Shown: positions 1 to 64,000, counted from the stretch's first letter. The stretch: 64,000 bases of DNA from Mobula hypostoma (GCF_963921235.1 NC_086097.1:40674001-40738000), one strand, 5' to 3'. The notes: generated from the sequence alone by a model not told the origin. A program made the numbers and translations.

Positions 1-539
1 GAGGATAATCCTGCTTAGACTGAGAATGCCCTTAGGATACGTGTGAGGTCTCTATTCCGAGTGACTTCAATAACTTCATCTGGATAGCAGGGCTGGTGTT
101 TGGAATGCAATGTGCTTCTGCCTTTTTTATAGGAACTGGCTGGTAAACATCACAATCCATCCATTTCTAATAAGAACGGATGGTTCTGTAGTTCGGTGGT
201 AAGATCAGTGCTGTACTGCACACCTGTGGAATGTGTGATTGCCTTTAATAGAGTACACCATGGACCTTGCATCAACTTGGGGTGAGGGAAGCTTTTGGGT
301 TCATGTCTTTCTTATTGTTTTTGTAGTCCCCTAGCAATCTTTTCTCAGTTAACCTGCAGCATGAGTTGAGCATTCTCATTTCATTGGTTTTGATGCTAAT
401 ATGTCGACATTCGTGATTATTTTTAAGCACAGTGTAATTATTATTTTGGAAATGGAGGCAATTATTTGGAAGTGGCATTGAAATTTTCAGGATCTTAGGG
501 GGTAAACATCATGAGTTTTTGGAGCTGCATCTTCTCAGA

Positions 540-1165
540 TTATTAGATTGAAGACACTCAATCCTTGTTTATTGTCATTTAGAAATGCATGCATTAAAAA
601 TGATACAATGTTCCTCCAGAATGATATCATAAGAAACACAGGACAAACCAAGACTAAAACTGACAAAACCACATATTTATACCATATAGTTACAACAGTG
701 CAAAGCAATATCGTAATTTGATAAAGAGCAGACCATGGGCACGGTAAAAAAAAAGTCTCAAAGTCCCTATAGCCTCATCATCTCACGCAGGCGGCAGAAG
801 GGAGAAACTCTCCCTGCCATGAACTTCCAAGCGCAGCAAACTTGCCGATGCAGCACCATTGGAAGCACCTGACCGCAGCAGACTCTGAGTCCGTTTGAAA
901 ACTTCAAGCTTCCGACCAGCCCTCCAACACAGCCTCTTCGAGCAGCATCCTCTGCCGAGCGCTTCGACCTCCGGAGATTCTGGATCACACGGTAGCAGCA
1001 GCAGCAAAGCAGGCATTTCAGAAGTTTCACCAGATGTTCCTCCTTGCTCTCACGTCCGTCTCCATCAAATCAGGATTGTGCACAGCACCCTACTTGACAA
1101 ATAACAGATATCACCACCGGATTGGCCGCTGCGAGCTGCGTCGCGCCTCCATCTTCTTCTCCCTC
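540..1165 (-). mobile_element. Non-autonomous SINE-like retroelement, copy 1 (~620 bp)
   Basis: Colinear with 12311-12970. The minus strand begins with a GC-rich GGGAGAAGAAGATGGAGGCGCG and ends with AATAAA plus an AATCT-like tail. The overlapping ORFs resemble no protein family I recognise. Confidence 0.75.
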
Positions 1166-1254
1166 GGAAAATGATCCCTTCTGACATGGTTAAATTGATC
1201 ACCCTCTAGTCTTTGTTCAGCAAGTGTCCAAGCATCCTTAAGGAGCCATCAATT

Positions 1255-2270
1255 TAAAGTTCAAAGTAAATTTTATTATCAAAGCACATAAATGTCACCA
1301 TTTACAATCCTGAGATTCTTCATTTTGTGAGCATTCTCAGCAAGTCTATAGAATACTAATTGTAACAGGATCAAAGACTGACCGTCCAACTAGGGCACGC
1401 AGCTTGAGTACAGAAGGCAACAAACTGCGCAAATGCAAGTATAAATAAATAGCAATAGATATCGAGAACATGAGATCAAGGGTCCTTGAAAATGGGTCCA
1501 CTGGTTGTGGAATATTTCAATGATGGCACAAACGATGTTGAGTAAAATAACACACACAAAATGCTGGTGGAACGCGGCAGGCCAGGCAGCGTCCTATCGG
1601 AAGGGTTACAGTCGATGTTTCAGGCTGAGACCCTTCGTCAGTACTAACTGAAAGAAGAGATGGTAAGAGATTTGGGAGGGGGAGGGGGAGATCTGAAATG
1701 ACATTGTTCAAGAGCCTGATGGTTGAGGGGTAGTACCTGCTCTTGAACCTGGGTGTATGAATCCTGAGACTCTTGTACCTTCTACCTATGATAACAATGA
1801 GAAAAGAGCAAGACTTGGGTGGTGGGGATCCTGAAGATGGACACTGCCCTCCCACGGCACTACTTCATGTAGATGTGCTCAATAGTTGGGAGGGCTTTAC
1901 CTGTGTTGTAAGGGCCGTATCCACTACTTTTTGTAGGACTTTCTGTCCAAGGGCATTGGTGTTTCTATTCCAGACTGTGATATAGCCAGTCAATATACTC
2001 TCCACCACACATCTACAGAGGTTTGTCAAAGTTTTAGATGTCATGCTGTCAAATTTTTAGATCTCTGCAAACTGCTAAGGAAGTAGAAATGCTGCTATGC
2101 TTCCTTTGCAATTCAACTTGCATGCTGGGCCCAGGGCAGGTCATCTGAAATAGTAACACCTAGGAATTTAAAGTTGCTAACCCTCTCCACCTCTGATCCT
2201 CTGATGAGGACTGACTTATTGACCTCTGGTTTCCCTCCCCGAAAGCCCACAATCAGTTCCCTGGTCTTCT
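1255..2270 (-). mobile_element. Degraded Rex1/Babar-type LINE 3' portion, interrupted by a Penelope fragment
   Basis: The + strand AAAGTTCAAAGTAAATTTTATTATC tail matches the copy at 30781. The ORF at 1517..1855 contains GRRYKSLRIHTPRFKSRYYPSTIRLLN, the typical Rex1 RT C-terminus. Confidence 0.7.
1547..1700 (-). mobile_element. Penelope-like terminal (pLTR) fragment with degenerate hammerhead motif
   Basis: Colinear with 8870-9030 of the Penelope copy. The minus strand reads CTGACGAAGGGTCTCAGCCTGAAACATCGAC. Confidence 0.75.
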
Positions 2271-2939
2271 TTGTCACTTCTGTTCAATCTGCTATAAAAA
2301 AAACATCCTGGGTAAATTATTCCATTCCATACCTCGAAAAATCTCCAACTAATTTCTTCTTTCTCATAAAAATTTAATTTAATATCAGAATAAATGTCAG
2401 ATCCAAAGTTCAATGCAATAATTTATGAGTAAGCTTTTACCTAGAAAATGGTCAGAAGGTGGAAGTGGAAACATATGAAGTGATTCAGTGAAATAGCATA
2501 AGAAACATTTATCCAGTCTACTCATAAATATACAGGGAAGAAAAATGAAAGAATAAGTTAAGTGAATTCCTGTTCACACCAATCTGCAATCACTATAGCT
2601 GATATCTCTCCGTAGGTAATAATTTGAAAAATTAGTTCCATGTGAGTTTCATAAATAAACAGTATTTCTGCTCATTTGCCAAGAATTGGCTGCACAAACA
2701 ACGCTCAAATGTTCATTATTGGAAGCCATTTAACTCAGGGTGAATGTGAAACTCTGGAATGGAACATTGGCTGCTCTAATTGAATCTCTTCAATGTACCA
2801 CATGATTATGCCCATGGCAATAAAACTTCAGCAAGACAAAGCTTAATGGTTGCCAAGGAAAGTCCAGGAAGAAGAGAATTGCACTTTCTTGCACGTACTT
2901 TTTCTCCTGCCCCACCCCTTGAATTTAAACATTAGGTAG

Positions 2940-4100
2940 CCTCACAGAATCGAGTTGCTTCCACTCTGGTTTTATGGGTTCCGAGCAGCTGATCAGACCA
3001 ACAGGGGTCCACAAACTTAATTGGAGCAGGTAGGTGTGTAGCTCGTGAACTGGTGCACTCTTTCTGTTCAGGTAGGGTTTTCCACCTGCACAATGTTCTC
3101 ATTACCATAGTGAATGTTTCTTCTCCACCTCAAATAGTCATGGGCCAAAGGTTTTTATAAGTCAGTGGACATGTTGCATTTCAAGGAAGTATGAGCATGC
3201 TGTTGAATCTTTCTCTCTTTGCCTGGTCTTCTCCCGCAACAAAGCTCAGAAGAGGCAATTTCAGGAGTCTGCTGTAAGGCATAAGGATGATGAGGCCTGT
3301 CCAACAACTGAGGATATCTAGGACTTCAGTGCGAGGATATTTGTCTGGATGAGGATAAATGCTGTTGCTGGTCTGCATATCCTTAGCTTGTGGACTTAGT
3401 GGCACTTAGGGGTGACTTGAGATGCTGCAATTACACTCTTGTTTGCAGAAGTCTATAGGAGTATAGGGATCTCTGCTGCCTAGTGCTCCCTGAGTTTTGT
3501 GCCAGGTCAGTAATCTTGACTTTCACATATCAAGGCTGTGATGCCACACTGAGGGACTCATGGAAAATTTATTCACTTATACCTGTCTTTGTCAAGAGAT
3601 GGCCCACAAAGTAGAGTCCACACTTTCCAGGATGTTGCTGTCAATCAGTATCGTGCTTCAGGAGGGGAGAGGATGTTGCCCAGGCAGATGTTGAGTGCAA
3701 GGTCTGACTTTTTGTATGCTTCAGTGAGTGAGTAGGTGTTGAGTCAGGATTTCAGTGGAGATACTATTTTGAGTTGAGATATAGCCTCCTTCCTGAGTTG
3801 GCATCAAGAATGACTTTAAGACCTGCTCAACTGGTTTGCTGTGGGATGGAATTAAGGGCACTCTTATCAGTGTCTAAGTCATGTTTGAGGTGCTCTTCAA
3901 ATTTCCCTTTCCCTTTTACTGGATCTTGACTGCCTGTCCCTGTTCTTGGCTCCCAGTGAGGTTGAGCCTTTGGTGTTAGTGCTGAGAAACATACTCGTCA
4001 TAGCTGTTCAGTGAATTGTGGAGTCTCCTGCACTCTCTCCATCCTCTGTTCCTTAGGTCACAACTCTTCTGCTGGGTCTCTGCCTTCAGATGCTGTTAAG
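2940..4100 (-). mobile_element. Very old degraded LINE remnant (RTE-like)
   Basis: Only RT-like coding texture on the minus strand, with no long ORF. Family assignment is weak. Confidence 0.3.
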
Positions 4101-4699
4101 CTATTTCCTTCTCCTTTGAATGAAGGTGGAGCTTTAAATCCAAGAACTCCTTGCATTTGGAGCTGGTAAGTTCCTCATTCTCCAAGTCATTCTTATCAAC
4201 CAGACCTGGTACTTGGTAAGTGACCAATAGTCCCTAGACAGGTGCCAATTTTGTGAGGTGCCAGGGCAGTCTATAGGCTGTGGATACTTGAGTGCTGTCA
4301 AAGTTGTGGGGTGCTGCCAGAGAACCCCCCCAAACTCAACAGTAAATGGTCAGAAACAATTGACAGCAAAAAAAGTTTGTTTTTATGTTTGTTTATATGA
4401 TTCCTACTTTATCAGTTTCTGCACACTTGTGTTAAGCTGAAAAGATTTGTTTATTTGACTTTGTATTATTGAAGAGAGTCGAGGGTGAAATGATGACTTG
4501 CTACTTCACCAGGATGTAGTTGTAAAATTACAAATATGTATCTCATGGAAAGCAGTGTAAAAGTGTCTTCAAACGATTTGGTTTGTGCCATTGAGTTCCC
4601 ATATGGGAGTATTCAGTCTAAAGATTACAATCAATCTCAATCATCCCATAGGTTTTGCACACTAATATATATATATATAAAAAAAAAGTGAAATTAGCA

Positions 4700-4935
4700 T
4701 TTAAGACCTCAAGATGTAGGAGCAGAATTAGGCCATTTGGCCCATCGAGTTTGCTCCACCATTCAATCATTGTTGATCTTTTTTTCCCCTCCTCAACTCC
4801 ATTCCCTGGCCTTCTCCCCGTATTCTTTGATGCCACATGCAGTCAAGAACCTATCAATCTCTGCATTTAAATGCACCCAATGACCTGGTCTCCATTGTGG
4901 TAACAAATTCCACAAATTCACCACCCTCTATCTAA
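4700..4935 (-). mobile_element. CR1 LINE 3' end fragment
   Basis: GGAGCAGAATTAGGCCATTTGGCCCATCGAG...CAAGAACCTATCAATCTCTGC is homologous to 52920-53150 and 62780-63005. Confidence 0.75.
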
Positions 4936-6369
4936 ATAAAGCACCATGGTATATCCTGAGAATGTGAAGGGAACTGGAATTTAATCCCTTATTTGAGCAC
5001 TTTGATGAAATATTATAAAATGTAGCTTTTTGGGATTACGTATGATGAACTGGGTATGGGGTGGGGTGAAGTGGGGTTGTGGCAACACAAGATTTCGGGC
5101 ACACTAGATGGGCACTTCCATCTCCAAAGACTAGACTCTTGCCACACACATACATGAATGGGATACATACAAAATTATGACACAGAGAATGAAATCACCC
5201 CTGTCTTTCCCCCTCTCCCCCCAATACTCTCCAGAGATAATTGCCACAATCGATAGAAGTGACACAGTATTGAGGATAGGTGCACCTTAACTTGGAACAC
5301 CTATTCTCTAGTTTGCCTACAGCCTTTGTTTCCCATTATCCGGCCTGTGCTCCGTGGGAGCATATAAATGGGAATGTTATGCCATTAGTCCATGATTTTC
5401 GATTCATTAATTTTAATGGACGTGAAACGAATCCACAGTGGAGATGAGCGCAATGTCACAATGTTGATAGTTTTGAGTTGTCAGCTTTTCTGTTGATTAG
5501 CTGTTGCCAGGTTTCTGGAAATAAGCAAAAATATATACTACTTTAAAAAATCAGACACTGTAGATTTCAATGGAGAAGACAAACACCTGCCTTTTGTGCT
5601 GTGAGTTTAGTAAAAGCTGTCATCAGTATTGTGTCAATTAATAATGGAGCACAACAAAGTGGATGCAAATGGGGAAAAATACATCTATCTCATACATTTA
5701 TCTCTGCAAGCACTTTTATTTTCATGCTTGCATGGAGTGCTGCAAACAAGTGTTCTGAATTCATTAAAACAAACAAAAGCTTGAATTATCATCACTTCAT
5801 TGCACCAATTACCTCGTCATACATTTTGATAGGTGCAAATTCATATTCATCAACCAATATGAACATTTAGTGTACTGTGCTGCATCTGTAAATACATTAT
5901 TACCACTCAGAGGGTAGCTCATTTTGAATAAGTGGGAAACTCCAGCTCAGAAGTATGCATGTAGGGATGTACTAAACGCAATGACATTCAGATGTACTGC
6001 TTGACTGATTGAATTTTTGCGGACCTGACTATTCTAAAGAAGCAGTAAAAATAAACTGCTTCATATCCATTTCCTAAGCAGCTGATATTGTTTCAGAAGA
6101 AAGGAAGGGGGACATTAAACAAGCGATTGCTTTCTTTTGTTCAAAACAGCACAAGTATGGATTCCATGGTAATTTATTATTCTAATTGGATATCTACTTT
6201 CAAACATTTGACTTTTTAAGCTTTGACGTTACATATTAATGAAAATGTATACTTGAAACGTCTGTAATTATCTAAAGTCTTGCTCTTGAATAATATAGGG
6301 CCACATATATTTCACTAGTCACACTGCAGTGGATAAAAATTCTATTTGCATCAACTTGTTAAAAATCTA

Positions 6370-7165
6370 TTGGCCTTATTAGCCACATAAGTTCTTGACA
6401 CCCCAAGCAGGTTAAAAGTGGCTTGAATTCAGTAGAATAAAATTAAAGGTTTAAAAATGACATAAAGGTAATGACTAGACCTTGTAGAGTATCTTAAGGC
6501 CTTGGGTAGAGTACTGTATGCATTGCTGGGCTCCGTGGCATAGAAAAATATCAAGCTTCAACACATTCATGGTGATGCTGAGTGATGGGAAGAAATTCAA
6601 ATCTAAAGAACCTGAAAAGTTGGGTCACTTTGCTTTCGTTAGGTCAATGTAATTGAATTATAGGAAAAAATGGGTAGTATTTAAATTTATTAAAGCAGTT
6701 TGGTCATTTACCTTTTGTAATCATTGAGAGGAGAAGAGTGAACATTTAAAGTTGTGAGACTAAGTGTAAATGGCAGCTATAAGGATGGATTTTTAGAGTA
6801 CATTTGGGAATGTTTCCCAGAGCAACATGTTAGGAAACCAACCATGGAAAAAGTTATTTTGGATCTGGTAATTTGCAATAAGTTTATCAAATGATTTATC
6901 GGAGACCATTGAGGAATTAGCAGCTGGAATAGATAGAGGGGAACAAGTAGATGTTGTATATTAAAATTTTCCAAAGACTATCAGAAAAGTGCTACAGAAA
7001 TGGTTACTTCTCTTGATCGTAGTGGTTGGAAGTAGTATGTTAACGTGGCTAGAGGGGTTGCAATTAGCTGAAAGCAGTGATTATGGATATATGGATCACA
7101 TTCAAGCTTGGACTTTGTAACCAGTGAGGTGCAGCACAGAGTAGTGAGCCCTTTATTTATCTTGT
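6370..7165 (+). mobile_element. Old CR1 RT fragments
   Basis: Degenerate CR1 RT motifs: RPCRVS (RPHLEY-like), and DVVY..FSK-like GATGTTGTATATTAAAATTTTCCAAAG. Confidence 0.45.
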
Positions 7166-7454
7166 TCAATCACATCTTCTTCCTGTATGTCACATTATTT
7201 TACTGTATCATACAGATCTTGTTATGTAAAAATTTGAAAGAGCTCTGTAGACACTTTGAATAATAAACACACTGCACTGTCAGAGGGCCTTCTTTCACCA
7301 TTATGTCACAGATTAATAAAACAGGCCTTCTGAACTGTTGGCTTGTTGGCACTCACTCTCCTTTTAAATTTTGTACTTTTACTTCAGTTATGAAATTCAA
7401 ACACTTGCTTCTTTGAGTGATTCTGGGACATTCCCTTACATGAGAATTACTCTG

Positions 7455-7940
7455 AATCATTGAGCACATCTACATAGAGTGTTGTTGCAAGAAAGCAGCA
7501 TCCATCATCTGGGACTCCCACCATCCAGGATGTACTCTCTTCACACTGTTGCCATCAGAAAAAAAGGTAAAAGAGCCTCTAGACTCTCACTACCAGGTTC
7601 AGGAACAGTTGCTACCCCTCAAGCATCAGGCTCTTGAACCAAAGGGGATAACTTCACTTGCCCCATCATTGAAAATTTCCCACAACTAATGGATTCACTT
7701 TCAAGGACTCTTCATCTCATATTTTCAACATTAATTGTTTATTTATTTATTTCCTCTCTTTGTATTTGCATAGTTTAATGTCTTCTGCACTCTGGTTAAA
7801 TGCTCGAGTAAGGCAGTCTCCCATTGATTCAGTTATGGTTATTTGTCTACTGATTTATTGAGTATGCCCACAAAAAAGGAATCTCAGAGTTGTATATGGT
7901 GACATAAATATACTTTGATAATAAAGATGGCTTTGAACTT
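7455..7940 (+). mobile_element. Rex1/Babar-type LINE 3' end
   Basis: Encodes KAASII.DSHHPG..LF.LLPS-like sequence. Ends in GATAATAAA...TTTGAACTTTG. Confidence 0.7.
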
Positions 7941-8211
7941 TGCACTTCGTTATTAGCCTGTCAACAAAAGCAAAACTGTTATTTACTGAAAATTTGTTTA
8001 ATGTGCCTATTTTCTTCTCATCTGTTTTAGTTGAAACACCTTTAGATCATCCCTGCTTTATTCCCTTCACGGTTTCCCACTGTGTTACATGTTTTACTAT
8101 TAATGTATTATGGCTTAATCTCTCATTTGTAACTCTGACTTGTGGAACATGTGGACAGATCACTTTGAACAAAATTAAAAATGTAAAACCAACATGTACT
8201 TCAAATCACAC

Positions 8212-8312
8212 TAACAACACACATCAAAGTTGCTGGTGAATGCAGCAGGCCAAGCAGCATCTATAGGAAGAGGCGCAGTCGATGTTTCAGGCCGAGACCC
8301 TTCGTCAGGACA
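8212..8312 (-). mobile_element. Penelope pLTR fragment with hammerhead motif
   Basis: Near-identical to 8872-8969. The minus strand reads GTCCTGACGAAGGGTCTCGGCCTGAAACATCGACT. Confidence 0.75.
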
Positions 8313-8628
8313 CACTGGTCAAATCACACTACTTGGGTACCCCAATATTTTTATAAATTTATCAATTTTTTTCGTTTGATGCAAAATGAGTAGCATCATT
8401 AAACCTAATTATTTTTTCTCTGTTTCAATTAAGGTGTAATTTTTGTATGTGAATTTCAAAATAATATTTCTATTAAAACAGCGAAAAATGTTCTCAGCAA
8501 AAAAACAATATTTTTAATAAATTCTCTTTTATAATCTGATTTAAAACAAAAGGACTGAGAACTTTTTATTAGTTTCATTCCGCAGCGATCTGGGTAGATT
8601 TCTAAATCATTTTGTGTGTGTTTACTAG

Positions 8629-8731
8629 TGCCTATCAACCTACAAGAATGGAAATAATTGTTAAATCTTTCAAACACAGAAGAGCTGGAATCTAGAGAAA
8701 TGAACAAACTCCTGGAAGAAACCAGTGGGAA
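8629..8731 (+). other. Candidate exon (non-coding or 5'UTR with a late ATG)
   Basis: Acceptor TGTGTGTGTTTACTAG and donor AA|GTAAGG. All three frames contain a stop. An ATG at 8700 gives MNKLLEETSG in phase 2. Confidence 0.25.
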
Positions 8732-8834
8732 GTAAGGAATTGTCATCAACCTTCTTGACCTGCTGAGTCCGTCCTGCAGATTGTTTGTTGTAATTCTTCC
8801 GTATGGATTTCATGTAAAAACAAAACAACATCTT

Positions 8835-9815
8835 GCTAACATGAGGAAATCTGCAGATGCTGGAATTTCAAGCAACACAGATAAAAATTGTTGGTGAACG
8901 CAGCAGGCCAGACAAAATCTATAGGAAGAGGTACAGTCGACGTTTCGGGCCAAGACCCTTCGTCAGGACTAACTGAAAGAAGAGATAGTAAGAGATTTGA
9001 AAGTGGGAGGGGGAGGAGAGATCCAAAATAATACGAGAAGACAGGAGGGGGAAGGGATGGAACTAAGAGCTGGAAAGTTGATTGGCAAAAGGGATATGAG
9101 AGGATCATGAGACGGACGGGAGGCCTAGGGAGAAAGAAAGGGGGGGGAAGCCCAGAAGATGGGCAAGGAGTATAGTGAGAGGAACAGAGGGAGAAAAAGG
9201 AGAGAGAGAAAAAAAATAAATTTAATAATAATAAAAGACAAATAAATAACAGATGGGGTACAAAGGGGAGGTGGGGCATTAATGGAAGTTAGAGAAGTCA
9301 GTGTTCATGCCACTTGGTTGGAGGCTGCCCAGACGGAATATAAGGTCTTGTTCCTCCAACCTGAGTGTGGCTTCATCTTGACAGTAGAGGAGGCCGTGGA
9401 TAGACATATCAGAATGGAAATGGGATGTGGAATTAAAATGTGTGGCCACTGGGAGATCCTGCTTTCTCTGGCGGACAGAGCATAGGTGTTCAGCGAAATG
9501 GTCTCCCAGCCTATGTCGGGTCTTGCCAATATATAGAAGGCCACATCCGGAGCACTGGACACAGCATATCACCCCAGCCAACTCACAGGTGAAGTGTTGC
9601 CTCACCTGGAAAGCCTGTTTGGGGCCCTGAATGGTGGTGAGGGAGGAAGTGAAAGGGCATGTGTAGCACTTGTTCCGCTTCCAAGGATAAGTGCCGGGAG
9701 GGAGATCGGTGGGAAGGGATGGAGGGGGGACGAATGGACAAGGGAGTCATGTAGGGAGCGATCCCTGTGGAAAGCAGGAGGGAGGGGAGGGAAAGATGTG
9801 CTTAGTGGTGGGATT
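8835..9815 (-). mobile_element. Penelope-like element 3' part: GIY-YIG endonuclease plus pLTR
   Basis: ORF 9279..9605 reads FTCELAGVICCVQCSGCGLLYIGKTRHRLGDHFAEHL...HFN...LEEQDLIFRLGSLQPSGMN, the Penelope GIY-YIG domain. A pyrimidine-rich 3' region and the hammerhead-bearing repeat follow. Confidence 0.9.
8935..8970 (-). ncRNA. Minimal type I hammerhead ribozyme in the Penelope pLTR
   Basis: Minus-strand RNA: AGUC-CUGACGA-A-GGGU(CUUG)GCCC-GAAAC-GUC^GACU. It has core boxes CUGANGA and GAAA, stem I AGUC/GACU, stem II GGGU/GCCC, a self-complementary minimal stem III and a GUC cleavage triplet. Confidence 0.7.
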
Positions 9816-10299
9816 CTGAGTCAAAATGTGGTCGAAAAGTTGAAGGGCTGAAGAAATTATAGGTGGGGAGCAGTGAGATCTTGCTAATTGTGTGTGGAAG
9901 TGTTTTGTATTAAACGGGCATAGTGTTTTTATCTACAGTCTTGTCATCAGTGGAATTGTACTCCAGCTTGAATAAAAAGACTTGGGAAAATTGTCCTGAG
10001 AAGGTAATCAGTTTTATGGGGTGACTATCTGGGTGAACTGAAAGTTTGGATGAATGGCAAAGACACAAGTATAAATGATCTTGTGTGTAACTTTTTCATA
10101 TTTAAAACCCCCTGACCTTTTCATGTTGATTCTGCCCATTTGGACCAGTTGGAGCTTGAATCCCCATAAAGCACTGATTCAAAAATTTGAGGCATTCCTC
10201 CATTGTCCAATCTTCATGTTGACCAATCCGAGAATGCAGGGATATTCAAGATTCTGGACTGTTTATTGTCTGTCTTCAGCAAACAAAGGAGAATGAAAT

Positions 10300-11435
10300 G
10301 ATTATCACTTTAGATCTGATGTAGCATAAAAAACACAATAAAAGCAATCCTTTAAAACAAAATGTGCAGGTAACCTTTGCTTGTAGCCATATATACATAG
10401 ACTGATTGTATGTACATAAGGTGACAGTGGGGGTTGCTGGTGTGGGTTAATGGGTGGAGGTGTCCATCAGCCTGATGACTAAGGTGAAAGAACTGTTTTT
10501 CAATCTAGTGGTCCTGGCATGGATCTTCCCCAATGGAAGTGGGACAAACAGTCCGTAAGCAGGATGGGTGGGATCCTTCGTTGTTATGTTACTTCTGTTT
10601 AAATGTACCGTGGGTTAACAGTAAAGAATCATATTCTAGAAGAATTAGATAACTTTTATTTACAGTAATAAGCAAACACGTCTTAACCCAGCCATGTACT
10701 GGAACATTCTGGCAATCCCGTGCATGCTCAGTGCTCTGTCCAATCATGTACTGACACATCATTGCACATGACATCACCACATCTTCCTTTCCTTAAAAAG
10801 AGAAACAATTAACAACATTAATCAAAACAAATACATAATTCAACAAGTCTCTGTCAGTCTCTCTGTGGTTTATGAACACGAGTAGACCTCCTAAGTGGTA
10901 CACACAGATCTTGTGTTTCCTTGTTATTATTTACATGTTTTGTCTCATCTGCATCCATTAACTGAACCTCTGAAGTAGGCTCTTTCTTGAGGTCTTTGCA
11001 ATTTCTTCTGACCACTGCTCCCTCCTCTGTTTGGACCATGTATGATCTGGGTTGTACTACTTCAAGTACTGTAGCTTTCTGTGTCCATGTGTTCATTTTG
11101 TCTTGTATTCCTACTTCATCTCCCTGATGCAGTTCAGGTAATGGATGAGAATGTCTATCAAAGTATATTTTCTGCTTTGCTTTGTGTTCATCTTTCCATC
11201 TTTTCACTTGTTCACCTTCCTCTGTTCTCAGAAGGCTCTCATCCATTGGCAGATTAGATCTCAAACGTCGTCCCATCAAGAGCTGAGCAGGCGAAAATCC
11301 ACATTCAAGTGGAGTACTTGATATTGCGGTCTTTTTCCTACATTTTTTTGTATATATGACCTTGATGGTGGGTAAGCTAGTGGCTGTGATGTGTTGGGCA
11401 GTTTTAGCTACCTATTGTAGAGCATTCCTGTGCGT
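10300..11435 (-). mobile_element. Rex1-like LINE fragment split by a Gypsy remnant
   Basis: Rex-type sequence at 10300-10581 (...GGGTGGGATCCTTCG) resumes at about 11320 (ATATTG...GTGATGTGTTGGGCAG). Confidence 0.5.
10582..11320 (-). mobile_element. Gypsy LTR retrotransposon remnant: integrase C-terminus, PPT and 3' LTR
   Basis: ORF 10854..11279 (preceded by STPLECGFSPAQLL) reads MGRRLRSNLP...KQKIYFDRH..LPELHQGDEV...PRSYMVQTEEGAVVRRN...LRRSTRVHKP. The PPT is TTTAAGGAAAGGAAGA (- strand, 10782-10797). A TG...CA bounded LTR lies at 10582-10781. Confidence 0.85.
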
Positions 11436-12310
11436 CATTGGGCAGTAACTCAAGTCCCTAACACTATGTAGGTAGAAAAGAGTATCATAGTTCACTTTTA
11501 TCAGAAAAGATACCCCCAGGCCAATAAAATAGTGGGGGTAACTGGTGACAGGCAAATAAAGCCTGCAGCAAAAGAGCAGAAACAGAGTTGTGTATCACCT
11601 CAGAAAGTGGAATTCATGCCCTACAGAAGGACCATTCAAATGTGCTAAGCCATGCAGTTATATCAAAGGATTAACTCCTCGTGACTTCTGTAATTTTGAG
11701 TTATTTTGCTTTGTACAGTATCAAAATCCTAAACCGCAAAATGATCACATCAGAAATTTTTCAGTCATTAAATTTAACAGCTTTTGCAAGGCTGAAAAAT
11801 TACAATTTCTGACTTCACTTAAGATCCAGTTTAGGAGCATAATTCTCACTGCATGAAATTATTCATGATTTTTAAAGGTGTTTGTGAAATATCCTTTTTC
11901 CTTTAAACGAAAGTGCTTGTAGAAATAAATGAGCCTGTAATGGTTTGCATTATTCATTGAAAACCTCTGAAGACAAAATGTGCCAAATCTTATTTGTTTT
12001 TTAAAATGTAATCATTATTTTTGCTATTCATTCATACTTGGATTTAATTGTGAAAGCTAATGGGGAGAGTGGAGAGCTGGATCACTGTGAGTTATTGTTG
12101 AGTGTTGGAGCTCCAACAGTTGGTCACTAATTAGGAAGAAGCCCATAACTTTCAGAGCTTTTATTGGAGCCACACAACTGATGAATGTGATCCTCTCTGC
12201 CCTGGAGAGGTGAAGATTAATTGGGGCTTTAATTGTCCAAGCTTCAGTTGAGGATGACATGGGAGCTGGCCCTGCATCAATAGCAGGTGGTTTTGAAAGG
12301 ATGATTTTTT

Positions 12311-12970
12311 AGATTATGAGGACACTCAGTCCTCGTTTATTGTCATTTAGAAATGCATGTATTAAAAAATGATACGATGTTCCTCTGGTATGATATCACA
12401 GAAACACAAGACAGACCAAGACTAAAACTGACAAAAACCACATAATTATAACATATAGTTACAACAGTGCAAAGCAATACTGTAATTTGATAAGATCAGA
12501 CCATGGGCACAGAAAAAAAAAAGTCTCAAAGTCCCGATAACCCCCAACATCTCACGCAGATGGTAGAAGGAAGAAACTCTCCCTGCCATGAGCTTCCAGC
12601 GTCGCAAACTTGCCGATGCAGAATCCTGGAAGCACCCGACCACAGTCCGACTCTGAGTCCGTCCGAAAACTCCGAGCCTGCAACACCGAGTGCCGAGCAC
12701 CATCTCTGCTGAGCACTTCGACCCCAGCCCCGGCAGCCAAGCAACAGGCAAAGCTGAGGATTCGGGGCCTTCCCCTCCAGAGATTTTGGATCACACAGCA
12801 GCAGCGGCAGCGAAGCAGGCATTTCAGAAGTTTCACCAGATGTTCCTCCATGCTTTCATGTCTGTATCCATCAAATCAGAATTGTGCACAGCGTCCTACT
12901 TGACAGATTACAGATATTCATCACCGGAGAGGCCGTGCGTGCTGCATCGAGTCATCATCTTCTCTCCTCC
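12311..12970 (-). mobile_element. Non-autonomous SINE-like retroelement, copy 2
   Basis: Homologous to 540-1165. Flanked by a near-direct repeat GAAAGGATGAT / GAAAGGAATGAT, a probable TSD. Confidence 0.75.
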
Positions 12971-14989
12971 CAAATGGAAAGGAATGATGTTCTTTGACAT
13001 TTATAGTTCCACACTGCGGAGATGTCCTTGTCTGATAATGTCTCTTTATAAAGGTTTTGATTTTCCAATAAAATTAATTGAATTGTAAAATCTTTTCTGA
13101 AGATCCTTATTTCAAAGAAAAGAAGTTACTGATGGCATTGCACAGACTTTCAAAAACGGCACCCTTTGTTAATGAGTGGGTTAAATGGCACAGATATTAT
13201 CAATCTGGCAAGCAATTCTGGAGCAATGGGAGCAGTTTGGCAGAGAAAGGTTGTAGGGTGGGGGGATGCCAGATTAAACAGGGGTGTTGCCTGTTCACGA
13301 GGAATCTTCTAAATTTATATATAACCCTCTGACAACCGTCTTGGATATTCTAAATGAGCTGCTAGTCATCCTCGACAAAAGCCATAGCCAGGCGACCACT
13401 GGTAGTGGCTAAACTTGGTCACTAGGTTGATAGCTGTGAGCCTGGATCATCAATTAAATCAGCCTCATTATAATATTTAAATGAGAAACTACCTCCCATT
13501 TTCTCCAACCCACTCCCAATAAAACAAAACATGGCTGCAAGGAGGTAGGTTTGCTATAATTGTAGCTATTGCATATCACCCTATGCTTTTCAGTAAACTT
13601 GCAAATATTGTGATAACGTACTCAGTGGGAAACTTTCCCAGACTGAGAAAGTAATTAATGTACAGTGAGATTTTCTTAAGGTCATAAATCATAGTAAGAC
13701 AAGTTCAGGCCTGGGGTATATCATTTCATTGCTAACAACCATTTTAGCCTTTCCATTTCTCTTTTCCCATTAATTATACATTACAAAAGTCAATGAGGTG
13801 AGAAATGATGAACCCTGGAAATGGAAGTCTGAACAACAGTAACAACTTGCATTCCTAAGTCAGTACATCTCAAGCTTTGAGAAAATCAAACAAAGCTTTT
13901 AGTGAATAACACAAGGGCAATTGACGAAGGAGTGACAGAGGCACTGGGTCATTGGAGAGGTAAAAGCGACTAGCTGTAATATTAAGTCTTAGAAGAATGT
14001 TATAGAGATGTACAAAGGGGGAGGATGCTGGCATGGGAGGTTTAAGAGCCAAGAGGCTTTAGCGGCAGAGGTACAGTGAAGAAACCAATAACTAAAGGCT
14101 ATGAGAGGGTTTGCTGAACTACAAGGGGAGAATGGGTCATGAGATGGAGAGAGGTTATAAAAGGGAACACAAAATTAAGTGTTTTAAGGGGCAAAGGAAA
14201 ATAACTGAGAAGAGCCAGCAAATTTACTGTAGCATAATTGAGACCCAGACAAGCATTAATTTGCATTTGATTTTGGAAGTTCCATAGGTCCCCATCATGG
14301 CCTGTGTCCACCAGGCAGGTTGGAAGTTTTTTCCTGCCCAAGTTCAAGTAGGCTTCATAGCAAGTGCGTGCAAGGGGGCAGGTAGCTTTTTCCTTGGCCC
14401 CCCATTAGTATTGGGGCTGAAGTTCCCGCCACAGTCCAGACAACAGATACAGCAACCAGACTGTCAGATGTGATAGCTAAGCTTTAATAGGAAATATTTT
14501 CCAGTGATTTTTTTTTGAGTTGCTCTGAAAACGCTTGAAAGGTTGGTGATATTACTTTAACCATAGAAGATATACAATGATAATTGAAATGCACTTAAGC
14601 AGGTTATACCCAATGCTATCAAACTGAATCCTCAATCAAGTGAACTTTATTTTAAATAGCCACTTCTTGGATGTTTAACAGAATAAATGATTCATTCAGA
14701 ACAAATCCATTCTCCAGGATGAAACCAAGATTGACAAAAGCTACTAAAGGAAGCACTTTAAATTGCCTTTTAAAATGCACTTCAATGAAGCAATTTATAT
14801 TGTTTACTTTTTAACTTGTGATATAAATGTACCTTATTATTGGTTAATTTATTAGTGGTAATATTACTTTGTGTTGTGTATGTGTTAGACATACTGCGTT
14901 GTGCACCTTGGTCTAGATGAGGAATGTTGTTTCATTTGGCGGTATTCATGTATACTGTTGAAATGACAATAAAGTTGGACTTAAACTTG

Positions 14990-17130
14990 AATTTGAATTG
15001 ACCTTATTACGTACATCCTTCACATACATGAGTAAAAATCTTAACGTCTCCATCTAAATATGCAATCTGCAATTTATCGTAATTTGTAATAAATAGTATG
15101 TACAACAGGACAGTCAGTATAAATAGAAATACAATTGTATCAGCATGAATTAATCAGTCTGATGGCCTAGTGGAAGAAGCTGTCCCAAAGCCTGTTGGTC
15201 CTGACGTTTCCTGGATGGTAGCAGCTGGAACAATTTGTGGTTGGTGTGGTTTGAGTCCTCACTGATCCTTTGGGCTCTTTTTACAAACCCATCTTTGTAA
15301 ATGTCCTGAATAGTGAGAAGTTCACATCTGCAGATGCGCTGGGCTGTCCGCACCACTCTCTGCAGAGTCCTGTGATTGAGGGAAGTACAGTTCCCATACC
15401 AGGCAGTGATGCAGCCAGTCAGGATGCCCTCAATTGTACCCCCGTAGAAAGTTCTTGGGGGCCCACACCAATCTTCTTCAACCGTTTGAGGTGAAAGAGA
15501 CGCTGTTGTGCTTTTTTCACCACACAGCCGGTATGTACAGACCACGTGAGATCCTTGGTGATGTGTATGCTGAGGAACTTTAGGCTGTTCACCCTCTCAA
15601 CCCCAGATCCATTGATGTCGATAGGGGTTAGCCAGTCTCCATTCCTCCTGTAGTCCAGAATCAGCTCCTTCATTTTTGCAACATTGAGGGAGAGGTTGTT
15701 TTCTTGACACCAATGTGTCAGGGTGACTTCCTCTCTGTAGGCTGCCGCATTATTGTTTGAGATTAGGCCAATCAATGTAGTATCGTCAGTAAATTTAATT
15801 AGAAAATTGGAGCTGTGGGTGGTGACACAGTCATGGGTATACAGAAAGTAAACGGGGGGTGGGGGCTTAGGACACAGCCCTGAGGGGGTGCCTGTGTTGA
15901 GGGTCAGTGGGGTGGAGGTGAGGAAGCCCACTCTTACCACCTGCTGGCGATCTGACAGGAAGTCCAGGATCCAGCTAAACAAGGCAGGGTGAAGGCCAAG
16001 GTCTCTGAGCTTCCTGTCAAGCCTGGATGGAACTATGATGTTGAATGCTGAACTGTAGTCCAAGAACAGCATTTTCATATAACCGTCCTTCTTCTCCAGA
16101 TGTATGAGGACAGTGTGTAGACCAGTGGCTATTGCGTCATCTGTCGATTGGTTGTGTCAGTAGGTGAATTGTAGGGGTCCAGTGTGGGTGGTAGCAAGCT
16201 GTCGATGTAGTCCTTGATGAGCCTCTCAAAGCATTTGCTTATTATTGAGGTGAGTGTGACAGGACGCCTGTTGTTCAGACATGTTACCTTGGTCATTTTA
16301 GGTACAGGAACAATGGTGGATGTTTTGAAGCAGGAGGGCACTCTACACTGGGAGTGGGAGAGATTAAAAATATCTGTAAACATACCTGCCAGTTGTGCCG
16401 TACAAATCCTGAGTACCTGACCTGGGATGCTGTCAGGTCCTGCAGCCTTGTGACTGTCCACCTGTTGGAAAGACCTGCGTATTTCAGCCTCAGAGATATC
16501 CAAGGTGCAGATCTCTTCAACAGCTCTCCTTAGGGGCTCAGTGTTGGCATCAGTGAATTGAGTGTAAAAAAGATTTAGCTCATCTGGCTGAGAGGCAGCA
16601 ACATTGGAAATACCACTGCGTTTAGCTTTGAAGTCTGTGATGGTGTGCAGACCTTGCCATAAGCTGCATGTGTTGTTAGTCAAGAGCTGTGTCTCTGTTT
16701 GTCGTTTCACTGCCTTGATGAGTCTCTGCAGATCGTAGTTGCATTTCCTGAGTCCCGTTTGTCACTGGCAACGTAAGCTCTGTGTTGCGCGATCACTGCT
16801 GATGGCATGGGACTGTTGATCCAGGATTTCTGGTTTGGGTAGACCCAGACCGATTTCTGGGGGACAACATCCTTGATGCACTTCTGGATGAAACTTGTGA
16901 CTCCTTCTGTGAACTCGGAGATATCCTCATCATGAAAGGCATTCCCAGTGACGTCATCAAAGCACTCTGTAGCATGGAGATCGACTGGTTGAACCAACAG
17001 TGGACGGTTTTAACTATGGCCACCTGTTGTTTCAGCTCCTCAGCTGCAGCAAGATGGAGGAGTGATCCGACTTTCCAAATGGAGGGTGGAGGAGCGCTTT
17101 GTAAGCGTTGCAGAATGCCCTGAACCAAAC
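14990..17130 (-). mobile_element. Rex1/Babar LINE, 5'-truncated, frameshifted RT
   Basis: ORFs 16129..16710 (KAAGPDSIPGQVLR..AQLAGMFTDIFNLS..VPSCFKTSTIVPVPK), 15419..16078 (MLFLDYSSAFN, KFTDDTT, KKAQQRLF) and 15150..15545. A (TTGAA)n tail lies near 14990. Confidence 0.92.
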
Positions 17131-17740
17131 GTTTGTATTTAACTTGTATAGCACTGATGTGAATTGACTTATAATGAAACTATCCATTTAAGTATCTCAG
17201 AACCACTAAATGTTCCTTAATTGGGCAATGGTTGGACTATAATGTTCTCAAAAGAGGAGAAACCGGAGAGATTTTATTTACTGCCACTTTTGCTATTTAT
17301 TTTGCTGGGAGATCGACTTCCATGCATGGTTTGAGCTATGAAAGAGGTAACTTCTAAGTAATGTTCACCTGCTTCCTAAACTTAATTTAGCATTGTTATT
17401 CAACACCGGTCTAGCTTTTTATTTTAATTGTAGTGTAAGGGAAAATCCTTAAATGCCTATTACAATTGAAAGCAATAATATTGCTTAGCAAGAGGACAAC
17501 GTCTGTCAATTAATGCTGATTGCATTGCAGTCTTCACTGGGACAGTCAACAGGATAACTGACAACTTTTTATTAATCAGTGATCAACTCATAATGCAAAG
17601 AATGGAAATGTTTGCAGTACTGCAGGTTGAGTGAGATACGAGTCTGTGAGTATGTATGTGAATAATCAGCGTGGATTGACTACAAATTTCAGACTTCACC
17701 TTTACTGTATGTAACACAAAGGTTAGTGAAATGCTTTAAA

Positions 17741-17975
17741 GGATTCTTGCTGCTGTCTGTAAGAAGTTTGTAAGTTCTCCATGATCACTTGGATTTCCTC
17801 CAGGTATTGCAATTTCCTCCCACAGTCCAAAGACATATGGGTTAGGATTAGTGAGTTGTGGGCATCTTCTATCAATGTGGGAAGCATGGTGCACAGCACA
17901 AATCATCACTGATTTGATTTGATGCAAAATGATGCATTTTATCGTATGTACATGTGACAATAAATCTAATCTTTA
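17741..17975 (+). mobile_element. V-SINE / HE1-like SINE fragment
   Basis: GTTTGTAAGTTCTCC...TTTCCTCCAGGT...TTTCCTCCCACAGTCCAAAGAC matches the V-SINE central domain as recalled. Ends in AATAAATCTAATCT. Confidence 0.7.
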
Positions 17976-18699
17976 ATAAAGTTAACCTTTATTTAGGACT
18001 GGATTCAGTAACTGTATTCCAGGTAAATATGCAATTATAACACTGAGGGAACCAAGCAGCCAAATGTTCCAGTACTGACTGCTCCAACGTTTAATAACCA
18101 TTTACGCATTAAAACAATAAATGAGCAGTCTAAAGACTAACACACTCTGGTGTCAAGCGATGTATTTTCATATGACCCCAGTGAATGTACAGAAGCTTCC
18201 TCGTGCACGTGTGCTTGTGAGGATTCACACCAACCTATCTACTCCAAGTCCACAGTTAGGAGCCACGTGACTTGATAACAAGAAATCAAATGACTGTAAG
18301 TGACATTTCAGCTTGTTTAGAAAACACAATCTGACAGCAGAGTTCCAGTTTTACAGAAGATTATAGGTTGAAGTTACTTTTTGAAGGTAGTAGTACAAGA
18401 TAAACGTAGCTCTATATTGCCATCCCGACAGATTTTTTATTTCTGTTTCAAAGGTGAAAATGAGGGGAAAAAAAACCTTGCATTTTCCAGGGTTAAAACA
18501 TTAGACTTTATAATTGAATCTGTCTTGAGGAGGATGATTTGCATCCAGCACTAGAGATGTAGGGGATTAGAGGATCATTGAGTAACCCAACATAGAAGCA
18601 AGGTGTTTATATTGTCTTTTGAGAAAAAAATCCAAAGTAGATTCTGCAAACTAATGAGTGGACAATGAACTAGGCATCCTATTTACACAAAAGCACACG

Positions 18700-19430
18700 A
18701 AAATAGGAGCAGAATAAGGCAACTTGGCCCCTCAAGCCTACCCTGCCGTTCAATATTACAGCTGATCCAAGCTGCTCTCAGCTCTGCTTCTGTGCCAGTT
18801 CCCCACAAGACTAATTCCTTAATCTTTCAAATATTTATTTATCTCTATCTTAAATTTATCTGAATATCGGCTTCCTCCACCCTTAGAGGTACAGAACTCC
18901 AGGTATTCACTTCCCACAGAGAGGAAATCTCCATGCATTTCTGTTTTACATGTCTGACTCCGTGTTTTGTGGTTCTGTCCCTTTGTGAATCCCAAAAGGT
19001 CTCAGCATTTACTCTGTCAAACCCTCTTTATGATTTTGTATGTTTGAATAAAGTCTGCCAAACTTCTGTAAGCTCTGATGTATATACACTTATCAAGCCT
19101 CTCATGATAGGATAATCCTCTCATCCCAGGAATTAACCTGATGAATTTGTCATATTCTTAGACAAGATGAATGGTACATTGGATTCCAGGTGTCGCCTTG
19201 CCAATATTCTGTATAGCTGTAGGAAACCTATTCTTAAACTCCAGTCCCTTTGTAATGAAGGCCAAAAATGTGATTTCCTTAACTACTCATTGGCCCAGCA
19301 TGATAATTTGTCATTCATACACAAGAACACCTAGATCCCTCTAAACATCTCTCATTTGCAACCTCACTCCATTTAGATGATAATCCACCTTTAATTCCTT
19401 TTTACCTCAAACTTCCCACGTTAAACCCTA
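18700..19430 (-). mobile_element. Old CR1 LINE 3' fragment
   Basis: Starts with AAATAGGAGCAGAATAAGGCAACTTGGCCC, homologous to other CR1 3' ends in the window. A degraded RT C-terminus follows. Confidence 0.6.
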
Positions 19431-20204
19431 ATTGTCAGGTTTCAAAGATGCAAGGTAAATTTATTAACTAAGAATGTATAAATTATAAACCTTGAGATTT
19501 GTCTGCTTACAGGCAGCCACAAAAGCATGAAATCCGAAGAACCCAATTTTTAAGAAAAGGAAGACCAGAACCGCAGGGCAGAGAAAGAGGAAAAAACAAC
19601 AGAAGCAGGCAACAGCATTCCGAACCAGATTGAGTTCTTAGGTCTAGGTATCACCCATCAGACATTAGAAGAAATTTTCTACTTTTTTTATTTTGCTTTA
19701 TTAATTTTGCATGCCTTGTCTTACCTCACTGACGAGTGATAGTAAACAGTAATTAGTTACCAGTTATTGTTTGACTAATGTAGAAACACCAACTTTTTTT
19801 AATCATGTTGTTTAATGGCCTGGAATAAACTGCCATACAGATAACATGGAGATACTCACATTCCTAAGGTGCCAAAAATGCATGTTGGGTTTATGTTGGG
19901 ACATGGGTAGAAGGAACATTATTTGAGGCAGCCGTGTGGACAAAGTGCTAAAATGTATCCACATTGATTTCCAGAGGGAAACATCTGGCAATGTGCAGTG
20001 CTGTTCAAACAGGAGGCATGCACTGTTCGTCAAGAAGTTGTCAATTATCTTGGTAGCAGTCCAGTAATGGCTGCAATTTAATCACCATTACCTATTCCCC
20101 AGCCTTGGATAATAAGAAAACGGTGATTATGGGATTAGTGAAGGAAAGTGGCACTGAGGTTTAAAAAAAAATCAGCCATTAAGACAAAAGAGATGGAGGT
20201 ACTG

Positions 20205-20390
20205 AAATCCGGAGCAAACTGCAAACTGTGTGGAGGATCTCAGCAGGTCAAGCAACATTTCCTGAAATAAAGGGATAGTCAATGTTTCAGGTTGAGACCC
20301 TCCATGAGGATCAAAACATTGATTATCTCTTTTCCTCCGCACTTGCTCTTCGACCTGCTGAGTTTCTCCACCAGATTTTCTTTTGCCTTA
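20205..20390. repeat. Palindromic (inverted) Penelope pLTR remnant
   Basis: TGGAGGATCTCAGCAGGTCAAGCAA is mirrored by TTGCTCTTCGACCTGCTGAGTTTCTCCA. The centre holds a degenerate hammerhead segment (AGTCAATGTTTCAGGTTGAGACCC). Confidence 0.6.
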
Positions 20391-21535
20391 AACATTAGCC
20401 ATTATCATACTGGATGACAGGGCAGTTATTGTGATTATCTAAATGGCCAGCTCCTGTTTCCGTCATGTTCTGATGCTGTACCTTGCAGAAATTGAGGTCT
20501 TTTTGTTTTGCTGGCTTATTCAGTGCCCACTTCTTGGAGCAGAAACATTATCAACATTGTTAGCAGCCTTGAAGCAACTGTGTCCTCTTGTTTTGCAATG
20601 ACTCAATATTCTGAAAAGCCCTTGCAGGAGACTCCAGCCTGCATGTTGCCCACCACTGGGAGTATGCTACTTGCTGCATTATCCCAATTGCAGGCTATTC
20701 CCCATCTTATCAGCATGGACACAGCATGCGGGAACTTTATTATATCAATCAAACAGCCCTTGATTGACTTTAACATCCATCATCCTACCTAACTTCTCCC
20801 ACTTAATCTCCCCCAACCCACTTTCTCCTTTGCTAGATAAGCTGTTTCCCACAGTCACGACTGCTAGACTGTGATTCTCAGGAAGTGACCAGAATGTAGA
20901 ATGAGGTGTCTCACCATCCTGGCCTGACAATGAAGGTTATCCAGTGTTGGTGCCAGGCAACACATCGCTGTTCCTTCTGGCTTTAAATTATAATAATAAA
21001 AAAAAGCTATTTTCAGTTACCTCTGTGGCGGGCTAAGGACAGCCAAACTGTGATTACTTTCAGTAGCTGTGTGGGTGCCTGTGCACTCTTGTACTTCAGG
21101 AAAGCTGTTGTCAAGTTTAATTGATCAGTCTCATTATAAGACCGTAAGACCACAAGACATTATTGTTGATCTTGGGTAAAGAAAACTTAGTCTTGGCCTT
21201 CCTCCAGAAAGCATTAGTCAGCTGCTTGAGGTACCAGCTGAGGGAACATTGGCTTCTGCTTTTCTTATATTGTCTGCTAATTGGGAAGGAGCCTGGGACA
21301 GAGGAATAGAAAGAATGTGAACATTCTGACAGACTGGCTGCTCTTGGAGCTTTGTTTGCATTCTTTCTGAAGCACACAGGTGTCATTCTATTTACATCTC
21401 AAACTGTTGAGGTAACCACCATGTTAATACGGAAAGCATCGAGTAGCAGCAGCTCAAAATCAGGTTTAATATCACTGGCATATGTTGTGAAATTTGTTTT
21501 GTGGCAGCAGGGACATAACTTAATAAAAAATGCAA

Positions 21536-24500
21536 CCATCATCATCATCATCATTATCATCAGGTGACGTGCCCAGTTTGAGCTTTGACTGCCATGGCCC
21601 ACACACCCCTGTTTCGGGTCAAGTGGATCAATTCATTGGTATTCATTTCCAGTTCTCTGGTCGCTGTCTCCATCATCATTTGTCTTTGCCTTCCTTTTGC
21701 TTTCTTCCCTTCAATCCTTCCCATAATTACCGTGCATTCTAACTCCTCTTTCCTAATCACATGTACAATGAAGTTACATTGCCTTTTCATGATCTGATAC
21801 ATTATTTCTCTTTTTGTGCTTGCTCTGTTCATGACATCCTCGTTAGATATTTGTTTCGACCATGATATTCTTTGCATCCTCCTCAAAAACCACATTTCTG
21901 CTACTACAATTCGTTTCCTCATGTTACTAGATATTGTCCAACATTCTGAGCCATATAACATAACTGGATAAACGTAATACTTCAGTACTCTGAGGCGGGT
22001 TGTCATGCCTAGTTTAGTGTTGGTCAGTATATTCTTCATTCTCCTAAAGGTGTCTTTTGCCATCCCTATTCTTCTTTTGATATCCAAGTCGCACCTGCCA
22101 TCTGATGTCACCCAGCTTTCTAAGTAGCAAAAGTCTGTACCTGTACTTGCTTTATGTCTTCCCCGTTTATTTTCAGTCTACAGATAGGATTCTCTTTCTT
22201 CTTGGATATCAACATGCATTCTGTCTTTTTGTGATTGATAGACTCATTTTTGCACTTTCTTCAACAACTATATCAATTATGTTTTGTAGTTCTTCCTCCG
22301 TACTTGCAATTAACGCAGTGTCATCTGCATATCTGAAATTATTGATGTTTTCATCGCCAACTTTGATTCCCAAGATGTTTCTTATTTTTTGTAATATTGT
22401 TTCACTGTACACATTAAACAAATCAGGGGAGAAGACACACTTGCCTAATGCCTCTCTTGATTTTTGTAAACGGACTCACTTCTCCACCTATTCTTACAGC
22501 AGCAGTTTGTTCCCAGTACAGATTTCTGATTAGGCGGAGGTCTTTCAAATCTAGATCTCAAGTTTCCTGCAATATTTCAAATAACTTACTGTGCTTCACT
22601 TTATCAAATGCTTTTGTGTAGTCGATAAAGCAAACAAATCTTTTTGCACTTGAATAGCTCGTTCTGATAGTATCCTTAACATCAATATCGTATTTCTTGT
22701 ACCTTTGTCTTTCCAAAACCACATTGTTCTTTACCTATTTCAGCTTGTATCTTACTTTTAGCTCTTGTCATCAAAATTCTTAGAAGTATCTTAGAACATG
22801 ACTCATTAAACTTATGGTCCTATGTAATTCAAATTCTATTGCTCCAGGTTTCTTATGAAGAGTGATAAATACTGATTTTTTTCATCGCTTCTGGTATTAT
22901 TCCAGTCTCATAAATGTCATTGATTAAATCAGTAAGTTTTTCAATTTCATAATCTTCAAGGGTGATAATTTGTTCTATTACTAATTCATCAGGACCTGCT
23001 GCCTTTCCTTTCTTCATCTTATTTATTGCATTACGAACTTCAGATTTTGAAATACCTAGACCTTCAATGTTCTTCTTAATTTCTGGTTTTTCACCTCGAT
23101 CATCTTCAAGCATTTCCTGAATATACTCAGTCCATCTGTTCATAATCTGATCTTTTTCCATGATAATGGTACCGTCCTTTGCTTTCAAACATCCACCTGA
23201 AGAACAGAGGAGCTTTTTACCAGTAATATTCTTGATTTGTTGATGTACCCTTTTTGGATCAGTAATAGGGATTCTTTCTATTTGCTCACATTCCTGGTTT
23301 AACCATTCTTCTTTGGCTTTTTGACATAAGTTTTTAACTTTTTTATCTACGGACTTATATTCTATAGGATTTGCTTTCTTCCATCTTCTTTCTTCCATTA
23401 GATTTTTGATTTCTTCTGTCATCTATTTATTCTCTATGCTGTTTTCTTTTTTAGGAATCACTAACTTTGCTGATTCTACCAAGGTATCTTCAGAGAGTTA
23501 AACTTCATTTCTACTTGATTGCTTTATTCTTCAACAGATTCTATTTCTAGACTTTGAAATCAATTCCTTACTTCAATTGTAAATTTTTGTCTTAAGTTTT
23601 CTTCTTTAATTAATTGCGAGTAGTCGAGAGTTTGTTCAGGTCTTTGCTTTAGTTTTTTAAGTTTTACTTTTACATGACATATTACTGGGTTATGGTCACT
23701 ATTACAGTCTGCACCTGGATATATTTTGCATTGGGTCACTGAGTTTCTAAATCTTTGGTTTATAGTAATAAAGCCAATTTGATTTCTGGTGTTATCACGC
23801 GGACTTTTCCAGGTCCACAAGTGTCTTGGATGGTTTTTAAAGTAGGTATTCATAATGGCTTGATAATTCATCTTACACCATTCTACCTATTCCTCACCCC
23901 CTTTCATTTCTTTCCCCAGTCCAAATTTTCCTATGGTATTTCCATCAGCACCTTGTCCTACTTTAACATTTAGATCTCCCATGACAATAACATTATTTTG
24001 AGATTTGCATCCATTCTTTGCTGTTCAAGCTCTTCATAGAATTTATCTATATCCTCATTTGTTCCATCTGTTGTAGGTGCATATGCCATATAATTGCTAA
24101 ATCAAATGGTTGTCCTCTGAATCTAACAAGGAGCACTGTTTCTGATATTGCCCAATGTCCTAAAACACTTTTTGCCATGTTTTCATCCATAAGAATTCCT
24201 ACTCCACTAGAATGGAATGTTCCATAAGAATAAACTAGTGTTTTATTTCTATTCTGACATGTTCCAGCACCTGTCCAATGAACTTCTCTAATTCCCATGA
24301 TGTTAATTTTAGACTTTCCATTTCATTTATCACATTGTCCAATCTTCCTGCTTGATATAGTGTTCTTACATTCCAAGTGGCAATAATTTTCTTTTGTGTT
24401 ACTTGAATTTTATGAGCAGTAGCTTGATGACGGTTGGGGATCCCCTGCTGCCCAGAATCAACCCTACTGAGCGAAGCATCTTCAGAATTGTCTTGAAGAT

Positions 24501-24918
24501 CCTCTTGTCGCTGTTGTTGTGCGATACTTTTTGTGAGTTTGACCATGGTTTTCTTAGCAAATAGATTCTAGGAAACCTAGTATCTAGCAACCGTTGTTTG
24601 CTATTGCCTTCCATTGGGTGAACTGAAGAAATCGCCATTTCTCTTCCCAAATGTTCATCCGCCTGTACTATAGCCGTTATCATTTGAGGTCCTAGCTCAT
24701 CCACCTTCTCCGTCATATGTTCAGTTACTGAACCTGCCAGATCTGTTGTTGGCCTTTGCTTGTATCCTGAGCAGGAACCTTTACAGGAGCTGCCGTTCCA
24801 GGTCAGAGCAGCCCTGGGAGCAATGAATGACTAAGGGGTAACTCCACTTTGCCCAACACTCTGAAAGTTCCCAGTCAGAGCCTCATCACCGGTTGCAGTT
24901 TAGAGTCTTACCCAGGAC
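21536..24918 (-). mobile_element. Full-length RTE-clade LINE (APE endonuclease + RT), multiply frameshifted
   Basis: Endonuclease motifs IATWNVRTL, MGIREVHW.G.G, NTYFKNHPRHLWTWKSP and PGADCNSDH. RT motifs KAAGPD, FNVYSE, NFRYADD, RIGMAK and VMLYGSECW. A (GAT)n tail lies at 21537-21561. TSD AAAATGCAA at 21527-21535 and 24925-24933. Confidence 0.95.
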
Positions 24919-25249
24919 TAAAAGAAAATGCAATACATAATAAAAAAATATGAACCTATAAATTACAATAATATATGAGGTAAATTAAATAAGTCGTGCA
25001 AATAGTGAGCAAAAAATATAGTGAGGTACAGTTCATGGGTTCATTGTCTATTCAGAAATCTGATGGCAGAGGTGAAGAAACTGTTCCTTAATCATTGACC
25101 GTGTGTCCTCTGGCTCCTGTACCCCCTCTTTGATGGCAGCAATTTTGAAAAGGGCATGTCTCGGGTGATGGGAGTCTTTCATAACGGATGCTGCCTTTTT
25201 CAGGCATCACCTTTTGAAGATATCTTCGAGGCTGGGAACGCTGGTGACC

Positions 25250-25643
25250 ATAAACTACATGTTGTGGCAACGCAGAACGCAACAGCTGTGATTGGTCCAC
25301 TTGGTAGCATCGTATTTCCTCCTACACTGCAGTAGCTTCCCATTGGGCGACTGAAGGGCAGGGAAGGAACTCTGGCTGCAATGCTTTCCACAGAGCTTTA
25401 CAGACCTCCGAAATTATGGACACATTTCGCTTTTACGAAAAAAGACGCTCGCTTTAACCCTTACCCCGAGAAAGACTACCATGAGCATGAAGCCTTGCAT
25501 GGACAAGTGTGTGCGCACGTGCGACATGCCCGAATTGCAGAGTGATGCAGACACACTGATGCACAAGTATAAATGTTCACAACGCGCGTCGGCCACTTCC
25601 GTAGGTTATGGCGTCGAGTTGACGCACAAGTATAAATCAGCCT
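25250..25643. mobile_element. PIF/Harbinger-like non-autonomous DNA element, only one terminus preserved
   Basis: CpG-rich insert ending in CACAAGTATAAATCAGCCT followed by TAA. An internal repeat GCACAAGTATAAAT lies at 25561. No matching left terminal inverted repeat (TIR) was seen. Confidence 0.5.
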
Positions 25644-25859
25644 TAAGTTTGCAACTTCCTGCAGCTTTTTTCAATCCCGTGCAGTGGCCCCTCCATTCCA
25701 GACGGTGATGCAACTGGTTTGAATGTCCCCCATGGTATAACTGCAAGAGTCTTTGATGACATACATAATCTTCTCAAATTCCTAATGAAATAAAGTAGCC
25801 ACGGTCATGCCTTCTTTGTAATTGAAATTCATAAAAATGGTGGTACACTGGGACACAGC

Positions 25860-26860
25860 TCCTGCTCCCAATAATGGTGCTAGTTTTAAATTCTGAGGTA
25901 GTGTTTCAAAGTTTCTAGTCAGGGATTTCAGTGTACCAAAGCTCCACAAAAAACAGTGCTGCTGAACTCTTAGACAAAATTACTTTTATGTCACTGACAG
26001 CAGAGTTAATAGTGGCATTCAACCGACCGGCGATTCTACAGACATCAGACCCAGTGACAGTGATCTGGTCTAGGTAGCTCAGTCAAGGAAATGTCAGGTG
26101 CAGGAGGTGTGAGAGGAGGCAGAAACGTGACAGGAGAACCAGGGGTGTAGCTAGGCTGAGTGCTAACCTGACCATGCTGGTGGTACCATCAATTTTCCTG
26201 GCAAATGCTCACTCACTAAGATTGAGAATGAACATACCGAAAGGGATAAGAAATTGCTGCATTCTGTTTTTCACTGAAACATGGCTAAACAACATGCCAG
26301 ACTCTGTGTTTCAACCTGATGGGATGACTCTGTTCCATGCAAATCCCCCTGTTGGGGAAAGTCCAAAGGAGGTGGAATTGTATGTACATTAACAAAGGTT
26401 GGCGCACAAACTCATCCGTAGTTCGGAGTCACTGTTCTGTGGCAATTGAACATCTTACAACTAAGTGCAGCCATATTCCTGCTCAGGGAGTTTACACTTG
26501 TGTTCATCACTGCTGTTTGCATTTCCCAGGTATAAATGCGAAGGATGCACTGGGACAGCGTTACAGTATCATCAGCTCTCTACAAAACAAGCATCCAGAC
26601 AGTCCCTTCATAACTGAGGAGAATTCAACCACAACATTTTACCCAAATTCCACCAACATGTCACGATGGCCACTGGAGGAACAAACAGACTGAACCATGT
26701 TTATACAAACAGATGCAGTACTTACAAAGCCATCTCAAGCCCTCATCTTGGTTGCTCTGACCACATCTTCATAGTGTTAATTCCAGTATACTGCTGAAAA
26801 TGGAGAAATCAGACATGAGGACCATCACTGTCTGGCCTAATGAGGCAATCTTGATGAGTG
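25860..26860 (+). mobile_element. Rex1/Babar LINE 5' part (endonuclease)
   Basis: PSIFLANAHSL...NCCILFFTETWL..PDS..QPDG (ORF 26174), YINKGW, and a PHLGCSDH motif near 26745. Confidence 0.75.
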
Positions 26861-27324
26861 TGTTCCCTTAACTTAACTTAACTCAACTCAGGACCATCTC
26901 ATCTCAGAATTCTCCTCCATTATTCAAGCTCCATGCCTGAGCATGTGGCGGTGCCTCCAGCCATTCCAGCAGTTCAGGAGTACCAAATCAATTTGGTGTT
27001 GCCTGGATTATGGTGGAGATTACAGGCTGATGGAATCTTACAATCCTTCCAAGGGTTGATCGATTTGCTCCTAAAGGCCAATTGACTTGTGCAAAACAAA
27101 TGTAATAAAAGAGAAAATTTGGGAATAGTCATGAGGTCAGGCTGTATGCATGGAGAGAAAGCCATAGTTGCTACTATTCTTTCATCGGTCCTTTCACCAG
27201 AACATACAAGTATAAAAGGTAGAAGCAGATGGAAGACCTTCGGCCTTAGTGCCTACTTTTCCATTATATTGTGACTGACCTTGCTAACCTTTTATTGCTG
27301 AGTTCACTTAATAACTAAAAATCA

Positions 27325-27500
27325 GGCCTCTGAAACAGGTCCTCATCCTGAAATATTAACTCTGTTTCCCTCTACACAGATTCTGCTTCAATCATGAGTA
27401 TTTTTGCTTATTTCAGGCTTCAAGTAACAAAATAAACTGCTCGATAACCTGTGAAAAGAGAAACAGAGTTAATGGCTCAGGTCAATGACCCTTTGTCATA
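27325..27500. repeat. Inverted Penelope pLTR remnants
   Basis: TTAACTCTGTTTCCCTC is mirrored by GAGAAACAGAGTTAA. Degenerate CTGA..GAAA motifs occur on both arms. Confidence 0.45.
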
Positions 27501-27860
27501 GTCATAGGGTCATGGAAAAGTACAGCACCGAAACAGGCTCTTTGCCCCATCTAGTCAAACCATTGAACCTGCCTACTCCCATCAACCAGCACCAGGACCA
27601 TATCCATCCTTACCTCTACCATTTATGTTCCTTTCCAAACGTCGCTTAAATGTTGAAGTTGAGCTGGCATGCAGCATTTGCAGTGGCAGTTCATACCACC
27701 CTCTCACAACCCTGAGTGAAGATGTTTCCCCTCATGTTCCGCTTAAATTTTTCATCTTTCACCCTTAACCCATGATCTCTAGTTGTAGTCCCACCCAACC
27801 TCAATGAAAAAAAGTCTGCTTGCATTATACCCCTCGTAATTTATATACCTCTATCAAATT
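27500..27860 (-). mobile_element. CR1 LINE 3' end fragment
   Basis: TACAGCACCGAAACAGGCTCTTTGCCCCATCTAGTC and TTCCCCTCATG...ATACCCCTCGTAATTT are homologous to 36060-36430. Confidence 0.7.
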
Positions 27861-29780
27861 TCAAATATCAAAACTAGGAAATGGAGTAAGTTTTAGGTTG
27901 CAGTGAATGGGTGGTTATTTGTATAAAGGGCATCACTCTGAAAGGGTGAGTTCAGAGCTACCCATTGATTTGGTATTTATTGTGTCATTTAGTTGCAACT
28001 TTAAGGCATGAGCTTACAATGGGGAAATAGAGACACGTAAAAGCTGTAAGTTCTCATAAATACTGTTGGTGAGATCCAAAAGCAAAGAGAGAATGTTGGA
28101 AACGTCCAGCAGATCAGACAGTGTTGATGAAAAAGAGAAACTTAAATTAATATGGATAACTTTACAGTAAAACCATCCATTTGTAATAGAAACAAAAAAA
28201 AAAGCAGCAAATGATCTGAAATGGTTGAATTAGAATTGAGGCTGCAATGTACCGCAATAGAAAAAGAGGTGTATAGGTAATGTTCTGTGTGCTGTTTTGA
28301 TTCGATGTACCTGTGATGCCACTGCAGGTGAGTGTTTCATTATAGTTGTAGCTCGCTGCACTTGTGTACATGACAATAAAGAGCCTGAGTTTTGGAAGCA
28401 GTGCAGGGGGCCAGCACTGGGTTGGAGAGTTAAAGTGGCAGTCGGCAGTATTTTTAGTTAAATAGCAATCTTGTTTTTGAAATGTTTTATCCACAAAAAA
28501 ACACTACAAAACATTGGAAACCTGAAATGAAAGTAGAAAATGTCAGAAGCACTCTGCAGACCGGGGAAGTCACTGAGGGCTTTTCATCTGATATGTCAGA
28601 ATTTATCTGCATTTGCTGCTTGACAATGTGTATTGTTCCCATACTCTCTGTTCCTATTTCATGTACATATTGTGACGGTTCTCGACAAGTCGACTACCCA
28701 CCTCTGTCCCATTGCAAATTCCAGGACTCCTGTTCTGAGATTGAGAAACTTAACTGAACCTCACTGACTGTCGAGCTTTTCATCCAAGCCTGCCCTACAA
28801 CCTCTAGGCTGAGCCTTGTTTTGACCTCCTACCACATTTTCAGCTCAACTCTGCCCCCACAGCCCATCTGCCATCAACCTCCGTTGCCCCTTACCACCCA
28901 GAATCTTCAGACTTTCCTGATTTCCCACTTTTTCCCATTGGCTCAGTCTACACTTCCGGTTGCCTTGGGGAAAGCAGACGACATATTCAGACACCTGCCC
29001 AACCTTGATTATTCTCCTCCATCCCCTCTGGCATCGTGCCAAGATATAAAAGCCTGAAATCATGGACCACCAGAGACAAGGGCAGCTTCTGTGCCACTGT
29101 TATCAAGCTCTTGAATGGCCTTCTTCTTGATCTCCAAATTTACCTTGTGTCCCTTGCTTTTTATTTGTCTGTCTGCATTGCACTTTCTCTGTTACGTATT
29201 TGCTACCTTGATGTACTTACATTTTGAAATGATCTGACTGAATGTCTTGCAAAGCAAAAGCTTCTCACTGTATGTTGGTACTGGTGCCAGAGCCAGAGAG
29301 CATGAACAAAAGATCTTTCGGCAGTTAACTGCCGTTGTGTACTGCAGAAACCTCGAGTCTGCTGCTGCAGAATTTTACAGTGTTGGCCCTCTGTTCCACA
29401 CCACCTTTGGCATTCCTTTATGTGTATCATTGAAAAGCAGAGCACGACTGTAAGCTCTACAGTATGGACTGAGAACACGAGCCCTCGTGGTGATGAGCCA
29501 CTTTGTTGCAGGTACCGTCCTTGCTAGTTGAAACCTTGCCTGAGTGTTGTGGCAATCCAATGTAACATCTGATCAAAGTGAAACCGTAAACATTTCCAGT
29601 GTCTTTGCCAACAGTTCTCACTTCATTATGTGGAGCACTAATTATTGCTCTGCATGAGAGAAATTCCATGCTTGTATTTCTTTCTTGATATAATTAGGCC
29701 TCATAAGAAACTGTATATGCTGCTGCTGTTCCCTGCCAATCACTACAAATATGCAGTCATAGTTTATGTTTCCTCTGGAC

Positions 29781-29846
29781 CAGGGGTCCCCAGACCCCTC
29801 AGTTAATGGTAAGGCTCACTGGCGTAACAAAGTTTGTGAAACCCTG
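29781..29846. mobile_element. Tiny hAT/Charlie-like MITE
   Basis: Termini CAGGGGTCCC and GAAACCCTG form imperfect TIRs. The 8-bp flanks CTCTGGAC and CTGTAGGC match at 5/8 and resemble the NTCTAGAN target. Confidence 0.45.
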
Positions 29847-30780
29847 CTGTAGGCCTTCTCTTTCTTTGATTTCCCAGTGTCCATAGATAATCTGATACTT
29901 CAAATGCTGGATTGACATTAAAATTTTTTAAGGCTTCCAACGTTTGTTTCTTATTTGTACTGCAATTTTTCACTCTTGTTCTCCCCAATATTCTTTAACT
30001 CTGTGTTTCCTCCAATGCATAACTATTTCCTTCTATTCATATTGCTTCAATATCCTTCACACTTATGTACACACACAACTGCACCGAAACCTTATGCCTG
30101 AAGATCCTTCATTCGTTACTGCTAAAATTTCCATTTTGTTAGAAAAGATAAGAATAACTGCACTCTGGAAGTTTAAAATGATCAATGTTATACAATACTT
30201 TCCAAAATAATTATTGTACAATAAAGATTTCATGCATGGAGAGGTTTTTAATTCCACAGATATAGCATCAGGAATGGAAATACGTCTGGATGATAGAGCA
30301 AATGGAAATCCAGGCACTGTGCCAGACATTCACTGTCTCACTCACTGTCTTTTCTTATTACAGACATCAAAGGTGTATATAACTGACCACAGATGAACCT
30401 GTTACTTCATTAGTTTCACTGAAGTTGCAGTCTCTTTTGGCATTTTAATCTTGTGATTTTCAGGCAGTCGTAGAGGAAGGAAACTCTACATTGCCCTTTT
30501 ATTTGTGGAGAATCAGAACTTCTTCAATACCCACGTGCAGGGGGCGCACCCAAACGTTGCATTTCCCTCCATGACCACCAATCCTTGAAGGGATTAATAC
30601 TATCTTCCAAAAGAAGTATACACGGATCTTGAGTTGAATCATGGGGGTTTGAACTTGGTTTCTTTATTTCTGATGGTGGATTAAATAAATAACTTCTCTA
30701 CAAGGGAGTACAGCCATTGAGTATTGTTCTTTCACAAAGCTGCAACAACTCATGGCAATGGGAACTGGGGTTGTTATCTT

Positions 30781-31310
30781 CAAAGTTCAAAGTAAATTTT
30801 ATTATCAAAGTACTTATTTATCACCATATACAACCCTGTGGGATTCATTTTCCTGTGGGCTTACTCAGTAAATCTATAGAATAGTAACTATAGCAGGATC
30901 AATGAAAGATCAAACAGAGTGCAGAAGACAACAAACTGTGCAAATCCAAATATAAATAAATAGTAATAAATAATGAGAACAAGAGATAAAGAGTCCTTGA
31001 AGTGAGACCATTGGTCGTGGGACTACCTCAAAGGATGGGCAAGTGATTGTAGTTATCCCCTTTTGTTCAAGTGCCTGATGGTTAAGGGGTAGTAACTGTT
31101 CTTGAATCTGGTGGTGCGAGTCCTGAGGCTCTTCTACCTTCTACCTGATGGCAGCAATGAGAAAAGAGCATGGCCTGGGTGGTGGAGATCTCTGATGATG
31201 GATGCTGCTTTCCTATGACAGTGTTTCATGTAGCTGTGTTCAATAGTTAGGAAGGCTTGACCCGTGATGTACTGGACTGAATCTAGTATATTCTGTAGGA
31301 TTTTCCATTC
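30781..31310 (-). mobile_element. Rex1/Babar-type LINE 3' end
   Basis: ORF 31134..31331 reads LQNILDSVQYITG...KAASIIRDLHHPGHALFSLLPSGRR. Same tail as the copy at 1255. Confidence 0.8.
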
Positions 31311-32196
31311 TATATGGTATACATTGAACAATCAGGATAAATTCTTGTAAGTGAATTCTGTGCTATTTCACCTCCTTTTATCATCTCACTTTATTTCTCT
31401 TTTATTTTCAGTCTGTGTCTCACAACATGCAACTTTCTACCCACTCATAAATTTTCAGTTCACCTCGTGTTTGGTTGCATGGTAAATGTTTAGGTTCTTC
31501 CTCTCAGATATTCTGAAATTATATCTGGTTGCAAAGTTTTCAATTGAACAGTCCTGTTCCAGAAATGTTTTAGTTAAGTAAGTGTTTGATAGAAAGCCTG
31601 CGAGTGACTGTTTCTGCGAAATGTTGAATTCTATTAGGGAAGAGCTGTTCATTACTGTGACAGCTGGTGCAATGACCTCCCAGTGATTGGCAGATGTTCC
31701 CATTCATTATGAAGCCTGGACTTTGACAGAAACAGGAAAGTGAGGCAGTCTCACTGCAAATTGCAGTTCAGCTGAGCCCTTGTTACATCTTTATTACTTT
31801 CATTCATCGGCATTGTAATGTGTATAAAGCATGGCGTATGCAAGTGCGGAATGAATCTGTTGTAGAAATGACATCAACATGGCATATAGCTGTAAATGTT
31901 GTGATTTTTTGCTAAAATAAAACCCTGGAGAAGGAAGGAGAGTAGCAGAAGAGAGGATAAATCTATCAGCAAAAAATTACGTGGCCGTGGGCTCTTCTCT
32001 AGAAATCAGAAACCCAGCAGATGACTTGAACAATACATTGGAATACGCTCACCTGTAACTGGTGGCTGGGTAGAGAACCACTAACTGTGTTCTCCTCACT
32101 TGTTAGCCTATCTCTGACTTCTGCATCATGTTTTGTTGTGTAGAAGATGGTGATGAGCTGGAGGTCAGATCAGTCAAACAGGCTTCCTTCCGAGGA

Positions 32197-32290
32197 GCAC
32201 ACACAAAATGCTGGTGGAGCTCAGCAGGCCAGGCAGCATCTATGGAAAAGAGTACAGTTGCGTTTCGGGCCGAAACCCTTCGGCAGGACA
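32197..32290 (-). mobile_element. Penelope pLTR fragment
   Basis: ACACACAAAATGCTGGTGGAGCTCAGCAGGCCAGGCAGCATCT...CGTTTCGGGCCGAAACCCTTCGGCAGGAC. Confidence 0.7.
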
Positions 32291-34478
32291 TTTCAGTACT
32301 GGATTTGCCATTGAGTCCAGGTTGGAAAGCTAACATAGTAAGCTGAGGAGCCAAATGCGTTTCGTGCTTACCCCCGCCCACCTCCATATGAACACGCAAG
32401 CTTTACTCCAGCTGGATTATGTACTACAACTCCATTCATTTGAAGGGGGTTACTAACTTGATGAAAAGGCCAATGAGGACTAATGATTCTTTTATTTTTC
32501 ATTAATTTAAAGCATAAAGTAAAATAATTTCTGGTAGTTTGAGATTGTTAGCTTTAGATAAGCATGTCAGAAGAATTTTTGTATCCCTGATTATCCAAGT
32601 CAGCAGTGAGCTATCAAAAGGCTGTCAGGTTGTGGAGTTTGAGAGATTCTTTCTTGCTGAAGCCGATGTGCCACCTGTGGCCTGCTTCATTCATCGGACA
32701 GACATGATGTGAGATCAACTGATACTGCAAAACCCCTGAAGATTATGAAGTCCCAGGAAAAGTACAGTTTGTGGAAAGGTTGAGGTAGATGCAAATACGA
32801 GTTATCCTTCAAGAGAAAGCTTAATAGGGGAAGTTTAAGAGAAAACTTCCTTAAATATGAGTTAATTACAACTTAGCCCAGTGAGGATTGAAGAGAAAAC
32901 AATACAAAAGCTATTACATTTATTAGAGTAAGGCAAGAGACAAGAGGCATGGTGCATTTAAGCAGAATGTAGAAAAGAAGCAGAAAATAATACCAAACAT
33001 TCTGTAAAGGTTAGGTGAGGCCCATAGGATACTAGTTGTGACTAATAACCAATTTTTGTCGAATGAATGTTGACTTGTGACATTTACCTTTGAGATATAG
33101 TAATTATTAAGACTTATGTTTCCTTGTCTCAAACTACAGTGACATGCCAGCTGATTCATGCAATCATGAAGCTTGAGCTTTAGCTCCACATCATTGCAAA
33201 ATAAAGCTTCATAACATTACCAGATTTCTTCAAAGAAATAATATTGCATTGTTATGAAGGCAATTGTTACTCCTTTTAAGTCAGTACCTTTGAAATTTGC
33301 TCCACTTTCCCTCTTAATATTTTAGGAGCTCCAATTATTTTCCTGTACTTCACATATTAAGATGAACACATATTAGTTTTAAGTGCATATAACTTGGCAT
33401 AAACTGCTAAAATACATCCTACACGCCTTCACTCTGATCTTTTAATTGACAGATATTAGTGAGCAGATGAAATATGTAAATAAAAATTGCTGGGAGATGG
33501 TTTTGATAAATTAATATGTCTCAGTTGTTCAAAGGAAAATGTGCCATAGTGGTCTTCGAACATAAACCAGATTCACTCATTTTGCTGCTGAGCTTTAAGT
33601 TTCCCCTTCCAGTGAGGAAAATAGTAGATTGTTCTGATCTGTAATTATTTTTAATTTTATAATATTTAAGTAACTCAATTAGAACAGTAGCTGGTTTCAA
33701 AATAATATTAACATTTCACAGTTATCACAGTGCTCCGTGCTCCATGCTCCATGGCCGCTAATATGATGAACTGATACCGAGGCTTTGGGCCTACTCCAGG
33801 CTTCTCTGGGGGTTCACGATGTAAGGACTCATTTTGGTTCAGAATGTTGTTGCTCGTTTCTATTGTTTGCATGATTTATGTTCTTTTTCCCCATTCTGTG
33901 CACATCAGGTGTTGGTCTTTATTTTATTTTTCTTTTTATTGGGTTCTTTCCGGTTGCTTGCTTTTTGGCTGACTGTAAGCAAACAAATTTCAAAGTTGTA
34001 TAATTTATACATTCCTCGATAATAAATGTGCTTTGAAATGTTTGAACCTTTATCAGAATGAAACCCAGTCCTAAATTATTATGATAGGCAAAATATGTTC
34101 CCCTTAATTGAAAAGACTGAATTTCCTGAGATTTTAGAATGATGAAACTTTTTAATAAAGAAGCTTGCTTTCTTTTCAGAGAGAATACAGGACATGAGGG
34201 GACATTGCCAGGTGTGAAGTAGGAAGTACTGTCTATCTATTTCGCATCTTGTATTTGTAGTCACTGAAATAAAACCTCTTTGTACCAGCTGCTGAGGTAT
34301 AACGTGATGTGAATTTGTCTATTTGAATAAGTCATCACCTTTGGCGCTTCCCTCAAATAAGAATAAGGATAGCTAGTGAGAAAACAGCAGTGGTTCGGTG
34401 CAATACATTGAAACAGAATGTTGGTAGGAAGTGGAAGGGGTTTCATAATTTATCTGTGGTCCTAATATCCTTTTTAAG

Positions 34479-34629
34479 ATTTGCTGAACCGTGTCAGCCA
34501 AGAGTATGTTATGGTTACAGACTGACATCTGCCTATGATTGGACATTTCAATCATTTTTCGGTTGTGGTGGGTTTGACAGCTATGTCTCAGCAAGAGCCA
34601 TGGGGTAGTGATCCGGAATATGAGCAAAG
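34479..34629 (+). other. Candidate host exon with possible start codon (MSQQEPWGSDPEYEQ...)
   Basis: Branch-like CCTAAT, acceptor CCTTTTTAAG and a consensus donor AAG|GTGAGT. ATG at 34583 has G at -3 and is open to the donor in phase 2. Lies in non-repeat sequence. Confidence 0.45.
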
Positions 34630-37600
34630 GTGAGTTTTTAAAAAAACTGTGTCAAGACTAGCCAACCGTTCAGCCAATCATTGATTTCATGTAGAAGAAA
34701 GAAAACAAAGAGTCTTTGTGCAGTTTAAGAAAAATACTTTCCAACAATTTGTGCAGCAGTGGCAAAGGGATTGGGCTATTTTGCTGGATTACAACCATCT
34801 TGCCTTCATGTTTATTTCTACAGTAACCCCTATAAAAATTCAGATTTTAAAATAACACCACTATTACAACATAACACAATGCTCAATCAATCATGAAGAC
34901 CCATGATAAATGCTTTTAGGAGCAAGTCTTTTTCTTCAGAGCAATTAGATTTCTGAATGGTTCGTGAACCTTGTTACTCTTTTTTTGTAAATTATAGTAT
35001 TTTTTATGTTTTACATTGTATTGCTGCAACAAAACAAATTTTGCAACATATGTTAGTGATAATAAATCTGATTCTATTATACCAGAAAGCCAACTCTGCT
35101 TCCACACACATCTTTCCACACTGCTAACTGTGTTTCATCAGATTTCTGAATGGCCCATGAACACTACCTAGTTATTCCTTTTGTTTTTCAATCTTGATTT
35201 ATTTTTGTAACTTACAGTAAATTTCTCTTTGTATTGTACTGCTGCTGTGATAATAAATTTGATTCTGGGTTAAAGCCGGAAGTCATTGTCCAGATGTCAG
35301 TAAAGATTCCACAACCCTACTCCCACCCTCCAGCTTACAAACGCTAATGTTTGTATTCTCCGTGTATATAAATGAGCCTTTGCGACACTGCTAGCACTTG
35401 CTGCTGTGGATTCCTTGACTACAGCTGGGCTGCAAACAACTTCTATTGCCAGCTAGTGATCCCATTTCTGACTTGTGAACTGTTTGGGTTATGAACGGTT
35501 GACAGGAAAGCAACTCTGACATAACCTTGGGAGGACCTGTAGTTTACATTACAAAGGAGATCTGTGTAGGGAAATGTGGGACCCTTTTGTTTCCTTTCAG
35601 AAGACCATAGTTATCTTACTTTCTTTGCTTCATTTATTTATTTGAGATGTGGAGACATATGACTTTGTGTTGGGCAGAGAGAGAGAGAGAGACATTTATC
35701 AGCTTGTTGACATTTGTAGGGACAGAGTCCAGCAAAGGCTTAAGTTTGCTTTTATAGGTTTCATTCAATTTTTGGAATTGGGTTGTTGCTGGCTTTAGTC
35801 TAATCCGTAATTGCCCTTGAGAAGGTGATTTTAAGCCACTGTGAACTGATGAATTGGTTCCAGTGAAGGTATTACACGGCTGTTGGAAGAGAGTACTGGG
35901 AGTTAGGCCCAGTAACAACATGGGGCTGTCAGAATGGAGTGCAATTTGAAGGAAAGTCTGCCGGTGATGCTTCCAAAAGATATGCTGCCCTAGTGCACCT
36001 TGGTTGCAGGTTTGAAAGTTGAGGTTGGATTAGTCTGGGCAACTAAATAACCATATAACAATTACAGCACAGAAACAGGCCATCTCGGCCCTTCTAGTCC
36101 GTGCCGAAAGCTTAATCTCACCTAGTCCCACCAACCTGCACTCAGCCCATAACCCTGCATTCCTTTCCTGTCCATATATCTATCCAATTTTACTTTAAAT
36201 GACAATATCGAACCTGCCTCTACCACTTGTACTGAAACCTCGTTTCACACAGCTACCACTCTCTAGTACAGCTACCACTCTCTAAAGAAGTTCCCCCTCG
36301 TGTTACCCCTAAACTTTTGCCCCTTAACTCTCAACTCATGTCCTCTTGTTTGAATCTCCCCTACTCTCAATGGAAAAAGCCTATCCACATCAACTCTATC
36401 TATCCCCCTCATAATTTTAAGTACCTCTATCAAGTCCCCCCTCAACCTTCTGTGCTCCAAAGAATAAAGACCCAACTTATTCAACCTTCCTCTGTAACTT
36501 AGGTGCTGAAACCCAGGCAACATTCTGGTAAATCTTCTCTGTACTCTCTCTATTTTGTTGACATCCTTCCTATAATTTGGTGACCAGAACTGTACACAAT
36601 ACTCCAAATTTGGCCTCACCAATGCCTTGTACAATTTCAACATTACATCCCAACTCCTATACTCAATGCTTTGATTTATGAAGGCCAGCATACCAAAAGC
36701 TTTCTTCACCACCCTATCCACGTGAGATTCAATCTTCAGGGAACTATGCACCATTATTCCTAGGTCACTCTGTTCTACTGCATTCCTCAATACCCTACCA
36801 TTTACCATGTATGTTCTATTTTGATTAGTCCTACCAAAATGTTGCGCCTCACACTTATCAGCATTAAACTCCATCTGCCATCTTTCAGCCCACTCTTCTA
36901 ACTGGCCTAAATCTCTCTGCAAGCTTTGAAAGCCTACTTCATTATCCACAACTCCACCTATCTTAGTATCATCTGCATACCTACTAATCCAATTTGCCAC
37001 CCCATCATCCAGATCATTAATGTATATGACAAACAACGTTGGACCCAGTACAGATCCCTGAGGCACACCACTAGTTACCGTCCTCCAACCTGACAAACAG
37101 TTATCTACCACTACTCTCTGGCGTCTCCCATGCAGCCACTGTTGAATCCACTTTACTACTTCAATATTAATAACTAAGGAATGAACCTTCCTAACTAACC
37201 TTCCATGTGGAACCTTGTCAAAAGCCTTACTGAAGTCCACATAGCAACATCCACCGCTTTACCCTTGTCAACTTTCCTAGTAACTTCTTCAAACAATTCA
37301 ATAAGATTTGTCAAACATGACCTTCCACGCACAAATCCATGGTTTTAGATTTTTGGATCATTGGGATCTCTTCTGGGGAAGGTGGGACCTGTACAGATTA
37401 GATGGGTTGCACTTGAACATGAGGGGGAGCAATATCCTTGCAGGTAGGTTTGCTAGCATGGTTCGGGAGGGTTTAAACTAATTTGCAAGGGGGATGGAAC
37501 CCAGAGCGATAGAGCAGTGAAAGAAGTGCATGGAGTAAAGCCAGATCTAACATACAGAGAGGCTTTGAGGAAAGAGAAGCAGAATAAACGGTGTAAAGAC

Positions 37601-37808
37601 AGTAAGGTAGAAGGGCTGAAGTGTGTGTACCTCAATGCAAGAAGCATCAGGAACAAAGGTGATGAACTGAGAGCTTGGATACATACATGGAATTATGATG
37701 TAGTGGCCATTCCAGAGACTTGGCTGGCACCAGGGCAGGAATGGATTCTCAATTCCTGGATTTCAGTGCTTTAAAAGGGATAGAGAGGGCGGAAAAAGGG
37801 AAGAAGGG

Positions 37809-39605
37809 GTGACATTACTGGTCAGGGATACTATTACAGCTACAGAAAGGGTGGGTAATGTAGCAGGATCCTCTTTTAAGTCAATATGGGTGGAAGTCAG
37901 GAACAGGAAGAGAGCAGTTACTCTATTGGGGGTATTCTATAGGCCTCCTGGTAACAGCAGAGATACAGAGGAGCAGATTGGGAGGCAGATTTTGGACAGG
38001 TGCAAAAATAACAGGGTTGTTATCATGGGTGACTTTAACTTCCCTAATATTGATTGGCACCTGATTAGTTCCAAGGGTTTAGATGGGGCAGAGTTTGTTA
38101 AGTGTGTCCAGGACGGATTCCTGTCACAGTATGTGGACAGGCTGACTAGGCGGAATGCCATACTAGATCTAGTACTAGGTAATGAACCGGGTCAGGTCAC
38201 AGATCTCTCAGTGGGTGAGCATCTGGGGGATAGTGACCACCGCTCCCTGGCCTTTAACATTATCATGGAAAAGGATAGAATCAGAGAGGACAGGAAACTT
38301 TTTAATTGGGGAAAGGCAAATCATGAGGCTATAAGGCTAGAACTTGTGGGTGTGAATTGGGATGATGTTTTTGCAGGGAAATGTACTATGGACATGTGGT
38401 CGATGTTTAGAGATCTCTTGCGGGATGTTAGGGATAAATTTGTCCTGAGAAGGAAGATAAAGAATGGTAGGGTGAAGGAACCATGGGTGACAAGTGAGGT
38501 GGAAAATCTAGTCAGGTGGAAGAAGGCAGCATACATGAGGTTTAGGAACCAAGAATCAGTTGGGTCTATTGAGGAATATAGGGAAGCAAGAAAGGAGCTT
38601 AAGAAGGGGCTGAGAAGAGCAAGAAGGGGGCAAGAGAAGGCCTTGGCGAGTAGGGTAAAGGAAAACCCTAAGGCATTCTTCAATTATGTGAAGAACAAAA
38701 GGATGGCCGGAGTGAAGGTAGGACCGATTAGATATAAAGGTGGGAAGATGTGCCTGGAGGCTGTGGAAGTGAGAGAGGTCCTCAATGAATACTTCTCTTT
38801 GGTATTCACCAATGAGAGGGAACTTGATGATGGTGAGGACAATATGAGTGAGGTAGATGTTCTGGAGCATGTTGATATTAAGGGAGAGGAGGTGTTGGAG
38901 TTATTAAAATATATTAGGATGGATAAGTGCCCAGGGCCTAAGGGGATATTCCCCAGGCTGCTCCATGAGGCGAGGGAAGAGATTGCTGAGCCTCTGGCTA
39001 GGATCCTTATGTCCTCGTTGTCCATGGGAATGGTACCGGAGGATTGGAAGGAGGCGAATGTTGTCCCCTTGTTCAAAAAAGGTAGTAGGTATAGTCCGGG
39101 TAATTATAGAGCAGTGAGCCTTACGTCTGTGGTGGGAAAGCTATTGGAAAGGATTCTTAGAGATAGAATCTATGGGCACTTAGAGAATCATGGTCTGATC
39201 AGGGACATTCAGCATGGCTTTGTGAAGGGCAGCTCATGTCTAACAAGCCTGATAGATTTCTTTGAGGTGGTGACCAGGCATATAGATGAGGGTAGTGCAG
39301 TGGATGTGATCTATATGGATTTTAGTAAGGCATTTGACAAGGTTCCACATGGTAGGCTTATTCTGAAAGTCAGAAGGCATGGGATCCAGGGAAGTTTGGC
39401 CAGGTGGACTCAGAATTGGCTTGCTTGCAGAAGGCAGAGGGTCATGGTGGAGGGAGTACATTCAGATTGGAGGATTGTAACTAGTGGTGTCCCACAAGGA
39501 TCTGTTCTGGGACCTCTACTCTTCGTGATTTTTATTAATGACCTGGATGTGGGGGTAGAAGGGTGGGTTGGCAAGTTTGCAGAGATTGCAGAGGGACATT
39601 GGTAG
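37809..39605 (+). pseudogene. CR1 ORF2 (APE endonuclease + reverse transcriptase), non-functional
   Basis: Motifs YRPP, GDFN, LDLV, SDH, QHGF, DFSKAFD and [10 protein letters not shown] are present. There is an upstream frameshift near 37765. The FADD catalytic motif is cut by a deletion near 39582 ([10 protein letters not shown]). Confidence 0.88.
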
Positions 39606-40002
39606 GATGCAGAAGTGGGCTGAGAAGTGGCAGATGGAGTTCAACCAGGAGAAGTGTGAGGTGGTACATTTTGGAAGGACAAACACCAAGGCAGAGTACA
39701 AAGTAAATGGCATGATACTTGGTAGTGTGGAGGAGCAGAAGGGTCTGGGGGTACATGTCCACAGATCCCTGAAAGTTGCCTCACAGGTGGATAGGGTAGT
39801 TAAGAAAGCTTATGGGGTGTTAGCTTTCATAAGTTGAGGGATAGAGTTTAAGAGTCGTGATGTAATGATGCAACTCTATAAAACTCTGGTTAGGCCACAC
39901 TTGGAGTACTGTGTCCAGTTCTGGTCACCTCAGTATAGGAAGGATGTGGAAGCATTGGAAAGGGTACGGAGGAAATTTACCAGGATGCTGCCTGGTTAGA
40001 GA

Positions 40003-42144
40003 AACATAGAAACATAGAAAATAGGTGCAGGAGTAGGCCATTCGGCCCTTCAAGCCTGCACCGCCATTCAGTATGATCATGGCTGATCATCCAACTCAGA
40101 ACCCTGTACCAGCCTTCCCTCCATACCCCCGATCCCTTTGCCACAAGGGCCATATCTAACTCCCTCTTAAATATAGCCAATGAACTGGCCTCAACTGTTT
40201 CCTGTGGCAGAGAATTCCACAGATTCACCACTCTCTGTGTGAAGAAGTTTTTCCTAATCTCAGTCCTAAAAGGCTTCCCCTTTATCCTCAAACTGTGACC
40301 CCTCGTTCTGGACTTCCCCAACATCGGGAACAATCTTCCTGCATCTAGCCTGTCAAATCCCTTTAGGATTTTATACGTTTCAATCAGATCCCCCGTCAAT
40401 CTTCTAAATTTCAACGAGTATAAGCCTAGTTCATCCAGTCTTTCATCATATGAAAGTCCTGCCATCCCAGGAATCAATCTGGTGAACCTTCTTTGTACTC
40501 CCTCTATGGCAAGGATGTCTTTCCTCAGATTAGGGGACCAAAACTGCACACAATACTCCGGGTGTGGTCTCACCAAGGCCTTGTACAACTGCAGTAGTAC
40601 CTCCCTGCTCCTGTACTTGAATCCTCTTGCTGTAAATGCCAGCATACCATTCGCCTTTTTCACCGCCTGCTGTACCTGCATGCCCACTTTCAATGACTGG
40701 TGTATAATGACACCCAGGTCTCGTTGCACCTCCCCTTTTCCTAATCAGCCACCATTCAGATAATTATCTGTTTTCCTGTTTTTGCCACCAAAGTGGATAA
40801 CTTCACATTTATCCACATTAAATTGCCATGAATTTGCCCACTCACCTAACCTATCCAAGTCACCCTGCATCCTCTTAGCATCCTCCTCACAGCTAACACT
40901 GCCGCCCAGCTTCGTGTCATCCGCAAACTTGGAGATGCTGCATTTAATTCCCTCATCCAAGTCATTAATATATATTGTAAACAACTGGGGTCCCAGCACT
41001 GAGCCTTGCGGTACCCCACTAGTCACTGCCTGCCATTCTGAAAAGGTCCCGTTTATTCCCACTCTTTGCTTCCTGTCTGCCAACCAATTCTCTATCCACA
41101 TCAATACCATATCCCCAATACCGTGTGCTTTAAGTTTGCACACTAATCTCCTGTGTGGGACCTTGTCAAAAGCCTTTTGAAAATCCAAATCTACCACATC
41201 CACTGGTTCTCTCCTATCCACTCGACTAGTTACATCCTCAAAAATTCTATGAGATTCGTCAGACATGATTTTCCTTTCACAAATCCATGCTGACTTTGTC
41301 CGACGATTTCACTGCTTTCCAAATGTGCTGTTATCACATCATTGATAACTGACTCTAGCATTTCGCCACCACCGATGTTAGGCTAACCGGTCTATAATTC
41401 CCCGGTTTCTCTCTCCCTCCTTTTTTAAAAAGTGGGGTTACATTAGCCACCCTCCAATCCTCAGGAACTAGTCCAGAATCTAACGAGTTTTGAAAAATTA
41501 TCACTAATGCATCCACTATTTCTTGGGCTACTTCCTTAAGCACTCTGGGATGCAGACCATCTGGCCCTGGGGATTTATCTGCCTTTAATCCTCTCAATTT
41601 ACCTAACACCACTTCCCTACTAACATGTATTTCCCTCAGTTGCTCCATCTCACTAGACACTCTGTCCCCTACTATTTCCAGAAGATTATTTATGTCCTCC
41701 TTAGTGAAGACAGAACCAAAGTAATTATTCAATTGGTCTGCCATGTCCTTGTTCCCCATAATCAATTCACCTGTTTCTGTCTGTAGGGGACCTACATTTG
41801 TCTTAACCAGTCTTTTTCTTTTCACATATCTATAAAAGCTTTTACAGTCAGTTTTTATGTTCCCTGACAGTTTTCTCTCATAATCTTTTTTCCCCTTCCT
41901 AATCTCTTTTGGTTCCACACATAGCCGTCCACTCTGATTCTCTAAGGGACCAATTTTATCCCTCACTATCCTTTTGCTATTAATAAAACTGTAGAAACCC
42001 TTTGGATTTATTTTCACCTTACTTGCTAAAGCAACCTCGTATCTTCTTTTAGCTTTTCTAATTTCTTTCTTAAGATTCTTTTTACATTCTTTATATACGT
42101 CAAGCACCTCATTTACTCCATGCTGCCTATATTTATTGTAGATA
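40003..42144 (-). mobile_element. Chimeric 5'-truncated CR1 LINE 'B' inserted into element A
   Basis: RT ORFs 41355..42107, 40745..41266 (KFADDT) and 39977..40729, with a (TTTCTATG)n tail. TSD TTAGAGA at 39996-40002 and 42145-42151. The 5' ~245 bp derive from the C subfamily. Confidence 0.92.
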
Positions 42145-45100
42145 TTAGAGAGTATGCATTATGATCAGAGATTAAGGGAGCTAGGGCTTTACTCTTTGGA
42201 GAGAAGGAGGATGAGAGGAGACATGATAGAGGTGTACAAGATAATAAGAGGAATAGATAGAGTGGACAGCCAGCGCCTCTTCCCCGGGCACCGCTGCTCA
42301 ATACAAGAGGAAGGTTTTTTACTCTGAGAGTGGTTGGTGCGTGGAATGCACTGCCTGAATCAGTGGTGGAGGCAGATACTCTAGTGAAGTTTAAGAGACT
42401 ACTAGAAAGGTATATGGAGGAACTTAAGGTGGGGGCTTATATGGGAGGCAGGGTTTGAGGGTTGGCACAACATTGTGGGCCGAAGGGCATGTACTGTGCT
42501 GTACTATTCTATGTTCTATGTTCTATGTTGACTGTTCCTAATCAGACCCTGTCTATCCAGATAATTATACATACCATCTCTAAGATTACTTTCCATTAAT
42601 TTACCCACCACTGATGTCAAACTTACAGGCCGATAATTGCTAGGTTTACTCTTAGAACCCTTTTTAAACAATGGAACCACATGAGCAATATGCCAATCCT
42701 CTGGCACCATCCCTGTTTCTAATGACATTTGAAATATTTCTGTCAGAGCCCCTGCTATTTCTACACTAACTTCCCTCTTGGTCCCAGGGAATATCCTGTC
42801 AGGACCTGGAGACTTATCCACTTTTATTTTCCTTAAAAGCTCAATTACTTCCTCTTCTTTAGTCATCATAGTTTCCATAACTTCTCTTCCTGTTTCCTTT
42901 ACCTTACACAATTCAGCATCCTTCTCCTTAGTGAATAACAAAGAAAAGAAGTTGTTCAAAATCTTCCCCATCTCTTTTGGTTCCACACATAGCTGTCTAC
43001 TCTGATTTTCTGAGGGACCAATTTTATCCCTCACTATCCTTTTGCTATTAATATAACTGTAGAAACCCTTTGGATTTATTTTCACCTTACTTGCTAAAGC
43101 AACCTCGTATCTTCTTTTAGCTTTTCTAATTTCTTTCTTAAGATTCTTTTTACATTCTTTATATACCTCGAGCACCTCATGCTGCCTATATTTATTGTAG
43201 ATATCTCTCTTTTTCTGAACCAAGTTTCCAAAATCCCTTGAAAACTATAGCTCTCTCAAACTTTCAAACTTTCCTTTCAACTTAACAGGAACATGGAGAT
43301 TCTGTACCCTCAAAATTTCACCTTTAAATGACCTCCATTTCTCTATTACATCCTTCCCATAAAACAATTTGTCCCAATCCACTCCTTCTAAATCCTTTTG
43401 CATCTCCTCAAAGTTAGCCTTTCTTCAATCAAAAATCTCAACCCTGGGTCCAGGCCTATCTTTCTCCATAATTATATTGAAATGAATGGCATTGTGATCA
43501 CTGGACCCGAAGTGCTCCCCAACACATACCTTCGTCACCTGACCCATCTCATTCCCTAACAGGAGATCCAACACTGCCCCTTCTCCAGTTGGTACCTCTA
43601 TGTATTGCTGCAAAAAACAATCCAGCACACATTTTACAAACTCCAAACCATCCAGCCCTTTTACAATATGGGCTTCCCAGTCCAGGTGTGGAAAATTAAA
43701 ATCTCCCACAATCGCAACCTTTTGTTTACTACAAATATCTGGTATCTCCTTACAAATTTGCTCCTCCAATTCTCGCTCCCCATTAGGTGGACTATAATAC
43801 ACCCCTATAAGCGTCAGTACACCTTTCCTATTCCTCAATTCCAGCCAAATAGCCTCCCTAGACGAGCCCTCTGATCTATCCTGCCAGAGCACTGCTGTAA
43901 TATTTTCTCTGACAAGCAATGCAACACCTCCCCCTCTTGTCCCTCCAATTCTATCACACCTGAAGCAATGAAATCCAGGAATATTTAGTTGCCAATCATA
44001 CCGCTCCTGCAACCATGTTTCACTAATAGCTACAACATCATACTTCCAGGTATCAATCCATGCTCTAAGCTCATCTACCTTTCTTACAATGCTCATAGCA
44101 TTAAAATAATTGCATTTAAGAAATTTTCCACCTCTTTCTCTCTGTTTATTACTAACAGTGCAAACAACTTTACTAACTCCTTTTTCTTCCTTCTCCCCTA
44201 CATCTGTTCCTACACTCTGGTTCCCCTCCCCCCTTGTATCTAGTTTAAATCCACTGGAGCCTCTTGAGCAAACCTACCTGCAAGGATATTTGTCCCCCTC
44301 CAGTTCAGATGTAAACTGTCCCGCCGGAACAGGTCCCACCTTCCCTGGAAAACTGCCCAATTATCTATAAATCTGAAGCCCTCCCTCCTGCACCATGTCT
44401 TCAGCCACGTGTTGATCTGCGCTATCTTACTATTTCTAAACCCGCCTGCATGTGGCACTGGTAGCAATCCTATGATTGCTATCCTGGAAGTCCTGTCCTT
44501 TAACTTGGCACCTAACTCCCTATACTCACCTTTCAGGACCTCCTCACTCTTCCTACGCACGTCATTGGTCCCTACATGGACCACGACATCCGGCTGCTCA
44601 CCCTCCCTGTTGAGAATACTGAGAACCTGATCCGAGATATCGCGAACCTTGTCACCAGGGAGGCAACAGACCATCCGGGATTCTCGATCTCTTCCACAGA
44701 ACCTCTTATCTGTCCCCCTAACTATCGAATCCCCTATCACTACTGCTTTCTTCTTTTCCCTCCTTCCCTTCTGAGCTGAGGGTCCAGTCTCGGTGCCGGA
44801 GACGTAACCACTGCAACTTGTCCCTGGTAGGTCGTCCCCATCAACAGTATCCTGAATGATACTTATTATTGGTGGGAACGGCCACAGGGGTGCTCTGATC
44901 ATTATGTCTATTCCCCTTCCCTCTCCTGACAGTCACCCAGATACCTGTCTCCTGACTCTTAGGGGTGATTATCTCTCTGTAACTCCTGTTTATTTCTGCC
45001 TCTGCCTCCCAAATGATCCGAAGTTCATCCAGCTCCAGTTCCCTAACTTGGTTTGACAGGAGCTGCAGTTGGATGCACCTTTTACAGGTGTAGTCATCAG

Positions 45101-46528
45101 GGACGATTGTGCTCGCCCTGACTTCCCACATTCTGCAAACGGAGCAGTCAACTGCCTTAACTGCTGCCTCCATTACCTACTCTCAAGGTAATTAAATTAA
45201 TTAAAGGAACTTATCTGGCCTTACCTCACTTGGAGTGAAGCTGGTCCTCAGCCTCTGGTCGCCAAAGCCTCTTGAGCCAAAGTCTTCCTACTCTGTCTCC
45301 CTCTACTCCGTCGTCCACTACAACACCACCTGCTCCATTAATCTGCTCACTTTTTAACTCTCTTGCTGCCTCACGGTCTGACTTTCATGTGCTTGCACAG
45401 TCATGCCCCGTTCAACCGCCGAAGAAATGTTCAACCGCCAAAGAATGATGGGTTCCAATAAAGTTGGATGCTTTGTCCTTGGTATCAAGCTTATTCATTG
45501 TGGTTGGAGCTGCATTCAGGTAGGCAAGTGGAGATTATTCCACTTCACACCTGAATTATGCTTTGTATTTTGAGGAAATGTTTTGAAATGTCAGCAGGTG
45601 AGTCACACAGCTTTCATCTATCCTTGATGTAATGATACTTATGTAGGTGGTCCAGTTGAATTTCTGTGCAATTGATATCTGCAACATGCTGACGGTGGAT
45701 AACTGGGTCATGGTAATGTGTTTCAAGGGCAGGTTGCTCAGATTCACATTTTGATTGCACGGATGATTGATCTTCAACAATCACTACTCTTTTTCTTTGG
45801 ATCCAATGTTACTCACATAATACTACTCCGGCTGTGACTTGTAATGCTCTATTACTTCAGTTTTACTAGAACACTGTGATGCCATGCATGCTAAGGGCAG
45901 TCACTCTTGCTTATATCTGGAATTCAGCTCTTTTCGACCATGTTTAGGCTAAGATTGTGATGACAACTGGAGCTGGGTGACGCAAATGATAAAGTATACA
46001 AACTTTTAACCTTTACTCAACCAATTTTAAAGTACATTAACCATTCTTTACCATGGTCCCTTGCAGCCATTCCTCTTATCTCAAATGAGTGTAGACACTT
46101 GGCATCGAGTCAGGTCTAACATGGTGCAGGTTTTTTTCGGCTTTAGCCCAGTAGAAGCAGCAGCAAGTTTAGAACTTCCACATATGCAAGATCTTCTGGG
46201 GAATCCCAGACTTGGCAGCATGTATGTTGGAGATTGCCAGCAGTTCCAAACAGAATTGTTAGCATTTTGTTGCAAACTCCAGGCAATATTAGGATTGTAG
46301 CCAGTCAGGAAATGCTCTTCAAAGCAATGTTAAAGACTTCATTATACATTAACTATTATACATTATACATTCATTATCAAATTCTAACACATTGGTGTAA
46401 CCATTGTGCATGCTTAAAAATAATTTTAAGATTACCAAGTATTACAATATTGTCTGTAATGTATAATACTTCCAGAAGTATAACAAAGAATAATTTAAAT
46501 GATCTTTGTTGAGAATAAAATACCTAAG

Positions 46529-46808
46529 TCCCTTTCCCCCTTCCCTTTCCCCCTTCCCTTTCCCCCTTCCCTTTCCCCCTTCCCTTTCCCCCTTCCCTTT
46601 CCCCCTTCCCTTTCCCCCTTCCCTTCCCCCTTCCCTTTCCCCCTTCCCTTTCCCCCTTCCCTTTCCCCCTTCCCTTTCCCCCTCCCCTTTCCACCTCCCC
46701 TTTCCCCCTCCCCTTTCCCCCTCCCCTTTCCCCCTCCCCTTTCCCCCTCCCCTTTCCCCCTCCCCTTCCCCCTCCCCTTTCCCCCCTCTCCCCCCTCTCC
46801 CCCTCCTC
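46529..46808 (+). repeat. Almost pure polypyrimidine minisatellite (~13-bp unit TTTCCCCCTTCCC grading to TTTCCCCCTCCCC)
   Basis: Read directly: about 280 bp of C/T with a single A interruption. Confidence 0.97.
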
Positions 46809-49603
46809 TTTGGCATGTTCAGTGCCGTTGGTCAGGCTTTAGGCAGTACAAAAGAGAATAACATGAGATGTTCACCCACAAAAACTGGTATCAGAATAGT
46901 GTTCAAGGCCCACACACAATTATAGGCTCTCCATCCCGGACCTACTGTGCTGACTAGGACTGTCAGATTGCCACCATTAGGAATCCTAGTTAGAAGGTGG
47001 GCAATCAGTCAGTTTTAGAATGATATCCATTAAAGGACTGGAAACACATTAATGAACTTACGATTTTCCTCTAACAACTAAACGAACAGCAGACATGCTT
47101 GATACAAGTATCTCCAAGTAATTGATCTTGTTCGGTTTGAGCTACTAGGGTAGTTGAATAAGAAGTACAAGTGATTAGCGGTATTTGCCTAATGTCAAGG
47201 AGTGCTGAAAATGAGTGGATGTAAAGTGGGAAGCACACCCGTAGGTGGAGTCTTATCTCACAGAAAGGAAGTTGATTGTGGTTGTTGGAGGTTTCAATCC
47301 ATCATTGCAGAGCTCCTTGGGACAGTGTCCTGTGACCAGCCATCTTCAACTAATTCTTCAATGACCTTCCTGCATTTTAAGGTTAAAAGTGGGAATATTT
47401 GTTTGCCGATGTTTGTATGGTATTCAATTTCATTTGCAGCTTGTCGTTATGTGAAGCATTCCATGCCTGCATGCAGCAGAATTTAGACACCATTCGTGCT
47501 CATGAAGATAAGTGGCAATTAACATTTGTACACCAAAAGTGCCCTTCTGTAACCATCTCCCACAGGAATATATTGTATGTTCCTACTCTTGACATTCACA
47601 TTACCTTACTTACATCATCAATGTCCTTTGTCATCGCTGGCCTGAAGCTTGACTGAAACAGCCACACAAGCACTGTGGTCAGAGACACAAGTGAATACAC
47701 TCCACTTGTCTGGCTGAGTAGAAATCTTAAAAAAAACTTGCACCATCCAGGAAAAAAAATCCTTTCATGATTGACCCCCTAATAAATATAATTAATATTA
47801 ACTTGCCAGGTTCTAACCCACTATTGCATACTCTTGATTCTGAAAAGAAGGAATGCTTCTTCTCATAACTGATAACTTGGAGCAATATTATTTTCTTCTG
47901 TCTCAGTGCTTGGAGGCTGCCCGCTTTTATTTGCCTGCCATTTCCTTCTGTTATTACACCAGTTTCTACCACCTTGATTCCCTCTCCTACCACTTCTCTG
48001 TCACCTTGCCGTTCTCACTGGTCAATGCAGCTGTATACACAAAGTCTTGTCGCTTTCCTGAGCAGGTAGGGCAGCAGGTGAAAGAGCAGTATAGGTTTGT
48101 GCACTCCAGATCTCGCCCAACCCAGTGAAGCAGCTGACTTATCTTGTTTCTCTTTCACTGGGTCTTCTTACCCTGGCAGCCGTGCTGGGAAAAGACCAGA
48201 GCAGACAGGGGATGGAGAAGCTGCTTGCTGCAGACAGACATTGATTGAGTAATTCAAGATAGCTGCAACTAATCACATCAGGACAGGAGTGGGTTATACA
48301 CTCGGGTGAGGAACTGCACTTTAAGACATGCTGATGAATTTTGACAATTGCAATATAATCTCCATTATCTGTGCTCTAATTATCTGCTATCCCAATTTAT
48401 CCAGCAGAACTTCTGTGGAAAAAAAAGCCTAACTCTGGATGTTACCTCATTAAATCGTCCACTAAAACCAATCTGTTCTCAGCAAGCACAATATGCAGCG
48501 TGAACTGAACCATATAGGCCAATGTTAATCAGCGTCATGTCACAAAAGAAAATGACTGAATGCAGTTTGTTTGCTTTCATGCTATACTATGTGCAAATGT
48601 AAACTTTGGAGGTCATTATTCAATAACTCCCATTAATTCCACATGAGAGATGTCCCTCCGTCCTAGCAGATAAAGGAACTTCCATCCTGAGCATTAGATC
48701 AGGTAGTCTTTGTTTCTTGGGTGCTATATAGTCCAATCAGGATTTTATCTGGAATAATAAGTTCCAGAGGAACTCATGCCTGATAGAAATTGGATCTGGC
48801 CTTTCCATGCACTATCGATATTAAATTGTCTGATGTTCTCCTGACATCAGCCACCTATCAAATAATATTGTGATGAACTTTTTCCCATATTTTTGCTCGC
48901 AGCAACTTAAGTTGAAGCAGAAAGTACCACACTGTGACTGTTTTGGTAGAACTTATGATCATGTCGTGCTATTCTGTTCCTCTTCATTCATGAGACAAGG
49001 CCAGAGAAGTGACTGCTTTGCTCAGCACCTACTCTCTATCCACTGTGGCCATGTGGAGCTCCTGATTCAAAAGCCATTTATATTCCCCTCCCTAGTCCCA
49101 CACCGATCTACCTGTCCTCTGCCCCCTTGACTACCAGGGTGAGGCTAAGTGCAAACTGGAGGAACAGCTTGTCACGTTCTGCCCGAGTAGTCCACAACCT
49201 GACAGCACGGATGGTGAATTTTCCAATTTTGTATAACCTGCTCCCACCCTGTGCCTTCCTCTCTCCTGATCTAAACAGATGCTGTCATGCATACCCCTCC
49301 TTCCTAACAAATCTCCCACATCTCCTATCACCCAGTTTCTTCCACCTCCTTCCACCTACTCCATATGCCTATCATGTACATTGGGTCCCATGCTTCCAGT
49401 ATACCTATCTACCCTTCCACTTCTCTATTGATTTCCGTGCTCCCTTTCCTATCTGATTAAATCATCCCACCACATTTTTGTTGTGTCCGGCTATTATCTC
49501 CCACCCTCTGTCACTATTTCTATCCTCCTCCATTTGACTCCATCTGCCAATCATCTCCTCTTTTCATGGATCTACCTATCTGGCCCTGAGCCGCCCCCTC
49601 ATC

Positions 49604-49845
49604 TCTCATGTTTGCAACTCCAAAACATAAAGCTAAAAGAAAAGATGGAGAGTCCAAAATGTGAGTCTAGCTTAGTTTTACTTTAAGTGAGGCAACCACA
49701 TATCAAGTGGTGACATGATAATGTATGCCATTTAAGTACTTTTATATATAACCCACAATGCATTTTGTAAATGACAAAGAATGCTTAATCAAACAATATA
49801 TTTACAATATAACTCAAATATTACTGAAATATTAAATACACAACA
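49604..49845 (-). repeat. 3' LTR
   Basis: Aligns with 52376-52623 (both end in GAAATATTAAATACACAACA on +). Adjacent to the PPT at 49846-49860. Confidence 0.88.
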
Positions 49846-50134
49846 CTCTTCCCTGCTTAGCTATGAACTCCAACTCAATATAGAATACATCTCAACTACT
49901 GCATATAGACAGTATATTATATAATACAACTACTATAAACAAGCATCCACAACATAGTAGATTTTAAATTGTCCCATTCAGTCCTTAAGATTTAATTGCT
50001 GTGGAGGTTTTCTTACTTTTGTGGGATGACAACTTTCCCAACAAGGGGGATCACTCCATGTGGTTGTATTAGTTGACTCTGAGACTGCAGGAAGTGGTTC
50101 TGACAGCTCTAGACACCTTTCTTCTCCTTCTCTC

Positions 50135-50806
50135 AGCTTTTCTTTCTGGATTTACTTCAATAACTTCTCTCTTGACCCCAACTTCATTCTCTTTCTTTTT
50201 CTTTCTCTCATTCCTTCTCTCTTTCACACCTTTCCCTTTCTTGTTCTCATTCTTTCTCTCTCTCTCCTCCCTTTTTAACTTCTTGTCTTTCATTTACTCA
50301 CCTATTTCTTCTTTCTAGATAGTGCATCTTGATCTTGTGAAGGTATATTTAGTTACTGGAGTATTCTATTAGTAGTCCTTCTGTTGCTTTCTTTAATATC
50401 TGATCTGTCCTCTTGGTTTCCTCATCCACAACATCATCATCTGATTTTTTTTATCTTCTTTGACTTCTTTCTTTTTAGCCTTCCATTCATAGAGCTGGGC
50501 TTTGGTCTTTACATCTACTTTTACATGCAGCTTTATGTCTCCTATTTGAAGTTCATGCAATAATCTTAATGCACACATAGTAGATGATAGTTCTTTATAG
50601 TCAAAAAAAAGTCGAATGCTTGCAAGTTTCCTGAAGCTCCTTGAACTCTCTTCCAGCCAGTTTTCACAAGTTGCTGCCTCATTATCGGAAGCTTTCTCAG
50701 ATATGGTGCCTACAAAAATTGTTGTAGTCAGATATCTGCTTTCATCACTTTCACAATTCATTGGTCCAATATGCTTTCCAATCAGAGACACAGAGGTTGG
50801 AACCAA
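50135..50806 (-). pseudogene. RBM25: Intronless RBM25 (RNA-binding motif protein 25) fragment: RRM and start of the RE/RD-rich region
   Basis: Translations give VPTSVSLIGKHIG, TTTIFVGTISEKASD, WKRVQGASGNLQAF (alternative frame), YKELSSTMCALRLLHELQIGDIKLHVKVDVKTKAQLYEWKAKKK, DEETKRTDQILKKATEGLLIEYSS and PSQDQDALSRKKK. These match vertebrate RBM25 as recalled (TTTVFVGNISEKASD...WKRVQGASGKLQAFGFCEYKEPESTLRALRLLHDLQIGEKKLLVKVDAKTKAQLDEWKAKKK). Frameshifts and stops are present. Confidence 0.9.
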
Positions 50807-51810
50807 CTCCTGTTATCCCTCTGTTGAGGGACCGTTCATGGTGCATAGCATGGAGATAGATGTGTCATCATCCAGCCCCTTCCTTAATTTCCTTTAATTG
50901 ACTCTATTGCAGAGGATGTGAGGCACATATAATCAATGGATCTCTATCAAATTGTAGTTGTCTCAGTCAATCATGGCCCTACAATGGTGGCTGTCCTGTT
51001 TTTGCCACATACAAGCCCAATGTGGCTTGTTGGTTGTTGTATTTCACTGTTACAAATGTCATTGCCACAGGATTTACATTTTCTTAACTATAAATTCTTA
51101 GATATCTGCAGGCTTCAGTTTAGTATTGTTGAAATGCCAGCCAAACCCATTTTGTGGAATGACAAACAGCCGAGCCAGTGTCCAATTCCATTTTAATAAA
51201 TTTGCTGTTCACTTGTGTAAGTCATATGGCTTATCTATTGTTAATTTTCACATTTTAAGTTTTGAGGCTACCTAGTCCTGCATCACCCTCATCATTATCA
51301 CATTTTTCATCAACAGAAAGTTTAGTGCTCTTTTTGAATCTTCAGTTTGATTTTTTTTAGCATTTTCTCTTCCTTCTGCATTCTATTTATTTTGTCCGCC
51401 TGGCAAGCTCCTTTTATGTGTCCTACTTGTTGTTTTTCTGCAAGTTTCACCAGGAAACCTGCGTTGGAATGGTGTATATGAGCCCCTGCCACAACAGTAA
51501 ATCCATTTGTTTTACTCATCTCTGGCTGCTGTTTCCATTAGTGCAGTTATTTCAACTGCTCTTTTAAATGTAAGTCATGCTTCAGTTTTGGAATGCTTTT
51601 TTGTAAAATTACACAAACTAAAGGATCTCTCAGTGCATCATTAAGCTCATCATTAACTGACTGAGAAAATCTCTTCAATTCTGCAACATACACTGAAATG
51701 GACTCCCCTTCCTTTTGATTCTGCAACATTCTGCAATCTGAAACATTCTAAAACATTCTAAATCATTCTGCAATCAACAATGGTTTTGGTTCAAAAGGTT
51801 CTTGTATTAC

Positions 51811-51908
51811 TATCTTGTATAGTACTAAGGTTTTTTATTACTATTTAATTATTTATGGTGCAACTGTAACGAAAACCAATTTCCCCTGGGATCAATAAAG
51901 TATGACTA
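51811..51908 (+). mobile_element. Short LINE/SINE 3'-tail insertion inside the LTR element's gag
   Basis: Ends in AATTTCCCCTGGGATCAATAAAGTATGACTA. TSD TGTATTAC at 51803-51810 and 51909-51916. Confidence 0.7.
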
Positions 51909-52375
51909 TGTATTACATTCACTATATCAGCAATATCATTTCAGTTAGTTTGATTGAAGCAGTTAAATTTCTAAGCAAACTGTAAATTTTTAAATCCAAT
52001 ACACTCAGCAAAACCGACACTTGCTTCTCATTGGCTATTTCATTAGCTCAATTATTGCAAGTATTGCTCAATTAGTTCAGTATACATATTTCAGTTATCA
52101 TTTATGTAATTGAACACATGAATCTTTCTAGTGCAGCCATCACCTGATACTCACTGTTTATAAACCCATGAATTCTTCTGTTTTCTACCTTTGTTTTAAA
52201 CTTGATCATATTTACTTTTGCAAAGAAGACATGCTGATTCATAGGAAAAACAACATACTGTGCTGATTTTTTAACATGTCCGCTTCTCGCTGCGCTTTTT
52301 TTTAGCTCGAATGTCTCACTACACTTCAGCAGGTAGGTAGTTGTCTGGGGTTAATTTTAAAAATACCTCATTGCC

Positions 52376-52623
52376 TGTTATGCTTGTAACTACAGAACCT
52401 AAAACTAATTTAAAGGAAAAGACAGCGAGTCAGAAATGCAAGTTTAACCTAGTTTTTATTTTATGCGAGGCACACACGTATCACATGGTGGTGTGATGGT
52501 GTATGCCATTTACATAGCTTTACAGGTAACCTGCAATGCATTATATAAGCAACAAAGAATACTTAATTAAACCATATATTTACAGTATAACTCAAAAATT
52601 ATTGAAATATTAAATACACAACA
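52376..52623 (-). repeat. 5' LTR
   Basis: TGTTA...CAACA boundaries on +. On the minus strand it is followed by the PBS-like GGCAATGAGGTA (52364-52375). Confidence 0.88.
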
Positions 52624-52919
52624 TCATCTCTTTATACTGCCTAACTACCCTCTACTCTTTAGATCCAGGGGAAGGGTCTTGATTGTTCATTTCCCATCAC
52701 AGATACTCCCTGACACACTGATTTCTCCTGCAACTTGCTTTTTGATCCAAATTCCACTACCTTCAGTCTCTTGTGTTTCCACACTAACCAATTGTTGTAA
52801 GGGACTCTGGGATAATATACAATGTTTTCTTTTGTCTACTTAGCTATATAAGTACTTTTTAGAATTTGTTCCTCAGAACATTGGTGGACGCCCTCCATTA
52901 CTGGAGGCACCATCCTGGT

Positions 52920-55290
52920 TATAAGACCATAAAATACAGGATCAGAATTAGGATATTTTGCCCATTGAGTGTCCGCTGCCATTCAATCATAGCTGATCCT
53001 TTTTTTCCCTCATCCTCCACCCCATTCCCCGGCCTTCTCCCCATAATCTTTGATGCCATATCCAATCAAGAATCTATCAATCTCTGCCTTAAATACACCC
53101 AACGACCTGCCCTCCACAGCATCATGTGCCAACAGATTCCATAAATTCATCACCCTCTGGCTGAAGAAATTTCTCTGCATCTCTGTTTTGAATGGACACC
53201 CCTCTATCCTGAGGCTGTGCGCTCTTGTCCTAGACTGTCCCACCATGGGAAATATCCCTTCCACATCTATTCCGACCAGGCTTTTCAACATTCGAAAGGT
53301 TTCAATGAGATTGCCCCCTGATCCTTCTAAATTCCAGTAAGTACAGACCCAGAGTCATGAAACGTTCCTTGTATGATAACCCTTTCATTCCTGGAATTGT
53401 TCTTGTGAACCTCCTCTGGACCCTCTCCAATGCCAGCACATTACTTCTAAGATGGGGAGCCCAAAATTGTACATAATACTCAAGGTAAGGCCTTGGATTT
53501 TCTCCCCATTTAGAAAATAGTCCGCACATTTATCTCTACTACCAAAGAGCATGACCATGCATTTTCCAACATTGTATTTCATTTGCCACTTTCTTTCCCA
53601 TTCTCCTAATCTGTCTAAGTCCTTCTGCATCTTACCTGTTTCCTCAACACTACCTGGCCCTCCATCAGTCTTCATATCAACTGCAAACTTGGTAACAAAG
53701 CTATCTATTTCATCATCTAAATCATTTATATACAGCATAAAAAGAAGTGGTCCCCACACCAACCCCTGCAGAACACCACTAGTCACTGGCAGCCAACTAG
53801 ATAAGAATCCTTTTATTCCCACTCGCTGCCTCCAACCAATCAGCCAATGCTCCAACCATCTTAGTAACTTTCCTATAATACCACGGGCTCTTGTCCCAGG
53901 CTTCTGAAAGTCCAAATATACAACATCCACTGCATCCTCCTTGCCTATTCCACTTGTAATCTCCTCAAAGAATTCCAAAAGGTTTGTCAGGCAGGATTTT
54001 TTCTGATGGAAACCATGCTGACTTGTATACTATCTTGTCCTATGTCACCAAGTACTCCCATCACCTCGTCCTTAACAATTGACTCTAACATCTTCCCAAC
54101 CACTGAGGTCAGGCTAACTAGTCCATAATTTCCTTTCTGCTGCCTTCCTTCTTTCTTAAAGAGTGGAGTGACATTTGCAATTTTCCAGTCCTATGGTCCA
54201 AGGATTTTTGAAAGATCATTTCTAATGCTACCACAATCTCTAACGCTACCTCTTTCAGAACCCTAGGGTGCAGTTCATCTGGTCTGGGTGACTTATGTAC
54301 TTCTAGGTCTTTCAGCTTTTTAAGTACCTTCTCCCTTATAATGGTAACTGCACCCACTTCTCTTCCTTCACACACTACAACATCTGGCACACTGCTTGTG
54401 TCTTCCACAGTGAAGACTGATGCAATATACTCATTTAGTTCATCTGCCATCTCCTCGTCCCCCGTTGTTATTTCTCTTGCCTCATTTTCTAGCAGTCCTT
54501 TATCCACTCTCATCTCTCTTTTATTTTTGATATTCTTGAAAAAGCTTCCAATATTATTTGCTAGCTTTCTTTCATATTTCATCTTTTCCCTTCTAATGAA
54601 TCTTTTAGTTGCTGTCTGTAGGTTTTTAAAAACTTCCCAATCCTCTATCTTCCCACTAATTTTTGCTTTGTTGTATGCCCTCTCTTTCGTTTTTACATTA
54701 GTTTTGACTTCCCTTTTCAGTCACAGTTGTACTATTTTGCCATTTGAGTATTTCTTTGTTTTAGGAATACATCTGAACTTTCCTTATTTTCCCCAGAAAC
54801 ACACACCATTGCTGCTCTGCTTACATCCCTACAAGCAGCTCCTTCCAATTTACTTTGGTCAACTCCTCTCTCATACCAGTGTATTTTCCTTTACTCCACT
54901 ACATCAGACTTTACTTTCTCCCTATCAAATTTCAAGTTGAACTGAAACGTATTGTGATCACTGTGTCCTAAGGGTTCTTTTCTATCATAATATTGCCCTT
55001 TTGACATGCCTTTTCTATTTCCTATTGTAATCTGTGGTCCATCTCCCAGCCACTGTTGGGAGGCCTGTATATAACTACCATCAGGATCCTTGTACCCTTG
55101 CAGTTTCTTAACTCAACCCACAAGGTCTCAACATCTTCAAATCCTATGTCACATCTTTCTACTGATTTGATGCCATTCTTTACCAGCAGAGCCACACATC
55201 CCCTCTGCCGACCTTCCAATCCCTCCAATACAACATGTATCCTTGGACTTTCAGCTCCTAACTACACCCATCCTTCAGCCACAATTCCAT
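52920..55290 (-). mobile_element. Degraded CR1 LINE (EN-RT and 3' UTR)
   Basis: ORFs 55022 (VIYRPPNS), 54118 (KSPRPDELHPRVLKE), 53385 (DVVYLDFQK, SGVLQGLVWGP), 53302 and 53010. Confidence 0.88.
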
Positions 55291-56117
55291 TATGGTTGGC
55301 CACTCAAGGTTAGTCAGGGACCTTAGGGAGGCAGGCATAGATATTCATTCAATGAAGAGCCTTCAGTGACAGCACTTCTGACCAACAAAGTACTGGGCTT
55401 TCTGAGGGCATTGTGTGTGCATTCCATCAGAGAATCATACCTCGCCTTGTGCTGAAGCTTAGATTGTTCTCTCCATGGATGCCAATCTCAAATTCATTAC
55501 CATGTGATCTTTCCAAATGACTGCAACAGGTCTTCACAACTCTCCAGGTGTTACATTAAATCACCCATCTTTCTCCTCCACAGTACCTCCCTACCCATTG
55601 CTGTGCAATAGAACATATCAGTGAATGTTTCCCTCAGACTGCAGTGTCAATGGTACCTTAATGAGCTACTGCGACCTCTGTGTGAAATGCACTCCCTTGG
55701 ATCAGCTTTAATGTTGAGGTTCAAGCATTGCTCAATTATTCAAAACTTTGGGCTTTCGCCCTACATCAATGTGTTACCGTCACTATTGTTACCACAGTAG
55801 CTAAGAGCATTGCACATAGCAACATACATATTGAGAGGCTAACATTTTAAGCAAATCAACTAATCATTCAACTGAGAAATCCACTTGAACGCCAACAGGA
55901 GTTCATTTTAAGGCATTATCAAAATCAACTGTTCTAAGGTGCAAATCTACAGCACATCTGGTAAGCTTTCAATAGGAGGGAGGCAATAATTAATTTAGAA
56001 TTCTGTACTAATATTCTCTGATCTAATCTTGTTACTTTCAATTCCTCATTTAAAAGGGGTAGGGGGAGAGCTACTAGAGAGGGAAGAAACATCAAGCAGA
56101 TCTTTCTTCTCAGTGTG

Positions 56118-58860
56118 TCATCGTCATCATCATTATGTGCAGTGTCATATGGTGTGGGTGATCATAGTCTTCCATCTGCCTTAATTTGTGAAGTTCTAAT
56201 AAGTACTCCAACACTTTGGCCTGTCCTTCCCTTGATGTAATTGATGAATGTCATGCACTGCCAACCGTGACTTTTTCTTCCATCAGTCTTTCCCGTCACT
56301 GCAAGATGTTTGAGCTACTCTTTCATCAGCATGTCCTAGAAATTGCAGCTGCCATTTCATAATTGATGATATCAACTCTCTTCTTAGTCCTGCTCCTTGC
56401 AACACTTTCTCATTTGTTACTCTGTCCTTCCATGATATTTTCATTATTCTTCTCACAAATCACATTTCTGCAGCTTCAAGCCTTCCCTCATTTTGTTTTG
56501 ATACTGTCCAACATTCACTTCCATTTGTTACTGTGGAATGAACATAGCACCACAACACGAGTTCCATACCAATAGAAATTATGTTATTCTTTAGTATCTT
56601 GCTCACTCGATTGTGCATTTAGCAATCCCAATCCTCCTCCTAATGTCAACGTTAGGTCTATTGTCAGATGTTATCAAGGTCCCTAAGTAATTGAACTTCC
56701 ATGTTTGCTTAATTGTTTTGTTGCCCACTTTCAGTTTGCATTTCTGTGTTTCTTTCTTCTTTCTGACAACCATACATTTGGTCTTCTAACAGTTGATGGT
56801 CAATTCTCTCTTTGCATTTACTTTGACAACTTTGGTATTTCTTGGAAATTCTCTTTAGAAGCAGCTATCAGCACTGTGTTGTTTGCCTATTGGAGGTTGT
56901 TCATATTGTTTCCAGCAATTATCACACCGGGAATACTGCTAATTTCTCTTCAACTTTTTTTGCTATAAAGGTTGAATAAGTCAGATGAGAGAACACAACC
57001 CTATGTGACTCCACTCTTAACCTGGACAAAATCACTTGTCTCATTTTCAACTCTCATTCCCGCTGTTTGTTCCCAATACAAATTTCTCATGAATCTGATA
57101 TCTTTCCCATTAATGTTTAAGTACTAAAGAATTTTTATAAGCTCTTCATGTTTCACCTTATCGAAATTCCCAGTGTAATTGATAAACCATGGGTATATGT
57201 CTTTCTGGATCTCTATGGCATGCTCACAAATCATTCTAAGGATGAAGGTTGCATTTTGTGCTCGATAATCTTCACTGACGCGTCACTGCTCTTGTGTGAT
57301 CTCTGATTTCATGCTTTTCCTTGCACTCAATGTGATGTTTCACAGCAGGACCCTCACAACACAACCTCCAATCCATTAGTGCGGTGCAACTCACATTCAA
57401 ACACTTGAGGATTTATCAGCAATGCAACAAATACCGACCCATCCATTTCCCCAGGCATTTCCCTGCCTTCACACATTTCATTTAGCAAATCTGTCAACCC
57501 TTCAACATCAAAATCCTCCAGCGTTTGAATCATTGCTATAGCAATGCCATCTGGTCCTAATACTTTATACTTTTTCATTTCCTCCTCTGCCACCCTAACT
57601 TCCAATTTCATTATTAGTGGGCCATTCATGTCCTAAGCATTTATTGTCCTCTCACTTCTTGTACCTTCAAACAAGTCGGCAATGTATTGAGTCCATCCAG
57701 TATACCAGCTTCCTTCATGAGCATCGATTCATCTCTCCCCCTCCAACACCCATGTACAAGAATTAACACCTGCGAGCATCCTCATCTTCCTGTACATATT
57801 GCCAGATTCCTTCAGTCTCTCTACTTCTCTGCACTCTTCATCCATCCATTACTCCCTCCATTCCCCAGATCTTTGCTCGATTTCTTTGTTTAAAGAGTCA
57901 CATTTGTCGCTGTTCGTTGGCATGATTCCCTGTCTTCTGTCATTAAATACAGAATTTCATCTGTCATTAATTTTTCTTCTTCTCTTTTCTCTTTTTCGGT
58001 ATCACTTCATTAGACATATCCACCGCTGCCCTTTTATATCTCAACCAGCCTGGTGTATTCTGCACTATCAGAGCCCCAAATCTAGCCCTCAGTGCAACAG
58101 TGAATTTCATCTTCGAGTCCAGATCTTTCACGCAAGCCAGGTCTAATTTGGTATTACCTCCAGACTTCCCTAACCATCTAAGCTTAACCTTCAGCTTGCG
58201 TATCAATGGAACATGGTCACTCTCACAGCCCACTCCTAGATATGCCTTGGACTGTTGCATGGCATTCCCAAAACACTTGCTGATTCTGATGTAGTCCATT
58301 TGATTGGTACCAATCTTCTGGGCTTCTCCAAGTCCACAGCCATCTTGTGTGCTGCTTGGACCATGTATTTGTTATTATCTGATCATTTGCGCAACACCGG
58401 TGAATCTCCCACCCCTGTCGTTCCTGGCTCCCAATCTAAACATGCCAACAAAGCCACCATCCTGCTGTTGTCCAACTCCAGCACCCATATCCTCCATCGC
58501 TATAACGATACCTTGTGATCTGTAGTGGTCCCTTGCTTCCTACAAGCTATCATAAAACCCTCTATATCCCCCTCACTACTATCAGCCTTTCGAGCACGCA
58601 CTACTATTATTAAAATGTTCATGGGTTGCCCTTGGAGTCTCACCAGCAGCACTTTGATGATTTGATAATGGCCAGCATCCCACAAGGAAGGCGTCTCTCA
58701 GCATCCAGCCCCATTCCCACACCTCATTCATATCCATCACCACCTGAATTGATAGCCTGTATTCACCAGAATCAAAGCATCCAGTCCTTTTCCACCTTGT
58801 CACACACATCCCCACGATGGTAACTTCCAAGCAAAAGCTTTTAATTGTTAACATGTGTGC
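56118..58860 (-). mobile_element. Older degraded RTE LINE
   Basis: (GAT)n-like tail at 56118. ORF fragments 57354 (KVLGPDGI..FECELHRT), 57967 (DYI..GCESDH) and 58500 (VRLQGQPMNILIIVV). Confidence 0.8.
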
Positions 58861-59004
58861 ATTTGATTTTGCTATTTTTTATAATATTACTTTTTTAATT
58901 ATTTCATTGTTTTTAAATCATCTGAATTATTTTTGATTGTCAGTGCTATTCAGAAACATTCATCATTTTTAACAGTTTAGGCAGACAGTCAATCTAGTAA
59001 TTTA

Positions 59005-59372
59005 GATGATTGACTTTATTGCTTATATCCTTCATATACATGAGGAGTAAAACATTACATCTCTGTCTAAATGTGCAATGTGCAATTATAGTAATTTATA
59101 ATAAATATTATGTACAACAGGATAGTCAATATAACATAGAAGTACAGTTGCATCAGCAGGAATTAAGCAGTCTGGTGGCTTGTGGAGGAAGCTGTCCCGG
59201 AGCCTGTTGGTCCTGGCTTTTACGCTGCAATACCATTTCCCTGATAGTAGCAGCTGAAACAGTTTGTGGTTGGGGTATTTGGGTCTCCAATGATCCTTCG
59301 GGCCCTTCTTACACACACGTCTTTGTAAATGTCCTGAATAGTGGGAAGTTTACATCAACAAATGCTCTGGGC
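59005..59372 (-). mobile_element. Rex1 LINE 3' end (same family as 14990-15345)
   Basis: Colinear with 14996-15345. Encodes HKLFQLLLSGKWY..RTNRLRDSF. Confidence 0.8.
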
Positions 59373-59574
59373 AGTAGATACACTCCATTTCCCACTTCAC
59401 ATTCTCCAGATTTCCAACTTGATAAAGAGTTCTCACATTTCACCTTGCTAATTTGATGTTATCTTTGTTGCAGACAGTAGCCTGATAATGATTGAGCCTC
59501 ATCGGTCATACGAGTGTCTCCTCTGAGTGAGGGATCACTGTACCTGGGGAAGACACCTTTCACAGTGTTGCTCT

Positions 59575-59825
59575 TATTCTTTTCTCTATCCATGACCATG
59601 AACTTGTTCCACAGAAGTGGTTTGTAATTGCCCCCTTCTGGGTGGTGTCTTTACAACATGGGTGACCCCAGCCATTATCAATGCCCTCAGAGATTTTCCG
59701 CCTGGCATCAGTGATCACATAACCAGGATTTGTGACATGCCCTGGCTGCTCATATGACCATCCACCAGCTGATCCCGTGGCTGATCCCCCTTTGATAGAG
59801 ATGTAACTCCACCCTGCCACCCAGA
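59575..59825 (-). mobile_element. RTE-related SINE-like fragment
   Basis: The minus strand has AGAAGGGGGCAATTACAAACCACTTC, similar to the GAAGGCAATGGCAAACCAC motif of RTE/BovB-type elements and to 24595-24612 in the RTE 5' region. Confidence 0.45.
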
Positions 59826-60109
59826 ATGTAATCTGAATATTCCTTTGCTTCTTGTGGGAGTCCTTCCCTCAAAGTTTGTGATGGATATTCGAAGAGCAGA
59901 GCAGTGAACAGCAGTAGAAAAGAATCATAAGATAATTAAATGTGTTGCATGGGGAACCGTAGAGAACCGTAGCAGGAACAACTTGACAACTAAATATTTT
60001 ACAATCAGCTTCTCTGCTGTAGTGATGTTTTAAATGTTAATGGGAAAAGCATTATGTGCTGTCTACTTGTAATCAGTGTTTATTTCCATTATGCTTTGCA
60101 ACATGTATG

Positions 60110-60438
60110 AGTTGAATTGAATTGACTTTATTTCTTACATCCTTCACATACATGAGGAGTAAAAATCTTTACATTATGTCTCTGTCTAAATGTGCAATGT
60201 GCAATTTATTGTAATTTGTAATAAATAGGACAGTTAATATAGCATAGAAATACAATTGTGTCAGCGTGAATTAATCAGTCTGATGGCCTGGTGGAAGAAG
60301 CTGTCCCGAAGACTGTTGGTCCTGGCTTTTATGCTGTGGTACTGTTTCCTGGATAGTAGCAGCTCGAGCAGTTTGTGGTTGGGGTGACTTGGGTCCCCAG
60401 TGATCCTTCAGGCCCTTTATATGCACCTGTCTTTGTAA
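60110..60438 (-). mobile_element. Rex1 LINE 3' end (same family as 14990-15300)
   Basis: (TTGAA)n tail; colinear with 14990-15300. Confidence 0.8.
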
Positions 60439-60599
60439 CAAGTGTGTTATTGACAACCTCTCTAGTTGGCAGAGTACATGGCAGCTACCACGTGTGTGAC
60501 TTCCTCTGTACATTTATGGAAGTTGTATGTATGCAATCAGAATGCATTTGAACACTGTTATATTCTAACAGTGCGATATCAAGAGACAGTTCTGAGAAA

Positions 60600-60990
60600 A
60601 GCATTAAGTTCAGAAGGATGGGGGAGGATCTCACTGAAATCCACTGAATACTGAAAGGTCTGGATAGAGTGGACGTGAGAGAGAATATTTCTGTTAGTAG
60701 GAGAGTCTGGAATCTAAGGGTACAACCTCAGGATAAAGGGCTTTCCCTTTAAAATTGGAGCAATTTCTTCTGGTAAAGGGTGGCAAATCCGTAGAATTTG
60801 ATAGCCACGAGGTGAAGTTATTGGGTATATTTGAGGCAGAGATTTCTAAGTTCTTGACTGGTAAGGTGGTTAAAGATTACACAGAGAAGGTGGGAGAATA
60901 GGGTTGAGGAAATAAATCAATCATGACTGGATGGCAGAGCAGACTCAATGGGCAGAATGGCTTGATTTTGCTCCTGTATCTTATGGTCTT
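60600..60990 (+). mobile_element. CR1 LINE 3' end
   Basis: Encodes ILKGLDRVD...GESGI-like sequence. The 3'UTR GGCAGAATGGCTTGATTTTGCTCCTGTATCTTATGGTCTTA is present. Confidence 0.7.
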
Positions 60991-61406
60991 ACTTCAATGA
61001 AGTTTCACCAAATAAAAGCATGGGTGTGTTTACTGATCTTTCAGCCTTGCTTATAGAACTGGTTCTGGGTTGTAATGACTGCAGTTTGCTGTTGAAAGGC
61101 CTTTCACTCTAGGTCTCTAATGATGCACTCTGACCCATGATCTGCTTTTTTCTCAAGATGGACTCTGTTCATCCATATAATAAAATAGTATTTGTAGCGT
61201 GAACCTGCTGTAACGCTTGCAAGATTGTGAAACTTTTTAAAGCATTGTTTTATGTTATGGAGATGGAGACTGCTTGATTGATTTCCTCTAAGGCAACAGC
61301 TAGAAGAGCTACTGCAGTCAGCCTTAATGGGGCTGCTGGCAATCCCAGTGCACGAGATTTTGCCCCTGTGTATTTTGGTTATAATGACTTCACTGTCTCT
61401 TTTCAG

Positions 61407-61536
61407 GCAATCCTGGAAATCCCTTGTTCTGACTTGGAACCTTTCTCCCTTCCATGGCAACCATTGCATGTATAACTGCTATATGGCTGTCATGGAGTGT
61501 GAAGATAAAAGATTAAAAGATTACGCCCTTCTGTGA
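61407..61536 (+). other. Candidate terminal coding exon (RQSWKSLVLTW...EDKRLKDYALL*)
   Basis: Strong acceptor CTTCACTGTCTCTTTTCAG|G. The phase-2 frame is open to TGA at 61534-61536. About 1.2 kb of repeat-free AT-rich sequence follows, with AATAAA near 62246 and 62290. Confidence 0.4.
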
Positions 61537-62779
61537 TTGTGGTGCATTGTGTTCAATTAGCCTGCTCTTATGTTAGTGCTTGTTACTGAGTGTAAACCAC
61601 CTACATGCTGATTCAAGCTGGATTTTGGCCAATTTCATAATTTTTATTTTTCAGGGGTTCCACTTATGCATTAGTACAAGCAGTGCTATGTTTTTTTTAT
61701 CATAGCTTAGACAGTTGCTATCGAATATGTAGGTATACATGTCTACAAACTTTAAAAAATTGATAAAGAAGATTATTTATGTCAAATATAATCTAATGAC
61801 TGTGAAGGCATTAATGGATCTTTCTATTTACTGTCAGACTTTCCAAACAGTGGAAGGTGGAAAGTAATTATATTTTCCAAATTCTAACTCTTGGAAGGTT
61901 TGGAAAAGAAATCATTTAGCCTGTTAAAGGCTTCTGTCATTCGCAATTGATTTTGGCAGCTGACCACATTATCATTTTTAACCTTTAAGTCTGTAACTAA
62001 CAGTCACCTGCTTTGTTAAGTCATCATTAGTCTCTGCAAAAATTATTGCAAATATTTTTCATATGTAGGCTTCTAGTTACTGTTTAGCTTGACCTTTCTG
62101 TGTTTCCAATGAATTTTCAAAGTGTGTGTTTAAAAGTTGTCTTACCCAGTTCTTCTTTCCAAAGCTTAATTGAAGTAGTTATGTTTAGGACACAATTATG
62201 GATTTCATTTACACTTGCATCTTAAAATACCCGGCCTGTTGATACAATAAAGATGAGCATTATGATTATGTCAAATGATGCAAACTTTTAATAAAGCTAG
62301 CAAAAATTACATATTTCCCCCCTATCTTTTCTTCAAACCTATGCTTGAATCTTTTCAATACTAGATTCAGCACCACCACAGTACTGATATCTGGTAACTT
62401 TCAAATATGACTGTGACCATGATGATTTTTTTTTCTTGTGCATGTAGGATTTGGCATAGTCAACCATAACCATCTCTGTTGCAGTCTGCTCAGTGCAGTT
62501 GCTCTCACTTGGCTGTAGTTTTAAGTTTCCAAAGCTAGCAAAAGCATTACATGCAATTGCATCTCTTTTCAGTACTTACATGCAGGTATCTAATTATTAT
62601 GCTTTGACTTACAGCTTAACTTGATCTTATGTTTATATTAAATTGAGATGCATACATTTGAAGTTCTATTGTTGAATCCTTCTCTTCAAACTTTAAGTTT
62701 GAAAATCAGTCCCTGGCCTGTACTTTTCAAATTTACATGGTCCCTTTTTTTACATATTGGCTGGGACATGAAGGCCATT

Positions 62780-63005
62780 AGACCTTAAGACCTAGGAGCA
62801 GAATTAGGACATTCAGCCCATCAAGTCTGCTCTACTTTTCCATTATGTCTGATTTATTATCCCTCTCAACACCATTTTCCTGCCTTCTACCCCTAACCTT
62901 TAACAATAATCAAGAACCTATCAACCTCTGTTTTAAATATACCCATTGACTTGCCTCCACAGCATCAGTTACAATGAATTGCATAGATCTACCACACTCT
63001 GACTA
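62780..63005 (-). mobile_element. CR1 LINE 3' end fragment
   Basis: AGACCTTAAGACCTAGGAGCAGAATTAGGACATTCAGCCC is homologous to the copies at 4700 and 52920. Confidence 0.75.
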
Positions 63006-64000
63006 ATGAATTAGCTGCTGTAGGGATAGTGTTCACCATTGACCTAATGAGAGAACCCACAAATAATTGTGAGTTCCAGAGTTGTGAATATGGCTCCATC
63101 CATAAGCAGTAAGCAAGTCAACAAACCACAGACTTGACTTTAAAATGCTAAATGTGTAACAAGTCAAGAAGTAAAAAGAACAGAATAAAATTTAGTTTCC
63201 TGGGTTCTTCTCTGTCTGATGGTAACTTATCTGCTTCTCAACCTATACCTAATCAATGTGACTTTAAACTAATTAGGAACTAATTGAGTAACATCATTCT
63301 TGATGGCCTTAATGTTTCTAGACCTTATTAATGATTTTAAAAATTAAGCTGAGCAAACAGGATTAAGACAGGTGCTACAGTATCATGAAAATATTAATGC
63401 AAATAAAAATTAAAATGTATTATTATGTCATCAGTTTTTAAAATGTTTTTAAAGAAGGATTAACACCACATGTAAAATGATCTTCTCTGGGCCATAAGGT
63501 TTTGTCAGCAATAATTATGATTTAATATGTTGTTTGAAACAGTTGCATATCATTGAACAAGCATCAGGTTTTAAATTTTGCTTACGGAAAAGTAACGTCG
63601 AAACTAATGTCAGAAGATTCCTATTGAACTGTCAACGTCAGCCAAGACTGCAAAGGCCACCAGGTCAAGGAGTAATTTACCACAGAAATTTAGGATTTCC
63701 ATGTTTTATTGTGGATGTGTGTATTGTTGGTTTTATGCTGCAATAATGGCAATAATAATTACAGACACAGATCCTGTGTTATAAAGAAAGATTACACGTG
63801 CATTCCAACAGCATCTGTTTGGGTTCTATTGCACTTCTTTGCTTTTTAGCAACCTGTAAGGAGATGAATCTCAGTGTTATATATAATATGCATATTTCGA
63901 TAATGTATTTTGAACTTTGAACTTTCTTTTCATTCTCATCAAACACTAATTGACCCTAAGGCCCTGTCAGAAATCTTTGTTCAGCTGACTGAGGCTTCCT

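Follow-up and report, generated by a model that had tools for sequence, protein, structure and literature searches.

We found that a 3.0-kb LTR element on the minus strand of the Mobula hypostoma window (49599-52628; the window is the whole 64,000-nucleotide stretch that was analysed) carries an intron-free piece of the host gene RBM25 in place of its pol core, and that this chimera is a multi-copy family whose members share their junctions. We consider it highly probable, taking the explanation as a whole, that an RBM25 mRNA was captured by a double template switch and that the product then spread as a non-autonomous family, of which the unit in the window would be an old, dead and decayed, Ty3/Gypsy-like copy. 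The mechanism, LTR-mediated retroposition, is already known; what is unusual is the scale of its amplification in a vertebrate.

Read along the minus strand, the unit opens with a TSD copy (GATGA, 52624-52628) and a 248-nt 5' LTR with TG...CA ends (52376-52623), and closes with a 242-nt 3' LTR (49604-49845), whose TG...GA ends are decayed, and the downstream GATGA (49599-49603). Both TSD copies were read directly; they form a perfect 5-bp repeat (TCATC on the plus strand) that directly borders both LTRs and brackets the unit, as the initial annotation had proposed. The LTR pair emerged from a repeat search as a single direct-repeat family (49676-49845 and 52454-52623, 81% identity over 170 nt, ungapped), and the LTR alignment that the same annotation had suggested gave, in full global form, 78.5% identity (248 nt vs. 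242 nt; K2P 0.26). After the 5' LTR lies a putative PBS-like stretch (GGCAATGAGG, 52366-52375), loosely conserved as GTGCTGATGAG in copy L007 and GTGACAACAAGG in copy L004; in the sequence after the 5' LTR of these three copies there is no TGG, and a PBS is not recognisable. The leader and gag remnant that follows (51200-52365) is colinear with L004 and L007 and includes a Zn-knuckle remnant near 51400-51500 as well as a nested piece of an unrelated, very high-copy short repeat (approximately 51815-51910, unstranded), which is absent at this place from L004 and L007 and found elsewhere in L002 and L008; contig depth in the bin 51841-51961 was ~55,000-60,000 in runs X1 and X5, 186 in X9 and 1,188 in X12. 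The protease remnant (50868-51199; MELDTGSAV, with DTGS at 51182-51171) then runs up to the 5' switch point and the RBM25-derived segment (50118-50860). Beyond this segment, the ORF list and sister copies identify the extreme C-terminal tail of integrase (49981-50117; EERCLELSEP...KVRKPPQQLNLKD, stop 49978-49980), ~50 nt shorter than in other copies, and the same sequence is preceded by the integrase C-terminal region in the non-chimeric copies L030 and L037-L040, which bears out its earlier identification. The polypurine tract that had been noticed, AAGCAGGGAAGAG (49846-49858), directly adjoins the 3' LTR, and its position is also purine-rich in L004, L006, L007 and L008. No env was seen in the element.

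The window's own ORFs gave no relevant Pfam or PDB match, only chance-level ones (E 0.08-0.9), among them Pfam matches of 2 of 10 ORFs to unrelated DUFs (E 0.08-0.1); this holds for the gag, Zn-knuckle and protease ORFs, and the RBM25 ORF had no Pfam match either. The Zn-knuckle and protease of the initial annotation, which thus lack a Pfam match in the window, draw their support from elsewhere: the former from near-threshold zf-CCHC matches in the sister copies L002 and L004 only (18.9 and 20.2 bits vs. a cut-off of 20.8), and the latter only from its DTGS motif and from homology to the stretch immediately 5' of RT in autonomous-type copies, the homologue continuing straight into RT in L028, L029, L032 and L033.

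The RBM25 segment is of spliced, intron-free origin. A 139-aa open stretch (50396-50812, minus strand) matched teleost RBM25, in agreement with the initial annotation (best E 9.5e-20, 53% identity, 81% query coverage); seven of the nine protein matches are named RBM25 or RBM25b, and one more is RBM25 in UniRef and hypothetical in NCBI. RRM_1 was found in five to six sister copies (L002, L003, L004, L006 and L008 by name), at or above the cut-off in four of these five. The identity of the segment does not rest on Pfam matches in the window, but on these protein matches, the sister-copy RRM_1 and alignment to the host locus. The latter, located through the PWI-containing C-terminus and tblastn of full RBM25, lies on the same chromosome (C1:99791418-99840627), ~59 Mb from the window element. 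BLASTN matched the segment to consecutive exon blocks across C1:99832632-99809230, with window blocks 50856-50809, 50806-50683, 50655-50619, 50620-50460, 50439-50305, 50318-50187 and 50148-50118 corresponding to the host exons at 99832632, 99829157, 99827230, 99824417, 99819407, 99810682 and 99809260, respectively. The matched exons are spaced in the gene by introns of 1.3-9 kb, with AG/GT at all inferred exon borders, and the window segment has no introns, just as had been claimed for it.

In the window the segment comprises the tail of exon 2b, a 48-nt exon X (50857-50810), exons 3, 4, 5, 6 and 8 and the start of exon 9; this copy lacks exon 7, a loss that marks a sub-lineage. L008 retains every block including exon 7, with nine exons contiguous, and the founder therefore had eight intron-free joins across nine exons. 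The 48-nt exon is in frame and absent from the canonical RBM25 coding sequence, and its splice sites are still intact in the host gene. Chimeric copies are 84-88% identical to the host exons. Around the RBM25 piece we found no poly(A) and no separate TSD, as previously noted, because both of its ends fall inside coding exons (2b and 9) of a gene that has many more exons. The initial annotation had set the segment at ~50806-50135, and while its RBM25 origin holds, its limits do not: the true span is 50860-50118, and the 5' boundary lies ~54 nt further upstream, the bases of the exon 2b end and the 48-nt exon having been missed. The observations that it had named as able to overturn its reading were a best match other than RBM25, a match to a single genomic exon or retained introns, and a poly(A) with a separate TSD beside an independent pol deletion; on every one of these the results favoured it.

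Each fusion point falls inside an exon, within a short sequence shared by element and host gene: the 7-nt TGCCACA (50861-50867, decayed in the window), common to the element and exon 2b as judged from the host exon end and from aligned chimeric and autonomous copies, and the 9-nt GAGAAGAAA (50118-50126), common to exon 9 and the integrase tail. At the 5' junction (a slash marks the boundary), autonomous-type copies read ...GATGATGCCACAGCAGTGTTC... and chimeras ...GATGATGCCACAACT/GTCTCCATGC...; host exon 2b ends ...CCTGCCACAACT/GTAAGT, and the next host exon begins GTCTCCATGC. At the 3' junction the sequence is ...GGAGAAGAAAAGGGAT in the host, ...TTAGAGAAGAAAGATGTCC in the element and ...GGAGAAGAAAGGTGTCC in the chimeras, and autonomous-type contigs part from the window at 50125/50126 (loose ends). 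In 200,000 simulated random junctions between the same sequences, microhomology of at least 7 nt arose with P = 0.0007 and of at least 9 nt with P = 0.00008. Microhomology at both joins is what a double template switch would be expected to leave. The protease reading frame runs on in frame into the RBM25 part; in L008 the 5' fusion is open without a stop (...KLRKVLDDATT/VSMLFTMNRCPTDGKQ/VLVPTSVPP...). At the 3' fusion, as read from decayed copies, the frame probably does not match that of the integrase tail.

The amplified, host-gene-carrying family that the initial annotation had suspected is evident from identical junctions at hundreds of loci. Searches with 30-mers (≤3 mismatches allowed) gave 507 matches for the 5' junction and 192 for the 3' junction, with no match for the control in either case (reversed for the 5' junction), and the matching junctions are spread across many contigs and chromosomes; these counts are lower bounds (507 or more and 192 or more), and copy numbers come from them and from first-look counts, not from a full census. 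An 801-nt probe over both junctions returned 2847 first-look candidates, of which 40 were scored, the window itself at E 0 and the other 39 at E ≤ 1.4e-106. Seven fetched copies are colinear with the window, running from gag/PR through RBM25 to the 3' LTR. Nine chimeric copies were looked at in detail, and in two of them a TSD was seen at both ends: the window's copy (5/5) and L004, which has its own 5-bp flanking repeat, TTCTC/ATCTC (4/5).

A 30-mer across the unbroken PR-to-RT sequence gave 1398 matches (1398 or more; control 0), and the chimera thus makes up 507 of 1905 junction-typed copies, about a quarter. In L028+L034, RVT_1 (E 2.7e-21), RT_RNaseH (1.4e-27) and rve (5.1e-9) come in that order after the PR-homologous end. 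The nearest solved structures to this RT were Ty3 RT (4OL8, E 2.6e-19) and Ty3 Gag-Pol (7Q5B), followed by caulimovirus RT (1.7e-12) and foamy virus (about 1e-5), in a PDB that may not represent BEL/Copia RTs; judged by these matches, the relatives with unbroken PR-to-RT appear to be Ty3/Gypsy-like. Those with RT/RH/IN carry the same PR and IN-tail sequences as the chimera, and the unbroken relatives presumably supplied its enzymes. No intact autonomous copy was seen among those sampled, all of which are decayed or internally deleted, and it is for this reason that we infer mobilisation in trans.

We reasoned that an RT copying element RNA in a virus-like particle would have produced the founder by switching templates twice, first at GAGAAGAAA, from the integrase tail to a co-packaged spliced RBM25 mRNA, and then at TGCCACA, from RBM25 back to the element just after the protease. 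In this way ~2.6 kb (RT, RNase H and nearly all of integrase) would have been replaced by ~1 kb of RBM25 cDNA, which ran from the end of exon 2b through the extra 48-nt exon and exons 3-8 into the start of exon 9. The chimera would have retained its LTRs, leader, gag, protease, integrase tail and polypurine tract, so that packaging, reverse transcription and integration would have been possible via the proteins of autonomous relatives, and it would then have spread to at least about 500 loci. The initial annotation had likewise held that RT, RNase H and integrase were replaced, and indeed RT to most of IN is missing between joins with microhomology; its preference for a double template-switch capture over a LINE-made pseudogene is supported by the 7- and 9-nt microhomologies, the lack of poly(A) and the shared junctions.

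The same chimera might instead have been joined at the DNA level, by MMEJ or recombination of element cDNA, or of an integrated copy, with RBM25 cDNA. Short microhomologies at joins are also typical of MMEJ, and the 7- and 9-nt stretches fit it too; sequence alone cannot part an RNA-level template switch from microhomology-mediated joining of cDNAs. However, two joins would be needed to replace an internal segment precisely and in the same orientation, together with a free spliced cDNA, whereas copy-choice with a co-packaged mRNA yields everything in one pass and is the documented route for such chimeras in the available text of PMC5131818. We therefore regard DNA-level joining as unlikely and infer that RT made the joins at the RNA level.

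The RBM25 part is best seen as a passenger, with no sign of selection, because its substitutions show no codon-position bias: those private to one copy fall at positions 1/2/3 in the proportions 118/124/121 (p = 0.93), and those common to 2-4 copies in the proportions 32/30/28 (p = 0.88). It also contains in-frame stops, 1-4 per copy, in 9/9 copies. It is improbable that the chimera gained a replicative edge from a Gag-protease-RBM25 fusion with a complete host RRM, or from interference with host RBM25 (by way, for instance, of small RNAs made from hundreds of near-identical copies); if true, this would explain how a single capture came to be about a quarter of the family, and would make the family both a natural case of retroelement fitness gain from a transduced splicing-factor domain and a fossil record of a 48-nt exon of RBM25 that is unannotated. 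Very unlikely, too, is that the RRM fused to Gag-PR served the element and was kept by selection, in which case it might have helped RNA binding or packaging, or disturbed host splicing or silencing. The in-frame 5' fusion, one copy with a 271-aa open frame through the RRM, and the chimera's share of junction-typed copies speak for such a function; but the substitutions, shared and private alike, are even over codon positions, stops interrupt all nine copies, and the in-frame join, which has a 1-in-3 chance of arising, follows here from the codon phase of GCC ACA that element and RBM25 share.

Already disfavoured, and highly improbable, is a route like that of oncogene capture, in which an element upstream within RBM25 would have given a read-through transcript, splicing would have joined a cryptic pol donor to the 48-nt exon's acceptor, and a single non-homologous recombination would then have restored the 3' end. 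At first sight the homology between chimera and host DNA ends exactly at that acceptor, and the removed element sequence starts with GT. However, the upstream host exon ends in a sequence (...GCCACAACT/gtaagt) that matches both the three bases ACT found just before the 48-nt exon in the chimeras and the GCCACA that precedes them, and the join therefore lies inside the exon, in the 7-nt microhomology, not at a splice site; moreover, the putative donor (GCA/GTGTTC) is weak, and there is no element remnant in the relevant host intron. A nested LINE-made processed pseudogene, that is, an RBM25 retrocopy in the element followed by independent pol deletion and amplification, deserves hardly any credence: the same window is rich in LINEs with endonuclease and RT domains, but the piece has neither poly(A) nor separate TSD, is truncated at both ends inside coding exons, and has each end at a microhomology to the element and at an edge of the pol deletion. 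Like an L1-type processed pseudogene, the RBM25 piece is an intron-free copy of a host mRNA; unlike one, it lacks a poly(A), a separate TSD and the mRNA 3' end, is bounded by element sequence with microhomology, and moved with the LTRs.

With its two breakpoints known to the base, this element shows that vertebrate LTR-mediated retroposition can go beyond single retrocopies and seed a family of 500 or more copies, whose members carry ~1 kb of splicing-factor coding sequence. Because of these copies, gene prediction will yield false RBM25/RRM paralogues and RBM25 reads will multi-map. When the burst took place, hundreds of near-identical sense and antisense copies of RBM25 exons would have been present in the genome, and cross-reaction of their transcripts or small RNAs with a gene that is essential could have occurred. 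The exon structure of an ancient RBM25 transcript, with the in-frame 48-nt exon among its parts, is also preserved in the copies.

Acutely transforming retroviruses have lost pol/env to a spliced host gene piece, are often gag-fused in frame and are helper-dependent. The RBM25 chimera is like them in having lost pol sequence to a spliced host piece; unlike them, it is no retrovirus (no env seen), carries no oncogene, owes its 5' join to an in-exon microhomology switch and not to a read-through or splice product, and became a repeat family by spreading in the germ line. Unlike the RBM25 chimera, maize Bs1, the LTR-borne retrocopies of rice and HERV-K/FAM8A1 are known as low-copy or single loci. 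These three are cited, in the available text of Tan et al., 2016 (PMC5131818), as LTR elements carrying spliced host gene pieces, with microsimilarity at the FAM8A1 joins as at those described here, and oncogene transduction is cited there from Swain and Coffin, 1992. In the same text, the animal LTR-mediated retrocopies have a median microsimilarity of 6 bp and replace internal ORFs, and only two have more than one insertion site. Our chimera is like these (PMC5131818, available text) in that an internal retrocopy flanked by both LTRs replaces part of an ORF, in its intron loss, truncation and lack of poly(A), in its microsimilarity at both joins (7 and 9 nt here) and in being able to act as a non-autonomous LTR element; it differs from them in that one capture gave rise to at least 507 copies, in a different vertebrate host (3.5-Gb genome) and with RBM25 as the captured gene. 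In bird ERVs, the available text of He et al., 2025 (PMC12287698) gives 107 host-derived domains in 254 ERVs over 121 species, including an RNA-binding cold-shock domain; these, like our chimera, are vertebrate LTR retroelements with a cellular domain, whereas here one genome contains hundreds of copies of a single capture, in an element that appears to be Ty3/Gypsy-like and not an ERV.

We found that the RBM25 piece of the element derives from a spliced host messenger. Its longest open stretch (window:50396-50812, minus strand, 139 aa) matched RBM25 proteins (best E 9.5e-20, with 81% of the query aligned at 53% identity), and eight of the nine protein matches were named RBM25 by one source or more; searched against PDB sequences, the same ORF returned chance-level matches only (E 0.7-0.9). 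The PWI-containing C-terminus of RBM25 has one locus in the searched assembly (3.48 Gb, 200 contigs), at C1:99.79 Mb, and tblastn with the full protein placed the host exons between 99840627 and 99791418 on the minus strand. When the element was compared by BLASTN with 160 kb of this locus, it matched in consecutive blocks with host starts at C1 99832632, 99829157, 99827230, 99824417, 99819407, 99810682 and 99809260; these blocks are 1.3-9 kb of intron apart in the host gene and contiguous in the window, and AG and GT are present at the host exon borders. The initial annotation had proposed an intronless RBM25 mRNA origin, with no poly(A) or TSD around the piece: the exon-by-exon blocks, the missing introns and the protein matches bear out that origin, and the piece indeed has neither a poly(A) nor a TSD of its own, both of its ends falling inside coding exons. 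Overall, what had been noticed is real and was correctly interpreted.

The first full block of the captured piece is a 48-nt exon that lies outside the canonical RBM25 coding sequence. In the host it occupies C1:99832586-99832633 (minus strand; L016:2586-2633 in the fetched stretch), within the RBM25 intron flanked by an exon that ends at 99838439 and one that starts at 99829160. The 48-nt exon is in frame, with a strong acceptor and the donor CAG|GTAAC, and joining the host exons with this exon included gives a single open frame across the whole captured piece. The teleost RBM25 proteins used lack it and all chimeric copies have it, so it is probably an RBM25 exon that is either alternative or missing from annotation. 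Eight further chimeric copies repeat the same RBM25 exon blocks. Exon 7 (99813200-99813117) is retained in two of them, L007 and L008, and missing in the window and in copies L002-L005, while L006 and L031 have larger deletions in their RBM25 part. From this block pattern, with exon 7 present in L007 and L008, the founder piece therefore ran from the end of exon 2b (the host exon directly upstream of the 48-nt exon) through the 48-nt exon and exons 3-8 into exon 9, of which it took the first 28 nt. Set against host exons 6 and 8, the window (50318-50305) has lost exon 7 with or without neighbouring purine-rich bases, and the deletion ends sit in CTAGAA(A)GAAGAAA-like repeats. The loss suggests slippage, or an additional homology-guided switch in a sub-lineage, and not exon skipping; the sub-lineage to which the window copy belongs later lost a small segment between purine-rich repeats.

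The whole element occupies window 49599-52628 on the minus strand and holds two direct repeats, which a repeat search of the window assigned to one family (49676-49845 and 52454-52623; 81% over 170 nt, ungapped). Global alignment set the limits of the 5' LTR (52376-52623, minus strand, 248 nt, TG...CA) and the 3' LTR (49604-49845, minus strand, 242 nt), which are 78.5% identical to each other (K2P 0.26). Outside both LTRs lies a TSD of five identical bases, GATGA on the minus strand (TCATC on the plus strand), and the 3' LTR is adjoined by a purine run, AAGCAGGGAAGAG. The proposed PBS, GGCAATGAGG, exists as a stretch, but it contains no TGG and its conservation in two other copies is loose. 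Scanned against Pfam, the gag, knuckle and protease ORFs of the window itself (open stretches) gave nothing relevant, the two DUF matches being at chance level (E 0.08-0.1). We identify these parts on three other bases: the DTGS motif at window 51182-51171 for the protease, near-threshold zf-CCHC matches at the corresponding position in two sister copies for the knuckle, and the fact that in other members of the family the same sequence leads directly into reverse transcriptase. Nested inside the gag remnant is a fragment of ~100 nt (window ~51815-51910) of a short repeat (tttattgatcccaggggaaattggttttcgttacag...) that is unrelated and extremely abundant; contig depth in its bin was ~55,000-60,000 in two of four runs and 186 and 1,188 in the other two, and in sister copies the repeat sits at other positions (L002:935-1028 and L008:1070-1133).

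At the 5' join, chimeras read ...GATGATGCCACAACT|GTCTCCATGC, autonomous-type copies (family members with unbroken protease-to-RT sequence) read ...GATGATGCCACAGCAGTGTTC, and the host exon upstream of the 48-nt exon ends ...CCTGCCACAACT|gtaagt. By these three readings, the join sits in a 7-nt match, TGCCACA, three bases ahead of the exon-exon junction. A splice-mediated join of the kind known as the oncogene-capture route, with the element apparently joined exactly at the 48-nt exon acceptor, is disfavoured by this upstream exon end, which accounts for the 'ACT' and puts the join in the 7-nt microhomology. At the 3' join, the host sequence in exon 9 is ...GGAGAAGAAAAGGGAT, that of the integrase tail in non-chimeric copies ...TTAGAGAAGAAAGATGTCC and that of the chimeras ...GGAGAAGAAAGGTGTCC, so that the microhomology here is a 9-nt match, GAGAAGAAA; contigs from autonomous-type copies part from the window sequence at 50125/50126. 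In a simulation of 200,000 random junctions between these element and cDNA sequences, the frequency of a match was 0.0007 for at least 7 nt and 0.00008 for at least 9 nt. The codon phase of GCC ACA is equal in pol (..DDAT..) and RBM25 (..PATT..), and the protease frame therefore continues in frame into RBM25, as seen in the L008 translation; the RBM25 frame, read from decayed copies, is probably out of phase with that of the integrase tail. The two joins, taken as sequence, are compatible both with copy-choice at the RNA level and with microhomology joining at the DNA level. For LTR-mediated retrocopies of flies, mosquito, zebrafish, chicken and mammals, PMC5131818 describes a median microsimilarity of 6 bp and internal ORFs that are replaced, not interrupted; the fusion-point pattern of the window element matches the one reported there.

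The initial annotation had also suspected an amplified family with shared junctions, and the genome holds one. An 801-nt probe across both joins yielded 2847 first-look candidates, 40 of which were scored: besides the window itself (E 0), the other 39 had E <= 1.4e-106 and 73-79% identity. Seven copies retrieved from the genome are colinear with the window element (gag/PR, RBM25, 3' LTR), and one of the chimeras, L004, has both LTR ends and a flank repeat of its own (TTCTC/ATCTC). At three mismatches or fewer, the 5'-join 30-mer matched 507 genomic loci (reversed control, 0), the 3'-join 30-mer, which is window sequence and hence includes two private changes, matched 192 (control, 0), and an unbroken protease-to-RT 30-mer matched 1398 (control, 0). 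Six copies were chosen with a gag-PR probe: four run on into RT, one is an RBM25 chimera, and in one (L030; G000:C75:9516100-9517650, minus strand) protease and the RT start lead straight into the C-terminal region of integrase, its tail and the LTR. L030 is a second type of non-autonomous derivative of the family, one without host sequence. In the RT-bearing L028+L034, RVT_1 is followed by RT_RNaseH and then by rve, and the RT of this copy is nearest to Ty3 among solved structures; on this domain order and structure-database closeness, we call the family Ty3/Gypsy-like. The integrase tail was not found in L028+L034, and stretches taken at its estimated positions in the copies L032 and L033 (L035 and L036) showed no homology, both copies being interrupted; the tail of non-chimeric copies was located by querying the genome with the C-terminal integrase sequence of L030. 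No intact autonomous element was seen among the copies examined; the chimera was probably mobilised in trans.

Chimeric copies share 84-88% identity with the host exons and 73-79% among themselves. This is the pattern left by a burst with independent decay afterwards, and the K2P of 0.26 between the window LTRs agrees with it. Across nine copies, the substitutions found in one copy only were distributed 118/124/121 over codon positions, those common to two to four copies 32/30/28, and those common to at least five copies 6/4/24 (p = 2e-5). The last class are differences between the founder and the present host gene, and their third-position bias is as expected if most of these changes took place in the host gene, which is under constraint. 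From the even spread over codon positions, together with the one to four in-frame stops present in every copy, we read the RBM25 part as a probable passenger. Element contigs from four runs of unspecified kind, being at 85% likeness from many paralogous copies, have no bearing on expression or orthology; no contig piece across either junction or the insertion site was among those listed for the four runs.

The element is a new and well-resolved case of an already known process, distinguished by the amplification of a single transduced multi-exon host fragment to at least 500 copies in a vertebrate genome. The literature searched held no report of RBM25 in a transduced LTR element or of an RBM25-carrying element, and a paper on amplified fish retro-pseudogenes (PMC12758807) does not mention LTRs; the element's family may already have a name in the Repbase or Dfam libraries.

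Transposable elements are plentiful throughout the window. LINE remnants cluster at 36275-44932; they include a plus-strand ORF of 633 aa (37704-39602) with endonuclease and RT domains and, on the minus strand, an RT, an endonuclease and an ORF upstream of them (44243-44932) that has a GDSL/SGNH lipase-like domain and that we take to be an esterase-type ORF1 as in CR1/L2-like LINEs. A 13-nt unit, TCCCTTTCCCCCT, is repeated in tandem at 46529-46785 (~20 copies, 95% matches). Two LTR copies of the element's own family lie antisense upstream of host RBM25 (G000:C1:99876650-99876881 and 99906405-99906635; 72-75% identical to the window LTRs), and the latter is probably a solo LTR because the match ends at the LTR end (99906635). 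In L007, the 3' LTR of the chimeric copy (L007:2934-3051) is broken by another dispersed repeat (...CCATAGGAGCAGAATTAGGCCATTTGGCCCATCG...), which recurs in host RBM25 introns (C1:99822438-99822553).
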